Shown here: piece by piece, positions 1 through 64,000 of the stretch
How the letters are laid out: each line of letters opens with the position of its first letter
Numbering within the stretch: the stretch's first letter is position 1
DNA from: a candidate division Kazan bacterium RIFCSPHIGHO2_01_FULL_44_14
Lineage (GTDB): Bacteria > Patescibacteriota > Kazan-3B-28
DNA: 64,000 nt
Direction of reading: 5' to 3'
Assembly (NCBI GenBank): GCA_001771185.1
Contig: METB01000001.1
Coordinates: 439,200 to 503,199 of the forward strand
Position numbers and translations under genes: made by a program
The notes under the pieces: model-generated
The model's database searches: none
What the model saw: only the letters and a program-made list of their open reading frames with translations
What the model was told of the DNA's origin: nothing

Positions 1-2
1 AA

Positions 3-1022
3 GTGATTGTAGATAAGGAGGGGGCTAGTTGGACGATACCAAAGCGAGCGTCGATGGTGATTAAACGCGATATCTTGTCGGAGTGGATAGAACACATATT
101 ATCGTTTGCAAAAATTGATGGGTTGAAACCATTAAAGATAGTAGTGGACGCTGGCAATGGGGTGGCGGGACCGATTGTCCGAGAGTTATTTGTACAACTT
201 AACCAAGGGAAAGAGCGAGATACCCGTACCGAGCTTATCGAGGTATATTTCGAGCCAGACGGTAATTTCCCGCATCATTTGCCAAGCCCGATTGAGCCAA
301 AAAATGTGGAGGATTTGTGTAAGAAAGTGGTTGAAGAGAAGGCGGATTTAGGGATGGCGTTTGACGGTGATGCCGACCGACTGTTTTTGGTAGATAACAA
401 TGGGCAATGGGTGAATGGTTCGGAAATGACCGCGTTGGTGATGGATGCGATTTTAACAGAGGATTCAACTCGGACGGTGTTGTATAATGCGATTTGCGGT
501 TGGAATGTTCGAGATGTAATCGAACGACACAGGGCTAAAGCATTGCGTACGCGTGTTGGGCATGGGTTTATCAAAAATGACATGAAAACCTATGGTGCCT
601 TTTTTGCCGGCGAACACTCTGGGCATTATTTCTTTCAAGACAATTACGGTTGTGATTCCGGGTTAATTGCGGCAATGCTGGTTTTGTCATTGATAGCAGA
701 GACGAATCGGTCGCTAATAGAATTATTGGTGCCACATCGGAGATATTTTCAGATTCCAGAGACAAACTTTGAAGTGACCGACATCAAAGTGGCTTTAAAT
801 AAACTAGCAGAAAGATTCCAACATGAAGAACTTGATTGGTTAGATGGATTAACAATTAAAACACTTGAGTGGTGGGCGAATATTCGGCCAAGCCAAACTC
901 AACCGTTGTTGCGGTTGAATGTTGAAGCGACCACTCCAGAAATTCTGGAGCGGGTGACAGCCGAGCTGACTGGATTCATCACAATGGGTCATCCTGAACT
1001 GGTTTCAGGATCTAGATGCTGA
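3..1022 (+). CDS. PGM/PMM-family phosphohexomutase (phosphoglucomutase/phosphomannomutase/phosphoglucosamine-mutase type), C-terminal part; 5' end truncated by the window edge
   Basis: Translation carries the PGM/PMM-family motifs GMAFDGDADR and GEHSGHYFF and a domain IV tail. The last 11 codons (GHPELVSGSRC*) are supplied by a palindromic repeat element at 988-1018. Confidence 0.8.
   Translation: MIVDKEGASWTIPKRASMVIKRDILSEWIEHILSFAKIDGLKPLKIVVDAGNGVAGPIVRELFVQLNQGKERDTRTELIEVYFEPDGNFPHHLPSPIEPKNVEDLCKKVVEEKADLGMAFDGDADRLFLVDNNGQWVNGSEMTALVMDAILTEDSTRTVLYNAICGWNVRDVIERHRAKALRTRVGHGFIKNDMKTYGAFFAGEHSGHYFFQDNYGCDSGLIAAMLVLSLIAETNRSLIELLVPHRRYFQIPETNFEVTDIKVALNKLAERFQHEELDWLDGLTIKTLEWWANIRPSQTQPLLRLNVEATTPEILERVTAELTGFITMGHPELVSGSRC
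988..1018. repeat. Palindromic repeat element, copy A (gtcatcctgaaCTGGTttcaggatctagatg)
   Basis: The 31 nt are identical to copy C at 23919-23949. A longer variant lies at 6924-6966. The core is an inverted repeat, TCCTGAA/TTCAGGA. Confidence 0.8.
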
Positions 1023-1071
1023 AACCCCTTGGTAAAAACTTGGGACATCGTAAATTAAGCATAACATCGGG

Positions 1072-2058
1072 TTAGGCCACTAATCCAAGCTTCTGCTTAA
1101 CTTCTTTTAGGGTCTGACTGGCGATTTTATCGGCGCGCTTAGCACCACTCTTAAGTACCTGGTCGAGCAAGCGCTTGTTTTTCATGTAGTACTCAATTTT
1201 TTTCTGAAGCGGAGTGAGCTTATCAATAATCAAATCGGCTAGTTCGCGCTTAAGATTGCTATATCCTTTTCTGATAAAGTGTTTTTCGATCTGGGCCTCG
1301 GTTTTGCCAGAGAAGAGTTGATAGATGGTCAGGAGGTTATAGAGACCTGCTCGTTTGGGGTCAAATTTTATTACGGTTCCAGAATCAGTAGTAGCCCGCA
1401 TAATTTTTTTGCGGATAATTTCCGGGCTGTCGGTCAGGGCGATGTAGTTAGCTGGCCCGGCACTCTTGCTCATTTTTTTAGAGGGGTCATCTAACCCCAT
1501 AATTCTGGCACCACTTTTGCGGATGATAGGTTCTGGAATAGCGAAAGTTTTACCGAATCGGTTATTAAATCTCTGGGCCAAATTTCGGGCTAGTTCGACA
1601 TGTTGTTTTTGGTCTTCACCGACTGGAACAAGGTTAGTGCCGTACAATAGAATGTCGGCTGCCATTAGTACGGGGTAGTCAAATAGCCCAACTGATGCAT
1701 TGTCACTGCCAGTTTTGGTCTTATCTTTGAACTGGGTCATCCGCAATAGTTCGCCCGTGTGGGTAACGGTGTTTAAAACCCAGGCCAATTCGGTATGAGC
1801 GGGAACCTGGGACTGAACAAAGATGATGGAGTTTTTGGGATTAATCCCAGCCGCCAAATAAATCGCGGCGGTGCGATAGGTATTCTCTTTTAGAGATTTA
1901 GGATCTTGGGGAACGGTGATGGCATGCAAATCAACCACGCAAAAGATATTGGCATATTTATCTTGTCCGTCCACCCATTGCTGGATGGCTCCGAGGTAAT
2001 TGCCGATATGGATAACCCCACTGGGCTGGATACCTGAAAAGGCGACTTTTTTGCTCAT
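1072..2058 (-). CDS. trpS: Tryptophanyl-tRNA synthetase
   Basis: Class I aaRS signatures are present: an N-terminal HIGN-type motif (PSGVIHIGNYLG) and KMSKS. Size is 328 aa, and trpS-like conservation runs throughout. Confidence 0.9.
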   Translation of the reverse strand: MSKKVAFSGIQPSGVIHIGNYLGAIQQWVDGQDKYANIFCVVDLHAITVPQDPKSLKENTYRTAAIYLAAGINPKNSIIFVQSQVPAHTELAWVLNTVTHTGELLRMTQFKDKTKTGSDNASVGLFDYPVLMAADILLYGTNLVPVGEDQKQHVELARNLAQRFNNRFGKTFAIPEPIIRKSGARIMGLDDPSKKMSKSAGPANYIALTDSPEIIRKKIMRATTDSGTVIKFDPKRAGLYNLLTIYQLFSGKTEAQIEKHFIRKGYSNLKRELADLIIDKLTPLQKKIEYYMKNKRLLDQVLKSGAKRADKIASQTLKEVKQKLGLVA

Positions 2059-2112
2059 AATGTTTGTCTAATTTACAACTCCACGATACCATAAAAGCAC
2101 TCTTTTACTTCT

Positions 2113-2994
2113 ATGAAGGACGCTCTTATCCCTCTGATTTTCTTTGCTCAATTCGATCGGCCGTTGACTCTAAGGGAACTTCGACGCTATGGATGGGGGG
2201 GAGAGTTGGATGTGAACGAGTTGAAGCAAATTATTAAAAAAAGCGACATGCATTGGTCGGGTGAGTTTTGTTATGTGGACGAAACTCATATCCATGAGTA
2301 CGCTCGGCGGCGCGAATTGGCCAAAAAGTTTTGGCAACGAGTACGGCAGAGCCGATGGATATTTGCCAATGTACCGTTTATTAAACTGGTCGCAGTTGGT
2401 AATACATTGGCTTATGATAATGTGCACGAGAATTCCGATATTGATTTGTTTGTGGTGACAAGGGCTAGGCGGGTGTGGACGGCTCGAGCGATTTTACTGT
2501 TGTGGCTAAGTTTCTTAGGCCTAAGAGTGCGGTCAGTAAAAAAGTATTTATTATTTTCGCCAGAGTTCTTTGTAGATGAGACCGCGCTGGACTTATCGCT
2601 CTGTGCGATTGCTAACGATTATTATTTGGCCTATTGGTTAGCTGACTTGGTCCCGGTTTGGCAAACGGACTACTTTGAAACGATTTGGTCGGCCAACAAA
2701 TGGCTGAAGGATAAATTGCCGGTGGCATATCGAAGTCCTAACCGACGACCGGAATTTGACAAGCCAATGCGACCGTCTTGGTTTGCTTGGGGATTGGAGA
2801 AGATTTTGGTCGGCAAGTTCGGTGATAGGATAGAAGCGTGGGTGCGAATCAAACAGCAGCGGATTATTGAACGAAATAAACAAAAGTTAGGGATTAATCC
2901 AAGCGTGATAGCCGATGACCATGTTGTCAAAATCCATTTCAATGACCGACGAGCGGAAGTCCGAGAACGAATCGAAGAATTTCTGGCTGGATAA
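2113..2994 (+). CDS. Hypothetical protein (nucleotidyltransferase-like DxD motif, DIDLFVVT)
   Basis: Long ORF in codirectional gene context. Only a weak motif supports the call. Confidence 0.5.
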   Translation: MKDALIPLIFFAQFDRPLTLRELRRYGWGGELDVNELKQIIKKSDMHWSGEFCYVDETHIHEYARRRELAKKFWQRVRQSRWIFANVPFIKLVAVGNTLAYDNVHENSDIDLFVVTRARRVWTARAILLLWLSFLGLRVRSVKKYLLFSPEFFVDETALDLSLCAIANDYYLAYWLADLVPVWQTDYFETIWSANKWLKDKLPVAYRSPNRRPEFDKPMRPSWFAWGLEKILVGKFGDRIEAWVRIKQQRIIERNKQKLGINPSVIADDHVVKIHFNDRRAEVRERIEEFLAG

Positions 2995-3008
2995 AATCGA
3001 GGCAGTAA

Positions 3009-4315
3009 TGGTGTGGCTATCGGTATTTTTATTGCCGTGGCAACTAAGGCATACGGTGATGTTTGCGACTATTAATGGCGGATATTTTGAATATGGCTCG
3101 TGGCATATTTATGCGACAGACTTAGTTATAATCGCGCTACTGGTTTGTTGGGTCTTGCGACCAGATAAAAAGTTTTTTGCTGGGCCTAGATGGCTGAGTG
3201 CACCACTTCTAACTTTGTTGGTGTGGATGACACTGTCGGTTAGTTGGGCGGTGGATAAGCCGTTGGCAATGATTACGGCAGGACACTGGTGGTTGGCGTA
3301 TTTGTGGTATTTGTATTTGTTAAATCGGATTCAAGCAATTAGTCAATTAATTCGTCCGCTGATGTGGGGGGTGGGATTACAAGCGCTGTGGGGAGTGGTT
3401 CAATATTTTCTGAACCAGTCGTTGGGGTTTCCCTGGTTGGGCGAATCAATTTTGAACGCTCAAGTGTCTGGCATTCCAGTGGTTATGGCTAATGGGGTGC
3501 GTCAACTGCGAGCCCATGGGATGTTGCCTCACGCTAATATGTTGGGTGGGTTATTAGCGGTGGCAACTCCAGTGTTGATTTATTACTACACCACATTAGA
3601 GCGGTCTAAGTTGAGTCGTCAGTTGGTCCAGATTATCATGCTAGTGGTAGTTGGAGTAGGATTGTCATTCGCTCGTGGAGCATGGTTAGTATTGGGGGTA
3701 GGTTTATTGGTGGTGATTATTTTGGGTTGGTCCGCCAAAAGGGAGGAGCACAATTCGGCGGACAAGCGGTGGAGGAATCGGCGTCAATTTAATATCGCTG
3801 GGGGAGCGTTATTACTTTTTGGTCTGGTTCTTGCTACCCAATATCAATTTGTAATTAATCGGTTTGACTTGTCAGATAGGTTAGAACAGCGCTCGGTTGA
3901 AGAGCGAATTACTGGGGTAACTAATTGGGAAAAGATAGCTGGTCAGTACATGGTTCGAGGGGCGGGGATTGGTGGCTATACGGTGGCTTTGCAAAAACTC
4001 GATAGCACTCAACCGGTCTGGTGGTACCAACCAGTTCATAATGTTTATTTGCTGATGATAGGTGAGTTAGGTGTAGTGGGAGTAGCGATTTGGGCGTGGT
4101 TGATTGCAGTTCTGGTTTGGGTGCAGGTGAAGTGGTTGCGTTTTAAAGAGAATTGGTTGCTGGTTCTGCCGATTGACGCTTGGTTGGCTCTGGGGTTGGT
4201 AGATCATTGGCTGGTATCGCTCCAGCAAGGTAGATTACTTCTGTTTCTGGCTCTGGTATTGATTATTTTAGTGGATAGAGTATCTTTGATTAAGCCAGAA
4301 AGTAAACTATACTAA
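3009..4315 (+). CDS. O-antigen ligase (Wzy_C)-like polytopic membrane protein
   Basis: Multiple hydrophobic helices and a large periplasmic loop with R/H-rich motifs typical of WaaL/O-antigen polymerase-like proteins. The ATG at 3009 is preferred over the overlapping upstream start at 2915. Confidence 0.55.
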
Positions 4316-4319
4316 ACCT

Positions 4320-4709
4320 ATGGAAGAGAACTATCAATCAATTACACCTGAACCGCGTCGGGTTTCATCTGGAGGAGAAGACAAAGTCTTTGCGGCTTTG
4401 AGTTATATTTCGATTCTGTTCGTGGTTCCATTGATTTTAAAGCACGAAAACGACGATATTTATTTTCATGCCAAACAGGGGATGGTGTTGTTTCTATCTG
4501 AAGTGGTGATTTGGTTTGTGCTGTTTATGCTGGAATCATTTATTGTGGCGCTGTTACCGCGAACCACTTTCAGTTTAACGGCTTGGTTGGGAGCAGTGGC
4601 CTGGATGTTGTTTGTGGTGCTTAGCGTCGCCGGTGTCTATAATGCTCTGGTGGGAAAGCGCTGGGAGATACCAATTCTGGGACGGATTGCCAAGAGTGTA
4701 GAAGTTTGA
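4320..4709 (+). CDS. Small membrane protein (DUF4870-like)
   Basis: 129 aa with hydrophobic helices and a conserved HAKQG motif. It is tightly linked downstream of the ligase-like gene. Confidence 0.5.
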   Translation: MEENYQSITPEPRRVSSGGEDKVFAALSYISILFVVPLILKHENDDIYFHAKQGMVLFLSEVVIWFVLFMLESFIVALLPRTTFSLTAWLGAVAWMLFVVLSVAGVYNALVGKRWEIPILGRIAKSVEV

Positions 4710-4963
4710 AGAAAATTTATCCAATTTATTCCAATCTCACCCCTACTCCGCTAAAGCTTCGAAGGGTCTACGACAATCTAACCAATGGGGTGGGGTTGAA
4801 GGTGAAGAGTATGGTATATTCGAGCAACAGGGGCCGTTGGCTTCCGACTACGCTCATAAGCTTTGTCGGACTTTGCAGTTGGTAGAGCGGTTCGACACTT
4901 CGGTCGGACAGGTCATCGGTTTTTCAGTTGATTGGTAGTGTGTTTTATAATAGATCTGACTAT

Positions 4964-5038
4964 GGGCCGTTAGCGAAGTGGTAACGCGCCTCCCTGGCAG
5001 GGAGGAGATCACCGGTTCGAATCCGGTACGGTCCACCA
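4964..5038 (+). tRNA. tRNA-Ala (anticodon GGC)
   Basis: Cloverleaf: acceptor GGGCCGT/ACGGTCC with the G3:U70 alanine identity pair, anticodon loop CTGGCAG, T-loop GGTTCGAATCC, CCA encoded. Confidence 0.85.
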
Positions 5039-5048
5039 AAACCAAAAT

Positions 5049-5080
5049 TGCCCCAGCGGGGCGATTTTTGTTTTTATGGG
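5049..5080 (+). terminator. Rho-independent terminator after tRNA-Ala
   Basis: Hairpin gccccagcggggc followed by gatttttgttttt. Confidence 0.6.
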
Positions 5081-5170
5081 ATTGGCGGATGAGAATCGGA
5101 GGTTCGCTCGCGATGCTGCTTATATAAATTTGTTGTCTTCCTTGTTGCAGCGAGCGCAGGGCCCCTGTAG

Positions 5171-5202
5171 CCAACAGGGAAATCATCCGGTACGGTCCAC
5201 CA
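5171..5202 (+). repeat. Duplicated tRNA-Ala 3'-end fragment (att-like), copy 2
   Basis: ccaacagggaaATCATCCGGTACGGTCCACCA repeats the 3' 18 nt of tRNA-Ala (5021-5038). It is a near-identical direct repeat of 5625-5659. Confidence 0.75.
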
Positions 5203-5359
5203 CGAACTATTCGCTTCGCTCAAGTTCATGGCGCAGCCACGAACGAAAATAGTATAAGGCGAATAGTGAGTGCCGTGTACCGGAAGCGCCAGCTGACTGG
5301 TACGGGGCGGTGTTCTGTACTCGAGTGTAGCGAGTAGTACGGGACTATATAATACAAAT

Positions 5360-5623
5360 ATGTATTATGTTTACGTACTTCGTAGCCAAATAGACGGTAA
5401 GTTGTATGTTGGTTTTACCGAGGATCTCAAGAAACGACTAATAGCCCATAATTCTGGTAAGAATCTATCAACTCAAACTCGTAAACCATTAGACCTTATA
5501 TTTTACGAAGCTTTTATAAACAAGTTCGATGCCTTGCGTCGTGAGCGATATTTTAAAACCACAAAGGAAAAAGTTACTTTGGTTCAGATGTTGAGAGAGT
5601 ATAGTGGGGTGTCTAGGGCCTAG
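5360..5623 (+). CDS. Small GIY-YIG nuclease-domain protein
   Basis: YVYVLRSQIDGKLYVGFTEDLKKRLIAHNSG is a canonical GIY-YIG N-terminal motif. 87 aa, free-standing. Confidence 0.8.
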   Translation: MYYVYVLRSQIDGKLYVGFTEDLKKRLIAHNSGKNLSTQTRKPLDLIFYEAFINKFDALRRERYFKTTKEKVTLVQMLREYSGVSRA

Positions 5624-5624
5624 A

Positions 5625-5659
5625 CCAGCAGGGAAATCATCCGGTACGGTTTACCATAT
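5625..5659 (+). repeat. Duplicated tRNA-Ala 3'-end fragment (att-like), copy 3, slightly degenerate (ggtTTacca)
   Basis: ccagcagggaaatcatccggtacggt matches 5171-5196 at 25 of 26 positions. Confidence 0.75.
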
Positions 5660-5746
5660 AGAAAGTCGCTCCAAGAGCGAAGTTTAGCTTGACATAGGAA
5701 ACTACTAATAGTAGGATGCAACCATCTTGTACCTAGGAGGTTTGTA

Positions 5747-6061
5747 ATGTCAGCTATACGGAAACAAGTGAAGCCGCTGGTTTACCCAGTCGACTTTATT
5801 CAAGCGGTGAAGGATGAGTTTCCTGACTGGAAGGAACTTCATCAATCGCTCAACAGTAATGGTGTCATCGTAGGGCGCTATCTGGATGATTCTCAGCAGG
5901 GTGGAGGTATCACCTCCGAGGAGCTCATCGAGGCGTTGGATGCAGGAGGTACTGGCACTGATGCTATGAGTAAATTGCGTCAGAAGGCGGAACAGCATAT
6001 CCGCCGTCAGAAGCTCTATGTGTGGTGGAGTAAACTCTGTCACGACTGCCTGGAGGAGTAG
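5747..6061 (+). CDS. Hypothetical protein
   Basis: 104-aa ORF with an upstream AGGAGG-like RBS (cctaggagg). No recognisable motif. Confidence 0.4.
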   Translation: MSAIRKQVKPLVYPVDFIQAVKDEFPDWKELHQSLNSNGVIVGRYLDDSQQGGGITSEELIEALDAGGTGTDAMSKLRQKAEQHIRRQKLYVWWSKLCHDCLEE

Positions 6062-6208
6062 AACAGGTTTATCTGGTTGCTTCTTCTAATCAGACCCCTT
6101 GGGCAAGGGTCTTTTCTTTTGCCAAATCTCCTAATATAAGTTGCTACCTTCTCTGAAGTACTTCATCAGAACCACCGGTCTGGTAGCTTTTTGTTATGAT
6201 AAACCCAT

Positions 6209-8665
6209 ATGAAAGAGGAGCACTTTAATCACCAGACCATCGAGGCCAAGTGGCAAAAATATTGGAGCAAAGAAAAACTGTTTACGGCCAAAACCGGCGA
6301 TAAACAGTCGAAGGTCTATGTTTTAGATATGTTTGCTTATCCTTCGGGTGATGGGTTGCATGTCGGACATCCCAAGGGGTATATCGCTACGGATATTTTT
6401 GCGCGCTATTATCGAATGCGGGGGATGAATGTACTTCGACCAATTGGCTGGGATGCCTTTGGTCTGCCGGCCGAGAACTATGCGATTAAAGTGGGCAAAC
6501 CGCCAGCCGAGACGACCGAGGTTAATATCAAACGGTTTACCAAGCAACTAAAGTCGCTTGGGTTCGTGTATGACTGGGAGCGAGAGATCAACACCTCCAA
6601 GCCGGACTATTATAAATGGACCCAGTGGCTGTTTAAGATTTTATACGACAACGGTTATGCCTATCAAAAGGAGGCCCATGCCAACTGGTGTCCTAGTGAT
6701 CAGACGGTACTTGCGAATGAGCAGGTGGTAAATGGCTGTTGTGAGCGATGTGGGACGCAAGTTGAGCAGAAACAATTGAAGCAGTGGTTTTTTAAAATTA
6801 CCGAGTTTGCCGAGGAACTATTGGCGGGTCTGAATAAAGTTGACTGGCCGGAATCGACCAAAGTCGGACAGCGGAATTGGATTGGACGCTCTGAAGGAGC
6901 TTCGTTAAAATTCCAAGTTGTCCGTCATCCTGAATTTATTTCAGGATCTAAAGTTGAGATGCTGAATCAAGTTCAGCATGACGAGCTAAACATCGAAGTG
7001 TTTACCACGCGGGCGGATACTATTTTTGGGGCGACTTATTTGGTATTGGCACCGGAACATCCAATAATTAAAAATGAAAAATTAAAAATTAAAAATTTGG
7101 AGGAAGTTATCCAATACATAGAAACAACTAAGAAAAAAAGTGAGCTTGAAAGACAAATCCAGAAAGAGAAAACAGGTGTTCAGTTGGAAGGAGTAATGGC
7201 AATCAACCCAGCGACTGGACAAGAGATTCCGATTTGGATTGCAGATTATGTGTTGATGAATTATGGGACGGGAGCAATTATGGCGGTGCCGGCGCATGAC
7301 GAGCGGGATTTTGAATTTGCGAAGAAATTTAATTTGCCAATTATTAGAGTAATCGAAGGGGGAGAATTACCTTTTGTTGGCCAAGGCCAGTTAGTAAATT
7401 CAGGAATTTTCAGCGGTAAGAACTCTTTGGCATTAATGGCGGATATGGCCGAGAAATTTGGCGGGAAATTAAAAGTACAGTACAAATTACATGACTGGCT
7501 GATTTCTCGTCAGCGGTATTGGGGAGCACCAATACCAGTGGTTTATAAACCACTGGAAATATCAAATTCCAAATCTCAAATACCAAATGGAGAAGAGGGG
7601 TGGAAAGTGGTATCGGTGGACGAGAAGGATTTGCCGGTGATGCTGCCAACGGATGTAGATTTTAAACCAACAGGTGAATCGCCTCTTGCTAATTCAAAAA
7701 CTTTCCAGACGGGAGTAGAAAAAAAATACGGCAGAGGGGCATATCGAGAACTGGACACGATGGACACCTTTGTGTGTTCGTCATGGTATTTTTTGCGCTA
7801 TTGCGATTCTAACAACGACAAAGAATTCGTTAGTGGGAAAGCGCTGAAATATTGGATGCCAGTGGATTTGTATATTGGTGGAGCAGAACATACTAACGGG
7901 CATTTGTTGTATGCTAGATTTATCACCAAGGTTTTGTATAAACTAGGATATTTGGACTTTGACGAACCATTTTTGAAGTTGCGCCACCAAGGATTAATCT
8001 TGGCACCGGATGGTGAGAAGATGAGTAAGAGCAGAGGCAATGTGATAAATCCAGATAATTTAATTGCCAGATACGGCGCCGACACTTTGAGAATGTACGA
8101 AATGTTTATGGGTCCGTTTGATCAGACGGTGGCCTGGGATACTAATGGTGTGACGGGGGTCCGCAAATTTTTAGAGCGAGCATACAAGCTAGTAAAAGAC
8201 CGTAAAGATGAACTGGCAGTAGATGATGTGTCAATCAACCGATTGGTCAAAAAAGTGACCGAGGATATTGCCGAGATGAAATTTAATACGGTAGTGAGTA
8301 GTATGATGGAATTTATTAACGATATGAGCCGAGTGCCAGATGGCGGATGGGCTGAATCATTTGTACAAGTACTAGCTCCGTTTGCACCGCACTTAGCCGA
8401 AGAAATGTGGCAGAATATTTTAGGATATAAAACTAGCGTGTTTGAGTCGGCCTGGCCAACTTTTGACAAAAATAAAATTGCTCACAGTACGGTCGTAATC
8501 GCAGTTCAAGAAAATGGCAAACTGCGAGGGACGGTTAATCTTCCGGCGGGGGCATCAAAAGAAGATGTGTTGTTGGCAGTCAATCAAGACGAGCGATTGG
8601 CCAAGATCGCCAAATCGGCCAAGCGCGAAATATTTGTGCCGGATAAAATTATTAATTTTATTTGA
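6209..8665 (+). CDS. leuS: Leucyl-tRNA synthetase
   Basis: HVGH (HIGH-class) and KMSKS motifs, CP1 editing-domain sequence, 818 aa. It contains an in-frame copy of the palindromic repeat at 6924-6966. Confidence 0.95.
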   Translation: MKEEHFNHQTIEAKWQKYWSKEKLFTAKTGDKQSKVYVLDMFAYPSGDGLHVGHPKGYIATDIFARYYRMRGMNVLRPIGWDAFGLPAENYAIKVGKPPAETTEVNIKRFTKQLKSLGFVYDWEREINTSKPDYYKWTQWLFKILYDNGYAYQKEAHANWCPSDQTVLANEQVVNGCCERCGTQVEQKQLKQWFFKITEFAEELLAGLNKVDWPESTKVGQRNWIGRSEGASLKFQVVRHPEFISGSKVEMLNQVQHDELNIEVFTTRADTIFGATYLVLAPEHPIIKNEKLKIKNLEEVIQYIETTKKKSELERQIQKEKTGVQLEGVMAINPATGQEIPIWIADYVLMNYGTGAIMAVPAHDERDFEFAKKFNLPIIRVIEGGELPFVGQGQLVNSGIFSGKNSLALMADMAEKFGGKLKVQYKLHDWLISRQRYWGAPIPVVYKPLEISNSKSQIPNGEEGWKVVSVDEKDLPVMLPTDVDFKPTGESPLANSKTFQTGVEKKYGRGAYRELDTMDTFVCSSWYFLRYCDSNNDKEFVSGKALKYWMPVDLYIGGAEHTNGHLLYARFITKVLYKLGYLDFDEPFLKLRHQGLILAPDGEKMSKSRGNVINPDNLIARYGADTLRMYEMFMGPFDQTVAWDTNGVTGVRKFLERAYKLVKDRKDELAVDDVSINRLVKKVTEDIAEMKFNTVVSSMMEFINDMSRVPDGGWAESFVQVLAPFAPHLAEEMWQNILGYKTSVFESAWPTFDKNKIAHSTVVIAVQENGKLRGTVNLPAGASKEDVLLAVNQDERLAKIAKSAKREIFVPDKIINFI
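6924..6966. repeat. Palindromic repeat element, copy B, inserted in frame inside leuS
   Basis: gtcatcctgaaTTTATttcaggatcta[aagttgag]atgctgaa encodes RHPEFISGSKVEMLN in LeuS. The same element encodes HPELVSGSRC at the end of ORF 3-1022. Confidence 0.75.
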
Positions 8666-8668
8666 CTA

Positions 8669-9292
8669 ATGAACGAGGATGAAATAACTCAACCTGACTT
8701 TGAAGTGGAAACCGAATGGAAGCGAGTAACTATATTGCTTAATCGTAAAGACGAACCGGCCTTGAGCATGGCGGTATTGGAAGCTCACAAGATTTTTCGC
8801 CAGATATTGAACGAGGTAAGTTTTGGGGGAACGATTGATGACCAAATTCACAACGCCGGAGAATTATTTAAGGACATCAATGGAGTTTTGGCAGCTGACT
8901 TGGTCCAACAGCATATTGTTGAGCAAGTCGGACATCGAATTACCAAAGCCGATGCCCAAACTGCTTGCGACGCGCTGATGAAGGCGATCTTGGATATGGT
9001 GGGGCGGGATTTTGAACTGCAGGGATTTTGGCATCGCTGGGCGAATGGGTTGAATTATTTCTGGGGTCATCATCCCCGGTTACTGGCTGGACTGCTGGCT
9101 GGGATTTTGGCTTTCGTAGTTTTAATTTGGTTTTTGGCTGACACTCTAATGGGTCAGTGGGTGGCGTCTCTCTTAGTTGGGTTCGCCCATTTTATTTTGG
9201 GCTGGTCTGGGCTGATTATCGGGCTGGTAGTGGCGATTATTATTTCTCTGGCGATTGGGTTAACCTATGCCGATCGACAGCGTCGGCGCTAG
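8669..9292 (+). CDS. Hypothetical membrane protein
   Basis: ORF with a C-terminal hydrophobic half, immediately downstream of leuS. Confidence 0.45.
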   Translation: MNEDEITQPDFEVETEWKRVTILLNRKDEPALSMAVLEAHKIFRQILNEVSFGGTIDDQIHNAGELFKDINGVLAADLVQQHIVEQVGHRITKADAQTACDALMKAILDMVGRDFELQGFWHRWANGLNYFWGHHPRLLAGLLAGILAFVVLIWFLADTLMGQWVASLLVGFAHFILGWSGLIIGLVVAIIISLAIGLTYADRQRRR

Positions 9293-9352
9293 TTAGGGCT
9301 AGGTGATACAATAAGAAGTACCAAAATTACCCGAATAATAGGAGGTGGGGCA

Positions 9353-12300
9353 ATGGAGTTCGTGCATTTACATGTGCATAGCCACTACAGTTTATTGGAC
9401 GGTCTATCTAAAGTGCCGGATTTAGTAGAACGGGCCAAACAGCAAGGAGCGACGGCCTTGGCTTTAACCGACCATGGCGTAATGTATGGTGCGATTGAGT
9501 TTTATCAGGCCTGTAAGAAGGCAGAGATAAAACCGATTATTGGTAATGAAATCTATGTGACCCAAGGGAGCATTACTGATCGGGAATTAAAGCGGGGAGA
9601 AAAGAATTTTTATCATCTGACTCTACTGGCTAAAGACCACGAGGGTTATGTGAATTTAATGCGATTAACGACCGAGGCGCATCTGCGCGGATTTTATTAT
9701 CGGCCACGGGTTGATCACGATACATTGGCTAAATATGCCAAGGGGTTAGTGTGTTTGTCGGGGTGTTTGGGAGGGGAGTTGGCCCAGACCATTTTGCATG
9801 GGAACCCAGAACAAGTTAAGCAGTTGGCATTGTGGCACAAAAATCTGTTTGGCGAGGATTACTATTTGGAACTACAGCATCATCCAAATTTAGCTGATCA
9901 GCAAACAGTCAACAATGCTCTAATTGGTTTAAGCCAAGAACTGGATATCCCATTGGTAGTGACTGCCGATTCGCACTATCTGTGTGCGGATGATTCAGAA
10001 GCGCAAGATGTGTTGTTGTGTGTTCAGACCGGAGCCAAGGTGGACGATATAAACCGATTCTCAATGAAAGGGGAAGTGTTTGATTTGCGCAATCCGCAGG
10101 AAATCATCGATGCTTTTGCCCATGTGCCCGAGGCAGCTACTAACACGGTTAAAATAGCAGACAAATGCAATTTGGAAATTCCAACTGGCGGGATGATTCT
10201 ACCGGCTTTTGATTTACCGGAAGGCGCCACTCTTCAAGATTATTTTAATCAGGAACTAGACAAGGGTTTGATTCGACGGTTTGGACTGGATATCCCTGAA
10301 GCCGTGCGGACATTGGCTGATTTTGAGGTATCAGTTATTTCTCAAATGGGATATCAGAGTTATTTTTTGATTGTGGCGGATTTTGTGAACTGGGCCAAAC
10401 GGCAGGGGATTTTGGTTGGACCAGGTCGAGGTAGTGCGGCTGGAAGTATGGTGTCGTATGCACTGGGGATTACCAGCATTGACCCGATTAAACATGGTTT
10501 GCTGTTTGAGCGATTTTTGAATCCAGAACGCGTCTCGATGCCGGACATTGATTTGGATTTTGCGGATGACCGAAGAGGCGAAGTAATCGAGTATGTCATC
10601 CAAAAGTATGGCCGTGGTCGGGTGGCTCAAATTGTTACATTTGGAACAATGGCTTCAAGATCAGCAATCCGAGATGTTGGTCGGGCAATCGGAATGAGTT
10701 ATGGCGAAGTCGATCGGATTGCCAAAATGGTACCGCCCCCCCAACAGGGGAAGTACACGCCATTGTCGGTCCACATCCAAAATGTGCCGGAACTGACCGG
10801 AGTGTATGCTTCGAGCGAACAAGCAAAACATTTGTTGGATTTAGCCCAAAAGATGGAGGGGACAATCCGACATGCCTCCACTCATGCGGCCGGGGTGGTG
10901 ATTAGTGATAAGGATTTGACTCACTATACTCCATTGCAGTATTCACCGACAGGCGATCAGCAGTTGATTACCCAATATTCAATGTATCCAGTTGAAGCCG
11001 TCGGATTACTTAAAATGGACTTTTTGGGGCTGAAGAACTTAACTATTATTAAGAATTCATTAAGGATTATTCGGAAAATCCATCATTTAGAATTAGATTT
11101 GGACAAATTGCCATTTGATGATGCCAAAACATTTGAACTGCTGGCAGCGGCCAATACCACGGGGATTTTTCAATTAGAAGGCGATGGAATGCGCCGGTAT
11201 TTGAAAGAACTTAAACCAACTGTATTTGATGATGTAGTGGCAATGGTAGCGATGTATCGGCCAGGTCCGATCGAATTTGTGCCAGATTTTATTGCTAGAA
11301 AACATGGTCAAAAAAAGATCGAATACCTCCATCCGAAACTAGAGCCAATTCTTAAATCGACCTATGGAATTGCAGTGTACCAGGAACAGGTGATGCATAT
11401 CGCTCGTGAATTGTGCGGGTTCACTCGCGGAGAAGCGGATGTGTTGCGGAAAGCCATGGGGAAGAAAATCCCGAAACTGCTAGCTGAACAAAAAGAAAAA
11501 TTTATTAATGGGGCGATTGCTAATCAGGTGAGTGATGCAGCCGCTCAACAATTGTGGCATTTTGTCGAACCGTTCGGATTATATGGATTCAACCGAGCGC
11601 ATTCAGTTAGTTATGCGACCATTTCATACTGGACGGCTTATTTGAAAGCCCATTTCCCCAATGCATTTATGGCGGCACTGATGACCTCGGACCAACAGGA
11701 CTTGGACAAAATCGCTAAGAATATAGGTGAATGCGAGCATATGGGAATCAAGGTTTTGCCACCATCAGTGAATCGTAGTTTTACTGGTTTCGCGGTAGTA
11801 AAAGAAACCGGTGACATCACTTTTGGATTAAACGCCATTAAAAATGTTGGGCAGAAGGTTTCGGATACAATCGCGGAAGAAAGGCAAACCAATGGGGTGT
11901 ATCAAGATTTAACTGATTTTGTAAAGCGGGCCGGACGAGAGGTGATTAACAAAAAGACCGTGGAGAGTTTGGTTTTGGCGGGAGCGTTGGATGAGTTTGG
12001 TGATCGAAAAATAATTTTTAATAATCTAGATAATATTTTAAAATATGCTTCGGGCTACTATTTAAGGCGGGACTCGACCCAAGAGGCATTATTTGGGGAA
12101 ACCGAAGTTGGCGGGGCAGAAACGATTCAATTGCAAATAGGGGAGACCGCAACTGATCGAGAAAAATTAACTTGGGAACGAGAGTATTTGGGGACCTTTG
12201 TATCGCAACATCCTTTGAAAGAAATTATGCCGAAATTGCAGGGGATAGTTAGGCCAATTCGAGAGTTGTCTAATTTAGACGACAATCAGATGGGCAAGGT

Positions 12301-12868
12301 GGCAGGGGTAGTAACTCGAGTGCAGAAAGTATTTACCAAGAACGGGGATGCAATGTTGTTTGTCAATCTAGAGGATTTGGGTGGGACAATAGAGGTGATT
12401 GTTTTTCCGAAAGTGTTTGAACAGACCATAACAATTTGGGAGCGGGATAAAGTCGTATTAATTACTGGTAAGGTGAATGTGAAAGAGCGAGCCGAAACCC
12501 AAGGCGATAATATTGTAATGGTAGCCGAGCCAAAGATTATCGTGGCTGAAGCCGTCGAAGTAACCGATGCCTACATCGGTCAATTGCAAAAGGCCGATAC
12601 TATGTTGGCTCCAAGAACAACGGTTCCAATCTCTCCACTTGAGCAATATGACAATGAGATACTAATTAAGTTGCCTAAGGGATTTGGCAACGGCCAATTA
12701 CAGGAGTTAAAAAATATATTGGAACAACATCCAGGTGATTTGAATGTGACTCTAGAACTATTTACTCAAGGTCGGTGGCAGACAATTAAAACAAGTACCA
12801 AGGCCGGTATGACTCCGGCACTAGAACAAGCAGTTGTTAAATTGACGACTGGGCAACTTACCAATTAG
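9353..12868 (+). CDS. dnaE: DNA polymerase III alpha subunit
   Basis: N-terminal PHP domain (HLHVHSHYSLLDG), polymerase core motifs, OB fold. 1171 aa. RBS aggaggtg lies upstream. Confidence 0.95.
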   Translation: MEFVHLHVHSHYSLLDGLSKVPDLVERAKQQGATALALTDHGVMYGAIEFYQACKKAEIKPIIGNEIYVTQGSITDRELKRGEKNFYHLTLLAKDHEGYVNLMRLTTEAHLRGFYYRPRVDHDTLAKYAKGLVCLSGCLGGELAQTILHGNPEQVKQLALWHKNLFGEDYYLELQHHPNLADQQTVNNALIGLSQELDIPLVVTADSHYLCADDSEAQDVLLCVQTGAKVDDINRFSMKGEVFDLRNPQEIIDAFAHVPEAATNTVKIADKCNLEIPTGGMILPAFDLPEGATLQDYFNQELDKGLIRRFGLDIPEAVRTLADFEVSVISQMGYQSYFLIVADFVNWAKRQGILVGPGRGSAAGSMVSYALGITSIDPIKHGLLFERFLNPERVSMPDIDLDFADDRRGEVIEYVIQKYGRGRVAQIVTFGTMASRSAIRDVGRAIGMSYGEVDRIAKMVPPPQQGKYTPLSVHIQNVPELTGVYASSEQAKHLLDLAQKMEGTIRHASTHAAGVVISDKDLTHYTPLQYSPTGDQQLITQYSMYPVEAVGLLKMDFLGLKNLTIIKNSLRIIRKIHHLELDLDKLPFDDAKTFELLAAANTTGIFQLEGDGMRRYLKELKPTVFDDVVAMVAMYRPGPIEFVPDFIARKHGQKKIEYLHPKLEPILKSTYGIAVYQEQVMHIARELCGFTRGEADVLRKAMGKKIPKLLAEQKEKFINGAIANQVSDAAAQQLWHFVEPFGLYGFNRAHSVSYATISYWTAYLKAHFPNAFMAALMTSDQQDLDKIAKNIGECEHMGIKVLPPSVNRSFTGFAVVKETGDITFGLNAIKNVGQKVSDTIAEERQTNGVYQDLTDFVKRAGREVINKKTVESLVLAGALDEFGDRKIIFNNLDNILKYASGYYLRRDSTQEALFGETEVGGAETIQLQIGETATDREKLTWEREYLGTFVSQHPLKEIMPKLQGIVRPIRELSNLDDNQMGKVAGVVTRVQKVFTKNGDAMLFVNLEDLGGTIEVIVFPKVFEQTITIWERDKVVLITGKVNVKERAETQGDNIVMVAEPKIIVAEAVEVTDAYIGQLQKADTMLAPRTTVPISPLEQYDNEILIKLPKGFGNGQLQELKNILEQHPGDLNVTLELFTQGRWQTIKTSTKAGMTPALEQAVVKLTTGQLTN

Positions 12869-12882
12869 GGAGGTGATTCTGA

Positions 12883-14856
12883 TTGTTGTTCAGGCAGTGG
12901 TTGGTCGCAGGTCTTGCGACTGGAGTTTTGGCGACTGCCACTTGGGCGGTCGTGGGGTCAGACAGTATCTGGCAAAACAATGTAGTTGATAAAGGGAAAG
13001 TGGCGAAAGCCAACGGTGAGTTAACCGCCTGGGACAAAGTACCACTCGGCAACCGACATCCATGGATTCTAGTTCATGGGTTACATCAGGATAATGCAAC
13101 CGTTGATGGGATGTCGCCAAATAACGCTAGGCGATTATTTCAGTTGCCGATGACTAATTTTCAGGCGATTTACCGAGACGATTTCAATCTAGAGTTGTTG
13201 GCGGATGTGAAACCATTTCTGTTTACTTACAATTCCGAACGAGACGACAACGAGATTGCCAAAGATCTAAACGCATTAATTGAAAGCAACCCAGAATTGA
13301 CTGGAGCCAAAGTCAAGTTGGTATTTCTGGTCCACAGTAAGGGCGGATGTATTACTGACAACTATGTAGTGAATTTCGGAAATCGGAAATTCTTGCGTGG
13401 GGTAACGTTAGGTTCTCCGCTGGTTGGGACAGTTGCTGCTTCGCGTGATGAAATGGGTAAAGCGTCAAAGAAACTTTATCCACTCCTAGGGAAGAAATTG
13501 ATGACAGTAATTGAGAAGGGAATTAATTTTGACTCTCTCGGGGTGCAGTGGTTGAGATGGCGTAATGATGGACTAATGCGATTGCATCAAGTTAGACCGC
13601 TAGACAACCGATGGTATCTGTATGCCGGAGAAATTAAGCCGGTATCAAACAATTTCATTGCTCGTAATATTCAATTGGCTTTACTGGCCGACTCGGTATT
13701 CATTGGTAAATTAGGAAACGAGGGGGATTTCTATTTACCGTTGTGTGCCGGGTTGATTAAGCAGGCGGGTGGAGGAAAAAGCGATGGGTTGGTTCCGATT
13801 GATTCAGCTCATGCGGTTGGTTTTACCCAAGGGGCAAAATTACGGCTAGAAAATGATTGTGACCACTACGAAATTTTGCAAGGTCGGCAAGGTGATTTGG
13901 CGTTGCATCGCCAGATTCTGTACGACCTACTAACTTTTGTTCCGGGGGAAAAAGACGATTTTAATTTGGACATGTGGTTGCCAGAAGTCCCTTCGATTGA
14001 TTTGCCGAAACTATCACAGAGCAATCTAAATGAAGCGAGAGTGGTTTGGATAGATAGTCGGGGTCAATTGCAAGTAGCAGATAAGAGCGGTACTAATATC
14101 AAAGAGTTGTCTCTGCCCGGTCGATTTAATTGGCCGAGTTGGGATGGGTCTGACATTGTGGTGGCGCGGACACAAAATGGTGCTAGCGATATCGTGCGGG
14201 TTAAATCAGACGGTAAAATGGTCAAATTGACCACCGATGGGACTAGTACTCTGCCGTCAGTAATGAATGGCCAATTAGTATGTGTCAGTGATGACCAACT
14301 TATTTTACGAGATGCTAGTGGGGCTTCCGCAGTTATCTTGGGAGATAAACTTGATTTGGTTGGTCCGCCAGTAATTTTTGCCGACAAAATTTATTTTGCG
14401 CACAAGAAGTCGACAAAAACTGACTTATATTGGATCAGCATTAACCAACGCGGTGCTAAGTTGTCTGATGCCAAGCAAGTCATGGCAGATATTGTTCGCC
14501 CAATTAGAGTCGGCGACTTCTTACTAGGTGTCAGCCAGAGCGGAGAGGTCAAAGCGGTCTTGGGTGGTTGGCTGGGGTTTACCGAAATTAGTTTGCCGTC
14601 TTCAATCAAAGCCAGTCGGAAGTTCATTCCAACCCAGACGGAAGTAGATATCGATGATATAACTGGCGAATTGTATGTGGTAGCGGATGGCCGAGTTCGG
14701 TATCTCGATTACCAAGTGCTGGCGACCTACGCGCCAGATTGGGCTAAGGAGTTGACGGTGGCTACTCTGGAGAAAAGAACGGCCACTTTAGTGGTTCCAT
14801 CTTTGGACGAGTTGGCCCCACCCCTTGGAGAGGGGTCACAAATCGATGTTAAGTGA
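12883..14856 (+). CDS. Secreted protein with an N-terminal alpha/beta-hydrolase (lipase-like, VHSKGG) domain and a beta-rich C-terminal domain
   Basis: TTG start with an AGGGAGGTG RBS, a signal-peptide-like N-terminus, and a PGAP1/lipase-class serine motif. Confidence 0.5.
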   Translation: MLFRQWLVAGLATGVLATATWAVVGSDSIWQNNVVDKGKVAKANGELTAWDKVPLGNRHPWILVHGLHQDNATVDGMSPNNARRLFQLPMTNFQAIYRDDFNLELLADVKPFLFTYNSERDDNEIAKDLNALIESNPELTGAKVKLVFLVHSKGGCITDNYVVNFGNRKFLRGVTLGSPLVGTVAASRDEMGKASKKLYPLLGKKLMTVIEKGINFDSLGVQWLRWRNDGLMRLHQVRPLDNRWYLYAGEIKPVSNNFIARNIQLALLADSVFIGKLGNEGDFYLPLCAGLIKQAGGGKSDGLVPIDSAHAVGFTQGAKLRLENDCDHYEILQGRQGDLALHRQILYDLLTFVPGEKDDFNLDMWLPEVPSIDLPKLSQSNLNEARVVWIDSRGQLQVADKSGTNIKELSLPGRFNWPSWDGSDIVVARTQNGASDIVRVKSDGKMVKLTTDGTSTLPSVMNGQLVCVSDDQLILRDASGASAVILGDKLDLVGPPVIFADKIYFAHKKSTKTDLYWISINQRGAKLSDAKQVMADIVRPIRVGDFLLGVSQSGEVKAVLGGWLGFTEISLPSSIKASRKFIPTQTEVDIDDITGELYVVADGRVRYLDYQVLATYAPDWAKELTVATLEKRTATLVVPSLDELAPPLGEGSQIDVK

Positions 14857-14865
14857 TTTTCCGGT

Positions 14866-14902
14866 CCTGCTGTTATCAGTGGGGCCGGTTTTTTTAACTA
14901 TT
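14866..14902 (+). terminator. Rho-independent terminator
   Basis: ccggtcctgctgttatcagtggggccgg followed by a T7 run. Confidence 0.6.
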
Positions 14903-14938
14903 GCCTGGGAGGGGAGGTTTTGCTAGTATGCTAGGGTT

Positions 14939-15625
14939 ATGAATTTAGCAGAACCTATCCTCCAACTCTTTCGGAAGAAAACTATTCCCGAGATTTCGGT
15001 CGGGGATGTGGTACGGGTGCATCAAAGAATCCGTGAGGGTGACAAAGAGAGAGTCCAGGTGTTCGAAGGGATCATAATCGCCAGACACGGCAAAACCTCT
15101 TTGGATGCTACTTTTACCGTACGCAAGATTGCTTCTGGGGTTGGGGTGGAAAAAGTTTATCTGTTGCATTCGCCGAACATTGTTAAGGTTGAGTTTAAAC
15201 GGGGCTCTGATGTACGTCGGGCCAAGTTGTATTATTTGCGTAAGTTGTCAGGCAAGTCGCTTCGGATGAAAGACAAGACAACCAATAAGGTAGCTTGGGA
15301 AGAAGTGTTGGGCGGGACCGATACTCCAACTGAAGCCAGTGAAGCGGATATTGCTGAAGCGGTGGTGGCTGAAGAAGCCAAGCGGGCCAGTGAACAAGTG
15401 GCCACTGAACCAGACGGTAGTGATGAGGCGACCGAGTCAGTAAGCGGTACAATGGAATCAGAGGGCGAAGTCGCTAACGAAGCGAATGATAATCAGCCAC
15501 CTTCAAGCGAGGTCAAGGATGAATCAACCAACGCGGGGGGCGAACAATCAGTCAGTGAGTCAGTCGACGTCGACAACCCAACCGAATCTGCAAATCGAGC
15601 AGGAGATTCAAAAGACCGGGCTTAA
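14939..15625 (+). CDS. rplS: Ribosomal protein L19 with a long acidic C-terminal extension
   Basis: The N-terminal ~115 aa match the L19 family (VGDVVRVHQRIREG...). The remaining ~110 aa are Glu/Asp/Ser-rich. Confidence 0.9.
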   Translation: MNLAEPILQLFRKKTIPEISVGDVVRVHQRIREGDKERVQVFEGIIIARHGKTSLDATFTVRKIASGVGVEKVYLLHSPNIVKVEFKRGSDVRRAKLYYLRKLSGKSLRMKDKTTNKVAWEEVLGGTDTPTEASEADIAEAVVAEEAKRASEQVATEPDGSDEATESVSGTMESEGEVANEANDNQPPSSEVKDESTNAGGEQSVSESVDVDNPTESANRAGDSKDRA

Positions 15626-16214
15626 ATTAATCGCAGGAGTGGATGAAGCCGGTCGGGGAGCATGGGCCGGACCAGTAGTAGCAGCCGCAGTAGTGTTGCC
15701 GGTTTTGGATAAGACACATGGAATTAATGATTCTAAACAATTGACTCCAGCACAACGGGAGAAGTTGTTTAAGAAGATTCATGGTCTGGCTTTGGCAGTA
15801 GGAGTTGGGATAGCGGATGTCGCAGAGATTAATCGGATGGGAGTGGGCCAAGCAAGTTTTGTAGCGATGCAGCGAGCAGTTGATAATTTAGAAATTAAAC
15901 CCGAACATATTTTAGTTGATGGTTATCGAGTGAATTTTATCCAAGCTCCGGCTAGCGGAATTATTGATGGGGATGCAAAGTCATTATCAATCGCCGCGGC
16001 TTCAATTGTGGCTAAAGTGACCCGCGATAAAATTATGACCGAAGCTCATAATAAATACCCGCGATTTGGGTTTGCGATTCATAAAGGGTATGGCACGGTT
16101 TTACATCGGGAACGCATTGCCAAGCACGGAACTTGTGCTTGGCATAGAAAGAATTTTGCTCCCATTCGTCAAATTATTACTGGAAGTAAAGTTCAAGTTG
16201 CCTTGCATGGTTAA
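15519..16214 (+). CDS. rnhB: Ribonuclease HII
   Basis: GVDEAGRGAWAGPVV active-site motif and RNase HII conservation. The start is uncertain because the frame stays open back to 15486, inside the rplS tail. Confidence 0.8.
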   Translation: MNQPTRGANNQSVSQSTSTTQPNLQIEQEIQKTGLKLIAGVDEAGRGAWAGPVVAAAVVLPVLDKTHGINDSKQLTPAQREKLFKKIHGLALAVGVGIADVAEINRMGVGQASFVAMQRAVDNLEIKPEHILVDGYRVNFIQAPASGIIDGDAKSLSIAAASIVAKVTRDKIMTEAHNKYPRFGFAIHKGYGTVLHRERIAKHGTCAWHRKNFAPIRQIITGSKVQVALHG

Positions 16215-16566
16215 TTTAAGAGGACAGTTGGGGGAAGAAGCGGCGGCCGATTATCTCCAGGCCCAAGGGTATGTTGTTGTGGCGCGAAATTGGCGGAGTC
16301 GATTTGGGGAAATTGATATTATTGCCAGGGACGGGAAGACCCTGGCTTTTATTGAGGTAAAGACCCGAAGCCGTCAGCGAGGGAAGTTTGGAACCCCTCT
16401 AGATGCAATCACTCCAGACAAGGTGAGACGCCTAAGTTGGTTAGCAATCGATTTCTCGGCTAGGTATAATCTTAATGTCCCGATTCGGCTGGATGTGGTA
16501 ACGGTGGCCGGGCAGGGAGAGCTCGAACTAATCAAGGGAATTGAACCGGTTGACATTAATCGATAA
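16207..16566 (+). CDS. yraN: YraN/UPF0102 family endonuclease
   Basis: GEIDIIARDGKTLAFIEVKTR PD-(D/E)xK motif typical of UPF0102. ATGGTTAA overlap with the rnhB stop. Confidence 0.8.
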   Translation: MVNLRGQLGEEAAADYLQAQGYVVVARNWRSRFGEIDIIARDGKTLAFIEVKTRSRQRGKFGTPLDAITPDKVRRLSWLAIDFSARYNLNVPIRLDVVTVAGQGELELIKGIEPVDINR

Positions 16567-16650
16567 ATTGGCTATACTCCAGGTAGATATTAGAGTAAAT
16601 GAAGTAGGTTGAAGATCAACCTGCTTTGTTTTTAAAACATTTTTACAAGT

Positions 16651-17859
16651 ATGACATCAGAACTGTTGTCTGCGATTGCTCAAATTGCTGAAGAAAAAGG
16701 CATCTCAAAAGAGGCCGTATTAGAGACGGTAGAAGCGGCCTTGGCGGCAGCTTACCGAAAGGACTTTGGTCAAAAAGAACAAACGGTGGTGGCTCAACTT
16801 GATCCTAAAAGTGAAAAGACCAGGTTGTTTGTGGTACATAAGATTGTCGAAGAAGTTGAGGATCCGATGAAGGAAATTACGCTGAAAGATGCTAAAAAAA
16901 TTGATAAGAAAGCTACGGTTGGCGGTGAAATCAGAGAAGAAGTTTTTCCGCCGGCTGAATATGGTCGGGTGGCGGCCCAAACTGCTAAGCAAGTCATTCT
17001 TCAGCGGTTGAGAGAAGCCGAACGGGATGTGATTTTCAAGGAATATAAAGATAAAGAAGGGACCCTGATTACCGGAACAATTCAGCGGGTCGAGGGTGAT
17101 GTGGTGATGATTGATATCGGGAAGACCACTGGAATTTTGTTCCCCTCCGAACAGTCGCGAGCCGATCACTACTATGTTAGTCAGCGGATGAAGTTTTACG
17201 TGGTAAAAGTTGATGATTCCGGTAAAGAACCCCAAGTATTGCTATCTCGGTCACATCCAGAAATGATTAAACGGTTATTTGAGATGGAAGTGCCAGAGAT
17301 TGGGGCTGGTTCAGTTGAAATCAAAGGCGTGGCCAGAGAAGCTGGAGTTCGGTCTAAAGTCGCTGTTCATTCTTTGCAAGAAGCCGTTGACCCAGTTGGT
17401 TCGTTGGTGGGCCGCCGAGGCGTTCGAGTTCAAGCAGTTATGTCGGAGATTGGTGATGAAAAAATCGACATTGTGCTGTGGAATTCGGATATTAAGCAAT
17501 ACATCACCAATGCCCTGTCTCCTGCTAAAATTAAAGAAGTGGTGTTAGAGGAAAATAACCATTCGGCCCTGATCAAAGTGGAACCCGATCAGTTGTCTCT
17601 AGCCATCGGTCGGGCAGGGCAAAATGTTCGGCTGGCAAGCAAACTGACTGGTTGGCAGATCGAAGTAGAGAAGGGCCCTATGGTCAAGGCCACCACCGAA
17701 CCAGCAACAGAAGAAGATGCGGTAGTTGGGACCACCGAAGTCAGCGAAGAGGCGAATGCAGAACCAGTAGTTGGTACGGATGAAGAGAAGGCCGAAGTTG
17801 AAACACCGGCCGAACCGACCACCGAAGAGGCGCCCAAGCCAGACGAATTAGCTAAGTAA
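16651..17859 (+). CDS. nusA: Transcription termination/antitermination factor NusA (acidic C-terminal tail)
   Basis: NusA N-terminal domain, S1 domain and two KH domains are recognisable. 402 aa. Confidence 0.9.
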   Translation: MTSELLSAIAQIAEEKGISKEAVLETVEAALAAAYRKDFGQKEQTVVAQLDPKSEKTRLFVVHKIVEEVEDPMKEITLKDAKKIDKKATVGGEIREEVFPPAEYGRVAAQTAKQVILQRLREAERDVIFKEYKDKEGTLITGTIQRVEGDVVMIDIGKTTGILFPSEQSRADHYYVSQRMKFYVVKVDDSGKEPQVLLSRSHPEMIKRLFEMEVPEIGAGSVEIKGVAREAGVRSKVAVHSLQEAVDPVGSLVGRRGVRVQAVMSEIGDEKIDIVLWNSDIKQYITNALSPAKIKEVVLEENNHSALIKVEPDQLSLAIGRAGQNVRLASKLTGWQIEVEKGPMVKATTEPATEEDAVVGTTEVSEEANAEPVVGTDEEKAEVETPAEPTTEEAPKPDELAK

Positions 17860-17880
17860 TACTTTTTATTAAGGGGGACT

Positions 17881-20379
17881 ATGGAGAATTACTTTCTCGA
17901 CAAATTTACTACCAACGCCAAAAAGGTGCTGACCAATGCTCAAAAGGTAGCCCGTGATTTGGGCAATATGCATTTAGGAACCGAGCATTTGTTGATGGCG
18001 ATGCTGAACATCAAGAGCGGAACGGCTTATGAAATTTTGAGCGGGTTTGGAATTAGTGTCGAGAAGGCCGAGATGGTTCTGTCGATTTTGCAACGTGATG
18101 AAGTTAATCAAACCGGTTTAACCCAATCAGCCAAACGGTTAGTTGAAGGGGCTGTGTTAGTAGGAGCCCAATATGGCAGTTTTTATATTGGCACGGAACA
18201 TTTGCTGTTCGCGATGGTGCAAAACCGATCGAGTAAGGCCTATGCGATGTTGTTAGAATTGGGCGTTGATCCGGGAGTGATTGCAACTCAAGTTGCGCAT
18301 TATATGCAGGAAAATCGGGAACGCGATCCGCGGGTACGAGTGGGAGCAGACGAGGCCAAAGACGGCAAAAGTAGCACTCCGGCGTTGGATCAATTCAGTG
18401 TGGACATTACTCAATTGGCTCGGGATGGAAAGATTGACCCAGTGATTGGTCGGGACAAAGAAATCGCTCGAGTAATTCAAATCTTGAATCGGCGAACTAA
18501 AAATAATCCAGTCCTAATTGGTGAACCAGGAATTGGCAAGACCGCGATTGTGGAAGGGCTGGCTTTACATGTTAATGCTGGTCAGGTGCCTGATAATTTG
18601 CAGAACAAACGGATTATGGCATTGAGTCCGTCCGCTATGGTAGCGGGAACTAAATATCGGGGAGAGTTCGAGGATCGGGTTAATCAAATTGTCGAGGAAG
18701 TCAAAGCCGCTCAAGATGTAGTTTTATTTGTTGATGAACTACATACTTTGGTTGGAGCGGGGAGTGCCGAGGGAAGTTTGGATGCAGCTAATATTTTAAA
18801 ACCGGCGCTGGCTCGCGGTAATTTGCAAATGATCGGGGCAACTACGCTGGATGAGTATCGCAAGCATATTGAAAAGGACGCGGCGTTGGAACGAAGATTC
18901 CAGCCGATTACGGTGAGTGAACCGACGCCGGAAGACACGGTCAAGATCATTCAGGGGGTTAGGCAAAATTATGAAAATCATCACAAGGTAGCGATTACCG
19001 ATCAGTCGATCGAGGCAGCCGTGAATTTGTCGGTTCGGTATATTAACGATCGATTCTTGCCAGACAAGGCCATTGATTTGATTGATGAAGCGGCTTCGAT
19101 GGTTCGGATTGCGGCTGGTTTAAATGAACCAACAATGGCTAAGACAGAGAAAGAAGAACTCGATAAAATTGTGTCGTTGAAAGAAGAAGTAATTGATCGG
19201 CAGGATTTTGAAGAGGCCGCCAAATTGCGGGCTCAAGAATTACGGCTCAAAAAGAAAATTGATACTTTGCACAAAAAGACCGCCAAGCAAGGTATGGATG
19301 GTTGGCCAAAAGTTGAAGCCAAAGATATTGCCAAGGTCGTGTCGCAGTGGACTAATATTCCGGTGGGGAACTTAGCCGCCGAGGAGATTGAGCAGTTAGC
19401 TAATTTAGAAAATGTGTTGCGGGCTCGGATTATCGGGCAGAACGAAGCAATCGAAGCAATCGCTTCAGCCATCAAACGGTCCAGGGTGGATATTGGCAAC
19501 CCAGATCGGCCGATGGGTTCGTTCTTGTTTTTGGGCCCAACCGGAGTAGGGAAAACTGAATTAGCCAAGGTTTTGGCGGAAGAGGTATTTAAAGACAAAG
19601 ACGCATTGATCAAAATTGACATGAGCGAATTCATGGAACGGCACGCGGTGTCGAGGTTGGTCGGAGCGCCTCCGGGATATGTGGGTTACGACGAGGCAGG
19701 TAAGTTGACCGAAGCGGTCCGGCGGAAGCCCTATTCGGTGGTATTGATGGATGAAATTGAAAAAGCCCATCCCGAAGTGATGAATATTTTATTACAAGTA
19801 TTAGAAGATGGGTTCTTAAGCGATGCCAAGGGTCGACGGGTCAGTTTCAAAAACACAATCGTGATTTTAACTTCCAATGTTGGGACTGAGCTTCTCAATC
19901 GGCAAGCAGTAGTTGGTTTCCACAAGGGAAGTGAAGCATCTTTGGATTATGAAAAAACCAAAGAACAAGTGATGGACGAAGTGAAGCGCAGATTCCGGCC
20001 GGAGTTAATTAATCGATTCGATAAGGTAATTGTATTCAGACCCTTGGGGGCCAAAGAAATTCAACGAATCGTTGATTTACAGTTGGAGGATTTGATGAGA
20101 CGGTTAACCAAGCAGCAAATTGGCCTGGAAGTGAGTGACCCAGCCAAGGGCTGGTTAGCCGATCGGGGGTTCGAACCGGAACTAGGGGCTAGACCGGTCA
20201 GACGGTTAATCCAGACCAAGATTGAGGACCCATTAGCGGAAGGTATCTTGAATAAAACCTTTACTAAGGGTAGTGTGGTACGGGTAGACAAAAATGCTCA
20301 AGAACTGCGGCTTAGTTTGGTGGGTGAGGCGAATACCCTAAAATCCTCTCCCCGGCGTCGAGCCAAGGTCAAAGTGTGA
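17881..20379 (+). CDS. clpC: Clp/Hsp100 family AAA+ ATPase (ClpC-like: two Clp_N repeats, two AAA modules)
   Basis: Duplicated Clp_N (GTEHLLxAM), Walker A GEPGIGKT and GPTGVGKT, and UVR-like and ClpB_D2-small regions. Confidence 0.9.
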
Positions 20380-20424
20380 CGGGGTTGATTGGTTTTATCT
20401 GTTGGTTTGAGGGATTTATCTAAT

Positions 20425-21393
20425 ATGACTCAGGTTTTTGCGGGGATTATTATTGTATTGGTGGTGGCTTATCTGGCGATTGCCAGACGGTCGCTGTCGG
20501 TCCCGTCATCAGTTTTCATGATGACGCTTTTGGGGGTAATCGTCGGTCTGTCAATCGGAGCACTGATTTCTTTGCCGCTGTCGAGATTAGCCGATCCGCT
20601 GGGTCAATGGTTGCCTTTAATTGTAAATATTTTTTCGGTGGCGATTGTCACCACTTTCTTTTACAACCAACGGGAAAGCATTATGCGTTCGATCGGTCAG
20701 TTGGTTGATTTGATTGGGGCACTAGTCAAAGAGTCCCGAAGTGCCAGACGGGAAGGGGGTAAGAGCGATCGGGCAACGGCTACTCCAATCGTGGTAGATA
20801 CGAGTGTGATTATTGACGGCCGGATATTGGATTTAGCCAAAACCGGGTTTATCAATGGGACGCTAATTGTTCCGCGGTTTGTGTTGGATGAGTTGCAGTC
20901 AATCGCTGATTCGGAGGAAGTGTTAAGACGGAACAAAGGGCGGAGAGGGTTAGAAGTGTTAAACACGCTCAAGCGGGAATCGGGAGTCACGGTAGAAGTG
21001 GTGGATGATGATTTTGCTAATGAACCGGATGTCGATTCAAAAATTATTCGACTGACTAAGTATTATCATGGCCGGTTAATGACAGTTGACTACAATCTTA
21101 ACCGAGTGGCTCAAATCCAAAACTTAGTGGTGCTTAATGTCAATGAGTTAAATAATGCGCTTCGGCCAGTTGTTCTGCCTGGTGAGCGGTTGAAGATTAG
21201 AATTATCCAAGCCGGTAAAGACGCCGGTCAAGGAGTTGGTTATTTGGAGGATGGGACAATGGTGGTAGTTGAGGGAGGTGATAGTGGAATTGGCAAGGAC
21301 CAAGAAGTGGTGGTGACTAGGGTATTCCAGACCGTGGCTGGCAAAATGATTTTTGCGATGCCGGAAGACAAGTATCAACAAGCCCGTAAGTAG
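20425..21393 (+). CDS. PIN-domain and TRAM-domain membrane-anchored protein (YacL-like)
   Basis: N-terminal TM helices, PIN acidic residues (VVDTSVIIDGR...DEL) and a C-terminal TRAM-like beta domain. Confidence 0.7.
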   Translation: MTQVFAGIIIVLVVAYLAIARRSLSVPSSVFMMTLLGVIVGLSIGALISLPLSRLADPLGQWLPLIVNIFSVAIVTTFFYNQRESIMRSIGQLVDLIGALVKESRSARREGGKSDRATATPIVVDTSVIIDGRILDLAKTGFINGTLIVPRFVLDELQSIADSEEVLRRNKGRRGLEVLNTLKRESGVTVEVVDDDFANEPDVDSKIIRLTKYYHGRLMTVDYNLNRVAQIQNLVVLNVNELNNALRPVVLPGERLKIRIIQAGKDAGQGVGYLEDGTMVVVEGGDSGIGKDQEVVVTRVFQTVAGKMIFAMPEDKYQQARK

Positions 21394-21478
21394 ATAAATA
21401 AGATAGGAATAAGCGTACCTCTTGACTAAAAGAGTATTTTGTGGTATAATCGGATGATGGCCTAAGTCCACTTACTAG

Positions 21479-23203
21479 GTGATAAAACAAACACAAAAAT
21501 TTTTAATTCGTTTATTGGAGCAGGAACTATTTACCGTTCTGGCAATTTTGATTGTGGGTAGCTTTGGATTGTGGACCAGAGCGAGTGATACGGCGACTGT
21601 AACGATGAATCTGACGGTCCTTAATCCGGGTGGGACGATTACGGTTTTGACGCCGAATGGTGGTGAAAATTGGACGGTTGGTTCTAGTCAAAACATTACT
21701 TGGGAGACCACGGGGACGGTGACCGATGTCAAGATCGAATTGCAACGCTCTACTGGCGGGAGTTGGGAGACGATTATTGCGTCAACTACCAATGATGGTA
21801 GTTATCCATGGGAGGTGACCGAACCAACTACTGTTCAGGCATTAATTAAGATTACTGAAGTGGGCGATAACACAGTGACCGACACTAGTGGTGCAGTATT
21901 CTCAATTGTTAGTTCTGGCGGAGGCGGAGGGGCTGGAGGTGGGACATATATTCCGCCGGCGCCAGCGATTGACAACATTACACCTTCAATCGTTGTTAAT
22001 CGAGTGCCGGTAATCTTAGATATTACTGGTATTAATTTTGAAATTGGAGTGTACTTTCGTCTGAATGGGACTATAAATTTACAGAATCCGGTTTGGATCA
22101 GTCCTTATCGGGCACAAGTAACAGTCCCGACTGGTATCTCGGTTGGAACTTGGTACATTTGGGTTTATAACCCAGACGGCCAACATACAGTTTGGGGACA
22201 ACCCATTCAAATCGTGGTCCCGCAGTATGATGCAATCGCGCAGGATTTGCCGGAAACCATCCGATTTTATTTACATCCGAGCGAGACCGGTCAGATTACA
22301 CTTAAGTTTACTAATTACAGCAACCAGTCCTGGGATGCTCGGCTGAAATTTGGAACGGTTGAGCCGGTGGATCACAATAGTTTGCTTTATCATGCCCCGA
22401 CCTGGTCAGCCCGGAATCGGGCGGTGAATTATCGTGTGACAGCCGTAGGATACGGTGGAACAGTTGAATTGCCGTTGACGGTTCAAGCCCCATTGCAGTC
22501 AGGAACCTATACGGACAAATTTAAATTAGTTTTGGACGGAGTGGCCTGGCTCAATATGGTTCCAATTACAGTAGAGGTAATTGTTTCACCAGAAATTAAG
22601 GCCCCACCAACTACTGGTGGCGAGGAATTGTTCTATGACGCGAAGTTTATCGCTAAATCGCCTAATCCGAGAATTGTAACTGGCGATGAAGCAGAATTGT
22701 GGGTGGAATTTAAAAACACTGGTACGATTCCGTGGCAAAGCACTGGATTAAATCCGGTTCGGTTAGGTACCACTCATACGCGGGATCGAGTGAGTCGGTT
22801 TACTCATTCAACTTGGATTATCAATAATAATCGGGCTACAAGTGTTGGGAATGCGGTAGTTAAGCCAGGTGAGATTGGCCGATTCGAATTTAAGATTAAG
22901 GCGCCGACCAGGACTGGTTATTACCGAGAATGGTTTGGGTTAGTGGCAGAGTTTAAACAGTGGTTTGGGGCGAGTGCTGAAGCAAGGTGGGATATTTCGG
23001 TAATTCGGAGAACAGCCAACAGGGTAGTCGCTCCGAGTACGGGGGGTACGACAACTCCGGGGGTTACCGGGTTGACTTCTGCTGGTGGGTCGGCTCCAGT
23101 CGTCTCGGTTTCTGATACATCTGATTTGCTCTGGCAGATTTTGTCAGGAGCAGTAGGCCGAGTAATGGACAGTATTGGCGGTCTGCTTCGAAGTTGGTTT
23201 TAA
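21479..23203 (+). CDS. Secreted/cell-surface repeat-domain protein
   Basis: GTG start, N-terminal TM/signal segment, Gly/Thr-rich linkers. It shares a ~70-aa domain with the next gene. Confidence 0.5.
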   Translation: MIKQTQKFLIRLLEQELFTVLAILIVGSFGLWTRASDTATVTMNLTVLNPGGTITVLTPNGGENWTVGSSQNITWETTGTVTDVKIELQRSTGGSWETIIASTTNDGSYPWEVTEPTTVQALIKITEVGDNTVTDTSGAVFSIVSSGGGGGAGGGTYIPPAPAIDNITPSIVVNRVPVILDITGINFEIGVYFRLNGTINLQNPVWISPYRAQVTVPTGISVGTWYIWVYNPDGQHTVWGQPIQIVVPQYDAIAQDLPETIRFYLHPSETGQITLKFTNYSNQSWDARLKFGTVEPVDHNSLLYHAPTWSARNRAVNYRVTAVGYGGTVELPLTVQAPLQSGTYTDKFKLVLDGVAWLNMVPITVEVIVSPEIKAPPTTGGEELFYDAKFIAKSPNPRIVTGDEAELWVEFKNTGTIPWQSTGLNPVRLGTTHTRDRVSRFTHSTWIINNNRATSVGNAVVKPGEIGRFEFKIKAPTRTGYYREWFGLVAEFKQWFGASAEARWDISVIRRTANRVVAPSTGGTTTPGVTGLTSAGGSAPVVSVSDTSDLLWQILSGAVGRVMDSIGGLLRSWF

Positions 23204-23305
23204 AAGCATAGATAGATGATTTATGGCTCCTGGGGCGACTTTTTGCTTGACAAAAAGGTAATTTGTGCTACCCTAGGAGAGGTATATTGGCTGACATTAT
23301 TTTTT

Positions 23306-23728
23306 ATGAATAAACTGTTACAACAGGGGAAAGTGGTTCTGGTGGGGTTAGCGGTTATGGTTGGTCTGGGAGCGTGGGGAATGGGAATCCCAAACCAGTT
23401 TATTGATATTTTTGCGCCTATAGCGGGTGACCAGTGGCAGGTTGGTAAAGTGAAGCAAATCGAATGGGTTGGCGTAGAAGTGGCCGGTCCTTATCGGATT
23501 GAGATTCAGCGCCAACCCATGGGCAAATGGCAGACCATTGTTGGTTCGACCTATGGTCATGGAATGGACAATGGCCATACGGCCTACGATTGGCGCGTGA
23601 CCGGTCCAGTAACTCGGCGAGCTCAAATCCGAATTACGGACTTAGGTCCAGACGGCCCGAATGGTCCAATCGTTGGCTATAGTGAGAGATTCATAATCTA
23701 TCAGGGGTCTCACATTGGGGCTCGGTAA
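23306..23728 (+). CDS. Secreted protein, paralogous domain to the 21479-23203 product
   Basis: The signal peptide MNKLLQQGKVVLVGLAVMVGLGAWG follows the ATG at 23306. The domain WQVGKV...IEIQRQPMGKWQTI parallels WTVGSS...IELQRSTGGSWETI. Confidence 0.5.
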   Translation: MNKLLQQGKVVLVGLAVMVGLGAWGMGIPNQFIDIFAPIAGDQWQVGKVKQIEWVGVEVAGPYRIEIQRQPMGKWQTIVGSTYGHGMDNGHTAYDWRVTGPVTRRAQIRITDLGPDGPNGPIVGYSERFIIYQGSHIGAR

Positions 23729-23751
23729 TCAGTAGTGTAAACTAAATTATA

Positions 23752-23790
23752 AAAGTCGTACCCGATTGGGTACGACTTTTGGTTTATTAG
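23752..23790 (+). terminator. Rho-independent terminator
   Basis: aaagtcgtacccgattgggtacgacttt followed by tggttt. Confidence 0.65.
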
Positions 23791-23859
23791 CCACCATTTT
23801 GCTTCGCCCTTGTACGGTGGCGCCAAAAGCGTGGCCTTACTCATCAATTGCTAGCCGAT

Positions 23860-24020
23860 AAGCAAAACTGTCTTACTGCTCTCGCCAAACTCTCCCTCCC
23901 CAGTTGTGTCTTCTTCTCGTCATCCTGAACTGGTTTCAGGATCTAGATGAGTAAAATAAATTTAGCATGACAGAACTGGGGAGGGATCAAACAGTTGGCT
24001 TCGCAATGGCAGTTTTGCTG
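23860..24020. repeat. Composite palindromic element (MITE-like): outer inverted arms around palindromic repeat copy C (23919-23949)
   Basis: The left arm (gcaaaactg...ctccctccccagtt) is partly complementary to the right arm (aactggggagggat...cagttttgc). Confidence 0.55.
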
Positions 24021-24115
24021 TCGGCGAACGCAATTGGCTCGATGGGTTCTAAAGTCGACTCAAAGTTGAAGGGCCGGTGAAGGTGGGGATTATAGGCGGA
24101 AACTGGGCCACTTTT

Positions 24116-25207
24116 TTATACATTGAAACGGAAAAGGAGGACATCACCATCTTTGACGATGTAGGTTTTACCTTCGGCTCTGACTTTTCCAGTTGAACGA
24201 GCGCCTATCCAGCCGTTATTTGTAATGAAGTCGTTGTAACTAACGGTCTCGGCGCGGATGAATCCTTTGGTAAAGTCGGTGTGAATAGCACCGGCAGCGA
24301 TTGGAGCCGTGTCGCCATTGTGGATAGTCCAGCCCCGGGCTTCTTTTTCTCCAGCAGTGAAAAAGGTGATTAATCCAAGAAGTTTATAACCGGCTCGAAT
24401 GATTTGATTGAGTCCCGGTTCGGTCAAACCTAAACTCTGAATAAATTCAGCGCGTTCGTCTGGAAGTAATTCAGTGAGTTCGGCTTCGCTTTTAGCATCA
24501 ACAGCAATTACTTCTGCATTTTCTTTGTGGCTTAGTGTCTGTAACGGTTGAAGTAGTTCAGTGTTATTTAGTTGAGTTGTATCAACATTGGCAACATAGA
24601 GAACTGGTTTGTTGGTTAGAAGTTGGAGCTCTTTTAAGTAAACCGATTCAGTTGGACTGACTGGCAAAGAACGGGCCGGCTCCCCTGTCTCCAAGTGATT
24701 TTTTAAGCGGGTGATAAATTCAACTCGGGGCTGCAACTTGGCGTCTCCGCGAGCAGCTTTCTCTTCTTGAGGTAAGCGTTTTTCCAGGGTCTGTAAATCG
24801 GCCAGAGCCAGTTCAGTAGCAATGATTTCAGCGTCATCTATCGGGTCAATTTGGCCACTAACATGAGTAACATTGGTATCGTTAAACAAACGGACAACTT
24901 CTATAATGGCATCAACTTCGCGGATGTGGGCTAGGAATTGATTACCCAAACCTTCGCCCTTGGAGGCGCCTTTGACCAGACCAGCAATATCTACAAATTC
25001 AACAGTAGCGGGAACAACTTTTTGGGAGTGTTCTAGCTCGGCAAGCTTGGCTAAGCGAGAGTCAGGAACCGGAACAATGCCGGTGTTTGGCTCAATTGTG
25101 CAGAATGGGAAATTCGAAGCTGCCGCTTGATTGGTGCCAAGCAGAGCATTGAAGAGAGTAGATTTTCCGACGTTGGGAAGCCCAACGATACCGAGTTTTA
25201 GAGACAT
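24116..25207 (-). CDS. ychF: Ribosome-binding ATPase YchF (Obg-family GTPase)
   Basis: G1 motif GIVGLPNVGKSTLFNAL and TGS domain. 363 aa. Confidence 0.9.
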   Translation of the reverse strand: MSLKLGIVGLPNVGKSTLFNALLGTNQAAASNFPFCTIEPNTGIVPVPDSRLAKLAELEHSQKVVPATVEFVDIAGLVKGASKGEGLGNQFLAHIREVDAIIEVVRLFNDTNVTHVSGQIDPIDDAEIIATELALADLQTLEKRLPQEEKAARGDAKLQPRVEFITRLKNHLETGEPARSLPVSPTESVYLKELQLLTNKPVLYVANVDTTQLNNTELLQPLQTLSHKENAEVIAVDAKSEAELTELLPDERAEFIQSLGLTEPGLNQIIRAGYKLLGLITFFTAGEKEARGWTIHNGDTAPIAAGAIHTDFTKGFIRAETVSYNDFITNNGWIGARSTGKVRAEGKTYIVKDGDVLLFRFNV

Positions 25208-25208
25208 A

Positions 25209-25402
25209 ATTTAATTATGTCATTCTCCGGCTTGCGCCAGTCCTCCGTAGCTCATAGAGCGGAGGATGGAACCGGAGAATCCAGAAAAGAAAATAAAAAT
25301 GTTTCTGTTTTTTGTCTGGATTCCCGCCTACCTGCCCGAATCGCTACGCCCGCCAGAAATGTTGTATCTACCACGGGCTGGCGAATCGTTGCGGACGGGC
25401 GC
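25209..25402. repeat. Structured intergenic element with terminal inverted repeats and nested hairpins (MITE-like or RNA structure), between efp and ychF
   Basis: Terminal inverted repeats gtcattctccg and cgggaatgac. Nested pairs attctccgg/ccggagaat and attcccgc/gcgggaat. Inner stems tcctccg/cggagga and ccgccag/ctggcg. Confidence 0.45.
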
Positions 25403-25445
25403 GGGAATGACTGAAAGGGTTATGGATGGTGCTAAATACTAGATA

Positions 25446-26006
25446 CTACTTGGCTCGCTCAATATATGAACCGTCGCGAGTATCAACGATGATAGTATCG
25501 CCGATTGAAATAAACATGGGGACTCGGATTGAAAAACCGGTTTCAATCGTAGCATTCTTGGTTGGGTTGGTGGCACTGTCGCCTTTTACGGCTGGTTCGG
25601 ATTCAGTTACCTTGAATGGCATTTTGGTTGGCAGGGACAGGTTGATTGCGTTCTCGTCAAACATCAGTAGTTCTACTTCCTGGCCATCCTTAATAAAATT
25701 GGCCGAGAAACCAACGGTAGCTCCAGGGATAGTGAATTGGTCGAATGTAGTTGTATCCATGACAACAAAATCACCGCCTTGGTGATAAAGAAACTGGGCT
25801 TTTTTGCGTTCCAATTCAGCGGGTACGAATTTTTCGTCGCCATGAAAAGTCCGTTCAATATTATTACCAGTCAGTAGGTTTTTGAGGGTAGTTCGGAGCA
25901 CAGCTCCGCCGCGTCCCATTTTGGAGTGTTGATACTTAACTACCTCGTAGGGAGCACCTTCGAGGTTAATCACCACGCCAGTTTTTAGATCATTGATGGT
26001 CAGCAT
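25446..26006 (-). CDS. efp: Elongation factor P
   Basis: The KPGKG-region equivalent and three OB domains are recognisable. 186 aa, with strong similarity to EF-P. Confidence 0.9.
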   Translation of the reverse strand: MLTINDLKTGVVINLEGAPYEVVKYQHSKMGRGGAVLRTTLKNLLTGNNIERTFHGDEKFVPAELERKKAQFLYHQGGDFVVMDTTTFDQFTIPGATVGFSANFIKDGQEVELLMFDENAINLSLPTKMPFKVTESEPAVKGDSATNPTKNATIETGFSIRVPMFISIGDTIIVDTRDGSYIERAK

Positions 26007-26138
26007 AGGGGAGAAATCTAACCAATCTAATCAATCTAATCAATGAGGAATGGAATCTTTCGGTGGGATTCAGTTCCAATCCTACGGCTTGATTGGTCAG
26101 ATTGAAATAAATTGAATAGATTGGTGAGATTGTTTAAA

Positions 26139-26402
26139 TTAATGCAGGGTGAAGGGGAGCAATGCCAAATGCCGCGATCGTTTGAGTGCTTCGGTGACGG
26201 CTCGTTGATGTTTGGCACAAGTGCCGGTGCGGTGTTGCGATTCAATTTTCATGTAACGGGAAACAAACTTACGCAACATTCGGGTATTTTTGTAATCAAC
26301 ATAGGGAATACCTTCTGAACAAAAATAGCAGGTCTTCTTGACCGCCATCATTGACCGCAGAGTTTTTGGTCGCTTGGAAGTGGGGCGTTTGAATCTTGCC
26401 AT
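26139..26402 (-). CDS. rpsR: Ribosomal protein S18
   Basis: The CYFC...IDYKN...LRKF motif region is typical of S18. Confidence 0.85.
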   Translation of the reverse strand: MARFKRPTSKRPKTLRSMMAVKKTCYFCSEGIPYVDYKNTRMLRKFVSRYMKIESQHRTGTCAKHQRAVTEALKRSRHLALLPFTLH

Positions 26403-26408
26403 AGTAGT

Positions 26409-26888
26409 TTAAAAAGGAATATCTTCTATATTTATTTCATCGTCACTAGTTGCAGGCGTCGTAGGCGCATTATCGGCCGCAATCACCGCAGGTTGCGGGA
26501 CCTCGCCAAAGGCGGTGGCGGGGTGAGCGGTTGGTTCAGGAGACATTTCACCACTCCGTTGACTATCTTGGAGCAAAAGTTCAGAAGCAATTACTTCGGT
26601 CTTGTATCGTTTGATTCCATCTTGGCCGTCCCAACTACGGGTTTGCAGGCGACCTTCAACATAAGTGCGACGACCTTTCTTGTAGATTTGGCCGACAATT
26701 TCGGCTAATTTGCCCCAAGCAACAATGTCAATATATTCAACTGCGTCTACCCGCATCCCTTGAGCATCGTTCCAAGAACGGTTGCAGGCCACGGCGAACG
26801 AGGCCACGGTCTGTCCAGTAGCCGTAGTTCTAATCTCTGGATCGCGAGTGAGATTACCAATTAGTATAACTTTGTTGATGTCGCGCAT
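26409..26888 (-). CDS. ssb: Single-stranded DNA-binding protein
   Basis: OB fold with a C-terminal acidic DIPF tail. Confidence 0.9.
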   Translation of the reverse strand: MRDINKVILIGNLTRDPEIRTTATGQTVASFAVACNRSWNDAQGMRVDAVEYIDIVAWGKLAEIVGQIYKKGRRTYVEGRLQTRSWDGQDGIKRYKTEVIASELLLQDSQRSGEMSPEPTAHPATAFGEVPQPAVIAADNAPTTPATSDDEINIEDIPF

Positions 26889-26992
26889 AGTTAGATGAAT
26901 TAAGAATTATGAATCATGAATAATGGAGGATCTGCTGAATAGCAGAGTTACTATCATTTTTAATTTTTAATTTGGCATTTTTAATTTGCGGA

Positions 26993-27475
26993 TTATTCTT
27001 CTTTCAGTAAATTCCCTAACTTTTCGTCGAGTTCTTTCAACCGAGTGGCTTCATCTTTTTGAGGGACGACTGGCTTAGCAACTGGAGTCCGGCGAGTAGC
27101 CATGGTAGTTGGTCTGGTTGTGGTCCGGATTGGGGTTGGTTGTTCCTTGAAGGGATCAATCATTTTAATGTCCTCTGGCCGAATCTTTTCTTTATCCAGC
27201 GATAGAATTAGATGGCGAATAGTTTCTGGCATCAACTGGATATCATGGTTGAAGGTTGCGATTTGTTCTGACGGATAATTGAAAACCATAGTGGCGTAGT
27301 AGCCATATTCGTGTTTGCCAATTGGGTAGGCCAACCGTTGTTTCCCCCAGAAATTCTGGGAATAAATCCGTCCTTCGGCCTTGGTAATTAGACCGGCTAT
27401 TTTGGCTGTGATATTCTGGGCCTCTATCTCTGGCATATCAGAGGAGATAATAAATGTTAGTTCGTAATTAGTCAT
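26993..27475 (-). CDS. rpsF: Ribosomal protein S6 (C-terminal extension)
   Basis: S6-family N-terminal 95 aa in the classic rpsF-ssb-rpsR arrangement. Confidence 0.85.
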   Translation of the reverse strand: MTNYELTFIISSDMPEIEAQNITAKIAGLITKAEGRIYSQNFWGKQRLAYPIGKHEYGYYATMVFNYPSEQIATFNHDIQLMPETIRHLILSLDKEKIRPEDIKMIDPFKEQPTPIRTTTRPTTMATRRTPVAKPVVPQKDEATRLKELDEKLGNLLKEE

Positions 27476-27594
27476 AGAGAAAAATTCCTTTCCCGTGGGG
27501 ATTCCCGGGTTGGCCGGGAGAAAAGGTTATTAATATTGTATGGGCAGTATAGGTGATAGAATTGGGGTAGTCAATACTTGGTTCGTATACTAGT

Positions 27595-27684
27595 TGGCGG
27601 AGAGGAAGGGATTCGAACCCTTGGTACTCTTTCGAGTACACAGTCTTTCCAGGACTGCCAGATAAACCACTCTTGCACCTCTCC
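27595..27684 (-). tRNA. tRNA-Ser (anticodon GGA), long variable arm
   Basis: Minus strand: GGAGAGG acceptor, anticodon loop CTGGAAA, 18-nt variable arm, T-loop GGGTTCGAATCCC, CCA encoded. Confidence 0.85.
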
Positions 27685-27698
27685 TTGACGATTTTATT

Positions 27699-28730
27699 TT
27701 ACCTCACCTTGGCAGGGTATCTGTTCTGTGGGTACTTTTCAATAAAATTGTCGTATTTCGTCTGGTGCTTGGGGTTGTTGGTGCCCACAATTTTTAGATA
27801 ACGAGCCACAGAAGAGGTCCCATACGCATAGACATGTTGTGGGTTCGGCTGTTTGGGGTTCAAACCAATTGAATCTAGCATACTCGTAACCCAAGAAGCG
27901 ATCGGGATACTATGATTTGTAAACGTGAGACCGATGTGCTCGTATTGATTCCCGCCTACCTGGTGTTTGTGGATATATATACATCCATCTGTGTCAACTA
28001 ACCCCCGGAGAGTGGCGTCTTTCCATTTTTTATACCGATTGACCCAGTTTGGCACTCGGACCTGCTGTCGCACTTTATTGCCAGTTTTGAGGCCAATCCT
28101 GACAAATAGTTCTACATACTCTATACCGGATAGAGTGATGACACAAACAGTATCTCGAAAGTAGATTTTGGGGTACTCACTAAAAATTTTATATATCAAT
28201 GAGGCAACATGTCCGGCATAGAGTTTGTCTCTGGTTTTGTCTAGAGTGATTTGCAGCTGATTAAATGTAATCCCGCCATCGCCCAGAAGAATGCCTGTAA
28301 GTTCGGCTAAATTTTCTGAAAGACGAGGCTTCAGTATCTGTTTGCGCACATTACATCCTAATAGTCGATATTTTTCTGGGTCTAGTTTCCGCTTCTTGGC
28401 AGAGATTTTGCCAGCTATACGTCTAGTCTCGAGGTTTCCAGGTGCCCCATGTTTTGCCAGCATTGCCATTGCCCCTATGCGAGCAATCTCCGGTATTTGC
28501 CAATGTTCTGGCTTGGTCTGATAGCGAGGCAGGGGAATATTGTATTTTGTGCTAAGTCGTTTCAGTATCTCTGCATTTGGCAGGTATAATCCTCTTTCCC
28601 AGTCGCGAAGAGTCCGAACCGATATTCCAGAGTCATGAGCTATTGCTATTTTGGTTTTTTGACTACGAGCAAAAAGCTCGGCAAAGAAGTAATCTAGTTG
28701 TGGTTTGGGTAGTGATGCTCTCATTTTCAT
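27699..28730 (-). CDS. Helix-turn-helix (XRE-like) plus double-motif LAGLIDADG homing-endonuclease-like protein
   Basis: N-terminal HTH (IAHDSGISVRTLRDWERG). The two LAGLIDADG motifs are LTGILLGDGG and LRGLVDTDGC. Confidence 0.7.
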   Translation of the reverse strand: MKMRASLPKPQLDYFFAELFARSQKTKIAIAHDSGISVRTLRDWERGLYLPNAEILKRLSTKYNIPLPRYQTKPEHWQIPEIARIGAMAMLAKHGAPGNLETRRIAGKISAKKRKLDPEKYRLLGCNVRKQILKPRLSENLAELTGILLGDGGITFNQLQITLDKTRDKLYAGHVASLIYKIFSEYPKIYFRDTVCVITLSGIEYVELFVRIGLKTGNKVRQQVRVPNWVNRYKKWKDATLRGLVDTDGCIYIHKHQVGGNQYEHIGLTFTNHSIPIASWVTSMLDSIGLNPKQPNPQHVYAYGTSSVARYLKIVGTNNPKHQTKYDNFIEKYPQNRYPAKVR

Positions 28731-28759
28731 ATGCCACTAAGCGTCCCCTCTATTATATC

Positions 28760-28775
28760 AGATGCGGGTGATATA
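28760..28775 (+). promoter_or_regulatory. Extended -10 promoter-like sequence (TGaTATAAT)
   Basis: gtgatataat sits upstream of the tRNA-like fragment and the mazG-like gene. No clear -35 element was assessed. Confidence 0.4.
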
Positions 28776-28830
28776 ATGAATCTGCGGGGGTGCGTTTATA
28801 ATAGCGAAGCGGGTTGGGGTGCAAGCCCCT

Positions 28831-28859
28831 CGAGGGTTCGAATCCCTCACCCTCCGCCA
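28831..28859 (+). other. tRNA-like 3' fragment: an inverted, diverged copy of the tRNA-Ser(GGA) 3' end (T-arm, acceptor strand, CCA)
   Basis: cgagggttcgaatccctcaccctccgcca compared with the reverse complement of 27595-27623, tggcggagaggaagggattcgaacccttg. A T-loop is present and CCA is encoded. The fragment and its upstream sequence cannot be folded into a full tRNA or tmRNA. Confidence 0.5.
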
Positions 28860-28941
28860 CACTTCGCCAAGGCGCTTCGTGTGACCCATGGCCAACATTG
28901 AGCCAATGCTATGTGTGGCTTATAGCCAGAAAGGGTGTGAT

Positions 28942-29274
28942 ATGACATTTGAAGAATTATTAAAGTGGGTTGATGTTGAAGACCAAAGGTTAAAAGACCA
29001 GTTTGGTAATTATCCAGATGAAGAAAAGCGGATTTTGGCACGGACTGTGAAGTTGTCAGAAGAGTTAGGAGAGTTGTGTGATGAGGTGTTATCGTTCAAC
29101 TCGATGCAGAGGCAAGAAAAGCTGGATGAACACGAGGGCGATAATTTATCAGCAGAGTTTGCGGATGTGTTGATTACTACTTTGTTATTGGCCAAAACTA
29201 TGGGAGTAGATGTCCGAACTGCGCTCGAAAAAAAGATTGATAAAATCAATACGAGATACGAAGTCAAAATATGA
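28942..29274 (+). CDS. MazG-like nucleotide pyrophosphohydrolase (small single-domain)
   Basis: The EEKRILARTVKLSEELGELCDEV and ADVLITTLLLA motifs fit the MazG/NTP-PPase all-alpha fold. ATG at 28942 with RBS aaagggtg. Confidence 0.65.
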   Translation: MTFEELLKWVDVEDQRLKDQFGNYPDEEKRILARTVKLSEELGELCDEVLSFNSMQRQEKLDEHEGDNLSAEFADVLITTLLLAKTMGVDVRTALEKKIDKINTRYEVKI

Positions 29275-29870
29275 AAATTGCAGTCGACATTGATGATGTG
29301 TTAAGTGAATGGACGCGCGAGTTTTTGAAGTGGTATAACGCGCGTTATGGCACAACCTATACATATGAGGATATGGTAGATTATCGGTGGTCTAGGTGGA
29401 TGAACATTTCTAGTAAGCAGGCACTTGATGATGTGTACGAATTTCATGAAACGAAGGAGTTTAGAAAATTACCCTTGTTGTCTGGGGCAAAAGAAGCAGT
29501 TGCAGAGCTCGTTAAAGAACATGAATTATATGCAGTAACCGGCAGGCAGAATGTTACAGCAGAAATCACTCACCAGTGGGTGGATAAGAATTTTCCGGGT
29601 GTATTCAAAGGGATCGAGATTGTTAATGGAAATAACAGAGACGGAAGTCACACTTTAACCAAAGGCGAGGTGTGTGAGCGATTGGGTTGCAAGATTTTGA
29701 TTGATGACGATACGCGTCATATTGAGTCACTACTGAAGCATGGGGTCCAGGCGATTATTTTCAATAAACATTGGAATGAATATCATCGATTGCCAGATTC
29801 AATTATGCGGGCGAATAATTGGCCAGAAATATTGGAGGCAATAGGCAAACTGGAGGGCGTTAATAAGTAA
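29271..29870 (+). CDS. HAD-superfamily 5'(3')-deoxyribonucleotidase-like protein
   Basis: N-terminal DxDxV motif (VDIDDVL) and the later ILIDDD motif. ATGA overlap with the upstream gene. Confidence 0.6.
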   Translation: MKIAVDIDDVLSEWTREFLKWYNARYGTTYTYEDMVDYRWSRWMNISSKQALDDVYEFHETKEFRKLPLLSGAKEAVAELVKEHELYAVTGRQNVTAEITHQWVDKNFPGVFKGIEIVNGNNRDGSHTLTKGEVCERLGCKILIDDDTRHIESLLKHGVQAIIFNKHWNEYHRLPDSIMRANNWPEILEAIGKLEGVNK

Positions 29871-29921
29871 AAATAGATTCCGGGCTTCCGCCAGTTGGCG
29901 GATCCGGGATGACAGAATAGT

Positions 29922-31694
29922 ATGACCGATTTAGATTTAATTAAAGATAAGATTGATTTGGTCGATTACATCGGCCGAGTGGTGCCGTTGAAAAAAGCCG
30001 GGACCAACTGGAAAGGCGTTTGTCCATTTCATCAGGAAAAGACCCCATCATTTATGGTTAGCCCAGAAAAGGGGATTTGGCACTGTTTTGGATGCGCTAG
30101 AGGTGGTGACATTTTTAAGTTTGTAATGGAGCGTGATGGGGTGGAGTTTGTCGAGGCCTTGCAGATGTTAGCTGAAACGGTAGGTATAACATTGAGTAAG
30201 GCACCACAGCAAGACGGTGGCAGAAAGACCTTGTTGGCCATCAACGAATTAGCGACCAAGTATTTTGCGAAAGTTATGACCGATACGGCTAGTGGTCGGA
30301 AAGCCAAGGATTACTTAGTGGGTCGGGGATTACATCCGACTAGTGTGGATGAATTTCGGATTGGTTATGCTCCCAATGCTGGTAAGTCGCTAGTAGAGTT
30401 TTTACAACATCGGGGTCATCGAGATGAAGACATTGAGCGGGCTGGTTTAGCTACTCGAAAAGGCAGATTTTTACAGGATAAGTTTGTTGGTCGAATTATG
30501 TTCCCATTGTTTGACGCATTGGGACGAGTAGTCGCTTTTACTGGTCGAGTGTTGGATGCGAAGCAACAACCGAAATATTTAAATTCACCAGAGACCCCTC
30601 TGTTCCATAAAAGTGACTTGTTGTATGGCTTGCATTTGGCTAAAACGGTCATGCAACAGGAAAATAGTGTGGTGGTAGTAGAGGGTCAGATGGATGTAAT
30701 CAGCTCGCATCAAGTTGGAGTTAAAAACACTATCGGAATTTCTGGGACGGCCTTGACCCAAGAGCAGTTGAAACTAATTAGTCGCTACGCTAATAATATT
30801 GTTTTGGCTTTAGATGCGGATACAGCTGGCGGTGAAGCAACTAAGCGTGGGATTGCTCTCTCCGGTGAATTTGATTTGAATATAAAGATTGCGTTACTTG
30901 GTGATTATAAAGACCCTGATTCAATGATTAAAGATAACCCTGACGCGTGGAAACGAGCGATAGAAGGGGCGGTTCCGGTAATGGATTTTTATTTCGATTC
31001 GGCTGTGCGCCACTATGATTTGCGTGATTTGGCCCAAAAGAAACAAGCTACCCGTGATCTCTTGGGAGTGATTGTGAAGGTGACTGACCCAATGGAGCGA
31101 GATCATTATATTAAAAGATTAGGGCAGTTGGTCGGAGTGGAGCCGACTATACTTTACGATGTCATTAAGCGGACGAAACCAGTTAGGACTCGGATGGTGT
31201 CAGCTCCAGCCAGTACCACCGAATTACATCCAACTTGGGTGGAGGAAAGAGCGGTGGCACTCCCCTTTGTCTATCCAGCAATGATGCAAGAGTTTATGGA
31301 CCAGGCCGGACAGATAAAATGGGCTTCTGGACTGGCTAATAGCATTTACTCGGAACTGGCTAATTGGTATACTACCACCATCACCGCCTCTGGCGGGACC
31401 CCGCAGAATGCGGTGGCCGAGGCGTTTTCTATGGAAGAGATTTTGGCCAGATTATCTGCTAACGACCGGACAACCTTACTGGAACTGATGTTGGTAGTAG
31501 AGCAAAGTTATGTTGGAATTGATGAATCGGCTTTGCGTCACGAACTATTATTTTATTTGGATATTTTACAAAAACGCTCGTATGCTTCTCGTCGACATGA
31601 ACTGGTGGTGGCGATTGCGGCGGCTGAAGCAGCCCAAGACCAGACCAAACTTAAAGAATTATTGGCTGAACTTAATCAATTAAGTACTACATAA
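29922..31694 (+). CDS. dnaG: DNA primase
   Basis: CHC2 zinc finger (CPFHQEKTPSF...HCFGC) and a Toprim domain. 590 aa. Confidence 0.9.
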   Translation: MTDLDLIKDKIDLVDYIGRVVPLKKAGTNWKGVCPFHQEKTPSFMVSPEKGIWHCFGCARGGDIFKFVMERDGVEFVEALQMLAETVGITLSKAPQQDGGRKTLLAINELATKYFAKVMTDTASGRKAKDYLVGRGLHPTSVDEFRIGYAPNAGKSLVEFLQHRGHRDEDIERAGLATRKGRFLQDKFVGRIMFPLFDALGRVVAFTGRVLDAKQQPKYLNSPETPLFHKSDLLYGLHLAKTVMQQENSVVVVEGQMDVISSHQVGVKNTIGISGTALTQEQLKLISRYANNIVLALDADTAGGEATKRGIALSGEFDLNIKIALLGDYKDPDSMIKDNPDAWKRAIEGAVPVMDFYFDSAVRHYDLRDLAQKKQATRDLLGVIVKVTDPMERDHYIKRLGQLVGVEPTILYDVIKRTKPVRTRMVSAPASTTELHPTWVEERAVALPFVYPAMMQEFMDQAGQIKWASGLANSIYSELANWYTTTITASGGTPQNAVAEAFSMEEILARLSANDRTTLLELMLVVEQSYVGIDESALRHELLFYLDILQKRSYASRRHELVVAIAAAEAAQDQTKLKELLAELNQLSTT

Positions 31695-31712
31695 TTAAGT
31701 AGTGATAAAACT

Positions 31713-33278
31713 ATGGCTCGATCTCGTAAGCCCCTGAAGAAGAAACCAGTGCGCACTAAAAAGAAAGTAGTGCGTAAGTTAGTGAAAAAGGTAGTTAAAA
31801 AATCTGCCAGACGAGTAGTGAAACGGGTAGCCAAACGGGTAGTAAAGCACAAACCCGTTAGACGGGTAGTTAAAAAGAAACCGGCACTCAAGAAACGCTT
31901 GACCAAGAAGGCAAAGGTAATCAAGCGGAAGATTACGGCTAAGAAAGTTGTTCGTGGTAAAAAACTTCACAAGCCGATTGTGCGCAAACCTCTTGCCAAG
32001 AAAAAGATGGTAGTTAAGCATCCAGCGAAGCAGAAGCCAAAGCGAATTGTGGTGCCTAAAGTGCCAGAGACACCAGAAGAAGAAGTTGAAGATAAACTGA
32101 TCGATCTTGATTCAGAAGAAATCGCTGCCATGTCGGCTGCCAAAAAAGACCGGTCTTTGAAGAAACTGTCTCCGGAATTGCAGATGATGATTCAGCGAGG
32201 TAAAGAGCAGGGCTTCTTGACTCAACAGGAGATGGAGCGGTCCATGCCGAATGTAGAGAAGGATGTCAATCAGTTGGACTTACTGTTTAAGGCCTTAATG
32301 GAAGAAGGAGTGGAAATTGTTGATGTCCGCGACGATTTAATTTGGTCGGGAGGGACTTCAGAAAAATTAAGTAAGAAAACCGAAGCCACCAAAAAGAAAA
32401 TGCGGAGCAAGTTGGATGTTGGGATTGGTTCCAATTTGGCTGACGACGGGATTAGCGACGATTCGGTTCGGATGTACTTAAAAGAAATTGGTCAGGTAGC
32501 ACTATTAACTGGCGCCGAAGAAGTAATGTTGGCTAAACGAGTAGAACAGGGTGACCCATTGGCATCCAAGCAATTAGCCGAGGCCAACTTGCGGTTAGTG
32601 GTATCGATTGCTAAGAAATACATTGGTCGGGGTTTGTCGTTACTTGATTTAATCCAAGAAGGTAATATTGGTTTGATGAAAGCAGTCGAAAAATTCGACT
32701 GGCACAAGGGTTTTAAGTTTTCGACTTATGCGACTTGGTGGATTCGTCAGGCAATTACTCGAGCAATTGCCGATCAAGCCCGAACCATTCGGATTCCGGT
32801 GCATATGGTTGAAACGATGAACCGGTTGGCCAGAACTCAACGGCAATTGGTGCAGGAACTGGGTCGCGAACCGACGCCGGAAGAAATTGCCAATGAAATG
32901 GAATTGGAAGTCGAAAAAGTCAATCACATCTTAAAGATTTCTCAAGAAACAGTTTCATTAGAGAAATCGGTTGGGGATGAAGACGATTCATTGCTAGGCG
33001 ACTTTATTAAAGATGAAGATAGTTTGACGCCGGAAGAGGCCTCATCTTATGAACTGCTAAAAGGGGATGTGGGCGAGGTGTTGCATCTACTAACTCCGCG
33101 GGAGCAAAAGATTCTTAAAATGCGGTTTGGGTTAGATGGGGAATGGGCTCACACGCTGGAAGAAGTGGGCCAGGAATTTGGAGTTACTCGTGAACGGATT
33201 CGGCAGATTGAGGCAAAGGCCTTGATGAAATTGCGCAAGAGCAAAGATTCTAAGCGGCTAAAGGACTATTTGAAGTAA
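31713..33278 (+). CDS. rpoD: RNA polymerase sigma-70 factor RpoD with a ~110-aa lysine-rich repetitive N-terminal extension
   Basis: Regions 1.2 to 4 are conserved ([31 protein letters not shown], region 4 HTH). The N-terminus is made of KKxVxKxVKR repeats. Confidence 0.9.
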
Positions 33279-33382
33279 ATAAAATCTCGAGAGGGAAAAA
33301 CGGGGTGTGTTTCCCTCTCGACGCTTGTGGGCTCGCTACTTCCCCTTCCACCTGTGGGGAAGTTAGCCCTTGGGATCTAGTC

Positions 33383-33415
33383 AAGTAGTTTCGGGCAAGA
33401 GTTCTCCTGCCCGGT
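33383..33415 (+). terminator. Rho-independent terminator after rpoD
   Basis: cgggcaagagttctcctgcccg followed by gtttttta. Confidence 0.6.
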
Positions 33416-33507
33416 TTTTTATATTTGGCGAAGCTGTGATTGAGAGTGTATAATTGCCTCTGTAAGAGATTAATCCGGGGTAGCTCAGTGGTAGAGCGAT
33501 CGACTGT

Positions 33508-34069
33508 ACGTTAAAAGACGTCTTTGGTATACTCAATCGTGTTATGCCAGAGAAGAGAACATATGCCGATCGTGCCGAGTACATTAAACGAGCAGTGACG
33601 AAGCGCAGAAAAAAGCTGAAGACAATGCTGGTTGAGTATAAGGGCGGTCAATGTGCAATTTGTGGCTATAATCGGAGTCCAGATGTTTTGGAATTTCATC
33701 ATATTGATGAGTCCAAAAAAGAGTTTGGTCTATCGATTCGCGGACTAACTCGCTCATGGGAGAGGATGCGGGTAGAAGCCGATAAGTGCATTTTGTTATG
33801 CGCAAATTGTCATAGAGAAGTACATGCAGGTGTAGTGCAGCTTCCCCAAGTAATTGGGGATGAAAAATGAGGTGAATTGCGAGAAACCTAAGTTTATAGG
33901 CATAGTGGATATGGTAATTCGCAGCCAAGTTCCGGTTTGCCGGGAAAGGTTCAGAGACTATCCTTTATGGAGTAGTTCTACTAAATAGCAGAACGAAGCG
34001 CCTCACACCCCACTCTGAGAAGAAGGGTGATGATATAGTCCATGCCATAGCGAAAGCTGGGAGTACATG
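33508..34069 (+). ncRNA. Group I intron within tRNA-Asn, carrying an HNH endonuclease ORF
   Basis: Its position is inside the anticodon loop. The conserved P3/P7-like sequence elements cluster after the ORF. The exact splice sites are approximate. Confidence 0.55.
33544..33870 (+). CDS. HNH homing endonuclease (intron-encoded)
   Basis: CAICGY...EFHHID...CANCHREVH form the HNH/zinc-binding motif. 108 aa. Confidence 0.8.
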   Translation: MPEKRTYADRAEYIKRAVTKRRKKLKTMLVEYKGGQCAICGYNRSPDVLEFHHIDESKKEFGLSIRGLTRSWERMRVEADKCILLCANCHREVHAGVVQLPQVIGDEK

Positions 34070-35568
34070 TAATCGATTGGTCGTGGGTTCGAATCCCACC
34101 CCCGGAGCCAGTTTGAACAAGTAGATGCTTCAACCAGTAGGTTGAACGGAGAACGAAGCTCGTAGAGCAGGTTTTTCCCGTTTAACTTGCAGTTCTGAAG
34201 TAGGAAGCTCAATAGTTGCCGTTTTTCAGGGACTTCCGAACTTTTGAAGATGTCCATAGCTCTGGAAGCCAGGTTGAATACCATATTGGCGGTCAGGTAA
34301 AACTCTTCATCGGCTTGGCTGTGCGAGTTCATTTCAGCTATCAGCTCTGCCTGTCTACCCTTCCACTCTTTCAGCTTTTTGTCATACATATCCTGCGTAA
34401 TACTACGGTCGAGTTTGTCCTCGTACATTCTGGCTATACGATCTTCCAGCCGATCGTAGTCGGCTCGTAGGGCTGTCATACTCTCTTTGTGAAAATGGGA
34501 CTCATTTTGACCAGTTGTCTTGAGGTCTTGGGTAAGCCTGTCTATGGCTTCCTGGGGCATTTGAACGGCTTTCAGAGCCTTATAGACGGGCTTGAGTAGT
34601 TCTTCCTCTGGTACCCAAATCCTCTTACATAAGCCCTTGAAATTGGTACAGCTGTAGTAGATGTATTTGCCTTTCGATATTTCTGGGGTAATTAGGCAAC
34701 CGCATTTTTCGCACCTAATAAGACCTCGAAAAATATAGGGCTTGGCTCCAGCCTTAAAGGGCTTTTTATGGTAATTATCCATAATTGTCTGGCACTTGCT
34801 GAACAGCCATTCTGGAACGAGTGGCTCATACTTATGGCGATATTCTTTGCCATTGACGACCATTACGCCAGAGTAGAATGGGTTTCTTAAGTTCTTGTGA
34901 ATGAGGCTGGTTGTTAGCTTTTTGCCAGTTCTGGTAATAAATCCAGCCCTATCCAGCTCTTGCTTAATAGTTTTAACGGAGTGCTGACCTGTCCCATAAA
35001 GTTCGAACATCTTAGCAATCAAATGGGCTCGGTCTGGGTCGGGGACTATAGTTTTTTTGCCGTCTGGTAAGTCGTGGTTAATGTAGCCGACTGGAGCCAT
35101 CCCAGGGAACTCGCCATTCAGCAGTTTTTGAGAGATGCTTCTTTTAACATTGTCGCTGAGCTGTAATACATAGCTTCTGGCAAACATTACGCCCATATCC
35201 CAGCGAAGCAGGTCAGAGCTATTGGACTGGTCATTGAGAACGAGGTTTTCTCGGATAAAGTGAATTTCTAACTGTCCATTTTTTCGATACTCATCAAGAA
35301 CAACCGACTCTTTGAAGCTCCTTTGTAGGCGATCAATGGTTTCGACTACTAAAGCAACCTTGTCTTTGGAGCGTTTAATCTCATCAATTACAAGTTCAAA
35401 TTTTGTCCGTTGATCTTTGGTGGATGACTCGTCAAACTGATATTCACTTTTAACTTCCAGCCCTCGATCTTTGCACCACTGTCTTGAACGGGCAAGTTGG
35501 GCGGGGATAGACTGCCCGTCTTGCATTTGTTCTTCGGTCGAAACTCTGGCTAAGATGATGGCTCTCAT
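34003..35568 (-). CDS. Large serine recombinase (integrase); the annotated C-terminal ~36 aa read through the tRNA-Asn 3' exon and may be artefactual
   Basis: N-terminal resolvase domain with catalytic Ser (ILARVSTEEQ), recombinase domain, and a Cys-rich zinc ribbon (CEKCGC...CTNFKGLC). Confidence 0.85.
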   Translation of the reverse strand: MRAIILARVSTEEQMQDGQSIPAQLARSRQWCKDRGLEVKSEYQFDESSTKDQRTKFELVIDEIKRSKDKVALVVETIDRLQRSFKESVVLDEYRKNGQLEIHFIRENLVLNDQSNSSDLLRWDMGVMFARSYVLQLSDNVKRSISQKLLNGEFPGMAPVGYINHDLPDGKKTIVPDPDRAHLIAKMFELYGTGQHSVKTIKQELDRAGFITRTGKKLTTSLIHKNLRNPFYSGVMVVNGKEYRHKYEPLVPEWLFSKCQTIMDNYHKKPFKAGAKPYIFRGLIRCEKCGCLITPEISKGKYIYYSCTNFKGLCKRIWVPEEELLKPVYKALKAVQMPQEAIDRLTQDLKTTGQNESHFHKESMTALRADYDRLEDRIARMYEDKLDRSITQDMYDKKLKEWKGRQAELIAEMNSHSQADEEFYLTANMVFNLASRAMDIFKSSEVPEKRQLLSFLLQNCKLNGKNLLYELRSPFNLLVEASTCSNWLRGWDSNPRPIDYMYSQLSLWHGLYHHPSSQSGV

Positions 35569-36344
35569 ATTTTCCCTCTGGCTAACCTCTTGAGAGAGGC
35601 GTTAACATATCTCTTATCTTTTTCAATGCCAATCCACTTTCTTCCATACTGCTTAGCCACCAATGCTGTAGTCCCACTGCCCAAGAATGGGTCTAAAACG
35701 ATGTCTCCCTTACGAGAACTGGCAAGGATAATTCGTTTTAGCATTTCTTCTGGCTTTTGGGTTGGGTGAAGAGCTCTGTTGTGGGAGTCTCTAAGGCGTT
35801 CCTTGCCCTGTACAAGTGGCATTGTCCATACATCTCGCATTTGCTTAGGGCTTCCATCTTTTTGGGTCTCTGGGTTAATTCTTCGTAGTTCTTTATAATT
35901 GAAAACCCATCCGCGACCTTTTACAGCCCAGATGACAAACTCGGTAGAATGTGTGAATACTCGTCGAGTCATATTGGGCATTGGGTTGGTTTTATACCAA
36001 GTGATGATGTTATTGATCTTGAACCCCAGCTGTTTCAGCACAATCATCACCTCACCGATATTGTGATAACTACAGGCTATGTATAATGCTCCACCATTTT
36101 TTAGTACTCTGTAGCAACCAGCTATCCACTGTCTTGTAAACTGCAAATACTCAGGTGCGGTCATCTTGTCCCACTCTTCGTTGACCATATACCAGTCGCC
36201 CCCAGTTTTATTACCTTTCCACTTAAGTCCATTGCCAGAAAGGTTATATGGGGGGTCTGCAAAAATAAGACCAACTGAATCCTTTTGGACTTTTGACCCC
36301 AGGATTTCCACACAATCACCGTGATGGACTATATTCGTTTTCAT
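35565..36344 (-). CDS. Beta-class N6-adenine/N4-cytosine DNA methyltransferase
   Basis: Motif IV FADPPYN precedes motif I DPFLGSGTT, the N6_N4_Mtase order. 4-nt overlap with the recombinase gene. Confidence 0.85.
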   Translation of the reverse strand: MKTNIVHHGDCVEILGSKVQKDSVGLIFADPPYNLSGNGLKWKGNKTGGDWYMVNEEWDKMTAPEYLQFTRQWIAGCYRVLKNGGALYIACSYHNIGEVMIVLKQLGFKINNIITWYKTNPMPNMTRRVFTHSTEFVIWAVKGRGWVFNYKELRRINPETQKDGSPKQMRDVWTMPLVQGKERLRDSHNRALHPTQKPEEMLKRIILASSRKGDIVLDPFLGSGTTALVAKQYGRKWIGIEKDKRYVNASLKRLARGKI

Positions 36345-36347
36345 AGT

Positions 36348-38171
36348 TTATGCAGTCACCTCTGACTTCCAGAAGTTGATTATGTTTGGGATTTCTTGCA
36401 ACCAGTCGGCTGGGTTCTCGAAGTTTGATGAACTGGTCACGATTTTTTCATACAACTCAAATAGTTTTTGATGAGTTAAGAAGACTCCCTTCTTCTTGAT
36501 TTCGGGTAGCACCTTCAAGAGGTCTGCAAACTGAGTGATCGACAAGGGGACTATCTTTTGGGGTTTTCCCTCATATTCGTATTTAACAGCCATCCAGAAG
36601 GTATTAACCGTATCTCTATGTAGTCTTGGGGCAAGAAAAATACAATAAGTTGTTTTGGTATGGTTTGCGTCTTCAAAGTCTCTGAGGTGTCTCATAACAG
36701 GTTGACCTTCGTTGTACCATTGATCGCGACCAGTTAGCATAGTGACCTCACAGATTGCATTGCTTGACTCGTAATAGCACTCTATATCTGGCACATTAGC
36801 AGGGGCAGTGAAGGTTGGTTCATTGTCATCTCCTACTGGGTAGTTTGGTTTTATTGATAGAGCATCGTTAAGGGCATTAAGACCCAAAGAAGCGTATTTT
36901 TCCAGGGCAATCGGTCTATCCTCTTGGCTGAATATATTTTCCAATGCTTCTATATATTCTTTAACTGATCCAGCGTCTTGAGCTACTTGATGTACCTCTT
37001 GTTCCTGCAGGTCTCTTCTATAGCTACGAAGTAGATTCGCATAATCCTTGAGAGCGTCCTTTGATAACTTCTGATAGTCAAGGCGATGTTGGGCAGATGA
37101 GTTAAGTTTTTTCTCGTATTCTGCTATTTCTTCAGTAAGTTTCTTTATGATTTCGATGAATTTGTCTTTAGTTTCCCAAGGGAGTTGGGGCTTGGAGATG
37201 TCGGAAAGGTATTCAAAATACTCATCCTTGGAGGCGAATTCTATAGCCTCAGCATTGTCATATGTTAATAAATTGTTGATTTCCACCGATCTTCTCGGCT
37301 CTAAGTCTACATAGAAACCGTTGCCCCTGATGTATATATATCTGGTTAATCTGAAGTATCGGATAGCATTGTCACCATAGTCCTTTAGGTTATTCAGTAG
37401 TTTTTCTATCTCGGAGTTGTCACCTGAGTCGAGAAAACGAATAGCAAATTCTCTCTTGTAGCTCTTTAGGATTTGTTTTTGATCTGCTTTAGTCTTTCCA
37501 TCCATCGCATCTCTAAGTTGTAGAATCTGATTTGAGTAGGATTCTATGTCCTTAGAATGCACAAGTGTAGGTGAAAAAAGGGCAAACTCTTCATTGCTTA
37601 ATCCTTTGGGATTTTTGCCACGCTTTATTTCTTTAAGGTTAACCTGATTGATTAAATGGAGTGTCCCAATAAAGGGCTTGATATTGTAAGTTCCATCTCC
37701 TGCATAATCGTTGCTTACTGGGTTGGGGATTTGCCATTTAATAAAGAATCGGAAGTAAACATCTCCAATATCCACCTTGCCCTTTAGAAAGGCATTGCCT
37801 AAGTCGGTGATTACAATTGCACCAGTAGTCTTTTTCGCAGTTGCCAACCCCATTTTGGTCAGGGGTGCTACGGATGTTCTCCCTCGTAGTCCCAGATCGT
37901 TTCGGAGTTCCTTAGATCGGCTGACCATATGATTGAAAATTTCCCGTGCTTTTGCAAAAGACATTGTGTCTTCAGCAGTCCCGTAATAACTGGCTAATTG
38001 GACTGATAGACCAGTTGGTTGGTATAGCCTATTTTGAATCAAGAGGGTCTGGAACTTAACTTGTCCAGCTTCATCGAAATTTTCCCCTTCCATTTCTTTT
38101 AGCACACGCAAAAACGGCAGTACTCTGTCGGGATTTCTTACGGTGGTTGATAAAGACCAAGGTTTTTTCAT
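36348..38171 (-). CDS. Putative Type IIS restriction endonuclease (AlwI/PleI-family-like)
   Basis: ~608 aa between two methyltransferases. The call rests on size, the two-MTase context typical of asymmetric-site Type IIS systems, and recalled similarity to the AlwI family. No definitive catalytic motif was identified. Confidence 0.45.
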   Translation of the reverse strand: MKKPWSLSTTVRNPDRVLPFLRVLKEMEGENFDEAGQVKFQTLLIQNRLYQPTGLSVQLASYYGTAEDTMSFAKAREIFNHMVSRSKELRNDLGLRGRTSVAPLTKMGLATAKKTTGAIVITDLGNAFLKGKVDIGDVYFRFFIKWQIPNPVSNDYAGDGTYNIKPFIGTLHLINQVNLKEIKRGKNPKGLSNEEFALFSPTLVHSKDIESYSNQILQLRDAMDGKTKADQKQILKSYKREFAIRFLDSGDNSEIEKLLNNLKDYGDNAIRYFRLTRYIYIRGNGFYVDLEPRRSVEINNLLTYDNAEAIEFASKDEYFEYLSDISKPQLPWETKDKFIEIIKKLTEEIAEYEKKLNSSAQHRLDYQKLSKDALKDYANLLRSYRRDLQEQEVHQVAQDAGSVKEYIEALENIFSQEDRPIALEKYASLGLNALNDALSIKPNYPVGDDNEPTFTAPANVPDIECYYESSNAICEVTMLTGRDQWYNEGQPVMRHLRDFEDANHTKTTYCIFLAPRLHRDTVNTFWMAVKYEYEGKPQKIVPLSITQFADLLKVLPEIKKKGVFLTHQKLFELYEKIVTSSSNFENPADWLQEIPNIINFWKSEVTA

Positions 38172-39271
38172 AGTTTTGCTGTCCTTACTTTGCAAAAGAA
38201 AACTCTTTCAGTATGACCGTTGATATCGCTCTTGCCCGTGGTAAAAGCACGATAAGTTTTTTCGAATGTCTTGACCTCGCCTTTTGCTTTTAAGATCCTT
38301 ACTATATCGTTGTCGCTAATTCTTGCATTGGATCTATCGTTCTTTGATTCTCCTGTGTTGTTGTAGGATAGCAATATATATTTACAGTTGGCATTTTGTA
38401 TTAAATCCTCCAATGCCTCAGTTGCTCCCCTTAAGCAGTATTCACTTTTGATATGGGATCGATCCATCTTTTTGGCAATGCCAGATACAGTTGGCTTACC
38501 CCAATCGACGAGATTCTCTAAAAGGTGGTAGGCATCTGAATACTGCCGTGAATTATAGGGTGGGTCGATATATAGCACATCGCATTTTATCTTCCTCACA
38601 AGAGCGTTGGCATCTTCTTTGTAAATCCTATTGTTGTGGTTAGATTCCCAGTCAATCTCGGGTAGCAACAGAGTGACAGGTTTCTGCTTGTCTATATCTG
38701 GACTCTTTCGATAAGCATCGTAGTGACCCACTGTATTTGCTATTTTATCTACCGCATACAAGAGAGAGCATAGCAGAATACTTTTTTCCTGTTCGGATTT
38801 TGATATTTCATCAATGGCACTACGGATCATCCCTATTTTTCTTGCGTTAGTAATTGAAAAGTAGCTATTTCCAAAATGCATTGAAAAGTAGTTATCCTCG
38901 TTCGTTTGCAAGGAATTAAGGTAGTCGATCTTATGTGTAATGGATTTTCTGTAATCGCCGTCCGTCATAAGGAAAGTCTTGAGACATACTATGCTACTGG
39001 ATAGTATGTCATTTGCGATTATCTCTGTCTGACCATCATTGAACTTTGCTCCCACCACTCCTGTACCAGCGAATATATCGCAGAATGTCTTGTATCCTTT
39101 GCATTCTTTTCCAACAATCTCCTCGATGAAAGATAGAAGCCTGTATTTACTACCCAAGTATCGTCTATTTTGGATACTAAATGTTTGGACAATAGATGGA
39201 CTGTCTACCAACACCCTAACACTGTTAGTTGATTGAGTTGGGCTAATTGTTATGGGTGAGATCCTGTTCAT
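38168..39271 (-). CDS. Dam-like (D12-class, alpha-group) N6-adenine DNA methyltransferase
   Basis: RYLGSKYRLL and DIFAGTG (motif I) precede LYIDPPYN (motif IV). Confidence 0.8.
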   Translation of the reverse strand: MNRISPITISPTQSTNSVRVLVDSPSIVQTFSIQNRRYLGSKYRLLSFIEEIVGKECKGYKTFCDIFAGTGVVGAKFNDGQTEIIANDILSSSIVCLKTFLMTDGDYRKSITHKIDYLNSLQTNEDNYFSMHFGNSYFSITNARKIGMIRSAIDEISKSEQEKSILLCSLLYAVDKIANTVGHYDAYRKSPDIDKQKPVTLLLPEIDWESNHNNRIYKEDANALVRKIKCDVLYIDPPYNSRQYSDAYHLLENLVDWGKPTVSGIAKKMDRSHIKSEYCLRGATEALEDLIQNANCKYILLSYNNTGESKNDRSNARISDNDIVRILKAKGEVKTFEKTYRAFTTGKSDINGHTERVFFCKVRTAKL

Positions 39272-39275
39272 AAAA

Positions 39276-39461
39276 TTACCTCGCACAGGCTTTGTCTAAA
39301 AACTTTTGGAATGTTTTGTGGTCAATTCTGAACTCTTTCCCCAGTTTATAAGCCTTCAATCTCCCAGCCTTTATGTAGCGGTAGATCGTCATTATATTTA
39401 CCTGCAGTTTGTCAGCTAACTCTTGGGCGGTGTAAAAATCCTTGTTTTTCATAGTCTCCAT
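39276..39461 (-). CDS. Excisionase-family/MerR-like HTH DNA-binding protein (candidate RDF or RM controller)
   Basis: YTAQELADKLQVNIMTIYRYIKAGRLKAYK matches the HTH_17/excisionase family. 61 aa. Confidence 0.55.
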   Translation of the reverse strand: METMKNKDFYTAQELADKLQVNIMTIYRYIKAGRLKAYKLGKEFRIDHKTFQKFLDKACAR

Positions 39462-39486
39462 ACTTACTACTATACTTTACAATGCT

Positions 39487-40605
39487 TTACATATCAACTT
39501 CGTGTTTATAGGGCTTGAATTCATCAATCTGGGTAATGATTTGTTTAACCCAATCGTGATATTGGGTAGGGCTTCGGTTGAGAGTTCTTAGCCCTTTTGC
39601 CAATCTCATCCAAGTGCGGTCGCTGGATTTGGGAGATAGGGCTTGTCTCAGTTTGCGGATACCCGCTTCATCTTGGGCTAAAGTCTTGAGTCCTGTGAGG
39701 TATATGGCTTGTTTCGGTTTGATCTTGGGTTCACTGGCTAAAATATCCTGTAAAATTTGGTGTGGGCTGGTGTGGGTATCAAAAATAAATAGGTTGTGTT
39801 CGGCTACGAACTCCCTCCAGTAATGTTCGATAACTGTCTTGGCGGTCTTGTTTTGAATGACATCTCGGAGGGTGGGGTTAATTGGAAACCCTAACTTACC
39901 AAATAGGGAGTTGAGTTTCTGTTTCTTGGACAGCCTTACTTCCATTCTCAAAATCTCAAGGTGGCTATCAGATAGCGGTTCGAAGAGGGAGCGTTGAACA
40001 TAGTTTTGATGTTTATCGGTTGCTCTTTTGTCGGGTTTTGTCAGGTCTTGGATTTTGTCATAAAAGACGAGGGAGTGGGAGGCTGTGTAATACTGCAGAG
40101 CTTCACCATTAGTAAATTTCATTGGGGTCAGATCCAGTCGCTTGGGGACATTGACCTTGGCTAAATCCTTGAGAACACTGCTACAGGTGTATGGGTATGG
40201 AAGCTCTAGGTTCTTGGAGTAGTGGACTGCCGACACTTTGGCGTTGATTAGGAGTTCACTCAATACGCCAACCCCGATTTCTCTTAACTCGGTAGCCAGT
40301 TTTTTGATTAGCTCTGGAAACTCAACTTCAGCTGTCTCGTCTAAGTTGTTGCCATATAGCAGTTTAGGGATTGAAAACTCGATTTTAAGTGGCTGTTCGG
40401 TCTGTCCGTTTTTTGTCATCCTTTTCATCAGGGTAAGTCGGGGTCGATAATGCTTTGTTCGCTTGTCTTGAGCTGTGGGGTTGTTCACATACTTAATCAA
40501 GTAGTTGCCAGGCTGTTTAAGGGCTTCAGCGTTAGGCTGAAACCGCTCGGGTTTCAAGATGAGGTATTTGCCTTGTGGGATTTGTAGGATTACGGTGTCA
40601 ATCAT
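39487..40605 (-). CDS. Hypothetical protein (mobile-element cargo; possible replication/initiator-like)
   Basis: 372-aa ORF with no secure motif. Confidence 0.45.
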   Translation of the reverse strand: MIDTVILQIPQGKYLILKPERFQPNAEALKQPGNYLIKYVNNPTAQDKRTKHYRPRLTLMKRMTKNGQTEQPLKIEFSIPKLLYGNNLDETAEVEFPELIKKLATELREIGVGVLSELLINAKVSAVHYSKNLELPYPYTCSSVLKDLAKVNVPKRLDLTPMKFTNGEALQYYTASHSLVFYDKIQDLTKPDKRATDKHQNYVQRSLFEPLSDSHLEILRMEVRLSKKQKLNSLFGKLGFPINPTLRDVIQNKTAKTVIEHYWREFVAEHNLFIFDTHTSPHQILQDILASEPKIKPKQAIYLTGLKTLAQDEAGIRKLRQALSPKSSDRTWMRLAKGLRTLNRSPTQYHDWVKQIITQIDEFKPYKHEVDM

Positions 40606-40821
40606 TGTTTTGGTTTTTTATATCGGTTGGGGTTATTTCTGCGGTCGATCTTAAGTAGAAGCTCCATAAAACCAACCAGGTTTTGCCAGTCCTCTCTGGG
40701 CAAATGGCTGAGCGGTTTTTTCTTGGGTTGAATTGTGGGTAAGTTGTTGGACATAAAAATAACCCCTATCTTGAGGTTATAAAATGTCGTGTTTGCAGAA
40801 CTCTGCGGATTAGTCTGCAGA

Positions 40822-41991
40822 CTATTTCAGGTACTTTTTGTTGAGCTGGAGCGTAGTTTTTTTCATAATCACAAAATCCCTAATCCTTGTCTGCTTGGCT
40901 ATTTCTTCATTAAGATCGTAGGTGGCGTTGTACATCTTCTTCCAGTGTTTGCGGGGGTTATATTCAATGTTTTTCCCGAAGAGCTTTTCCCAAATCTCAT
41001 CCACAGCCCATACCTTGGCTGGAGCCTTAAAGATGGCTTTGAGTAGATAGTGAGGGTTGCTGTTGTGGGTCTTGGATATAGTGATTTTGTTGGTTTGAAA
41101 GGTCAATTGACTGGTCTTGGAGTCGAATGACGCTGGTTGCGATATGGAGGTTCGTGCTGGTGTTTTATACTTAGCATCGATCTCTGCCATCGCCTTATCG
41201 AGCAGGGTTAATCTAATTTTAAAGACATCAGTGTCATCGTCTTCGGGTGGTACATCCATATCTATGACCCACACAGCTTCTATGTCTAAGTAGCCCAGTT
41301 TCTCGAGGGCGATTAGAGTGTGTAGGGGAAGTGTTTTATCAAACCAGGTTCTGATCTCAGAACTCATCCAGTTATTGTTCTTGGTCTGATAATACTGACC
41401 CCTTAAAACAAAGGTATCCCCAAACTGTAATTGGAGTACTCGCAGGGTATCTAACATTGACTCTTTCTGCTTCTCGAACTTATACCAATTGATCGAGTCA
41501 ATTTGTAGCTTATCGTTGATAAAACCGTTGAGGTAAATATCCAAGAGGGTATCCAGTCGTTTTTTGTTATTGGGTTTAAGCTGAACTGGGAACTCAAACC
41601 ATTCTCCAAGCCCGAATTTTTTGAACAATATGGCTGAGTCGGCAAACTGTTTGAAGGTAAAGTTGTTGTCTAAGAAGGGGGCAATCCCTTTTGCCATTTT
41701 TTCAGCTTTGCCCTCTTGGTGATTTTTCAGAGTTTCCGCTCCGATCTTACTATATTGAGCATACAAATCTGTGTGAAAAATCATTCCATCAATTTCAATA
41801 CCCCACAAGTCGAATTGTAGAGCGACTCTAAAGGCACAGTTATCGATGCTGTCTTGGGTGGGAGATAGCATATCCTCAAACCGCATCAGGCTTCGAGGCA
41901 CTAAGCGTTCGGCGTTAGCATATTTCCACAGGGCGTATAACCCTGCCTCTGAGATATGGGGTATGGGGAGTTTGTTTGTTTGCTTGTTCAT
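40822..41991 (-). CDS. Hypothetical protein (mobile-element cargo)
   Basis: 389-aa ORF with no recognisable motif. Confidence 0.45.
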   Translation of the reverse strand: MNKQTNKLPIPHISEAGLYALWKYANAERLVPRSLMRFEDMLSPTQDSIDNCAFRVALQFDLWGIEIDGMIFHTDLYAQYSKIGAETLKNHQEGKAEKMAKGIAPFLDNNFTFKQFADSAILFKKFGLGEWFEFPVQLKPNNKKRLDTLLDIYLNGFINDKLQIDSINWYKFEKQKESMLDTLRVLQLQFGDTFVLRGQYYQTKNNNWMSSEIRTWFDKTLPLHTLIALEKLGYLDIEAVWVIDMDVPPEDDDTDVFKIRLTLLDKAMAEIDAKYKTPARTSISQPASFDSKTSQLTFQTNKITISKTHNSNPHYLLKAIFKAPAKVWAVDEIWEKLFGKNIEYNPRKHWKKMYNATYDLNEEIAKQTRIRDFVIMKKTTLQLNKKYLK

Positions 41992-42048
41992 CTCTTTACT
42001 TTAGTTTACAATAACCAGTAAACATATACTCATAATGCAACCATTTAT

Positions 42049-42816
42049 ATGACGGTCTGTATTGGAGCTTTGGCTGAGAATGGGCAAAAGCTGGTACTTG
42101 TATCGGATAAGATGATTACTGCTAACATCCCGATTGCTTATCAGTTCCAGAAGCCAGATGTGCAAAAAATTTATCCGATTAACAATAATGCCCAAGTGCT
42201 GACTGCTGGGAATGCTTTATATGCTCACGAGATTGTCCGTATGGCAGTAAAACGGGTTGCGAAAGAGCGTCTCGAGGGTAAAGATGCTCATAGCGTTGAA
42301 GAGATTACGGAGATAATAAGATCTATCTACCAGGCGTTTAGATTGCAAAAGGTGGTTCAGCTTGTCTTGGAGCCAAGGGGGTTATCATTGGATGCCTACT
42401 ATAGTAATCAACAAAGGTTGCACCAAGGAATGGTGGGCGAAATAGAGCAAAACTTAGTGAACTACAATATAGGAGTAGAGTTAATAGTCGCTGGTATTAA
42501 CCCTGGGGACGGATGTCATCTGTACAGTATTACCCATCCTGGCGTATCCGCCTGTCACGACACGATAGGATATGCCTGTGTAGGTAGTGGAGCTCCCCAC
42601 GCTCTCTATTCTTTAATAGCCTCTGAATATACTAAAGACAAATTGGTTGGGCAGGTTGAAGCGTATGTAGATGATGCTAAGAAAAAGAGTGAGGTTGCCC
42701 CTGGAGTTGGGACGGAAACCGAAAAGATCATACTTCCACCTGCTACAATAGAAGCGGTTCCAGAAGTAATGCATACAGCGGTGCCAGTATTAGATAATCC
42801 ACAGCCACCAGTATGA
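42049..42816 (+). CDS. Proteasome-like N-terminal-nucleophile hydrolase (HslV/Anbu-like), putative
   Basis: Thr directly after the initiator Met (MTVCIGALAENG), a Lys about 30 residues in, and a GSG motif (ACVGSGAPHA). 255 aa. Confidence 0.4.
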   Translation: MTVCIGALAENGQKLVLVSDKMITANIPIAYQFQKPDVQKIYPINNNAQVLTAGNALYAHEIVRMAVKRVAKERLEGKDAHSVEEITEIIRSIYQAFRLQKVVQLVLEPRGLSLDAYYSNQQRLHQGMVGEIEQNLVNYNIGVELIVAGINPGDGCHLYSITHPGVSACHDTIGYACVGSGAPHALYSLIASEYTKDKLVGQVEAYVDDAKKKSEVAPGVGTETEKIILPPATIEAVPEVMHTAVPVLDNPQPPV

Positions 42817-43046
42817 ACGAGGATTTTGAACAGAGTAAAGCGAATGTTGTCAGCATTTCGGTAGCCCAACATCAAGCGTATATGCGTTGGGGTCTTCAGT
42901 CTCTCGTCTTTGAGGGGCTTAAAGACGAAGGGTTTATCCGACAGACCGATGGGAAGATGTTGGCAAAGAAGCTGGTTTCCTCCGATCAGGATGAGATTAC
43001 AGACTTGCCCAATTTTCAGCCCCATTTACTGCAAGTCCCGTCTTAA
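42813..43046 (+). CDS. Small hypothetical protein translationally coupled (ATGA) to the proteasome-like gene
   Basis: 77-aa ORF with a 4-nt overlap. Confidence 0.35.
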   Translation: MNEDFEQSKANVVSISVAQHQAYMRWGLQSLVFEGLKDEGFIRQTDGKMLAKKLVSSDQDEITDLPNFQPHLLQVPS

Positions 43047-43108
43047 GGATTTGTAAGTCTGCTCTAATTTGTTTCCAATCAAGAGTTCTAAGTTTGTCCA
43101 CGAGGGGG

Positions 43109-43143
43109 AGCCAAATGAAAACGAGTAAAGTGACCGAGGTGCC
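43109..43143 (+). repeat. 35-bp direct repeat R1 (candidate attL), containing a truncated 13-codon copy of the small ORF at 63742-63840
   Basis: AGCCAAATGAAAACGAGTaAAgTGACCGAGGTGCC compared with 63736-63770 AGCCAAATGAAAACGAGTcAAaTGACCGAGGTGCC, 33 of 35 identical. Confidence 0.7.
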
Positions 43144-43194
43144 CCAAAGCGCCTAGTTCGGTCTGGGAGCCAAAAAATCCACATTGGCCCAAGA

Positions 43195-43225
43195 AAATAA
43201 CCCCTTCGCAGGGGTTGTTTTTATG
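43195..43225 (+). terminator. Rho-independent terminator
   Basis: aaccccttcgcaggggtt followed by gtttttat. Confidence 0.6.
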
Positions 43226-43232
43226 GTAAGCT

Positions 43233-43385
43233 ATGGGTGTTGTTCCACAATCTTGAAAGTTTGGATATCCAATTTTCCTAGGGATATAGGGATGTTAGTA
43301 CCGATAATCGCGGTTAAAAACGGGCAGATGCTCGAGTGCCGCGATTATCTACTCCTAGGAGCAAGAGATTGTGGAACAACCACCA
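43233..43385. repeat. Nested inverted-repeat structure (outer ~19-bp arms gtgttgttccacaatcttg / caagagattgtggaacaac; inner 11-bp arms gataatcgcgg / ccgcgattatc)
   Basis: The arms are directly visible. It lies just inside the candidate element boundary and upstream of gene 43447. Confidence 0.6.
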
Positions 43386-43446
43386 CGAGGTCTGCCCCTT
43401 TTTGATTTATATAATAATCGGCAGGTCATCGGGTAGGGAATCCACG

Positions 43447-44517
43447 ATGGCTATTATTGTTTCTAAATCAGGAAAGAACGCTCAAAAAGTTGAGCGATCC
43501 AGAATCGAACAAGAGGATTATCTCCAACAATATACACTGGATAATCCGGAGGTGATTCCACTTTACGATATCAAAGAAGATATCAGGTTACTAATTCTCG
43601 CTCGAGAGTTTTCCACTAATAGCGGTCCCATTGATGCCATTGGTATCGATAAGGATGGCGAGATTTATATTGTAGAAACTAAGCTCTATAAGAATCCGGA
43701 CAAACGAACAGTCGTTGCCCAAGCTCTCGACTATGGAGCGGCCCTTTGGCGACACTCCAATGATTTTGATTACTTTATCGATACTTTGAATCAGAGTGTC
43801 CAGAAGGTGTTCGGAATGACTCTCAACGACAAGATTGAAGCTTTCTTCGGTTTATCACAAGAGGAGATAGCTGGACTACTTGAGGGGGTCAAAAAGAACC
43901 TAGCCGATGGAGTGATGCACTTCGTCGTTCTGATGGATTCTCTAGATGATCGGCTGAAAGACTTAGTTCTATATGTTAATCAGAACAGTCAGTTTGATAT
44001 CTACATTGTTGAATTGGACTACTACAAGCACGAAGAGTATGAGATTATCATTCCCAAGATTTACGGGGCGGAGGTTAAAAAAGATGCCGCCATCCAGAAA
44101 AGTAGTGGGTCTAGGCAACAGTGGTCTGAGGAAGAGTATCTATCTAGCGCTAAAGCTACCATAGACGGCAAGGTCTATCCGGCATTCAGTAAATTATATG
44201 AAGCTTGTAAGACCTCAGCCGATGGGATGCGATTTGGCACTGGCACGGTCAGAGGTTCAGTCGGTCCATTCTATAACTCTATCTCTCGGCGAACTATTTT
44301 TACTCTTTATACCGACGGCAAGTTAGCTTTCAATTTTGGCTGGTTGAATGAGCCCACTTCAGCGATTGAGTTTAGAGATAGATACTTCAACGCGCTGAAG
44401 TCCTTGGGGCTGAAATTGGAAGAGAGCGATATTTTGGTCTATCCGCATTTTCCGATCAATCAGTGGTCGCCTTTGGTAGAGAAAATCATCCAAGTGGTTA
44501 AGGAGACTGCGGTATGA
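43447..44517 (+). CDS. PD-(D/E)xK (restriction-endonuclease-fold) nuclease-like protein with a C-terminal domain of unknown function
   Basis: IDAIGIDKDGEIYIVETKLYK gives a D...ExK arrangement of NucS/Shedu/Mrr type. 356 aa. Confidence 0.5.
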   Translation: MAIIVSKSGKNAQKVERSRIEQEDYLQQYTLDNPEVIPLYDIKEDIRLLILAREFSTNSGPIDAIGIDKDGEIYIVETKLYKNPDKRTVVAQALDYGAALWRHSNDFDYFIDTLNQSVQKVFGMTLNDKIEAFFGLSQEEIAGLLEGVKKNLADGVMHFVVLMDSLDDRLKDLVLYVNQNSQFDIYIVELDYYKHEEYEIIIPKIYGAEVKKDAAIQKSSGSRQQWSEEEYLSSAKATIDGKVYPAFSKLYEACKTSADGMRFGTGTVRGSVGPFYNSISRRTIFTLYTDGKLAFNFGWLNEPTSAIEFRDRYFNALKSLGLKLEESDILVYPHFPINQWSPLVEKIIQVVKETAV

Positions 44518-45230
44518 AGAAAATCAAATCCGTCGAGCAATATGGTCAGTTATATATGAAACGATTTCTCCAGGACCAAATTGCTCACAAGGATGCTATT
44601 TATGATGACTGGCGAGAGGCCTTGGAGTTCTTGTTTTCCAAGGTCTTTTATCGGGGTAGGCGAGATGAGTTGTCAGAGAGATTTATGTGGGCAACTCTTA
44701 AAACTCTAAAAGAAATTGAGTTAGATCCGGACTATAACAAGCAATTACTTGATAATCGCCTACAATCCAATGGGGTGAACAATCACAAGGATCGCAAGAT
44801 GGTCTGCGAAGTTCTGGATTTCGTCTTTAATCTTCCCACTCCTTACGGTCGCAATATCGTTAAATACACCATTGAGCGGATTAAAAATGGGAAGATTCTA
44901 GACATCTTTAATGAACTGAATACGATTTATGCCATCGGAGACAAGCTATCCTCGTTCTATATCCGAGATGTGGCGTTGGTATTTGATTTAGAGGATAAGC
45001 TACTAGCAGATGACTTCAAATATTGTCAGCCTATCGATACATGGGTGAAACAAGTAGCGGTTAAGCTGGACCTTATTGCTCCCCAAGAAGGGGATGTGGC
45101 AACAATCAAGTCAGCCATTATAGATGCGTGTCGAGGGGCAAATGTATCACCCCTACTTTTTAACGCAGGGGCATGGATGGTCGGAGCTAAATCCTTCGAT
45201 TTGTTGATAGAGCGGTTTTCTACACAATAA
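44514..45230 (+). CDS. Hypothetical protein, possible helix-hairpin-helix DNA-binding module (LNTIYAIGDKLSSFYIRDVAL)
   Basis: ATGA overlap with the upstream nuclease-like gene. 238 aa. Confidence 0.4.
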   Translation: MKKIKSVEQYGQLYMKRFLQDQIAHKDAIYDDWREALEFLFSKVFYRGRRDELSERFMWATLKTLKEIELDPDYNKQLLDNRLQSNGVNNHKDRKMVCEVLDFVFNLPTPYGRNIVKYTIERIKNGKILDIFNELNTIYAIGDKLSSFYIRDVALVFDLEDKLLADDFKYCQPIDTWVKQVAVKLDLIAPQEGDVATIKSAIIDACRGANVSPLLFNAGAWMVGAKSFDLLIERFSTQ

Positions 45231-45258
45231 ACAATCCTACTGTTTCTGTTGGAGCTTA

Positions 45259-46638
45259 CTAGCGGGCTGAAGTGGGTTCATCGATAAGCTTGGTTAGGGT
45301 AGTTTTCTTATTGTCTTGTAGTGTCAGTTTGCCTTGGTTCAATATTACTTGGCTTTGGATGTTTGCTAGTATCTCTCGCTTTTGTTCATTACTACCTTCC
45401 CGGAGAATGTACTTGGCATACATTTTCAGGTCCACTCTTGGCATTTTGGAGGTGGCGGAATCTATCCCCAGCACTCCCTGCGTGAATTTATTGTAGCGGT
45501 CTATCTCTTCCTGCAACCTATCCTTCATCCCGATTCGATCTAGAGTCAGTTTATCGATAATCTCCACAAATTGTTCAATGAGGTCTGCCTCTCTGACATA
45601 AGGTTGTTTGCACCCGATTCTCTTGCTATCTGTGCAGTGATAGTAGACATGGCGATTCATCTCACCATTCTTTAATCGCTTGAATTTTTCTTCAGCACTG
45701 ACTCCGGCCCCGCACTGACCGCAGGTCATCATCCTTGTAAAGGCGAAGCACTTTTCACCATGACGGCCATGTGGGGGTTTAGAAATTCTAACTTGCACCT
45801 CATCAAATAACTCTTTGTTAATTAGTGGTTCGTGTTTGCCTTGGTAGCTTCCTTCGCCATAGGTATATTCGCCATAGTAGAAGCTATTCTTGAGAGTCAG
45901 AAAGATTGAACTTAGTGCCATCTTCTTGCCGCTTCGAGTCGTGAAGTTAGTTTCGCTATTAAGCCAATCTAAGATGTTCCTGCCGGAGTAGCCATGTTTG
46001 GCCACCTTATTGAAGATCTCTTTAATGGTGGGAGCTCTTTCTTTGTCGACCAAGATCGTGTTGTCGGCATAGTTGTTGAGATAGCCGAGTGGGGCGACTC
46101 CTGGTCGCCAGCCCATCTCACATTTGGTTCGCATCCCTCGTTTAACATTCACGCCCTTGTTATCGTTTTCCAATTTGGCTTGGGAACAGAGAATCATTAA
46201 GAGGAACTTCTCGTTAGGGGAGTTCCGGAATATCTGACCATGGGTTCTGATTTCGTGCAGAAGTCCTTGGTCCATAAGGTCGACCAAAGAGCCAAGGTCT
46301 CCGGCATTACGGCTCAATCGGTCTGGAGCCCATGTCATAATTCCATTGAAATCGCCTTCTCGGATTCTCATCAGAAGCTCAGTAAAGGCGGGTCTTTGGC
46401 CGGAGTCCTTAGCCGAGTGGCTTTCCTTGATAGTCTCTACTATCTCTATCCCATCCCTCTCAGCCATCGCCAACATCTCTTTGATTTGGCTGTCTATGGA
46501 GAGGGCTTGTCGTTCGTCCTGCTCTGAGGACTTACGGGCATAGAGACAGTACTTGGCTCCCTGTGGTTGCTCCATGGCTTCCGAAGACCCCTCGGGAGCT
46601 CCTGGAATCGTCTCGTTTTTCACCATATTTGCCTCCAT
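45259..46638 (-). CDS. Large serine recombinase (second copy, distinct sequence)
   Basis: The resolvase catalytic region CLYARKSSEQDE...DSQ, recombinase domain, and zinc ribbon (CGQCGAGVS...YYHCTD). The N-terminal start is uncertain (MEAN... or MEQP...). Confidence 0.8.
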   Translation of the reverse strand: MEANMVKNETIPGAPEGSSEAMEQPQGAKYCLYARKSSEQDERQALSIDSQIKEMLAMAERDGIEIVETIKESHSAKDSGQRPAFTELLMRIREGDFNGIMTWAPDRLSRNAGDLGSLVDLMDQGLLHEIRTHGQIFRNSPNEKFLLMILCSQAKLENDNKGVNVKRGMRTKCEMGWRPGVAPLGYLNNYADNTILVDKERAPTIKEIFNKVAKHGYSGRNILDWLNSETNFTTRSGKKMALSSIFLTLKNSFYYGEYTYGEGSYQGKHEPLINKELFDEVQVRISKPPHGRHGEKCFAFTRMMTCGQCGAGVSAEEKFKRLKNGEMNRHVYYHCTDSKRIGCKQPYVREADLIEQFVEIIDKLTLDRIGMKDRLQEEIDRYNKFTQGVLGIDSATSKMPRVDLKMYAKYILREGSNEQKREILANIQSQVILNQGKLTLQDNKKTTLTKLIDEPTSAR

Positions 46639-46742
46639 TTGTCTATAGGGCTATATCAAGGGTAAGGATGCCCGAAAATTGGCCAAAGTCCAGTCCCAAA
46701 ACGCTTTATTTTGAGTTATACTAAAGAAGTCAAATAACCCCT

Positions 46743-48980
46743 ATGGAGCTAGCAGACAACGAAAAGCGGGATATTATCAAGTACTTGGAGGCAGGGAAAC
46801 CCCTGCCAGACAAGTACCGCTTTTTGCTATTCGGGGATAAAAATGAGGTAGAGTTGGTCTGGAATGGTAAAACCGACGAGGTTACTAATGTGGCTCTGCC
46901 TTTTCAGGTTATAGAACAGGTGGACGAGGCTAGGAGTGAAAAAGAGGTAAAAATCCAGACGGGTCTATTTGATGAGGGTGGCCGTCAGATTGGAGGTTGG
47001 GTCAATAAGCTGATTTGGGGCGACAATAAGCTCATTCTTTCCAGCTTGAAGAATGGTCCCATCAGGGAAGAGATAGCGAGACAAGGTGGGATAAAACTGA
47101 TTTACATAGATCCGCCATTTGATGTCGGTGCTGATTTTTCTATGGATATTGAGATAGGTGATGAGCAATTTACCAAACAGCCAGGCGTATTAGAAGAACT
47201 GGCGTACAGAGATACATGGGGTAAGGGTGCTGATAGTTTTATCTCTATGATTTATGAGCGTCTAAAGTTGATGAGAGACTTATTGGCCGATGATGGCAGT
47301 ATATATGTGCATTGTGATGACAGATTGAGTGGGTATTTACGACTAGTAATGGATGAAGTTTTTGGAAAAAATAATTTTAGAAATCATATTATCTGGAAAC
47401 GCACCTCTTCACATAATGATTCTAAAAAGATTGGCAAGGTGTCAGATTCAATTTTTTACTACTCCAAGAGTGAAAATGCTATATGGAATCCACAATTTAG
47501 GCCTTACGATCAAACTTATCTTGATAACTTCTATCGGCATATCGAAAGCGACGGTCGTAAGTATCGTCTGCACCAAATAGAACGTAATCCAGCACTAGGT
47601 CTTCGTGAAAATCTAAAGTATGAATACAACAACTACACACCTCGGTATGGCTGGATGGTGGAGAGAGGGAAGCTTGAGGAACTTGATAAAAAGGGTATGC
47701 TGGTTTGGTCAAAAAACGGTAAACCCCAAAGGAAAATCTATATAGGCGAGGACACTGAAGGACAGCCGATTCATGATATTTGGGATGATATATCAGCAGT
47801 TGGTAGCCAGAGTAAAGAGAAGACTGATTATCCAACACAAAAACCAGAGTCATTGCTTGCAAGGGTTATTAGAACCTCTACTAATGAAGGTGACATCGTT
47901 GCCGACTTTTTTGTGGGTTCTGGTACTACTTTGTCCGTTGCCGAAAAATTGGGACGTAAATGGATTGGTAGTGATTTGGGAAAATTCTCCATTCATACTG
48001 CTCGCAAAAGAATGATTGGTGTTCAGCGGGAACTTAAAAAAGAGAATAAGGGTTATCGAGCGTTTGAGATTCTTAATCTTGGTAAATATGAGAGGCAATA
48101 TTATGTGGGAGCCAATCCCGATTTAAGAGATGAAGAAAAACAAAGACAGCTTGACCAAAAAGAGCAAGATTTCGAGAAGCTTATATTGGGCGCCTACAAG
48201 GCAGAGCCGGTGGACGGCTTCAAAACATTCAGAGGGAAGAAGGCCAGCCGATTGGTATCCATTGGGGCCATTAACTTACCGGTTACTCGTAGGTTTGTGG
48301 AAGAAGTCGTAGAAGAATGTCTCGAGAAGAAAATCACCAAGGTAGATATTTTAGCCTTTGAGTTTGAGATGGGTCTATTTCCCAAAATGCAGGAAGAGGC
48401 CAAGGACAAAGGTATTGATATGGCTCTTAAATATATTCCTCGAGATGTGTTTGACAAAAGAGCTATCGACAAAAATCAAGTTGTCTTCCATGATGTTTCC
48501 TTTATCGAGGTCAGGCCTATTATCAAGGGTAAAAGTGTGGCAATCGAGCTAACTGATTTCTCGGTTTTCTATAATCAGGATTCTGTCGCCCAGGTTGAAT
48601 CTCTACTCAAGAATGGTAACAATAAGATTGTGGTTGAAAATGGTCAGATTATTAAAGTGCTAAAAGACAAGGATGGCATAGTCACTCAGGAGGTACTAAC
48701 TAAGAAGTGGTCTGATTGGATCGACTACTGGTCTGTAGATTTCAATTTCGAGAGCAAGCAAGAGATTATCCGTATCCAGAAAGATGGTAAAACTGAGGAG
48801 GTTTGGACGGGAGATTATATATTTGAAAACGAATGGCAATCTTTCAGGACCAAAAAGGACCGTAAGCTGGATTTTGTAAGTGTTGCGACTGAAATGACAA
48901 AAGGTCGACATAAGGTTGCTATAAAAGTGGTCGATATCTTTGGCAATGACACTATGAAAGTTATGGAGGTAAATATCTAA
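46743..48980 (+). CDS. Type III restriction-modification methyltransferase (Mod-like, beta-class N6_N4 MTase) with a long C-terminal extension
   Basis: Motif IV IYIDPPFD comes ~265 aa before motif I FFVGSGTT, with a TRD-like region between. 745 aa. Confidence 0.8.
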   Translation: MELADNEKRDIIKYLEAGKPLPDKYRFLLFGDKNEVELVWNGKTDEVTNVALPFQVIEQVDEARSEKEVKIQTGLFDEGGRQIGGWVNKLIWGDNKLILSSLKNGPIREEIARQGGIKLIYIDPPFDVGADFSMDIEIGDEQFTKQPGVLEELAYRDTWGKGADSFISMIYERLKLMRDLLADDGSIYVHCDDRLSGYLRLVMDEVFGKNNFRNHIIWKRTSSHNDSKKIGKVSDSIFYYSKSENAIWNPQFRPYDQTYLDNFYRHIESDGRKYRLHQIERNPALGLRENLKYEYNNYTPRYGWMVERGKLEELDKKGMLVWSKNGKPQRKIYIGEDTEGQPIHDIWDDISAVGSQSKEKTDYPTQKPESLLARVIRTSTNEGDIVADFFVGSGTTLSVAEKLGRKWIGSDLGKFSIHTARKRMIGVQRELKKENKGYRAFEILNLGKYERQYYVGANPDLRDEEKQRQLDQKEQDFEKLILGAYKAEPVDGFKTFRGKKASRLVSIGAINLPVTRRFVEEVVEECLEKKITKVDILAFEFEMGLFPKMQEEAKDKGIDMALKYIPRDVFDKRAIDKNQVVFHDVSFIEVRPIIKGKSVAIELTDFSVFYNQDSVAQVESLLKNGNNKIVVENGQIIKVLKDKDGIVTQEVLTKKWSDWIDYWSVDFNFESKQEIIRIQKDGKTEEVWTGDYIFENEWQSFRTKKDRKLDFVSVATEMTKGRHKVAIKVVDIFGNDTMKVMEVNI

Positions 48981-49594
48981 TGACTGACTATGCTATCAAT
49001 TTGGAAGAGACTCTATCTATCAAAGATAGTTGGGGATATGAAACTGAAGTAGATGCAGTTATTTATCGCAACCAATTTGATAAATATTATCAGGCATACT
49101 CAAAGTCTGGTTTGCAGGAAGACCTAATGTTTAGTTTTATATTCCTTCAGATTTATATAGAGTGTTTTTTGCATGGCTGTATGAGGAAAATTGTTGAAAT
49201 GGAATTCAAGCCGCCTCGTATAAATGTGTACAAAGATTGGACTGGAGGAGAAAAGCGTTCGGTTCAAGACAAATTAGATGCCTTTGTGGGACTCTTTTTT
49301 AGTCTCATAACTGACAAGATCAACGATGATAAAGATGAAATTAAGAGACTCTTCGGTAGCATTAGCTATATCCGCAACCTACTAGTTCATGGCCACAAAG
49401 TTGCAATGTGGTCGAATTCTGATGGCTACTCTGGTATCAGTGAGGCTAAAGCATTCTTAACCTCAGATCAGTTGGGCAACACAGTCAAGGAGGCAAATAA
49501 ACTTGGGGCATTGTGGAATCAGTTATTGGACACAATTTTGCCACAACTCAAAGCATTACAAAGAGTGAGTGATTTTAAGTATAAAGAAATATAA
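48980..49594 (+). CDS. HEPN-like protein (Rx4H motif SYIRNLLVHGH) inserted between mod and res
   Basis: TAATG overlap with the mod stop, and 6 nt before the res start. It is all-alpha by composition. The HEPN assignment rests only on the Rx4-6H motif. Confidence 0.4.
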   Translation: MTDYAINLEETLSIKDSWGYETEVDAVIYRNQFDKYYQAYSKSGLQEDLMFSFIFLQIYIECFLHGCMRKIVEMEFKPPRINVYKDWTGGEKRSVQDKLDAFVGLFFSLITDKINDDKDEIKRLFGSISYIRNLLVHGHKVAMWSNSDGYSGISEAKAFLTSDQLGNTVKEANKLGALWNQLLDTILPQLKALQRVSDFKYKEI

Positions 49595-49600
49595 TTCGCC

Positions 49601-52291
49601 ATGGCATTACATCCTAATTTCCCAAAATCTCCCCATGCTATCTTGAACCCAGATTTACGCTGGTTTCCGGCAGATGAAGCATTGAGAGAGAAAGATTACA
49701 GCAAATTGTTGCCACCACTTGTGGCAAAGCTTCGTAAGGAAGTGGCAATTTGGCGTGACAAGAACTACGAGGGGGCCACGGATACCAGTAAGGGCTTATT
49801 GCAGTGGTGGTTCAAGACGGATCACCCCATGGATGATAGCAATGGCAGAACATACTTATTTGAATATTATTTCGCCCAGCGAGAAGCGGTAGAGACTGTT
49901 ATTTATCTCTATGAAATCGCTGGCGTTAAACAACCTTTAGATCTTCTGAAGTACGATAGCTCGGGAGCCATCTCTACTGGGATGTTCGATGAATCTTGGT
50001 TGAGATTTGTCATTAAGATGGCTACAGGTAGTGGCAAGACGAAGGTCTTAAGTTTGATATTGGCTTGGAGCTATTTCCATAAGATGTATGAAGAATACTC
50101 TCATTTGGCGAGAAACTTCCTAGTGATTACCCCGAACATTATTGTATTGGATCGTATCCGGTCTGATTTTGATGGACTCAAGATTTTCTTTCAAGATCCA
50201 GTTGTGCCAGATAACGGGTTTGAGGGTAAGAACTGGCGAGATGATTTTCAGCTAACACTTCATATTCAGGACGAGATTGGGGTAGTCAATAAAACGGGAA
50301 ACATTTTTCTTACCAATATCCATCGGGTCTATGAAGGTAATGTGACTGAACCGACTTTTAAAGATGAAGACACTACTAACTATTTTCTAGGTAAAAAGCC
50401 TACTGGGGCGACCAATGAATCAAAAGTGGATCTTGGTCAGATTGTGCGTGATGTAGATGAGCTGGTAATCCTGAATGATGAAGCCCATCATATTCACGAC
50501 CCGAGAATGGCCTGGTTTAAGTCCATCGAAGACATCCATAATCGGCTGAAGATGAAGGGGGTGTCGTTATCGCTTCAGCTAGATGTGACAGCCACTCCCA
50601 AACACGATAATGGTTCTATTTTTGTACAAACAGTTAGTGATTATCCGCTGGTCGAAGCCATCCATCAGGATGTGGTGAAGCATCCGGTTCTGCCGGATTC
50701 GGCTAGTCGAGCCAAGCTTCAGGAGCAAAAAAGCTCTATCTTCACCGAAAAGTATAAAGACTATATCCATCTGGGCTTTCTGGAATGGAAAAAGGTATAT
50801 GAGCAACACAAGAAACTCGGCAAGAAAGCTGTTCTGTTTGTAATGACTGATGACACTAAAAATTGCGATGAAGTGGCTGAGTATTTACATAAAACCTATC
50901 CCGAGTTTAGTAATCAAGATTCAGTACTGGTCATTCACACCAAGAATAATGGTGAAATCTCCGAGAGCGTAACTGGCAAAAATGAAGAAGAGCTTAAAGA
51001 GCTTCGTCTAGCGGCCAATAGTATCGATTCATTTGATAGCCCACACAAGGCAATTATTTCTGTGCTGATGTTGAAAGAGGGTTGGGATGTAAAGAATGTA
51101 ACGACTATTGTTGGACTTCGAGCCTATTCTGCCAAAAGCAATATCTTGCCCGAGCAAACACTAGGCAGAGGTCTGCGACGAATGTATAGGGCGGAGAATA
51201 TTACTGAGATGGTGAGCGTGGTGGGTACCGATGCGTTTATGGACTTTGTTGAGTCTATTAAAAGCGAGGGTGTGGAATTGGAACGTCGCAAGATGGGTGA
51301 GGGTACTGAACCTAATGCTCCGTTAGTCATTGAGGTTGATAACGAAAATACCAAGAAGGATATCGCTAAACTGGACATTGAGATTCCTGTTCTGACTCCT
51401 CGGATCTATCGGGAATACAAAAACCTGTCGGATTTGAATTTGGCAGGTCTTCAGTACAAGAAAATCGAGCTTAAACAATTCTCTAAAGAGGAACAGCGAG
51501 AGATTGTTTTTAGGGACATAGCTACCGGAAATATTACCCATACCACCAAGTTTGATACGGAGTTTACGCCGAATTATCAGAGTGTTATTGGCTACTTTAC
51601 GCAAGTGATTATGAAGGAACTTCGGCTGGTTAGCGGTTATGATGTTTTGTATGGCAAGGTAAAAGAATTTATTCAAAGTAGTCTCTTTACCAAGTCGGTA
51701 GATTTGGAAGACCTTAACATACTGCGTAACTTGTCAGAACTAGAAGTGACCAAGACTATAGTTGAGACTTTCAAAAAAGCTATCAACGCTCTGACAGTTC
51801 TGGATAAAGGGGAGGCCGAAATCAGGGACTACATTAAGGTCAGTAAGAGTCGGCCGTTTGTCACCAGAGAGCAGGGTTATCTTTTGCCCAAGAAAAGTGT
51901 CTTTAACAAAATTGTCGGAGACAGTCATCTTGAGCTAGAGTTTGCCAGTTTTCTAGAAGAAGCCGAGGATGTAGTTTCTTATATCAAGAATTATTTTTCT
52001 GTCTACTTCCGAATTGACTATCAAAACAGTAGTGGTGATATCTCTAACTTTTATCCCGACTTCATCGTTAAGTTGTCTGAGAAAGAGGTCTATATTGTCG
52101 AGACTAAAGGTAGGGAAGACCTGGACGACATTGAGAAAATAAACCGACTTCGACAGTGGTGTCAGGATATCAACGAAGTACAAAAGAAGGCCACCTACAA
52201 AATGCTATATGTGAAGCAAGAGGATTGGGATAAGTTAGACCATAAACCAGGGTCTTTTGCCGAGGCTGTCCGACTTTTTGAAGATAAATAA
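49601..52291 (+). CDS. Type III restriction enzyme Res subunit (SF2 helicase plus C-terminal PD-(D/E)xK nuclease)
   Basis: Walker A ATGSGKTKV, DEAH box LNDEAHHI, C-terminal PDFIV...YIVETKG. Confidence 0.85.
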   Translation: MALHPNFPKSPHAILNPDLRWFPADEALREKDYSKLLPPLVAKLRKEVAIWRDKNYEGATDTSKGLLQWWFKTDHPMDDSNGRTYLFEYYFAQREAVETVIYLYEIAGVKQPLDLLKYDSSGAISTGMFDESWLRFVIKMATGSGKTKVLSLILAWSYFHKMYEEYSHLARNFLVITPNIIVLDRIRSDFDGLKIFFQDPVVPDNGFEGKNWRDDFQLTLHIQDEIGVVNKTGNIFLTNIHRVYEGNVTEPTFKDEDTTNYFLGKKPTGATNESKVDLGQIVRDVDELVILNDEAHHIHDPRMAWFKSIEDIHNRLKMKGVSLSLQLDVTATPKHDNGSIFVQTVSDYPLVEAIHQDVVKHPVLPDSASRAKLQEQKSSIFTEKYKDYIHLGFLEWKKVYEQHKKLGKKAVLFVMTDDTKNCDEVAEYLHKTYPEFSNQDSVLVIHTKNNGEISESVTGKNEEELKELRLAANSIDSFDSPHKAIISVLMLKEGWDVKNVTTIVGLRAYSAKSNILPEQTLGRGLRRMYRAENITEMVSVVGTDAFMDFVESIKSEGVELERRKMGEGTEPNAPLVIEVDNENTKKDIAKLDIEIPVLTPRIYREYKNLSDLNLAGLQYKKIELKQFSKEEQREIVFRDIATGNITHTTKFDTEFTPNYQSVIGYFTQVIMKELRLVSGYDVLYGKVKEFIQSSLFTKSVDLEDLNILRNLSELEVTKTIVETFKKAINALTVLDKGEAEIRDYIKVSKSRPFVTREQGYLLPKKSVFNKIVGDSHLELEFASFLEEAEDVVSYIKNYFSVYFRIDYQNSSGDISNFYPDFIVKLSEKEVYIVETKGREDLDDIEKINRLRQWCQDINEVQKKATYKMLYVKQEDWDKLDHKPGSFAEAVRLFEDK

Positions 52292-52298
52292 ATGGAAT

Positions 52299-54014
52299 AT
52301 GTCATTTCTACCAAAAATCTTTAATGCATTATCTCGGCATACCAACAAGGGGGTTGCGGTTGCTACGGTGGTTGGGGATACGAATAGTATCGAAGTCACT
52401 CCAGAATACAATAAGGTATTAGATTTAATTGAGGGTGGAGCTCCTATCACACTAGTTAGTGGTGCTGGTGGAACTGGCAAATCGACACTTATCAAATTTC
52501 TGGAAAAGACCCTGCGTCGTAAGATAGTGAAATTGGCACCAACGGGGGTGGCCGCGATTAACGTTGGCGGACAAACACTTCATTCATTTTTTCAGCTTCC
52601 GCACCAAATTCTCACCAAAGACCATGTGAAGCGGATATATCAGAAGAAACTGTATCAGCAGATTGGGTTGCTGGTTATTGACGAGGTTTCTATGGTGCGA
52701 CCAGATGTTTTGGATGCCATAGATCACTTTTTGCGGATCAATGGTCCTGACGGAGCAAGACCATTCGGAGGGGTTCAGCTATTGCTGATAGGGGATCATT
52801 TTCAGCTTCCTCCTGTGACCCCGACATCAGAGGATGCCGTTCTTAGGCAAATGGGATACAACTTTGAGCGGCACTACTGGTTTCATGCTAAGTGTGTTCA
52901 AGATCTTCCGATTGAATATGTTGAGTTAACTCATATCTATCGGCAAACCGATGCCCATTTTATTAACCTCTTAAGTAAGATTCGGGTTGGTAATGATTTG
53001 GCCAATGTGATTAAGGAAATCAATGAGAAATGTTTTGATACCGAATATCAATCGGATTTATGTACTACAGTTACGGCGACCAATAGGGTGGCTGATTTTA
53101 TTAACCAAGCTAAGTTTGACGCCCTGCCGGGGCAGGTTTATAAATTTGAGGGTTATATCGATGGCAAGTTTGCCGCCGAGAAGGAAAAACTACCCTCTCC
53201 ATCGGAGCTGTTTTTGAAAAAAGGAACTCGGGTGATGTTCACTAAGAACGATTCAAGGAAGAGGTGGGTTAACGGAAGTACAGGTATTGTCGAGGAGGTC
53301 GACGAGAAAGAAATCAGAGTAAAAATGCTAAACTCTAGTTTGGTTTATTCGGTAGAGAAAGCCAAGTGGCAAAATCTGAAATATGTTTACAACCAAAAGA
53401 CGGAGAAGTTAGATACGGAGATTGTTGGGGAATATGTACAATATCCGCTGAAATGGGGATGGGCTATTACTATTCATAAAGCTCAGGGCAAAACTCTAGA
53501 CGAGATTATTATCGACCTAGGTAATGGAGGGGCGTTTGAGACAGGTCAGGTCTATGTGGCTTTGAGCCGTTGCCGGACATTGGAGAATATTCATCTTAGA
53601 CGACCTCTGAATCTTAGTGATGTAAAGTGGTGTCCGATTATCAAGGAGTTTGACGATTATCTGTCTGGTCGTATGGAGAAACTAGTGTCTATTGGTGAAG
53701 GTGAGCTTCCAGAGGACACTGACGACTTAGCGAAGGCGCTGGAGAAGAGGAGAGCACTAAGTGGCGAACTACATCAGGTAATAGCCAAGATTGGTAAAGC
53801 CATATCTAGCTCAGGTATCGATATAGCGGGTCTCCCGGGGAATGAGAGTAGGGATAAATCCTACGAGCCGTGGGATGAGACAGAAGACGATATGTTGCGT
53901 CTTCGTTTTCAAGAAGGAATACCAATAAAAGATATTGCCAAGCTTCATGCGCGGACTATTGGAGCCATACGCTCCAGATTAGACAAATTGGGGGTTACGG
54001 TGGAAGTCGGGTAA
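52299..54014 (+). CDS. Pif1/RecD-family SF1 helicase with a C-terminal sigma-70-region-4-like HTH
   Basis: Walker A SGAGGTGKST, Walker B LLVIDEVSM, and a C-terminal segment (YVALSRCRTLENIHL) typical of Pif1-like helicases. C-terminal HTH LRLRFQEGIPIKDIAKLHARTIGAIRSRL. Confidence 0.7.
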   Translation: MSFLPKIFNALSRHTNKGVAVATVVGDTNSIEVTPEYNKVLDLIEGGAPITLVSGAGGTGKSTLIKFLEKTLRRKIVKLAPTGVAAINVGGQTLHSFFQLPHQILTKDHVKRIYQKKLYQQIGLLVIDEVSMVRPDVLDAIDHFLRINGPDGARPFGGVQLLLIGDHFQLPPVTPTSEDAVLRQMGYNFERHYWFHAKCVQDLPIEYVELTHIYRQTDAHFINLLSKIRVGNDLANVIKEINEKCFDTEYQSDLCTTVTATNRVADFINQAKFDALPGQVYKFEGYIDGKFAAEKEKLPSPSELFLKKGTRVMFTKNDSRKRWVNGSTGIVEEVDEKEIRVKMLNSSLVYSVEKAKWQNLKYVYNQKTEKLDTEIVGEYVQYPLKWGWAITIHKAQGKTLDEIIIDLGNGGAFETGQVYVALSRCRTLENIHLRRPLNLSDVKWCPIIKEFDDYLSGRMEKLVSIGEGELPEDTDDLAKALEKRRALSGELHQVIAKIGKAISSSGIDIAGLPGNESRDKSYEPWDETEDDMLRLRFQEGIPIKDIAKLHARTIGAIRSRLDKLGVTVEVG

Positions 54015-54034
54015 TAACGTAACTAAGTAAATCA

Positions 54035-55519
54035 ATGCAGCTCTCAAAATCTGATTACATGTTGTTTCTACGCCATCCGGCTTGGTTATGGCTCAAGAAA
54101 CACGCCAAAGATAAATTACCCCCTGTGGATGAAGATACTCAGGCGATTTTTGATGCTGGTTTCCTGTTCGAGACATACGCTGAACAGCTTTTCCCTGATG
54201 CAACAAAGTTAGAATACGATCGAGGGGACTATCAGGCATATGGAAAGCTAACTGCCGAGACAAAACAAGCGATAGCATCCGGAGCTACCACCATTATGCA
54301 AGGTCGTTTTGAGGCTGGTGATATCACGTGCATTTGTGATGTGCTGGTCCGAGTCAAGGATAATGAGTTTGACCTTTATGAAATTAAATCTAGTACTCAC
54401 GCTAAGCCCGAGCATGAGCCTGATTTAGCTTTTCAGATGGTAGTGCTAGAAGATTGCGGTTATACGGTTAACAAAATCTATGTCGTTCATGTAAATAATG
54501 AATACGTTAGAAACGGAGAGGTCACAGCCAAGGATCTAGCCAAGATGACTGAAGTTATTGACCAAGTTAAAGCATTGCGAGAAACTACCAGGGAGAATAT
54601 CAAACAAGCTCTGGAAGTTATGAATTCCAAAGAATGTCCAGATATCTCACCATCCTTGGCGAAGCTGGGAGCTTTTAATGATTGGCTGGGAATCTTCAAG
54701 ACTCTGGCAGAGGTAGAAGAATATAGTATTTATGATCTCTGTTCTCCTGGTGCAAGTAAGATTGGCAAACTGGAAGCATTGGGCATCAAGCAGATAAAAG
54801 ATATCCCAGAGGATTTTGCTCTAAGTGTAAAACAGCAAAGCCAAGTTCGGGCAACTAAGACTAACGAAGTATGTGTGGACAAGCCAAAGATTAAGCAGTT
54901 TTTGTCTGAGCTAAAATATCCTCTATATTTTCTTGATTACGAGACCCTATCTAGCGTAGTGCCATATTTCGATGGGCTAGGGCCTTATAAGCAATTGCCA
55001 TTCCAATATTCTCTGCATGTTATTGAAAAGCCGGGTGGTGAAGTAAATCATTTTGAATATTTGCATCAGGACAACAGCAACCCAGCACAACCAATCTCGG
55101 AATCGCTGAAGTCGCAAATCGGTGATAGTGGCACAGTCTTGGTTTGGTTTGAGGGTTTTGAAAAAACCTGCAACGAGCTATTGGGTGCCCTGCTCCCAGA
55201 GTTCACAACTTTCTTCAAAGACCTGAATGACCGCATCGTTGACCTAATGATTCCTTTTTCGACTTGCTCCTATGTCCACAAAGATTTTTTCGGGAGTACC
55301 TCGATTAAACAGGTATTACCGGTCCTGATTCCTGAACTTTCATATAAAGATTTAGATATCCATGCTGGTGGAGCAGCTCAACGGCTATGGATGGAGGCGG
55401 TATTGGATGGAAAAAGAGCTGATGAAAAAGATAAGATTCTTAAGGACTTAAAACAATACTGCGAGTTGGATACCTACGCGATGGTGAAGATATTCCAGTT
55501 CATTTCTGACATCAAATAG
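54035..55519 (+). CDS. DUF2779-like protein with an N-terminal Cas4/RecB-like PD-(D/E)xK nuclease motif
   Basis: CDVLVRVKDNEFDLYEIKSST gives D...ExK. The C-terminal YFLDYETL...PFQYSLH region is recalled as DUF2779-like. Confidence 0.5.
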   Translation: MQLSKSDYMLFLRHPAWLWLKKHAKDKLPPVDEDTQAIFDAGFLFETYAEQLFPDATKLEYDRGDYQAYGKLTAETKQAIASGATTIMQGRFEAGDITCICDVLVRVKDNEFDLYEIKSSTHAKPEHEPDLAFQMVVLEDCGYTVNKIYVVHVNNEYVRNGEVTAKDLAKMTEVIDQVKALRETTRENIKQALEVMNSKECPDISPSLAKLGAFNDWLGIFKTLAEVEEYSIYDLCSPGASKIGKLEALGIKQIKDIPEDFALSVKQQSQVRATKTNEVCVDKPKIKQFLSELKYPLYFLDYETLSSVVPYFDGLGPYKQLPFQYSLHVIEKPGGEVNHFEYLHQDNSNPAQPISESLKSQIGDSGTVLVWFEGFEKTCNELLGALLPEFTTFFKDLNDRIVDLMIPFSTCSYVHKDFFGSTSIKQVLPVLIPELSYKDLDIHAGGAAQRLWMEAVLDGKRADEKDKILKDLKQYCELDTYAMVKIFQFISDIK

Positions 55520-55647
55520 CTCCATACTTTGTGCAACAGCTCTGGCGGTGTAAAATAGGGCCAGTGAAACGATTTAGGAGACAATAAGCAAACGCAACCA
55601 AGTCGGGTCCGGAAACGGACGAGACGGAATGGTTGTGTTTTTTGTAT

Positions 55648-55722
55648 GCCGAGGTAGCTCATTGGTAGAGCGAGAGCTTGAAAAGCTCTGCGTAGGAGGT
55701 TCAATTCCTTCCCTCGGCACCA
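55648..55722 (+). tRNA. tRNA-Phe (anticodon GAA)
   Basis: GCCGAGG acceptor, D-arm GCTCATTGGTAGAGC, anticodon loop TTGAAAA, T-loop GGAGGTTCAATTCCTTC, CCA encoded. Confidence 0.8.
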
Positions 55723-55724
55723 AT

Positions 55725-55799
55725 GCCCCCGTAGGCTAACGGATAGACCAAGTCGCTTCTATCGACAGAGTGAGGGTTCGATTCCTTCCGGGGGCACCA
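55725..55799 (+). tRNA. tRNA-Arg (anticodon UCU), weak D-stem
   Basis: GCCCCCG/CGGGGGC acceptor, anticodon loop CTTCTAT, T-loop GAGGGTTCGATTCCTTC, CCA encoded. It lies 2 nt after tRNA-Phe. Confidence 0.65.
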
Positions 55800-55825
55800 G
55801 TTTCATTTTGTCAAAGTTTATTTTT

Positions 55826-57448
55826 TTACCACCTTCTGGAGGCGCGTCCCCAGCCGTGAGGGTCATTTTCCTCTAGATTATCGAGTAATCCACCTGATCG
55901 TCCTCTCCGTTTTCTGGTCTCGGTTTCTAGAGTTTCCCTCTCCCAGCCAGTAGTGCCATCAGGGGAGTAACAAAGATCACCATTTCTATCTCGGTATACG
56001 ATACCGATATTACAGTTAATCTTGTCATCCGCCATTACCCTAAGCACTAGCATTGTAAACGCATCGGCTAAGTCATCGTATCTTTCTCGGCCAAAACCCG
56101 TAATCTGATGAATCAACTCTTCTGCTCCTTTACGAGGGAACAATACTTTACCAGTTTGAATCAGGGCAGTGGTGGTGGACAGACGAGACCGTTTATCATT
56201 CTTACTGGTAAATTCCTCGGCGGTGATACCTTGGGTTTTAAGGTGTTGACCGAAGGCCGCTTGGTAAGCCGTGCTGTCGAAACAGAGTTTTACCGTGTAA
56301 TGTTGTTTAGTCCAAGACTTGTAGGATTCGATAACGGTTTGCACCGATGTCGGGAAGTCCATCCGCCGATTAATTGGGCCGGGCAGAATGTTGATTTGTA
56401 AACCATTCCTGCCACTATAAACCAGTGCTGTAACCACGGCAGTGTAGTTAGCTGATTCTTTTTCCGAAATCGCTAGATCAACCGCCATCGAAACATATCG
56501 CAATTTGGGGTCGTTCATACCCGGGGTTTGGTTTGGCAACTCATCATAGTAATGTAGCCACTCGGGATGCACAACTCGTTCGGCATCGGAAATAATCTTC
56601 AACAGATATTCTCGGCTCCAATCGATATCATCTGCTACCGTGCGCTTTTCATCATTGATGGCATCTTCGTCGGGATACTTGCCTGGCCAGAGACAATTGC
56701 CGTCGTAATCGATGAGGGGGTAGAACTCAAACACTCCGTCTCGTTTACTCTCTCGGATTTCTTTGCGTAATCGCATAATTAACGAGTCGTCGTGCAGTAA
56801 GTTTCCGATGACGACAATATTGGTGCGCCGGTCGCCAGTCGGAATTAGATCGCCCTTAAACCAGCGATAAGTTTTATCTCGGCTATCTTGGGTGGCGACA
56901 GAGTTCAAATCTTCGACATCATCACAGATGATTAAATCTGGTCGATAGGTGCCATACCTGATGCCTCGGATACCTTCTTCAACCGATGCCACTACAATTC
57001 TAGCTTTGTATTTAGACAGCTCAATCGTGCCACCACCCCACTTGGTGTTGCTACTTCGGAAAGGTCCCATATCTGCTTTAAGCAGAGTGTTGTCGGTTAG
57101 CTCCGCCTTCAAGCTTTCCAGTAGTCGTCTCGCCATGTCTTGAGTTTTGCTGGTGATAAGAATGTGCTTTTTTTGGAGCTTGCCCATAATCGCCCACAGA
57201 GGATAGGACAAGCTAATTAGGGTGCTCTTGCCCGATGCCCTAAAGGCACAAATTACTAGTGTCTTTATTTTAGTGTCTTGAGTTAGCTCGAAGATCTCTT
57301 TCTGGAAATCGGCGGTTTCGTATTGCACATAGTGGGGGAGATAGATACTGAAAAACATCAGATGAGCGTCCCTGGCCGCTTCAATCCGCATCCCCTGGTT
57401 GTTGATAATCTGACTAATCCACTTATCTCGTTCGTCATTGTTTAACAT
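55826..57448 (-). CDS. Phage terminase large subunit
   Basis: N-terminal ATPase with Walker A (AFRASGKST) and a C-terminal RNase-H-like nuclease region. 540 aa. Confidence 0.75.
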   Translation of the reverse strand: MLNNDERDKWISQIINNQGMRIEAARDAHLMFFSIYLPHYVQYETADFQKEIFELTQDTKIKTLVICAFRASGKSTLISLSYPLWAIMGKLQKKHILITSKTQDMARRLLESLKAELTDNTLLKADMGPFRSSNTKWGGGTIELSKYKARIVVASVEEGIRGIRYGTYRPDLIICDDVEDLNSVATQDSRDKTYRWFKGDLIPTGDRRTNIVVIGNLLHDDSLIMRLRKEIRESKRDGVFEFYPLIDYDGNCLWPGKYPDEDAINDEKRTVADDIDWSREYLLKIISDAERVVHPEWLHYYDELPNQTPGMNDPKLRYVSMAVDLAISEKESANYTAVVTALVYSGRNGLQINILPGPINRRMDFPTSVQTVIESYKSWTKQHYTVKLCFDSTAYQAAFGQHLKTQGITAEEFTSKNDKRSRLSTTTALIQTGKVLFPRKGAEELIHQITGFGRERYDDLADAFTMLVLRVMADDKINCNIGIVYRDRNGDLCYSPDGTTGWERETLETETRKRRGRSGGLLDNLEENDPHGWGRASRRW

Positions 57449-57848
57449 TTTTCCCTCCTATCGGTTTACCTTTATATATTCCAGCCAATGACAGAGCTTT
57501 TTTGATGAGAGCCCGTTGGGCTGGTGTTAACGGACTATCTTTGTGTTCCACTTTCGCCATTACTTGCAATTTCTCGGCATAAGACGAATGTCGATTGCGG
57601 AGCCAAAACATCAGGGCAGTCATGTTTTGGTTCTTAATTGCCGTCAATAATTGAGACTCCGCAAGGTCGTTGATCAGGTCGCATCCCTCTGCCAACGCCT
57701 TGTCCGCTTGCTGGGCAAAGGTTTTACTTTCTCGTTTCCACCGATAGAAGGTCGCTCGGCTGATGCCAGTTTTCTGGCAAGCGGTCTGAACAATAGGTGT
57801 TCGGCGGAGAATTTCCAGTACTTCTTCTTTTTGGCTCATTGGTTTCAT
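57435..57848 (-). CDS. Putative terminase small subunit / HTH DNA-binding protein
   Basis: HTH (ACQKTGISRATFYRWKRE) immediately upstream of, and overlapping, the large-terminase gene. Confidence 0.5.
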   Translation of the reverse strand: MKPMSQKEEVLEILRRTPIVQTACQKTGISRATFYRWKRESKTFAQQADKALAEGCDLINDLAESQLLTAIKNQNMTALMFWLRNRHSSYAEKLQVMAKVEHKDSPLTPAQRALIKKALSLAGIYKGKPIGGKNVKQ

Positions 57849-59170
57849 CGTACTTTTACTCCTTTCTGCCCAGTCAGTTTTTCCCATCTATTCCGGATTA
57901 CACAAGCGTATGTAGGAGATTTTTCGGAAATATAACATTTTCTTCCGAGTTTTTCACAAGCGATTAAAGTTGAACCTGAGCCACCGAATGGTTCAATCAC
58001 CCAGTCACCACGCTTGGTCAACACCTTGATGTAGGGGATTAATATCTCAATTGGCTTAACGCCAAAGATAATCCCTTGACCAGAACTCTTCTCATCCGCC
58101 ACATTGAACTCGATGAAGTCAGTCGGCTGGTACTTCTTGCCTTTTTCATACCCCTCCCATTGGGGTTTACCTTGGATGGCAAACAACGCTGTTTCGTATT
58201 CGTTTTGGAGTAGCTCATCCTCTGGCTCTAAGTTGAAGGATGGTTCACCGCCTTGTCCGACCATGGCGATATCGTGTTTGCTGAAAAACTTATATTTAGC
58301 CGCGAATCCTTGGTTGCGATTGGGAGTGTGCCAAACGATCATGTTTTTTACTTTCCAATGTTTGGCCATCTCACCCCAAATGGTGGGGATATTCTTCCAG
58401 TTCTCATAACATAGGATTGAAAAGTTGGGAGAAGCCATTTTAGCGATGTTCGTCATCCAAAGCTCCGTAAAGTTATCCGGCAACTCATCGGTCTCCAAAT
58501 ACTTGCGGTCTCGCTTGAACCCGAATCCCTCAGTCGGTTTGCCATGCTTCTTCTTGCCTTTGAGATAATCCAAAATGTACGGGGGGTCCGTGAGGCAGAG
58601 AGATGGCGGTGTTTCGCAGACCAGTCCAGTAATATGAGCTTCGTCAGTTGAGTCGCCACAAGCAAGATAATGATTACCTAATTTCCAGAGGTCGCCCTTT
58701 TGGATGTCTATATCGGTGATACCTATCTTGTCTAACTCTTTTTGTAGGTCGAACACTTCGGGGGTCTCGTCGATGCCAGTAATCTCGTCCATTTCTTCAC
58801 TGGAAAAACCAACATCAGTTAGCAGCGCTGGATCAAATTCTGCCAGCAAGTCTAGGTCCCAAGCGCCAAGGTTGCGGTTTAACCTCAAGTTCAGTTCTCG
58901 TTCACGCTCTATCTCGGGGATGTTCACAAACACTACAGGCACTTCTTTGATGCCGAGGTCTTTGGCCACCTTCAAGCGGAAATGACCCCCTATAATAATG
59001 TTCTCTCTCCCGGGAGCATTATTGCAGAGGATGGGATCGACCATCCCAAACTTACGGACGCTGTCAGTCAGCTGTTGAATAGCTGACTCATCCCAACGAC
59101 GAGGATTATATGTGCTCGGCTTGAGCTCGGAAACCGGCAGGTAGCGAACGGCCAGATTATCTTTATCCAT
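57845..59170 (-). CDS. ParB-like nuclease domain fused to a beta-class DNA methyltransferase
   Basis: N-terminal ParB/Srx motif (IIGGHFRL), central DPPY (CLTDPPYILDY), C-terminal motif I (IEPFGGSGST). A fusion common in phages. Confidence 0.75.
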   Translation of the reverse strand: MDKDNLAVRYLPVSELKPSTYNPRRWDESAIQQLTDSVRKFGMVDPILCNNAPGRENIIIGGHFRLKVAKDLGIKEVPVVFVNIPEIERERELNLRLNRNLGAWDLDLLAEFDPALLTDVGFSSEEMDEITGIDETPEVFDLQKELDKIGITDIDIQKGDLWKLGNHYLACGDSTDEAHITGLVCETPPSLCLTDPPYILDYLKGKKKHGKPTEGFGFKRDRKYLETDELPDNFTELWMTNIAKMASPNFSILCYENWKNIPTIWGEMAKHWKVKNMIVWHTPNRNQGFAAKYKFFSKHDIAMVGQGGEPSFNLEPEDELLQNEYETALFAIQGKPQWEGYEKGKKYQPTDFIEFNVADEKSSGQGIIFGVKPIEILIPYIKVLTKRGDWVIEPFGGSGSTLIACEKLGRKCYISEKSPTYACVIRNRWEKLTGQKGVKVR

Positions 59171-59260
59171 AGTATTTTTTTAAAAATATAACTGACCCAA
59201 TCGTAGAATCAAAAAGAACTCCCAAGGGGGAGTTCTTTAATGTTCCGGATGTGTTATCTG

Positions 59261-59800
59261 TTATTTACTCGGTTGTTCCGGTTCGTGCCATTCGATGCCG
59301 AAGTCCTTGAGAAGCTTTTTTATTTCGAACGGAGACATCTCCAAGTGGTCTATAATCTGTAAAGTGTGTTTGGTACAAACAGGCATAAAATAATGCCTGA
59401 ATGCTTTCCAATACTTCATCTTGCGAAAGGCCTCGTCGATTGGGACTTCGGTAGCTTCATCAATAGTCTCAGATATATCATCCTTGCTTACTTTGTCCCC
59501 TGTACGTCGATTCAGTAAGTAGTTCATCAATCTATCGGGGAGGGATTGATAATGAAACTTTTGGATCTCCTTGTCTATCTCTAATGCGTCAATAACTAAG
59601 AAAAGTTTGCATCCTCTCTTGACCAACTTAACCATTGCTGGTTTCCCATCAGTAGCTTCTTCGACGGAACGATAGATAATAACTGGTGGATGGTTCGGTT
59701 CGTAGCAAGCCTTTTTTATATTGCCCCGTTGAGCCCATAAGATTGTCTGGATAAAGACCTCGAGCTCTTTTTTGTGGTTTGGTTTTGTGGGTACCTTCAT
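59261..59800 (-). CDS. Hypothetical phage-associated protein
   Basis: 179-aa ORF with an RBS-like ggagga upstream. Confidence 0.4.
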   Translation of the reverse strand: MKVPTKPNHKKELEVFIQTILWAQRGNIKKACYEPNHPPVIIYRSVEEATDGKPAMVKLVKRGCKLFLVIDALEIDKEIQKFHYQSLPDRLMNYLLNRRTGDKVSKDDISETIDEATEVPIDEAFRKMKYWKAFRHYFMPVCTKHTLQIIDHLEMSPFEIKKLLKDFGIEWHEPEQPSK

Positions 59801-60059
59801 TTTGTCCTCCTAATCTTAAGCTGATATAAAAAATCCCTAAATCGAAAGCAGTTACATCAGTAACCTGACTTTCGCTTTTCTAGGGGTTTCCTTACTCAGC
59901 GAAAGAAACAGACAGTTTCTTCAATATCGAATTGTGACTCTACATTGAGATTGTACAACCGCATCATAATGGATGTCAAATGGCCGTCCGTGACAAGGTT
60001 ATCACCTAGAGGCAAGAGTATAATGGTTAAGAGCAGATGCTCTTAATTTTTTGAGACTT

Positions 60060-62504
60060 ATGATGTTTGGAACTGTAGATATTAAAATCAGACCCCTGAA
60101 ATTCGCTTGCCTCGTAGACCCTAAAAGCTCCAAGCAGACACGAGCGGCTATCAGGCTGTGTTCCAGTCTCTGGGGAGGGGCTTATTTTCCCATTATCCCT
60201 ATTTATAAAAAGATGCCGACATCGTGGCGGGGAGACCAATTGAAATTTGGCCCAGCGAGCAAAGTAGTCACAGGATATATCGAGGCATTTGACCCGGACA
60301 TTTTAATCCAATTTTCCGACAAGATACCAAAATACATAACCAAATTGGGACTTGAAATTGTTCAACCGAATGAAGTATGGTCACCATTAAAAGACGACTA
60401 TTCGCATCCACGTTTCGGGATAGGAATTTTTGAAATTCTTAGCGACGTTTTCCGGGAATATTTTAAGTACCAAGTAAAGTACCCAGTAAAGGTGTTCTTG
60501 CCCAAAATACCTACTCAACTTTCTCTATTTTGGGCTAGCTTGTTTGGAGAGCTGTCATCAGATATTACAGCAATAGTAGATCGGGATTATTCTGAGCCAC
60601 TTGCGGTGGAGAAAGTGAGTAATGTCATAGATCGTCTGTCGGAAGTAATGGCTTCTGATGGTATATTCCCAAGACGCTTAACGCAGTGGGGTTTGACTCC
60701 GTATGGTGGGTCTGCTCGTAGAAATGCCGCTGTCTTTTTTATGGATGCTACCAAAGTGGAGGACATAGTAGATTTTTGGAATTTGCGAGCTATTGGTATG
60801 GATGTCATGCCAGTCCCCAAACAGCTTTCTGACAATTCACAGCTACACGACTTGGTAGCTAATTTTTTCAAAAATCATCGGATCCCATGGAAACACAACA
60901 AGGAAGTTTGTGATTATGCGTCCATTATTAGGGCTGGGCACTGCACGATGGAAGAAGTGCAGGAATACGCTAAGACCTTCCAATTGCAACCCGAACCCAA
61001 CGATCCTTCTAGGGATGGATTCTTTTCGTTACAACACTGGTATCCCCGAATTTGGGATGAGTGGGCTAGGGATAGGGATGGGGCTAACCCAAGAGATATA
61101 TTAGGCGAAGAAGAGCATAGTATCGATATTTCTGATGCCAAGGCATTAAAATTACACTTGCCTGCGATTTGGCCTAAGTTTGCTTTTAGAAAGTTCGGGT
61201 ATGGCGACCCAAGGTGTGTTAATGAGGTGAGTTTGCGATTTTACGGTGCTGAAGAATATATAGCCGAGGCTTTTCCCAAATTATCCGGAGACAACTTTAA
61301 CCGAGCAATCTCTGGGAGATTTTCGATGATGGGAGACTGGCGAATAGGAAGGAATGGATTGGTCAGGCTCGTGAAGGATGATCGAATTGACACTAGAGAT
61401 ATTCCTGCCGCTGAAGATATTATGTTGGCATGGATTAAAGATCAGGGATGGGATGATCCTAAGTTATCTACTCCCGGTCTTTTGGCCAAGCGAATATATG
61501 AAATATTAGAAGGTCATCCGAAGTCTTTGGCAAATGAAAAACTTCTTGGTCTGCTGGAGCATATGAACGGCGGGCTAGTTAAAAAAGATGGTACTCCAGC
61601 AGAAAAGACCAAACTTAGTAATGAACGAGAACTCTCTTCTGCTGAGCTTAAGGAGCGATTGGGCGTGGGTCTATATGAATATCTTGTTGGGCGTGGGATT
61701 TTTAAGATAGGATTGCGAATACAATGTCCAAATTGTTCCAGAAACTCCTGGTTTCCAATGGACAACTTGCGAGATCAATTAACCTGTCCGCTGTGTCTAT
61801 CCGTCTTCCCAGCCATCGGGCACGTTGATGATAAGAGCAGTTGGTGCTATAAAACATCGGGTCCTTTCAGTGTGCCTGGATATGCAGACGGAGCCTTTGC
61901 GGTGTTGCTTGCCGTAGATTTTTTCGATGATCAATTGTCTAATTTACACACAACTCCCATTCTTAGCTTTACTGCCAAAGCATCAGGGAAGAAGGATTTA
62001 GAGGCAGATTTTGCTTTATTGTGGCAAGAAGCTGCCTATGGGGAGAATGAGGAGGGGGTTATATTTGGCGAATCAAAAACTTATGGACAGTTCAAGAAGA
62101 AAGATTTTGATAGGATGCGATTTTTGGCAAAAACATTTCCGGGAGCAATTTTGGTGTTTAGTACACTGCGGAAATCGTTGACTCATGAGGAGCTGACAGC
62201 AATAGCAAGTATTGCCAAAAGAGGGCGAAGATACTGGAAGGCTGATCGTCCTATCAACCCGGTATTAGTCTTAACGGGGGCAGAGATGTTGGCACACTAC
62301 CGACCTCCGTATTGTTGGAGCGAGACTTTGCAGAAGAAATTTGGACATCTCAGTGGTCTGCTAAGCATTTGCAACGCAACCCAGCAAATTTATCTAAATT
62401 TGCCATCTTGGAGTACGGAGTGGCGTGAGAAGCATGAAAAAAGATTACAGAAAAAGACAAAAAATACTCGTAAGACTAAGGCGACAAAATGTAAGGGCGA
62501 ATAG
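60060..62504 (+). CDS. Large hypothetical protein (about 815 aa) with a C4 zinc ribbon and a C-terminal PD-(D/E)xK-like motif
   Basis: CPNCSRNSW...CPLC zinc ribbon at ~aa 560. DLEADFALLWQE...VIFGESKTYG (D...ExK) near the C-terminus. No NTPase motifs. The start is uncertain (the annotated ORF opens at TTG 60051; the first ATGs are at 60060 and 60063). Confidence 0.5.
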   Translation: MMFGTVDIKIRPLKFACLVDPKSSKQTRAAIRLCSSLWGGAYFPIIPIYKKMPTSWRGDQLKFGPASKVVTGYIEAFDPDILIQFSDKIPKYITKLGLEIVQPNEVWSPLKDDYSHPRFGIGIFEILSDVFREYFKYQVKYPVKVFLPKIPTQLSLFWASLFGELSSDITAIVDRDYSEPLAVEKVSNVIDRLSEVMASDGIFPRRLTQWGLTPYGGSARRNAAVFFMDATKVEDIVDFWNLRAIGMDVMPVPKQLSDNSQLHDLVANFFKNHRIPWKHNKEVCDYASIIRAGHCTMEEVQEYAKTFQLQPEPNDPSRDGFFSLQHWYPRIWDEWARDRDGANPRDILGEEEHSIDISDAKALKLHLPAIWPKFAFRKFGYGDPRCVNEVSLRFYGAEEYIAEAFPKLSGDNFNRAISGRFSMMGDWRIGRNGLVRLVKDDRIDTRDIPAAEDIMLAWIKDQGWDDPKLSTPGLLAKRIYEILEGHPKSLANEKLLGLLEHMNGGLVKKDGTPAEKTKLSNERELSSAELKERLGVGLYEYLVGRGIFKIGLRIQCPNCSRNSWFPMDNLRDQLTCPLCLSVFPAIGHVDDKSSWCYKTSGPFSVPGYADGAFAVLLAVDFFDDQLSNLHTTPILSFTAKASGKKDLEADFALLWQEAAYGENEEGVIFGESKTYGQFKKKDFDRMRFLAKTFPGAILVFSTLRKSLTHEELTAIASIAKRGRRYWKADRPINPVLVLTGAEMLAHYRPPYCWSETLQKKFGHLSGLLSICNATQQIYLNLPSWSTEWREKHEKRLQKKTKNTRKTKATKCKGE

Positions 62505-62509
62505 ATATC

Positions 62510-63424
62510 ATGGATCAAAAGCGTAGCCAGAAGCACCATTATTTGCCAGTTAACTATCTTAATGGTTTTACTGACGACCAAGGTCTTTTCTTCGTTTATG
62601 ATAAAAAAGAGGACCAAATTGTTCAGAAGGCGGTCACGCCAAAGTCGGTATTTTTTGAGAACAATCTCAACACCATAGCATTAAAAGATGAGTGTTCAGA
62701 TTTCCTTGAGGGTCTCTATACCCAAACGGAGAATATATTGTGGGCTCCTTTTGAAACTATCAGACGATCCAAGTCTACTGATCAGATCCAACCTCTAGAC
62801 AGAATGCATTTGTACCTTTTTCTTACATTGCTGTACTGGAGGTTGCCCAGCAATTTCAATCAGGTAAAGAGCTTTTCAAGTAAAGCATTTGCCCACAATA
62901 ATGAAATCGATTACTTTCAGCTAAAATCTCGTAATGGGGATGTCTCCAATGAGATGATTGAGCAGATGAGAGGGTCAGAGTCGTTTAATAAATCAGTAAG
63001 ACTGATACTTCCATTTGCTCCATTCCTTAAGAACAAGGAGTGGTTTTTGTCAGTTGTGAAATGGAAGTTCGTCTATATAGAGCCGAATACGACAGCTTTT
63101 ATTACTGGAGATAATCCGATTATTCTCAAGGATGAGAGTGGTGAGGCCGTTGATCCGCTGGGCGAATTTATTTTTCCGATATCTAGTAATATTCTGTTAG
63201 CGAATTGCGACCATGCTATCAAAAAGGAGTTGGATCCAGCATTCGTTCTACAGGCCAACATTGCAATCATGGAAAATGCCAAGCGGTTTGTAATTTGCCG
63301 GAGCAAAGAATTTCTTCAGGGGTTAGTTAAATACTACAAAATATATAGTCAATACGGGAAAACTCCAACGATAGCGCCAGAGGTATTTGCTATGCTTATA
63401 GATACAGAGCTGGAGTATAAATAG
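62510..63424 (+). CDS. DUF4238-like protein (N-terminal HHYLPxxYLxxF motif)
   Basis: QKHHYLPVNYLNGF matches the recalled DUF4238 N-terminal signature. 304 aa, beginning 6 nt after the upstream gene. Confidence 0.45.
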   Translation: MDQKRSQKHHYLPVNYLNGFTDDQGLFFVYDKKEDQIVQKAVTPKSVFFENNLNTIALKDECSDFLEGLYTQTENILWAPFETIRRSKSTDQIQPLDRMHLYLFLTLLYWRLPSNFNQVKSFSSKAFAHNNEIDYFQLKSRNGDVSNEMIEQMRGSESFNKSVRLILPFAPFLKNKEWFLSVVKWKFVYIEPNTTAFITGDNPIILKDESGEAVDPLGEFIFPISSNILLANCDHAIKKELDPAFVLQANIAIMENAKRFVICRSKEFLQGLVKYYKIYSQYGKTPTIAPEVFAMLIDTELEYK

Positions 63425-63425
63425 T

Positions 63426-63611
63426 ATGCAACTCACTGATAAAGAAATAGTCGAATTTCAGCGAATTTACGAGAAGGAGTTTGGAGTCAAAATTAGCAAG
63501 CAGGATGCTCTTGAACAGGGTACGAAGCTACTAGTTTTGATGAAAGCCATTTACCAACCCATCCCATCACAAGGCCATAAAATCCCTCAAAAATCCAGTC
63601 CAAAACAGTAG
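63426..63611 (+). CDS. Small hypothetical protein (61 aa), third gene of the module
   Basis: It starts 2 nt after the DUF4238-like stop. No motif. Confidence 0.3.
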   Translation: MQLTDKEIVEFQRIYEKEFGVKISKQDALEQGTKLLVLMKAIYQPIPSQGHKIPQKSSPKQ

Positions 63612-63735
63612 GCCCTGCCACTGTCTCATTTGTCTCATTTTCTCCTATGGGTTCTACAACTGACCCACTTGCCCGAGCTCCTTTTCAAAAGCCCCAAATT
63701 ATCTCCTTAGGAATGCAATCCGAACCGAGCTGTTG

Positions 63736-63770
63736 AGCCAAATGAAAACGAGTCAAATGACCGAGGTGCC
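63736..63770 (+). repeat. 35-bp direct repeat R2 (candidate attR)
   Basis: See R1. This copy starts an intact 33-codon ORF (63742-63840, MKTSQMTEVPISVNLPLAEAIEREYQQVQLLL). Confidence 0.7.
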
Positions 63771-63840
63771 TATTTCGGTCAATTTGCCGTTGGCTGAAGC
63801 GATTGAGCGAGAATATCAGCAGGTTCAACTGCTTCTGTAA
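63742..63840 (+). CDS. Tiny ORF (32 aa) whose 5' end is duplicated at 43115-43156; candidate integration target
   Basis: ATG at 63742. Followed by a terminator at 63841-63872 (ccgtctccttgggaaagaggcgg, then T7). Confidence 0.25.
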   Translation: MKTSQMTEVPISVNLPLAEAIEREYQQVQLLL

Positions 63841-64000
63841 CCGTCTCCTTGGGAAAGAGGCGGTTTTTTTAAGTGACAATAGTTCGGACTTCCTGTAGCC
63901 AACGGAGCCAACTAAGACAGTTATCGAACTCCTCCTTTGGGGTGACGAAAGTCGAAATGACCTAGATGGGTTGTTTTGGTTTACTCCTTAAAATGGTTCT

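Follow-up and report, generated by a model that had tools for sequence, protein, structure and literature searches.

MdgA, a NucS+DUF4268 protein, has been reported as a modification-dependent anti-phage nuclease. It suffices by itself for protection against T4, the E77A mutation abolishes its activity, and it degrades glucosyl-HMC DNA (bioRxiv 10.1101/2025.02.28.640651). HhH glycosylases with a Lys/Asp/Trp site, the Dag glycosylases, defend against 7-deazaguanine phages and come from Vibrio integron cassettes (bioRxiv 10.1101/2025.10.29.685425). In the END nucleases, a PLD nuclease and an inactive EndoIII/Ogg1-like sensor form a single fusion (PMC12191111).

The locus described here lies in a 64,000-nucleotide stretch of genomic DNA, referred to in its entirety as the window, and consists of two overlapping genes, G1 and G2. 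The initial annotation described them as a two-gene defence cassette. Both genes are real, with the open reading frames originally given, and they are members of already known kinds of protein, not a new system. In the reading favoured here, to which we give a probability of about 0.55, they are two independent single-gene DNA-acting enzymes, transcribed together as stacked cargo of an integrated element of ~20.6 kb, at the end nearest the tRNA.

43447-44517, + strand: G1, 356 aa, predicted NucS-type PD-(D/E)xK nuclease
44514-45230, + strand: G2, 238 aa, predicted bifunctional HhH-GPD-fold DNA glycosylase

The start of G1 at ATG 43447 agrees with the N-termini of its homologues, from which a longer reading frame beginning at GTG 43336 receives no support. 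As was recognized from the start, G1 and G2 are joined by an ATGA overlap and translationally coupled; the overlap is retained in the related loci L001, L052 and L132.

The Mobile Element and Its Ends

Two integrated elements meet in the window. G1 lies just beyond the right end of the first (E1, with putative ends near 34110 and 43100) and, within the second (E2, ~20.6 kb), at ~300 bp from its putative left end. The main features of E2 are the following.

43108-43143: left 36-nt direct repeat, putative attL of E2; opens with GAGCCA, the last 6 nt of the displaced tRNA-Asn 3' end, followed by downstream flank
45259-46638, - strand: large serine recombinase, 459 aa, convergent with G2 (Pfam Resolvase, Recombinase, Zn_ribbon_recom; phrog_95 integrase, E = 4.6e-65)
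46743-48980, + strand: type III Mod (Pfam N6_N4_Mtase, E = 1.3e-46)
48980-49594, + strand: 204-aa ORF between Mod and Res, no family named
49601-52291, + strand: type III Res (ResIII, RE_endonuc)
52257-54014, + strand: PIF1/Dda-like helicase
54035-55519, + strand: DUF2779/Cas4-like protein (family F11), which recurs at other G1 loci
55826-57448, - strand: TerL (phrog_38, E = 2e-73)
57435-57887, - strand: TerS (TerS PHROGs)
57845-59170, - strand: ParB-methyltransferase fusion (phrog_498, E = 1.9e-75)
63735-63770: right 36-nt direct repeat, putative attR of E2 (repeat search)

The two copies of the 36-nt direct repeat are 94% identical and 20,627 bp apart, and in L001 the sequence of the left repeat is contiguous with an intact tRNA-Asn. 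This pair is the better candidate for the element ends. A 25-nt repeat (33475-99/55649-73) was rejected in this role because it is no more than the 5' portion that tRNA-Asn and tRNA-Phe have in common, and a 16-nt inverted repeat flanking G2 (44348-63/45266-81) is, by a rough estimate, at about chance level for 24 kb. E2 is phage-derived or satellite-like. On the L132/L148 contig, Mod and Res share 95-97% protein identity with their counterparts in the window, and the 204-aa ORF 69%.

Upstream of G1 there are two further features, both on the coding strand of the gene.

43199-43224, + strand: terminator-like hairpin AACCCCTTCGCAGGGGTT with T-run (terminator scan), conserved with loop variation in six loci
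43230-43392, + strand: structured leader or non-coding RNA, with stems 43234-53/43366-85, 43276-82/43354-60 and 43303-13/43339-49

The hairpin opens a stretch of DNA that is conserved between elements adjoining three different tRNAs. The leader, found only in the six closest loci and assigned to no family by an Rfam search, folds with an MFE of -84.7 kcal/mol (z = -5.9) and contains 11 two-sided pair changes, where shuffled controls give 6.0 +/- 1.6 and slid ones 1-4. In L133, the stems (derived by hand from the alignment) include G-U pairs that are allowed by the + strand only. The inverted repeat 43234-53/43366-85 had been taken for an att-like sequence. Because the stems covary and the L133 G-U pairs are strand-specific, it is not an att site but forms the outermost stem of the conserved, covarying structure that precedes G1. 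The leader region would be either a 5' UTR belonging to G1 or a non-coding RNA in its own right that ends at the TCTGCCCCTTTTT terminator. Of the slot for defence cargo originally proposed between an att-like repeat and a serine recombinase, the att-like repeat is not upheld; the two genes do lie in a stretch rich in cargo, beside a large serine recombinase and type III restriction-modification genes and close to an element end.

G1 as a NucS-Type Nuclease

G1, residues 1-356: N-terminal NucS-type PD-(D/E)xK domain (E23, D63, E77, K79, Q92xxxY96), helical and beta middle region, C-terminal region ~225-356

The D...ExK motif noticed in the initial annotation corresponds to residues 62-79 of G1 (IDAIGIDKDGEIYIVETK) and is far above chance. 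The PADLOC search suggested at that time places G1 in the defence-candidate family PDC-S11 (model PDLC04916, E = 4e-20, residues 8-235 only). The NCBIfam NucS model matches residues 17-83, a NucS_C-like region, with E = 1.2e-5 and a score of 24.6 against a cut-off of 216, and Pfam NucS_C reaches 16.8 against 24, so that the NucS matches in both collections are sub-threshold only. The top PDB matches in Foldseek are NucS structures (2vld and 5gke, probability 0.99), the motif aligns with that of P. abyssi NucS, and E23, D63, E77, K79 and Q92/Y96 are invariant among 52 homologues.

NucS, Mrr and Shedu carry their nuclease domain at the C-terminus (Pfam NucS_C, Mrr_cat, DUF4263). The nuclease domain of G1 is N-terminal, as first described, but this is the layout of PDC-S11/MdgA and not, as had been supposed, that of NucS, Mrr or Shedu. 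Among the PADLOC models, none for Shedu matched G1 at E <= 0.1, nor did Pfam DUF4263. Profile comparison of the G1 and DUF4268 families with hhalign gave a probability of 95.5% (E = 1.5e-8), collinear over G1 residues 19-317 (~270 columns). Residues 226-317 of G1 run against 237-325, which is the DUF4268 region, although the N-terminus dominates the score. The corresponding probability for a Klebsiella DUF4268 protein is 96.5%, and the Klebsiella/E. coli DUF4268 protein P0237 is itself PDC-S11 (E = 5e-169). The C-terminal domain of G1 (~225-356) may be DUF4268-like. A Pfam search of G1 at E <= 0.1 returned no DUF4268 match. As the PDC-S11 model, moreover, covers only residues 8-235, an MdgA-like specificity of G1 would be an extrapolation. 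Taken by its sequence, G1 appears to represent a divergent clade of NucS+DUF4268 (PDC-S11/MdgA) nucleases in candidate-phyla-radiation bacteria, and by analogy an anti-phage role is plausible. More than 1,800 hits belong to the G1 family.

Defence or Element Life Cycle

A role in the life cycle of the element itself has to be weighed against defence. There are 89 G1 loci, 23 of which are well flanked, with at least 6 kb of flank on either side. Within 6 kb of G1, these 23 loci contain a methyltransferase in 19 cases, TerL in 16 and a serine recombinase in 14. G1 is usually accompanied by large serine recombinases, TerL/TerS and ParB-methyltransferases on tRNA-linked elements of candidate-phyla-radiation bacteria, and the TerL-TerS-ParB-methyltransferase block of the window recurs beside G1 homologues. 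G1 could accordingly be a recombination directionality factor, a replication/processing nuclease or a packaging nuclease, with G2 as unrelated cargo. Its divergence tracks those of TerL and the recombinase (Mantel r = 0.55-0.63, p = 5e-4), and at a mean identity of 59% it is the most conserved of the three (TerL 45%, recombinase 55%). Such conservation and co-divergence fit a backbone gene better than defence cargo with fast turnover. In eight loci, involving four tRNAs (Asn, Trp, Gln, Glu), no gene stands between G1 and the tRNA or att end, and the structured leader upstream of it is conserved.

This explanation is nevertheless considered unlikely. Four loci found with TerL as the seed (L152, L153, L155, L158) are methyltransferase-TerS-TerL-recombinase elements with enough flank and no G1, and G1 is therefore a frequent passenger and not an obligatory accessory factor. 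The possibility, raised in the initial annotation, that the genes form part of a recombinase accessory module is borne out to the extent that G1 travels with the recombinase/terminase backbone, but the linkage is not obligatory. The wider PDC-S11/DUF4268 family occurs on plasmids and chromosomes that have no recombinase-terminase backbone, where its neighbours are SIR2/ATPase and HEPN-MNT genes. Conservation alone does not speak against defence, since DUF4268 proteins are as well conserved as G1 (55-65% identity). Phage-replication homologues, which had also been envisaged, did not appear: tblastn of G1 against 50,697 deposited phage records and a PHROGs search both returned no homologue. A search of viral folds in BFVD gave gp54 of Bacillus phage G as the sole informative match.

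The frequency of methyltransferases within 6 kb (19/23) and the recurrent order of two methyltransferase genes on the - strand followed by G1 on the + strand could also suggest a type II-like restriction-modification unit, in which G1 would be the endonuclease partner of the neighbouring, often divergently transcribed pair of methyltransferases of ~253 and ~427 aa. The methyltransferase block, however, is also found without G1, the ParB-methyltransferase of the window is ~13 kb away from it, and G1 is much more conserved than typical type II endonucleases. ParB-methyltransferase fusions beside terminase genes are, furthermore, a common phage arrangement. Such a unit is very improbable.

G2 as an HhH-GPD Glycosylase

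The helix-hairpin-helix-like segment initially noticed in G2 (residues 138-152, IYAIGDKLSSFYIRD) is real, and according to the structural model the entire protein adopts a two-lobed, all-helical HhH-GPD fold (pLDDT 95.5, pTM 0.92). The best 50 PDB matches by E-value in Foldseek are all Ogg, AGOG, MutY or EndoIII, with probabilities of up to 1.00. By motif, two residues match EndoIII/OGG1: K144 in the HhH (IGDK), which is invariant, and D175 (QPIDTW), which is nearly so; W177 is a conserved Trp near D175. This Lys/Asp pair suggests that G2 is a bifunctional glycosylase/AP lyase. Its sequence contains three cysteines only (C98, C171, C206), and the Fe-S motif C-x6-C-x2-C-x5-C is absent.

In a Pfam search, the window protein G2 has no HhH-GPD or Ogg-HhH match, NCBIfam and PHROGs offer no usable family, and searching the PDB by sequence gave marginal matches (profile E = 0.19). 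Among 47 relatives, two match Ogg-HhH (best 5e-6) and two HhH-GPD (0.01). The family comprises 1,180 cluster representatives, patchily distributed over bacteria and archaea, and has invariant motifs of its own (FYRGRRDE, GVNN, LLFNAGAW).

The target of G2 could be modified phage bases, as with the Dag glycosylases, or damaged bases. The second option would make it a plain base-excision-repair enzyme, acting on oxidised or alkylated bases or on methylation-linked damage, carried by mobile DNA without any role in defence. The fold resemblance to Ogg, AGOG, EndoIII and MutY agrees with this, as do the weak Ogg-HhH matches of a few relatives and the location of several others among housekeeping genes (PGK, TIM, GAPDH, SRP54, NusG); small candidate-phyla-radiation genomes may also gain repair genes horizontally. 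The neighbourhoods of G2 relatives are mixed, though. Other relatives are found inside restriction-modification operons (L006, L007, L013) or beside serine recombinases (L003), and in the window G2 occupies a cargo slot of a mobile element. The patchy distribution and the modest size of the family likewise argue against a pure repair function, an explanation that is rather unlikely though more probable than the other alternatives considered here. A defence role for G2 is plausible, and we lean slightly towards it.

Two Stacked Genes or a Two-Component System

The co-occurrence analysis proposed along with the two-gene cassette speaks against that cassette. G2 is present in none of the 23 well-flanked G1 loci and in 4 of all 89, in each of which G1 is at least 87% identical; conversely, 1 of 51 genome loci with G2 relatives contains G1. 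Even near relatives are found singly: L002 contains a G2 homologue (78% identical) but no G1, and the G1 relatives in L053 and L133 (85% identical) have no G2. The two genes thus occur together only in the closest relatives, and so look like separate genes stacked side by side rather than a novel defence system with two parts. The slot that separates G1 from the recombinase varies in content: it is occupied by G2 in the window, L001 and L052, by G2 and a 203-aa ORF in L132, by the 203-aa ORF alone in L133 and by small ORFs in L053.

A true two-component restriction system, functionally like the END nucleases, would have G2 excise a modified base to leave AP sites or nicks, which G1 would convert into double-strand breaks. 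All four loci with both genes keep the ATGA coupling, which could reflect joint action. Within a type I restriction-modification operon of L006, the downstream gene that overlaps the G2 homologue encodes another PD-(D/E)xK nuclease (PDDEXK_1/Cas4-like), and the gene overlapping the G2 homologue of L010 encodes a 275-aa protein whose motif VDIWGIDDKGQVV shows local similarity. END nucleases show that the combination of a nuclease with an HhH sensor is workable (PMC12191111). On the other hand, co-occurrence is limited to one shallow lineage, the L010 partner is not significantly G1-like (probability 0.5% as a G1 relative), and a search with local HMMs built on the nuclease domains of G1 and PDC-S11 revealed no G1-like proteins among the other neighbours of G2 homologues. 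Both parent families, moreover, act as single genes (bioRxiv 10.1101/2025.02.28.640651; 10.1101/2025.10.29.685425). Joint action of this kind is accordingly regarded as improbable. The same low standing is given to a broader "excise, then cut" scheme, a split-gene counterpart of END directed against modified DNA, in which the G2 family would work with interchangeable PD-(D/E)xK nucleases (G1, the Cas4-like protein of L006 and possibly the 275-aa protein of L010); foreign DNA would first be labelled by the glycosylase, through AP sites or nicks, which its nuclease partner would then turn into double-strand breaks.

If G1 and G2 are, as favoured here, independent enzymes, the N-terminal domain of G1 would cut DNA with a metal bound by D63/E77, together with K79, while the choice of substrate would fall to the middle and C-terminal regions. 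If MdgA is a guide, the substrate is probably hypermodified foreign DNA, and phages able to evade the restriction-modification systems nearby would then be dealt with by G1. G2, presumably acquired by insertion at the variable position that separates the nuclease and recombinase genes, would flip out its target base, K144 attacking C1' with the aid of D175, and the strand would be nicked.

These considerations have a wider bearing. Neither ATGA coupling nor a position next to a recombinase signalled a functional pair in this case, and it was the co-occurrence analysis that overturned the two-gene reading. Should G1 be active, the range of the NucS+DUF4268 (PDC-S11/MdgA) nucleases would grow to include candidate-phyla-radiation bacteria, a group in which phage defence has hardly been studied, and the nuclease would be a frequent passenger of widespread tRNA-linked elements that carry recombinase and terminase genes. 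The HhH-GPD clade defined by G2 (~1,180 cluster representatives with their own invariant motifs) has no annotation and could be screened for candidate defence glycosylases.

Comparison with Known Systems

Like the END nucleases, the locus combines a nuclease with a base-recognising HhH-GPD module in an anti-phage setting. Unlike in END, the two modules are separate genes whose pairing is not conserved, the nuclease is of the PD-(D/E)xK and not the PLD type, and G2 retains the catalytic Lys and Asp, in contrast to the inactive END sensor.

G1 shares the nuclease-domain fold and the catalytic motif with NucS/EndoMS but lacks the NucS N-terminal DNA-binding domain, its own nuclease domain being N-terminal. 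The resemblance to PDC-S11/MdgA goes further and includes the N-terminal NucS-type PD-(D/E)xK domain with the same D...E-x-K register, in which E77 of G1 is the counterpart of the E77 mutated in MdgA, as well as the length (~350-395 aa) and the defence-island-like surroundings. The identity is only ~27%, in the nuclease domain only, and the C-terminal domain of G1 is unrecognised by Pfam DUF4268. A further difference is that the G1 clade, of predicted nucleases, occurs in candidate-phyla-radiation bacteria alone and is linked to elements with a recombinase and a terminase.

G2 has in common with Ogg2, AGOG and EndoIII the HhH-GPD fold (TM-score 0.5-0.6) and the HhH-Lys and P-x-D-T motifs, whereas sequence similarity is marginal and the G2 family has its own invariant motifs. 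It resembles Ogg and AGOG in having no Fe-S cluster, the four-cysteine loop of EndoIII and MutY being absent. The Dag glycosylases come from Vibrio integron cassettes, unlike G2. Compared by description, they are nonetheless like G2 in being small, stand-alone members of the HhH superfamily (~230-240 aa) on mobile DNA, with a Lys/Asp pair and a Trp near the Asp that correspond to K144, D175 and W177 of G2.

The putative element E2 and its leading genes

The two genes that open the putative element E2, which meets a second integrated element in the window, are read here, at a probability of roughly 55%, as DNA-targeting enzymes, independent of each other, that lie stacked in a cargo slot. G1 encodes a NucS-type PD-(D/E)xK nuclease and G2, whose start overlaps the G1 stop in an ATGA, an HhH-GPD glycosylase. 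The ATG at 43447 was preferred to an upstream GTG as the G1 start because homologue N-termini read MAII(I/V)SK.... A hypothetical protein of a candidate division Kazan bacterium, encoded on a 700-kb contig, is 100% identical to G2, which places the window in a candidate-phyla-radiation (Patescibacteria) genome.

43447-44517 (+), G1, ORF of 356 aa
44514-45230 (+), G2, ORF of 238 aa

E2 extends over 20.6 kb and is bracketed by a 36-nt direct repeat (43108-43143 and 63735-63770, 94% identical), so the initial annotation was right, for E2, to set the genes just inside an element boundary. G1 and G2 are followed by a 459-aa recombinase, a type III Mod, a 204-aa ORF and Res, a PIF1-like helicase, a DUF2779/Cas4-like protein, tRNA-Phe and tRNA-Arg, TerL, TerS, a ParB-methyltransferase and three unknown ORFs. 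This gene set recurs on a 17.8-kb IMG/VR contig adjoining tRNA-Trp, and in eight loci, which between them involve four distinct tRNAs, a tRNA lies 100-450 bp upstream of G1. The ends and the integrase assigned to E2 are provisional: serine-recombinase integration does not normally leave a 36-nt direct repeat, and the recombinase shows 95% identity between its tRNA-Asn and tRNA-Trp settings.

The tRNA-Phe(GAA) and tRNA-Arg(UCU) genes (55648-55799, +) sit within putative E2 between the cargo and TerL, and are missing from the otherwise syntenic IMG/VR contig of loci L132 and L148. The 204-aa ORF (48980-49594, +), whose start overlaps the Mod stop, is kept between Mod and Res on that contig at 69% identity and might belong to the type III system as its third component. 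The last two ORFs of at least 120 aa before the putative right end (817 and 304 aa; 60051-63424, +) found no match in PHROGs or PADLOC and may serve E2 in replication or as some other part of its backbone.

The nuclease G1

The nuclease motif first noticed in G1 is genuine. Residues 62-79, IDAIGIDKDGEIYIVETK, form a NucS-type PD-(D/E)xK site, and residues 8-235 match PDLC04916, the PADLOC model of the defence candidate PDC-S11 (E = 4e-20); the match to NCBIfam NucS, at E = 1.2e-5, is far under that model's cut-off. The family profile aligns with the catalytic strands of Pyrococcus abyssi NucS, and the best PDB fold matches of the AlphaFold model (pLDDT 80.6) are NucS 2vld and 5gke, with a probability of 0.99. 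Across 52 aligned homologues, E23, D63, E77, K79 and Q92/Y96, the last a RecB-like QxxxY, are invariant, from which an active nuclease is expected.

The G1 family counts over 1,800 members, almost all of them in Patescibacteria and none annotated. Distant relatives on plasmids of Klebsiella, Enterobacter and E. coli carry the annotation "DUF4268 domain-containing protein"; the relative on the one Klebsiella plasmid inspected has SIR2/ATPase and HEPN-MNT genes next to it and matches PDC-S11 from end to end (E = 5e-169). Pfam DUF4268 gave no match to G1 itself, and profile-profile comparison of the G1 and DUF4268 families gives an alignment of 267 columns (probability 95.5%, E = 1.5e-8).

The glycosylase G2

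The HhH-like segment first reported in the partner gene is likewise borne out. In 47 aligned homologues, K144 is invariant within the HhH motif IGDKLASFYLRD and D175 in QPIDTW nearly so, while FYRGRRDE, GVNN and LLFNAGAW are conserved family-specific motifs. A lysine in the HhH together with P-x-D-T marks bifunctional glycosylase/lyases (EndoIII K120/D138, OGG1 K249/D268). The structure model is confident (pLDDT 95.5, pTM 0.92), and all of the 50 best PDB fold matches listed by E-value are HhH-GPD glycosylases with TM-scores of 0.5-0.6, including SsOgg, Tm1821, OGG1, an AGOG-like protein, MutY and EndoIII. The link in sequence is weak: Pfam Ogg-HhH matches 2 of 47 relatives (best 5e-6), and C. 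acetobutylicum Ogg appears in the PDB profile search at E = 0.19. The G2 sequence lacks an Fe-S motif. An exhaustive profile search returned 1,180 cluster representatives (896 with E <= 1e-10) and brought in no canonical EndoIII or Ogg, which marks the family, as judged from sequence, as a distinct clade of moderate size.

Co-occurrence of G1 and G2

The initial annotation took the genes for a two-gene cassette, a view that the comparison of loci contradicts. G2 accompanies G1 in 4 of 89 G1 loci (the window, L001, L052 and L132), where G1 identity is 87% or higher; L053 and L133, with G1 at 85-86%, are without G2, as are all 23 G1 loci that have 6 kb or more of flank on each side. Conversely, G1 is present in one of 51 genome loci encoding G2 relatives, L001 (G2 80% identical), and absent beside those of L002 (78%) and L003 (62%). 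The two are thus not a conserved pair, their pairing being limited to one lineage. Between G1 and the recombinase lie, depending on the locus, G2, G2 with a 203-aa ORF, the 203-aa ORF alone or small ORFs, and this differing content identifies a variable cargo slot.

A cooperating glycosylase-nuclease system would account for the conserved ATGA coupling, has a precedent in the END nuclease (PMC12191111) and finds a parallel in L006, which pairs a glycosylase with a Cas4-like nuclease; given the rarity of the pair, it is quite unlikely. The surroundings of G2 relatives are mixed. Type I restriction-modification operons contain those of L006 (flanked by HsdR and the Cas4-like nuclease), L007 (upstream of HsdR/HsdM) and L013 (beside RadC and an N6-methyltransferase); another adjoins a serine recombinase (L003), and others occur amid PGK, TIM, GAPDH, SRP54 and NusG.

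Translational coupling of G2 homologues was seen at L006:7077-11447, with HsdR and the PDDEXK_1/Cas4-like nuclease as neighbours, and at L010:8035-9605, where a 275-aa protein (phrog_31197) follows. The motif VDIWGIDDKGQVV of this protein resembles the G1 catalytic strand; its overall similarity to G1 is not significant.

Genes that travel with G1

Recurrent neighbour families (clusters of G1-neighbour proteins across 89 loci)
DNA methyltransferases, 48/89; Pfam N6_N4_Mtase for two window members, PHROG ParB-MTase fusion in the window
~500-aa protein (TerL), 37/89; phrog_38, E = 1e-76
Large serine recombinases, 32/89
~143-aa protein (TerS-like), 28/89

In the 23 well-flanked loci the frequencies are 19 for methyltransferase, 16 for TerL and 14 for recombinase. 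With methyltransferases this common, G1 might be the restriction endonuclease partnering the adjacent ones, which we consider very improbable. The usual gene order is SR(-) TerL(-) TerS(-) MT(-) MT(-), then G1(+) and variable cargo, namely type III or type I restriction-modification, a 350-aa reverse transcriptase, DUF2779 or ~1,000-aa unknown proteins; TerL convergent with G1(+) was also seen.

In divergence, G1 correlates with TerL (r = 0.55) and with the recombinase (r = 0.63; p = 5e-4 each), and G1 is more conserved than either, as a life-cycle gene of the element might be. Among TerL-seeded loci of the same element type, L157, L159 and the L148 contig carry G1 and L152, L153, L155 and L158 do not; G1 is therefore frequent, not obligatory, in recombinase-terminase elements, and the life-cycle reading is unlikely.

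Many Patescibacteria carry the module, which combines a serine recombinase, TerL and TerS with a methyltransferase or two, of which one is a ParB fusion. It adjoins G1 homologues and close TerL relatives in L054-L141 and L148-L159 (e.g., L083:2230-9038, L115, L127), with a tRNA near its recombinase end in five of the longer loci. In the module loci examined, the place after TerL where a portal gene would normally come is taken by a recombinase or G1, and no portal gene was recognised in E2; the module may represent a satellite-like element family. In six loci, including L073:9641-10693, L098, L121 and L134, G1 homologues have, one or two genes away, a reverse transcriptase of ~350 aa, a size associated with retron or defence reverse transcriptases; the L073 protein, the sole copy scanned, matches Pfam RVT_1 (E = 3.8e-26).

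The structured leader and the adjoining element E1

Upstream of G1, 43196-43446 (+) is conserved across the six closest loci, the G1 subfamily to which this leader is confined, with a terminator-like hairpin at ~43196 and nested stems up to the G1 start. The covarying structured part measures ~165 nt; both partners differ in 11 pairs, compared with 6.0 +/- 1.6 in shuffled and 1-4 in slid controls, and the stability of the fold is unusual (z = -5.9). RNAalifold also proposes a long helix as an alternative, pairing GGTTAAAAACGGGCAGATGCTC with GAGGTCTGCCCCTTTTTGATT and ending in a U-run. In the L133 stems, hand-written from alignment rows, G-U pairs are possible on the + strand alone. No Rfam family matches the leader, which could be an attenuator/cis-regulatory leader or a separate small non-coding RNA. 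The inverted repeat cited in the initial annotation was rejected as an att site, being part of this covarying structure with its + strand-only G-U pairs.

To the left lies E1, ~9 kb at ~34.11-43.10 kb, inserted at the 3' end of a host tRNA-Asn and absent from L001, relative to which the window has ~9.8 kb extra (33287-43105), the tRNA intron included.

29.9-33.3 kb, dnaG and rpoD (host genes), then the tRNA-Asn(GUU) gene
33475-34110 (+), tRNA-Asn(GUU), exons 33475-33507 and 34070-34110
33544-33870, 108-aa HNH-type ORF inside the tRNA intron
3' end at 34003, E1 521-aa serine recombinase, overlapping intron and tRNA 3' exon on the opposite strand
E1, AlwI-type IIS restriction-modification: 259-aa N6_N4 methyltransferase, 615-aa RE_AlwI (E = 1.8e-88), 372-aa D12 methyltransferase
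E1, replication-protein-like gene (phrog_702)
E1, 389-aa ORF of no assigned function
42049-43046 (+), right end of E1, proteasome-subunit-like 255-aa protein and overlapping 77-aa ORF
~43096-43112, degenerate tRNA-Asn 3' end

The tRNA anticodon loop is split by a 562-nt group I intron (Rfam Intron_gpI, 81 bits); U is the last base of the 5' exon and G that of the intron. ARAGORN missed the split gene and called the tRNA only on joined exons. The 255-aa protein matches Pfam Proteasome (E = 2.9e-9) and an archaeal beta-subunit model (E = 9.6e-10), an unusual mobile-element cargo for a candidate-phyla-radiation genome.

Comparison with known systems

As independent enzymes in a cargo slot, G1 would be a PDC-S11/MdgA-like nuclease, its presumed substrate probably modified DNA that escapes the adjacent restriction-modification systems, and G2 a predicted bifunctional HhH-GPD glycosylase, possibly a Dag-like defence enzyme or else a mobile repair enzyme. 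The N-terminal position of the G1 nuclease stands as first described; the likeness then drawn to NucS, Shedu and Mrr is reversed, as Pfam architectures place their nuclease domain at the opposite end. PDC-S11/MdgA proteins share the G1 layout, with the nuclease N-terminal. Defence against 7-deazaguanine phages has been described for HhH glycosylases that have a K/D/W site (10.1101/2025.10.29.685425). MdgA, the tested PDC-S11 member, acts far more strongly in degrading glucosyl-HMC T4 DNA than the unmodified DNA of T4-GT7 and is inactive as the E77A mutant, whose mutagenic primer encodes VIV(E>A)NKLDD (10.1101/2025.02.28.640651), in the same register as YIVETKLYK of G1. With these PDC-S11/DUF4268 relatives and a tested member, G1 is classed as a divergent member of a known nuclease family. 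More unusual is the context, namely the candidate-phyla-radiation element family, the structured leader and the intron-containing tRNA-Asn; G1 and G2 are both previously undescribed, divergent members of known protein kinds.

Follow-up and report, generated by a model that had tools for sequence, protein, structure and literature searches.

A Pif1-family helicase and a DUF2779 nuclease are probably neighbours at a Patescibacteria defence hotspot rather than a dedicated pair

Does a helicase gene followed within 20 nt by a nuclease gene represent a two-gene immune system, or have two unrelated genes come to lie side by side? This question is raised by a locus of a candidate division Kazan bacterium, which was analysed within a window of 64,000 nucleotides. 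Here, a Pif1-family SF1B helicase (52299..54014, + strand; 571 aa from the ATG, core at aa ~30-450, with an extension at the C-terminus) precedes a DUF2779 dual nuclease (54035..55519, + strand). Both ORFs, the 494-aa length of the second protein and the 20-nt gap had been given in a preliminary description of this DNA and were confirmed on the + strand; public gene calls start the helicase at a TTG at 52281, resulting in 578 aa. Between both genes, neither a terminator nor a promoter signal above chance was found.

The helicase gene lies 7 nt behind a Type III restriction-modification (R-M) operon, which encodes the methyltransferase Mod (46743..48980, + strand; N6_N4_Mtase, PF01555 E = 1.3e-46; PADLOC MTase_III E = 9e-108) and the helicase-nuclease Res (49601..52291, + strand; ResIII E = 4.6e-16 with RE_endonuc; PADLOC REase_III 1e-20). 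Between them a 204-aa ORF is located (48980..49594, + strand), for which family searches, Pfam and PADLOC among them, gave no match. It contains a candidate HEPN-like motif (IRNLLVH, Rx4H) and aligns weakly with HEPN at the motif level (E = 0.09), and HEPN genes occupy its slot in two other loci (L094 and L211). To the left follows a large serine recombinase (45259..46638, - strand), whose identical public gene carries Resolvase, Recombinase and Zn_ribbon_recom domains. The surrounding region is a defence island: besides the Type III R-M system it comprises one PDC-S11-like and one DUF4238 gene, and terminase-like genes adjoin it.

We favour, with a probability of roughly 0.6, the reading that helicase and DUF2779 are juxtaposed neighbours at a hotspot and not dedicated partners, DUF2779 being the resident and the Pif1 helicase cargo of a cassette. 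The pair would be neighbours, not a two-gene immune system, because the helicase lies in a swappable cassette, whereas DUF2779 is a fixed resident. Both proteins are probably active enzymes.

The assignment of the first protein to the SF1 Pif1 family, made earlier from its Walker A motif GAGGTGKS, holds. The PIF1 profile of Pfam (PF05970) matches with E = 2.3e-27 and 96.5 bits, above the cutoff of 25.9, and phmmer searches against solved bacterial Pif1 structures gave E values from 4.5e-100 to 1e-71, with 8BNS (4.5e-100 over aa 30-484) as well as 5FTB, 5FHD and 6S3E among the matches. Walker A (aa 55-62), Walker B (D128-E129), the Pif1 signature DEVSMVRPDVLDAIDHFLR and the motifs QLPPV, TIHKAQGKT and YVALSRCR can all be recognised and do not vary among 22 homologues, so that motifs III-VI are intact as well. 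Thus, this protein has the complete SF1B core, including every helicase motif and the signature, in common with the bacterial Pif1 helicases from Bacteroides (BaPif1, 5FTB/5FHD), Thermus oshimai (6S3E) and 8BNS. Typical bacterial Pif1 proteins of ~475 aa are 44-52% identical to it. In contrast to its homologues, it lacks the N-terminal leader of ~40 aa that is frequent among them, and in contrast to bacterial Pif1, ~120 aa are added, comprising a long helix, a disordered linker and a Myb-like helix-turn-helix (HTH). By analogy with its family, the helicase would act as a 5'-3' ssDNA translocase, which the HTH would tether to DNA.

This C-terminal domain (53877..53987, + strand; aa 527-563) had been described as an extra HTH resembling sigma region 4. 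An extra domain is indeed present: typical homologues terminate near aa 450-480, and AlphaFold2 predicts a confident three-helix bundle (pLDDT 84-95). The sigma resemblance is weak, since Sigma70_r4 profiles stay below threshold (E = 8.5e-4 to 3.5e-3; 17-19 bits compared to gathering scores of 24.1 and 25.7 for PF04545 and PF08281) and the homologues of the domain are Myb-like repeats (PF00249, PF13921). In total 948 homologous domains, which frequently form tandem arrays of 2-8 copies, are annotated as Myb_DNA-binding or Myb_DNA-bind_6, and such Myb-type domains cross-match Sigma70_r4 and GcrA. The domain is therefore best described as Myb/SANT-like and weakly sigma-r4-like. Among the helicase homologues listed, it is conserved solely in P0122 and P0147; in some relatives, a topoisomerase-type zinc ribbon takes its place.

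For the second protein, both features of the preliminary description, an N-terminal Cas4/RecB-like D...ExK motif and a C-terminal DUF2779-like region, were borne out. PF11074 matches aa 298-423 over its whole length (profile 1-126 of 126; E = 9.1e-37, 126.6 bits versus 23.3), and close homologues bear the name DUF2779. The N-terminal half (54035..54634, + strand) represents a Cas4/EXO5-like PD-(D/E)xK nuclease domain with D102, E116 and K118, which are invariant in 85 DUF2779 sequences. In an AlphaFold2 model with a pLDDT of 93.6, this half has the Cas4 fold, as Foldseek matches Cas4 (4R5Q, 3.5e-5; 8D3L, 7.9e-5), EXO5 and AdnAB. The C-terminal half (54917..55516, + strand; PF11074 core) matches RNase T and displays the motifs of a DEDDy 3'-5' exonuclease, namely the DxE of Exo I (D301, E303; nearly invariant, >=90%), the Exo II acidic residue and the Yx3D of Exo III (Y475, D479; invariant in the same 85 sequences); the third acidic residue would be E376 or D403. 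The cysteine quartet that holds the Fe-S cluster of Cas4 is not conserved, as the conserved cysteines are just C379 (nearly invariant) and C476 (invariant), both in the C-terminal domain. This combination of a Cas4-like N-terminus and a DEDDy C-terminus, its conserved residues and the loss of the Fe-S cysteines have been described for the DUF2779/UU173 family (PMC13621843, PMC3985635), of which MMSYN1_0389, a quasi-essential protein of the minimal cell JCVI-syn3.0 (PMC13621843), is a member. MMSYN1_0389 shares the two-nuclease architecture as well as the D...ExK and DEDD-Y residues with the protein studied here, which differs in being shorter, in staying below the cutoff of NCBIfam UU173 (82 vs 225 bits) and in its position at a defence hotspot.

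PADLOC, which had been suggested as a check, names no system for the pair and gives only generic matches to the helicase core (RecD, PDC-S68, PDC-M16A, PDC-S53) and weak Cas4 matches, in line with the earlier statement that no named system could be assigned. The resemblance to Hachiman or Gabija proposed at the same time was not supported, as PADLOC finds no match to HamA/HamB or GajA/GajB. These systems likewise consist of two genes for a helicase and a nuclease within defence islands; nevertheless, HamB is an SF2 and GajB a UvrD-like SF1A helicase, in contrast to the SF1B Pif1 helicase in the window, and the nucleases HamA and GajA are unrelated to DUF2779. With Cas4, EXO5 and AddB-AdnAB, DUF2779 shares the PD-(D/E)xK fold and triad (Foldseek probability 1.0 to 4R5Q, 8D3L, 7LW9 and 9NP6), whereas matches on the sequence level are marginal: Cas4 PF01930 lies exactly on its cutoff (aa 101-186, E = 1.1e-4), and the lowest E value among the Cas4 models of PADLOC is 8.9e-7. 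Unlike Cas4, the protein has no Fe-S cluster, is fused to a DEDDy exonuclease and lies apart from CRISPR loci; no cas genes occur among the neighbours (Pfam, PADLOC, public gene annotation) and no CRISPR array was found as tandem repeats in 40-64 kb. For the C-terminal domain, the best HHpred match is MrfB (PMC13621843). The repair pair MrfA/MrfB of B. subtilis, judged by its description, likewise combines a helicase with a DEDD-class (DEDDh) exonuclease; both proteins differ from those in the window, since MrfA belongs to the DExH helicases of SF2 and no PD-(D/E)xK domain occurs in MrfB.

Evidence against a dedicated pair comes from the related locus L010, which has a DUF2779 protein 94% identical to the one in the window and the same flanks. 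In a blastn comparison, the window aligns with it just at 45304-46676 and 54025-55552. On the left side the serine recombinase is conserved (87% aa and 83% nt identity) up to 46676, and homology restarts at 54025, 10 nt before the ATG of DUF2779. L010 contains a 587-aa N6_N4 MTase and a 755-aa ResIII protein in between, and no Pif1. This break argues that Mod, the 204-aa ORF, Res and the Pif1-HTH helicase (46677..54024, + strand) form one replaceable cassette in a variable slot, whose conserved left and right flanks are the recombinase and DUF2779. The closest relatives of each gene support this. The nearest helicase homologues (74% identity; L005, L006) show the order Res tail, Pif1, TerL without DUF2779, and DUF2779 homologues of 70-72% identity (L002/L029, L004, L215, L216) are without Pif1. 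The order Pif1 then DUF2779 was found solely in near-identical relatives (L001, L172, L089-L091).

Since the helicase travels inside the swapped cassette, it could instead be an accessory of the Type III R-M system, the true unit being Mod, the HEPN-like protein, Res and Pif1, with the helicase clearing or unwinding DNA for Res or processing restricted DNA. The Res-Pif1 junction is kept in L005, L006, L001 and L172; furthermore, in L094 Mod and Res (56% and 65% identity) lie beside a 48% Pif1, although in convergent orientation, and in L211 a 77% Res is followed by GmrSD and then Pif1. We consider this possible, but unlikely, as Res homologues are very numerous (at least 120 clusters at 73-78% identity in Patescibacteria), while the HTH-bearing helicase is nearly unique (2 clusters at >=74%, the next at <=52%). 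Judged from these sequence comparisons, the helicase is a rare add-on relative to Res. In addition, L210 and L212 show a Mod-x-Res arrangement without Pif1, orientation and helicase subfamily vary between the cases, and to our knowledge classical Type III enzymes of the EcoP15I type do not require an extra helicase.

Whether the pair co-occurs elsewhere was determined by neighbour scans with 80 loci each (80 species-level DUF2779 loci and 80 metagenomic Pif1 loci). In species other than that of the window, none of the 72 neighbouring genes upstream of DUF2779 encodes Pif1, and of the 71 on the downstream side, 2 encode Pif1 helicases of a subfamily different from that of the window. Likewise, a helicase HMM search over the 80 species-level loci detected Pif1 in L022 and L057 alone, both downstream and of the other subfamily. 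The pair is thus missing from 78 of 80 DUF2779 loci and 77-78 of 80 Pif1 loci; DUF2779 adjoined Pif1 in 1 of 78 Pif1 loci, and the neighbours in the 80 metagenomic Pif1 loci are mixed without a conserved partner. Conserved two-gene systems remain neighbours across divergent genomes; here, already the nearest relatives break the pair, and the idea that both genes form a conserved pair elsewhere essentially fails. The 20-nt spacing alone is uninformative, because in the 80 related DUF2779 loci co-directional neighbours of any kind lie at a median distance of 11-15 nt, as is typical of these compact genomes.

The same scans revealed what does accompany DUF2779. The upstream neighbours are rich in ResIII (8), HsdR (4-5), GmrSD (3), HerA (3), MmeI/Eco57I (2) and AAA_15/21 proteins, with PADLOC matches to REase_I, MzaA and Avs4, while downstream DsbA-like, protease, BipA, PheRS and similar housekeeping genes are found. 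DUF2779 therefore marks an asymmetric boundary, defence-rich upstream and housekeeping downstream. In our favoured reading, DUF2779 would be a conserved resident gene of Patescibacteria that anchors a defence hotspot and, like its quasi-essential mycoplasma relative, would trim DNA ends on both strands during repair or recombination. On its 5' side, co-directional restriction and defence cassettes would be inserted and swapped, and Pif1 would be the last gene of the cassette now lying between recombinase and DUF2779. As Mod, the 204-aa ORF, Res, Pif1 and DUF2779 are probably all co-transcribed in this genome, any cooperation, for instance the helicase feeding ssDNA to DUF2779, would be opportunistic. 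A plausible-looking candidate for a new defence system is thereby removed as unsupported, and close spacing of 20 nt carries little meaning in compact CPR genomes. On the other hand, an uncharacterised dual nuclease at the fixed edge of a hotspot would offer a simple anchor for mining the immune systems of CPR bacteria.

The steady 3' position behind defence cassettes could, however, reflect the function of DUF2779 beyond the hotspot alone. In such a case, DUF2779 would serve several defence systems as a common accessory or effector nuclease: it would be transcribed together with the cassette that happens to lie upstream and finish off the DNA ends made by it, comparable to RecBCD after restriction or ACE1 with pAgo. 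Upstream neighbours are co-directional in 63 of 72 cases with a median gap of 11 nt, and defence genes are strongly enriched on this side, not downstream. Since homology with L010 begins 10 nt before the ATG, DUF2779 has no conserved private promoter in the window. Defence-like neighbours on Arcobacter plasmids could likewise reflect a function in defence, and ACE1 (PMC12094033; structural match 9IAC) provides a precedent as an accessory Cas4-family nuclease. All of this hints that DUF2779 processes DNA ends downstream of restriction. Nevertheless, a core gene flanking an insertion hotspot predicts the same pattern, close spacing is common throughout these genomes, sigma-70 or another housekeeping gene precedes DUF2779 in some loci, and the mycoplasma relative is quasi-essential in a minimal cell kept free of phages in the laboratory. 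This explanation is therefore tentative and unlikely to replace that of a resident anchor. Rather improbable is an extended version, in which DUF2779 is a common end-processing nuclease of Patescibacteria, purposely co-transcribed as the last gene of interchangeable defence cassettes and a shared finisher for many immune systems, and in some lineages recruits Pif1 into a two-part machine resembling Dna2 or AddAB. The cases cited for such a recruitment are the window, the L117 operon, L022 and L057.

Quite improbable, finally, is a dedicated split machine for defence or repair in the manner of Dna2, AddAB or AdnAB, in which DNA ends would be opened by the 5'-3' helicase and both strands digested by the PD-(D/E)xK and DEDDy domains. 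Dna2 joins a PD-(D/E)xK nuclease and an SF1B helicase in one protein, and both of its activities, 5'-3' unwinding and Cas4-like cleavage, would be matched if the two proteins acted together. In contrast to Dna2, they are encoded by separate genes of unconserved linkage, include a further exonuclease of 3'-5' polarity and lack an Fe-S domain, and homology does not extend beyond the superfamily level. In favour of such a machine, the genes are co-directional and closely spaced without a terminator between them, the N-terminal domain of DUF2779 folds like the nucleases of AdnAB, EXO5 and Cas4, which work with helicases, and DUF2779 is followed by Pif1 in L022, L057 and L117 (gaps 11-97 nt), independent adjacencies involving two Pif1 subfamilies. 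L117 resembles a tight four-gene operon of a Type ISP-like MTase, a HerA-like protein, DUF2779 and Pif1, and in L211 a Pif1 then NERD-nuclease pair lies downstream of a homologous Res. Furthermore, the sole two Pif1 genes in ~1.3 Mb of DUF2779-centred sequence both immediately adjoin DUF2779 (p~0.01 by a rough estimate), and the adjacency recurs above naive expectation. These rare recurrences leave room for a cooperation of Pif1 and DUF2779 as a minority possibility. Against it stand the absence of the pair from nearly all sampled loci and from the closest relatives of each gene, the lack of a conserved gene order and helicase subfamily, the ordinary spacing and the missing PADLOC system.

The position between an R-M operon and phage terminase genes had also been taken as a sign of a defence or anti-defence role. 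The defence island stands, the phage context does not. The TerL-like, HTH TerS-like and ParB_N-MTase genes (55826..59170, - strand) form a four-gene module with the serine recombinase, split here by the + strand block, and no virion or replication genes lie near it; a prophage was therefore rejected. The proposal that DUF2779 might be part of a phage replication module also fell, as no match was obtained in 50,697 phage genomes. Very doubtful is also the view that an integrative element similar to phage satellites carries the entire block as cargo, with DUF2779 and Pif1 serving its replication or recombination: the module is contiguous in at least six IMG/VR contigs, carries cargo between TerL and recombinase in L187, L191, L194 and the window, and lies close to some DUF2779 genes (ParB-MTase within 10 kb in 8/80 loci, serine recombinase nearby in 13/80), but most DUF2779 genes lie amid housekeeping genes with no module nearby, their position relative to it varies, no att sites or element ends are defined, and the phage genomes gave no match to DUF2779. 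Both the module and the Pif1 variant with its Myb-like HTH represent further leads. Between DUF2779 and the TerL-like gene, tRNA-Phe(GAA) and tRNA-Arg(TCT) were detected by ARAGORN (55648..55799, + strand), which are found in L010 too and are missing in L001.

Five co-directional genes lie in a row at 46.7-55.5 kb of the window, all on the plus strand. These encode the methyltransferase subunit Mod of a Type III restriction-modification (R-M) system (46743-48980), a 204-aa ORF (48980-49594), the restriction subunit Res (49601-52291), a helicase (52299-54014) and a DUF2779 protein (54035-55519), and their junctions are, in this order, a 1-nt overlap and gaps of 6, 7 and 20 nt. Upstream, a large serine recombinase is encoded divergently (45259-46638, minus strand). 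Downstream, a tRNA-Phe and tRNA-Arg pair (55648-55799) is followed by genes for a TerL-like protein, an HTH TerS-like protein and a ParB_N-methyltransferase (55826-59170, minus strand). All close homologues stem from Patescibacteria/CPR. From 46.5 to 56 kb, no promoter or terminator signal exceeded shuffled expectation, and a search for CRISPR or tandem repeats detected none.

The preliminary description had proposed that the helicase and the DUF2779 nuclease resemble two-component defence systems of the Hachiman or Gabija type and match no named system. The latter point was borne out by PADLOC, and also the Pfam and NCBIfam scans returned no named defence system for both genes and their neighbours.

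The pairing itself was examined by comparison with L010, a related locus with common flanks, which at the amino acid level is 94% identical in DUF2779 and the ParB-methyltransferase and 87% in the recombinase. Here, blastn aligned both sequences only at 45304-46676 and again from 54025, 10 nt before the ATG of DUF2779. In the slot in between, L010 carries another methyltransferase (N6_N4, 587 aa) and a ResIII protein of 755 aa. Due to this alignment break and the different slot content, the helicase is part of an exchangeable cassette, and DUF2779 belongs to the backbone. No att-like repeats were evident by eye at the cassette borders. The nearest non-identical helicase (74%; L005 and L006) is preceded by the 3′ end of a Res homologue and has TerL as its immediate neighbour on the other side, with no DUF2779 beside it. 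DUF2779 homologues at 70-72% identity adjoin other cargo, namely a Type I R-M system with a UvrD helicase (L002/L029), an AAA_15 ATPase (L215) or a Type III R-M system with an SF2 helicase (L216), and in L004 the gene is surrounded by housekeeping genes. A helicase HMM run on 80 species-representative DUF2779 loci found Pif1 in only two (L022 and L057), where it lies downstream of DUF2779 and comes from another subfamily, which has a 2B domain (31-33% identity). Similarly, the neighbours in 80 metagenomic Pif1 loci were heterogeneous, with no conserved Pif1 partner and DUF2779 adjacent only in L117. The 20-nt spacing is unremarkable, since median gaps are 11-15 nt in these genomes. With the check for a conserved pair negative in L010, in L005/L006 and in the 80-locus scans, a novel helicase-nuclease system is largely unsupported. 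Both genes are new members of known families that adjoin each other in a defence island, and we consider it probable (roughly 0.6) that they are not a dedicated pair.

The immediate upstream neighbours of DUF2779 are co-directional in 63 of 72 cases and are mostly restriction or defence genes: ResIII (8), HsdR (4-5), GmrSD (3), HerA (3), MmeI/Eco57I (2) and AAA_15/21. They include the PADLOC families REase_I, MzaA and Avs4, and the R-M systems found upstream (L009-L088) are of Type I, III and IIG. In contrast, the downstream neighbours are housekeeping genes, i.e., DsbA-like thioredoxins, proteases, BipA and PheRS. This places DUF2779 at the fixed border of a hotspot for defence cassettes, and we infer that homologous recombination acting on the conserved flanks could swap these cassettes. 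This asymmetric boundary is the most reusable result; it could be used as an anchor for mining defence islands of CPR bacteria.

The Cas4/RecB-like and DUF2779 domain calls of the preliminary description were confirmed. PF11074 matches the protein over its full length (E=9e-37); matches of Cas4 models were weak. A profile search against PDB sequences yielded only spurious DnaJ matches, so a fold search was used. Here, the N-terminal half of the AF2 model (pLDDT 93.6) aligns with Cas4 (4R5Q, 8D3L, 4IC1), human EXO5, ACE1 and the AdnAB nuclease domains, and the C-terminal half with RNase T. Throughout 85 homologues, D102, E116, K118, Y475 and D479 are invariant, D301/E303 are nearly invariant and the Fe-S cysteines of Cas4 are absent. 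This two-nuclease architecture is already known for the family, which has been grouped with 3′-5′ exonucleases fused to a DUF83 PD-(D/E)xK domain (PMC3985635) and whose quasi-essential member MMSYN1_0389 of JCVI-syn3.0 has been analysed (PMC13621843). An assignment of DUF2779 as a phage gene was rejected, since none of 50,697 phage genomes gave a match; the 12 IMG/VR contigs carrying it resemble chromosomal fragments of CPR bacteria that were flagged owing to TerL. It is also present on 32 plasmids, mostly from Arcobacter. In two of these (L213 and L214; DUF2779 33-36% identical) the neighbours are SbcCD-like proteins, large ATPases and a dGTPase, or a PD-(D/E)XK nuclease and a Type I R-M system, with no Pif1 among them. 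Since these neighbours are defence-like, such a context of the family reaches beyond CPR.

The helicase is a genuine Pif1, as initially described: it matches PF05970 (E=2.3e-27) and solved bacterial Pif1 structures (E=4.5e-100 to 1e-71), and in an alignment of 22 sequences all helicase motifs, including the Pif1 signature, are intact and show no variation. Its ordinary relatives from many phyla comprise about 475 aa and are 44-52% identical over aa ~30-450. The window protein is about 120 residues longer, and in this extension AlphaFold2 predicts a long helix and a disordered linker as well as a three-helix bundle modelled with confidence (aa 527-563; window 53877-53987). Among the listed helicase homologues, only P0122 (74% identical) and P0147 (43%) have this tail in common with it. 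An exhaustive search revealed 948 related domains. They frequently form tandem arrays of 2-8 copies, are annotated as Myb_DNA-binding and are fused to SF2 helicases, HNH, 3′-5′ (DEDD) exonuclease and TnsA-like nucleases. A membership in sigma-70 region 4 was rejected because the Sigma70_r4 match stayed below threshold. Together with the Myb-annotated relatives, this identifies the bundle as a prokaryotic Myb/SANT-like DNA-binding module, a member of a large domain family. Thus, the extra C-terminal HTH noticed before is present and the wording "sigma-r4-like" was an acceptable approximation, although its relatives are of the Myb type.

Mechanistically, we regard it as rather probable that DUF2779 is a resident end-processing nuclease and the helicase is cassette cargo. 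DUF2779 would contribute a 5′ activity by its PD-(D/E)xK domain and a 3′-5′ activity by its DEDDy domain, as judged from fold, conserved residues and the quasi-essentiality of the family. The Pif1-Myb helicase would act as a 5′-3′ translocase tethered by its HTH. As neither a terminator nor a conserved private promoter is present, the five genes probably form one transcript in this genome, and any cooperation between Pif1 and DUF2779 would therefore be opportunistic.

Five loci (L022, L057, L117, L211 and L094) keep three other explanations alive. It is unlikely that the helicase is an accessory of the Type III R-M system, as suggested by L211, where the order is Res, GmrSD, Pif1 and NERD nuclease, and by L094, where a homologous Mod and Res are convergent with Pif1. 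Against this, Res is represented at 73-78% identity by at least 120 clusters and the helicase at 74% or more by two, L210 and L212 of this R-M family are devoid of the Pif1 helicase, and the helicase is a rare add-on even to this family. Likewise doubtful is a role of DUF2779 as a shared accessory nuclease. A dedicated Pif1/DUF2779 pair is improbable; in its favour is the DUF2779-then-Pif1 adjacency in L022, L057 and L117, which involves two helicase subfamilies. L117:67-7948 is a tight operon of four genes, for a Type ISP-like methyltransferase/specificity protein of 891 aa, a HerA-like ATPase of 744 aa, a DUF2779 protein of 504 aa and a Pif1 of 480 aa. Neighbouring genes of this operon overlap by up to 4 nt or are at most 11 nt apart, and it is a candidate multi-gene system truly holding both families.

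Within the cassette, the 204-aa ORF matches no family and aligns with a HEPN gene only on motif level (E=0.09). It carries an Rx4H motif (IRNLLVH), and the same slot of homologous Type III cassettes contains HEPN genes (RiboL-PSP-HEPN in L094, HEPN in L211), which suggests a HEPN RNase embedded in the R-M operon. The full order in L211:3935-13496 is Mod, HEPN, a 126-aa ORF and Res, then GmrSD_N, a Pif1 belonging to the 2B-domain subfamily and a protein with a NERD nuclease domain, i.e., another helicase-then-nuclease pair adjoining this Res family.

The terminase genes had been considered phage-derived. TerL-like and TerS-like genes are indeed present, but the flanks lack families of capsid, portal or tail proteins, and a prophage was therefore rejected. 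Instead, these flanks carry R-M, reverse transcriptase and ATPase genes along with host genes, for example FtsA and FtsZ. The order ParB-methyltransferase, TerS-like, TerL-like and serine recombinase is contiguous in at least six IMG/VR contigs, and in other contigs, as in the window, cargo is located between TerL and the recombinase. Since virion genes are lacking nearby, the module may be a satellite-like or integrative element. This four-gene module (L184-L197) is found, usually contiguous, in many Patescibacteria-like contigs flagged viral by IMG/VR, and the inserted cargo is sometimes defence. TerL (55826-57448) is only 59-61% identical in L010 and L172, with the flanking TerS, ParB-methyltransferase and DUF2779 at 85-95%; this indicates an allele replacement within the module.

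Two more slots vary in comparison to L010. Upstream of the recombinase, 43336-45230 contains a PDC-S11-like protein and a 238-aa ORF; beyond the ParB-methyltransferase, 59261-63424 contains a 179-aa ORF, an 817-aa protein matching no family and a DUF4238 protein. Between DUF2779 and TerL, the window and L010 (L010:11755-11995) have the pair of tRNA-Phe and tRNA-Arg in common, and L010 has an additional tRNA-Arg(CCT). In L001 the pair is missing and DUF2779 and TerL are 50 bp apart. Attachment or recombination may take place at the tRNA pair.

Follow-up and report, generated by a model that had tools for sequence, protein, structure and literature searches.

A conserved predicted nuclease and a DUF4238 protein encoded at the end of an integrative element in a candidate division Kazan bacterium

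Three tightly spaced genes lie at the end of a mobile element in the candidate division Kazan bacterium RIFCSPHIGHO2_01_FULL_44_14, a member of the CPR, and the question they raise is whether they act together as one undescribed anti-phage system, as an initial annotation had proposed, or are separate genes that share a location. They were examined within a window of 64,000 nucleotides, the whole stretch of DNA that was analysed (GCA_001771185.1 METB01000001.1:439200-503199). The explanation considered here to be the most probable is that a phage-derived integrative element with a serine recombinase gene ends here in a site of variable cargo, where two autonomous genes would be stacked as one 3.4-kb block, the larger of them encoding a solitary sensor-effector nuclease, and that the third gene, encoding 61 aa, is unrelated to either.

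The locus and the element that carries it

The locus contains three ORFs on the + strand, at 60051/60060-62504, 62510-63424 and 63426-63611, as had been described. They are indeed tightly spaced, although the intergenic gaps are 5 nt (between the large gene and the DUF4238 gene) and 1 nt (between the DUF4238 gene and the 61-aa gene) rather than the 6 and 2 nt first given. The large gene (60060..62504, + strand) encodes 814 aa when read from the ATG at 60060, with alternative starts at TTG 60051 (817 aa) and ATG 60063 (813 aa); one of the two ATG codons is preferred, on the basis of gene callers and of the N-termini of homologues (‘MFG...’). The number of promoter-like and terminator-like sites between 59700 and 64000 does not exceed that in shuffled sequence.

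The element spans about 20.6 kb (43108..63770) and is flanked by a direct repeat with copies at 43108-43143 and 63735-63770 that are identical at 34 of 36 positions; the boundary repeat reported earlier is present, with a length of 36 nt and not 35. At a sister locus, L180, the boundary-repeat region occurs in several copies. Within the element lie a large serine recombinase gene (45259-46638, minus strand), a type III-like restriction-modification (RM) system, a PIF1 helicase, a DUF2779 protein with a weak Cas4-like match, a fusion of ParB_N to a methyltransferase, terminase large (phrog_38, E=2e-73) and small subunits, and genes for tRNA-Phe and tRNA-Arg. Restriction and nuclease genes nearby encode a 745-aa N6_N4 methyltransferase, a 204-aa ORF product and an 896-aa ResIII/RE_endonuc protein. 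These surroundings agree with the earlier description of a mobile-element defence island rich in RM and nuclease genes.

Comparison with two related loci delimits a cargo block of about 3.4 kb (59981..63425, + strand), consisting of the large gene and the DUF4238 gene, that is either wholly present or wholly missing between a 179-aa gene and the 61-aa gene. The window and L180 are homologous up to about 59980 and again from about 63410-63426; L180 has neither gene of the block, its 61-aa gene (87% identical) follows directly after the 179-aa gene at the same position in the backbone, and its ParB-methyltransferase gene is retained even though the large gene is absent. A second relative, L003, aligns with positions 60015-63398 of the window at 72% nucleotide identity over the whole block and keeps both genes (protein identities of 77% and 64%), followed by unrelated 366-aa and 256-aa genes, with no 61-aa gene. 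The site, which adjoins the ParB-methyltransferase and terminase module, is thus empty in one relative, holds two genes here and four in another; as only these three variants were seen, we speak of a putative hotspot. The defence hotspots of P2-like phages and P4-like satellites likewise consist of a fixed position in a phage-derived element with differing cargo, although the family of the Kazan element and its host are different (Rousset et al., 2022). A Kazan bacterium, whose largest contig here measures ~0.7 Mb, would in that case have a phage-derived element in which defence cargo can be exchanged at one site, much as at the P2/P4 hotspots of E. coli.

The large protein as a predicted sensor-nuclease

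The large protein has no Walker A motif, in keeping with the earlier statement that it lacks NTPase motifs. Its recognizable motifs are CPNCSRN at residue 556, CPLC at 576, DLEADFALLWQE at 646 and VIFGESKTYG at 667. A confident AF2 model predicts tandem alpha/beta domains (toprim/CWB2-like, residues ~1-340), a beta-rich domain (~341-450), a helical domain (~451-545), a C4 zinc ribbon (~546-590) and a PD-(D/E)xK nuclease domain (~591-780) followed by a C-terminal helix. The four cysteines of the ribbon (C556, C559, C576 and C579; 61725..61796, + strand) are conserved in 100% of 129 representatives whose median identity is 30%; in the model, four short beta strands surround two zinc knuckles, and the region weakly matches the YnfU zinc-binding family (E=0.02-0.05). 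The predicted catalytic core, E648, D650 and E671-x-K673 (62001..62078, + strand), is near-invariant in the same representatives (D650 100%, E671 99%, K673 98%, E648 98%). D650 is placed near the start of strand 647-659, with E671 and K673 at the end of strand 662-673. An aspartate at the start of one strand and an ExK motif at the end of the next is the usual arrangement in the PD-(D/E)xK fold. The modelled domain has a restriction-endonuclease-like alpha/beta fold, with Can2 and MspJI as its best Foldseek matches and FokI, BspD6I, AspBHI and HindIII as further structural kin. Conservation and the predicted model together show the C4 ribbon, the D...ExK signature and the nuclease fold, as had been proposed from the motifs. 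A Foldseek search with the full model returned nothing from the PDB at E<=1e-3, the nuclease region has no Pfam or NCBIfam match at E<=1, and the family profile retrieved only HrcA from PDB sequences (E=1.8, noise), linking it to no solved nuclease.

The N-terminal 545 residues have no specific structural match. The N-terminus is nevertheless conserved throughout the family, with WGG, D80, D235 and WNLRA as its conserved features, and unusually long members of the family contain no informative fused Pfam domain. No Pfam, NCBIfam, PADLOC or PHROG model describes the protein; the matches noted are weak, the only one in PHROGs having E=0.09 and the only one from PADLOC-DB v2.0.0 to any of the three locus proteins being to AbiEi (E=0.093, 10.8 bits). 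The earlier view that the locus belongs to no named defence system holds for the large protein; it does not for the DUF4238 protein, which is a member of a known anti-phage family. What is new here is a large, conserved, unannotated family with a predicted nuclease effector.

The large protein is most probably a defence protein that works alone as sensor and nuclease; that it cleaves, defends and senses, and what its target would be, we infer. Its alpha/beta domains, conserved at the N-terminus (WGG, D80, D235, WNLRA), would sense an infection or foreign-DNA cue, or would act by binding a ligand or DNA. Nucleic acid would be held by the helical domain and the C4 ribbon and cut by the FokI/MspJI/Can2-like domain (D650, E671, K673), thereby restricting the invader or killing the infected cell. 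In Shedu (SduA, DUF4263) and similar single-protein defence nucleases, a sensor formed by variable or novel N-terminal domains is combined with a PD-(D/E)xK nuclease. The large protein resembles it in having N-terminal domains before a C-terminal PD-(D/E)xK domain, in being encoded by a solitary gene and in its defence-island company. Unlike that of Shedu, its N-terminus is conserved family-wide; it has a C4 zinc ribbon, and it matches neither DUF4263 nor any PADLOC Shedu model. If it is a defence protein, its family would bring a further kind of sensor to the known pairing of a sensor with a PD-(D/E)xK nuclease. A broader proposal, which we put forward tentatively, is that it founds a widespread, undescribed class of single-protein immune nucleases, in which a double alpha/beta sensor with a WGG/D80/D235/WNLRA pocket would license a zinc-ribbon-tethered FokI/Can2-like nuclease.

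The structural kinship with Can2 does not extend to membership of the CARF nucleases (Can2, Card1, Can1). The large protein is twice their size, has a zinc ribbon and shares no sequence similarity with them; no CARF protein is among the 60 best structural matches to its N-terminal 545 residues, and its recurrent neighbours include no cas genes that would point to a type III CRISPR association. As a special case of the sensor-nuclease, the protein could be a restriction endonuclease that acts alone, of Type IV (modification-dependent) or resembling Type IIS. DNA or its modification would then be read by the N-terminal, helical and zinc-ribbon domains and cut by FokI/MspJI-like domains that dimerise. 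The nuclease domain is closest to those of restriction enzymes (and to Can2), there is no NTPase motif, RM neighbours are frequent, and, as a Type IV enzyme gene should, it stands by itself and lacks a conserved methyltransferase partner. We nevertheless regard this special case as doubtful: no recognisable modification reader of the SRA, EVE, YTH or DUF3427 type appears among the 60 best structural matches to the N-terminal part, no Pfam or PADLOC restriction enzyme model is matched, and the near-invariance of all ~800 aa across phyla would be unusual under diversifying selection on specificity. In contrast with FokI, BspD6I, MspJI and AspBHI, the large gene has no cognate methyltransferase and its product no recognisable recognition or SRA-like domain; nor does it belong with the classical Type II/IIS RM systems, as a cognate methyltransferase does not adjoin it. 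No methyltransferase family lies beside the large gene in more than 8 of 84 loci; where methyltransferases do occur, they are parts of complete type I systems or are of varied kinds.

The DUF4238 protein and the independence of the genes

The second gene (62510..63424, + strand) encodes 304 aa. The DUF4238 signature proposed for it is borne out by the Pfam profile PF14022 (E=5.7e-31; 108.4 bits against a cut-off of 27), which aligns at positions 1-280 of 281 with residues 8-266, and HHYLP lies at residue 9. The family, which had been called uncharacterised, has an experimentally validated anti-phage member: a DUF4238 protein of E. coli TA007, encoded in a P2-like prophage hotspot, protects E. 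coli against T7 on its own (Rousset et al., 2022; PMC9122126). The window protein is a remote relative of this protein (pFR101), with 22% identity over ~260 aa (BLASTP, E=4e-6), and differs from it in having a CPR host. In DefenseFinder, the validated system is listed as Rst_DUF4238. Both proteins have the motifs HH(Y/F)L..YL.GFT, F(I)T.DNP and FP(I/V)S.N(I/L)LLA, and both are encoded by genes that lack a conserved partner and lie where the cargo of a phage-derived element varies. A search of PDB sequences with the DUF4238 profile found no relative. By family membership, the window protein is a candidate phage-resistance protein, resistance being known for the E. coli protein against T7, and a functional DUF4238 gene in a CPR host would widen the known range of this system.

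In the wider survey of loci, neither gene of the block has the other as a neighbour. In all 80 genome loci of the large gene, no homologue of the DUF4238 or 61-aa protein was found within 6 kb, even at E<=10; the DUF4238 profile used detects the divergent protein of Photobacterium at E=4e-25, and relaxing it to E<=10 adds none. The large gene stands without these partners in the metagenome contexts of three relatives at ~55% identity (P0014, P0097 and P0072) and in all three of the nearest other relatives (P0004-P0006, 58-59% identity). No cluster of neighbouring genes occurs in more than 10 of 84 large-gene loci, no Pfam family in more than 4 of the 139 nearest neighbours, and the gene downstream is co-directional in 37 of 79 loci. 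The closest relatives of the DUF4238 gene have the large gene in none of 80 metagenome loci, and their commonest neighbour cluster is found in 5 of 80; the window DUF4238 gene is a stand-alone member of its family, with no obligatory partner seen in these 80 loci. The large gene, the DUF4238 gene and the 61-aa gene are independent and do not constitute one system: the three-gene module fails because homologues are not syntenic elsewhere, and because in L180 and L003 the 61-aa gene and the other two are found apart.

These loci also make it unlikely that the large gene and the DUF4238 gene form a two-gene system in the Kazan lineage, a co-transcribed cassette in which one protein would sense or modulate and the other execute, with the 61-aa gene uninvolved. 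The observations on the other side, which count against the favoured explanation, are that the pair lies 5 nt apart in a shared direction, has been kept in two element variants despite their divergence to 72% nucleotide identity over the block, and is gained or lost together, as L180 illustrates. An independent, distant pair is found on a plasmid of Photobacterium damselae, where a large homologue (24.7% identical) lies 794 bp from a DUF4238 gene, and both families are rare on plasmids (2 and 4 of 72,556 records, respectively, in a single-query tblastn search that undercounts). The Photobacterium genes are, however, divergently oriented and not operonic, the DUF4238 protein works alone in E. 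coli, and, according to a rough estimate that was not computed, two co-localisations in ~87 independent loci are about what defence-island clustering alone could give. Because of the 5-nt gap, the two variants, the joint gain and loss and the Photobacterium pair, the two genes may nonetheless have a facultative functional link. Under a bolder variant of the immune-nuclease class, its members may team facultatively with DUF4238 proteins, as in the Kazan element and the Photobacterium plasmid; if true, this would provide the first functional handle on the DUF4238 mechanism.

Spread of the large gene and the place of the 61-aa gene

The family of the large protein comprises ~3,000 clusters at 50% identity, from many bacterial phyla, including the CPR, and at least one archaeal MAG. 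Its distribution is sporadic, with ~55% identity across phyla, and a pattern-limited scan places it in at least 121 of 185,579 species representatives, which is a minimum. There is usually one copy per genome bin, and some copies are disrupted by insertions or frameshifts. The neighbours that recur are large serine recombinases (10 loci), type I RM subunits (8, 7 and 5+4), methyltransferases (6), AAA_15/AAA_21 proteins, Schlafen AlbA_2, MADS components and integrases; defence genes are a minority, many loci lie between housekeeping genes, and the counts have no enrichment baseline. Plasmid-borne distant homologues adjoin Abi, PrlF/YhaV and DUF4238 genes. A tblastn search of 50,697 phage records found no match to the large protein, and a scan of IMG/VR with two patterns found no relative, leading to the rejection of the idea that it is a phage gene. 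The RM and recombinase neighbours, the company of the plasmid homologues, the sporadic spread, the disrupted copies and the absence from phage collections are counted in favour of a defence and mobile context.

The many copies that sit among housekeeping genes without defence neighbours could also point to a non-defensive role for the large gene, as a selfish or mobile gene (a nuclease of the transposase or homing type) or as a repair or maintenance nuclease of sporadic occurrence; horizontal spread combined with high conservation would suit a selfish gene equally well. This appears improbable given that RM, Abi and recombinase genes recur beside it, that it is usually single-copy, and that the species count, even as a lower bound, is too small for a housekeeping function. 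An insertion sequence or single-gene transposon was rejected: in 70 loci, the longest matches between flanks are distributed as in shuffled flanks, with no terminal inverted or direct repeats beyond that expectation.

The 61-aa gene (63426..63611, + strand) lies outside the cargo block and is a backbone gene of the Kazan-lineage element, unrelated to the large gene and the DUF4238 gene. Searches of Pfam, NCBIfam, PHROGs and PADLOC gave nothing usable for its product, and its family amounts to 10 clusters in all, each at least 69% identical. That all three genes make up a single three-component anti-phage or abortive-infection system is highly improbable. In its favour are the close spacing, the common orientation and the recurrence of the identical triple on many contigs, though these are near-identical copies of one element; against it stand the tiny 61-aa family, its presence in L180 without the other two genes, its absence after the pair in L003, and the sole distant 61-aa homologue (L164), which is separated from a DUF4238 gene by two genes and 1.3 kb. 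Of the initial suggestion that the locus is the best candidate in the window for an undescribed defence system, what survives is the idea of an undescribed defence gene, attached to the large protein alone. An identical copy of the 61-aa protein is named as coming from a candidate division Kazan bacterium.

Cargo and backbone of a phage-derived element

Independent cargo genes are stacked at this locus inside a phage-derived element, one cargo gene coming from a known defence family (DUF4238) and the other encoding an unannotated candidate defence nuclease of a large protein family. The initial annotation had proposed three genes here as the best candidate for a single undescribed anti-phage or abortive-infection module; its description of the ORFs, their motifs and DUF4238 stands, the three-gene system does not, the genes being independent, and the idea of an undescribed defence candidate survives for the large protein alone. 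The three ORFs are closely packed on the forward strand, with gaps of 5 and 1 nt (previously given as 6 and 2): the large ORF, running from 60051 (TTG) or 60060 (ATG) to 62504 (817 or 814 aa), the DUF4238 ORF (62510–63424; 304 aa) and a small ORF (63426–63611; 61 aa). The homologues of the large protein begin with ‘MFG...’, so translation probably starts at the ATG at 60060 or 60063. The motifs quoted in the initial annotation are present (CPNC...CPLC and DLEADF...GESKTYG in the large protein, HHYLP in the second), and no Walker A motif was found in the large protein, in agreement with the reported absence of NTPase motifs. The HMM check proposed for the second protein gave a Pfam match to DUF4238 (E=5.7e-31). 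The large and 61-aa proteins had no family match in Pfam, NCBIfam, PHROGs or PADLOC beyond a weak YnfU zinc-ribbon match and a negligible one to AbiEi.

A 36-nt direct repeat (43108–43143 and 63735–63770; 34/36 identical) encloses about 20.6 kb. This stretch contains a large serine recombinase, a type III-like restriction-modification (RM) system (745-aa methyltransferase, 204-aa ORF and 896-aa ResIII/RE_endonuc protein), a PIF1 helicase, a DUF2779 protein weakly similar to Cas4, genes for the large (phrog_38, E=2e-73) and small terminase subunits (55826–57887, reverse strand), a ParB_N-methyltransferase fusion and a 179-aa ORF, after which come the large gene, DUF4238 and the 61-aa gene. Adjacent tRNA-Phe(GAA) and tRNA-Arg(TCT) genes (55648–55799) lie between the DUF2779 and terminase large subunit genes. 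The stretch is an integrative element of phage origin; neither capsid nor tail genes were recognised among its ORFs, several of which have no family match, and it looks like a satellite or prophage remnant. Both copies of the 36-nt repeat encode a similar peptide on the reverse strand (LGH.TRFHLA). In L180, a locus with a sister version of the element, the region with the repeat (63615–63771 in the window) occurs in three copies within 4 kb (L180:6111–6240, 8144–8196 and 10135–10163), and the repeat may thus be a dispersed one rather than a simple att duplication.

Two sister elements separate backbone from cargo. That of L180 possesses the DUF2779 gene, both terminase subunits, the ParB-methyltransferase and the 179-aa gene, directly followed by the 61-aa gene (87% identical), and lacks both the large gene and DUF4238; nucleotide homology with the window ends near 59980 and restarts at 63410–63426. 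That of L003 carries the large gene and DUF4238, at 77% and about 62–64% identity respectively; two unrelated genes, of 366 and 256 aa, come next, and the 61-aa gene is lacking. The 61-aa gene, retained without the pair in one element and missing beside it in the other, is therefore part of the element backbone, and the large gene and DUF4238 together make up a cargo block of 3.4 kb that occupies a variable site. The 61-aa protein has only 10 clusters, each at least 69% identical, and NCBI names a candidate division Kazan bacterium (CPR) as the source of an identical copy. Its sole distant homologue (E=8e-10; L164:3496–5900) is found in another island holding a DUF4238 gene, 1.3 kb away, with 156-aa and 232-aa genes in between.

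Several minor features were observed in and around the element. Internally, at residues 367–465, the 896-aa restriction subunit (49601–52291) weakly matches the family of S-adenosylmethionine lyases (PF23780, E=0.0011), and an ORF just beyond the element (42049–42816) is weakly similar to proteasome subunits (PF00227, E=2.9e-9). A 31-nt direct repeat occurs at 988–1018, 6924–6954 and 23919–23949, two copies being identical and 23 kb apart and the third 81% identical. About 2–3.4 kb past the 61-aa gene, outside the window, a bAvd gene (PF22296) is followed by an RVT_1 reverse transcriptase gene (L172:7186–8590; the latter also at L001:15943–16956), near a Fic gene and an unknown gene of 300 aa; this arrangement, which lies immediately downstream of the element, resembles a diversity-generating retroelement.

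Architecture and proposed activity of the large protein

A profile search of 1.84 billion representatives placed the large protein in a family of 3005 clusters (50% identity) at E<=1e-3, of which 785 remain when the cut-off is tightened to E<=1e-30; almost all are about 800 aa long and align end to end. More than 500 full-length homologues have about 55% identity, every one of them unannotated, and their named sources include Patescibacteria, Desulfonatronum and Acidobacteria. Across 129 diverse representatives, whose median identity to the window's protein is 30%, the residues that are 93–100% conserved include the four cysteines of the C4 zinc ribbon (C556, C559, C576 and C579) and the D...ExK signature (E648, D650, E671 and K673), both recognised in the initial annotation, together with D682, E711, T739 and E742 and, in the N-terminal half, W38-G39-G40, D80, D235 and W240-N-L-R-A244. 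The AF2 model is confident (pLDDT 83.7, pTM 0.78) and comprises two alpha/beta domains (residues ~1–340), a beta-rich domain (~341–450), a helical domain (~451–545), a four-stranded zinc ribbon (~546–590), an alpha-beta-beta-beta-alpha-beta domain (~591–780) and a terminal helix. D650 is close to where one strand begins, and E671-x-K673 ends the following strand.

The best structural matches to the full model were Can2 (8bao_B, score 9.8; further Can2 structures, 9.2 and 9.0), Can1 (6sce_A, 9.3), the FokI cleavage domain (9.2; 153 residues at 3.6 A), the BspD6I small subunit (8.7) and Card1 (8.6), with HindIII, AspBHI, MspJI and NucS further down the list. Can2 and MspJI also ranked best with Foldseek, in which all matches were weaker than E<=1e-3. 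From these features we infer that the large protein is a self-contained sensor-nuclease. Its conserved N-terminal pocket would detect a cue, nucleic acid would be bound by the helical domain together with the zinc ribbon, and cleavage would fall to the FokI/MspJI/Can2-like domain, probably in dimeric form, as is common among domains of this type. A Type IV-like restriction enzyme would be a specific sub-case of this sensor-nuclease, conceivable if rather unlikely. Uncharacterised nuclease candidates are already numerous; this one is distinctive in its family size, its conservation across phyla, its wholly unannotated status and an N-terminal half lacking any specific structural match.

Nothing informative was found among the domains fused to long family members, and no relatives were found in phages (tblastn, 50,697 records) or in IMG/VR (two scan patterns). 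The flanks of 70 loci had no IS-like terminal repeats, and the idea that the large gene is itself an insertion sequence was rejected. Some genomic copies are interrupted by 1–3 kb insertions (L041, L042 and L029) or broken by frameshifts (L022, L082 and L089), which fits a dispensable, at times costly, accessory gene. One Falkowbacteria MAG (bin.303, a small CPR bin) has two divergent paralogues (L014 and L066), which share 57% and 30% identity with the window's protein.

Genomic company of the large gene and DUF4238

The gene-neighbourhood survey suggested for the three-gene module did not bear it out, as the homologues have no shared synteny elsewhere. Scanning a single genome for each GTDB species yielded 80 loci of the large gene, spread over many bacterial phyla and including one archaeal MAG; no homologue of DUF4238 or of the 61-aa protein lay within 6 kb of any of them, even with the threshold relaxed to E<=10, and in a sensitivity control the DUF4238 profile detected a divergent DUF4238 protein at E=4e-25. 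The commonest neighbour cluster was present at no more than 10 of 84 loci, each Pfam family accounted for at most 4 of 139 nearest neighbours, and the downstream gene had the same direction in 37/79 loci. Relatives with about 55% identity were solitary in three metagenome contexts (an ICE-like region, a site between molybdopterin oxidoreductase and nrfA, and a miscellaneous region), and the three nearest other relatives (58–59% identity) were likewise without DUF4238. Conversely, the large gene was absent near the closest DUF4238 relatives (38–50% identity) at all 80 metagenome loci, where the commonest neighbour cluster reached 5/80.

A facultative two-gene system of the large gene and DUF4238 is improbable. 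The two are kept together in two element variants, being gained or lost as a single block, and a second, independent co-localisation of the families exists on Photobacterium damselae plasmid pWMD-P3-2 (NZ_CP146976.1; L170:4389–8397), where a full-length distant homologue (WP_341509620.1, 24.7% identity) and a DUF4238 gene (WP_341509621.1) lie 794 bp apart on opposite strands, in divergent orientation. Both families are rare on plasmids, at 2 and 4 of 72,556 records by single-query tblastn, which undercounts. However, the Photobacterium genes form no operon, each family is overwhelmingly solitary, and two independent co-localisations in about 87 independent loci are, as a rough estimate without a statistic, within reach of defence-island clustering alone. 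The association is treated here as a real but weak signal.

For DUF4238 itself, a single gene, taken from a hotspot in a P2-like prophage of E. coli TA007, conferred strong T7 resistance when cloned (Rousset et al., 2022; PMC9122126). The family is validated as anti-phage through this protein, to which the window's member has 22% identity (E=4e-6) with motifs in common. No solved structure of a DUF4238 relative was found.

The large family is solitary, horizontally spread and partly found in defence and mobile-element company. Its recurrent neighbours are large serine recombinases, type I RM subunits, methyltransferases, AAA_15/AAA_21 ATPases, Schlafen AlbA_2, MADS components and integrases; many other copies are surrounded by housekeeping genes. 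A non-defence role for the large protein is a poor prospect. On Bradyrhizobium barranii plasmid pCC829_2 (L171:3441–9015), a remote 768-aa homologue sharing the N- and C-terminal regions directly follows a PrlF/YhaV toxin-antitoxin pair, with Abi and DUF2971 genes close by. A second unannotated ORF, of 758 aa, lies 1 kb downstream of this homologue.
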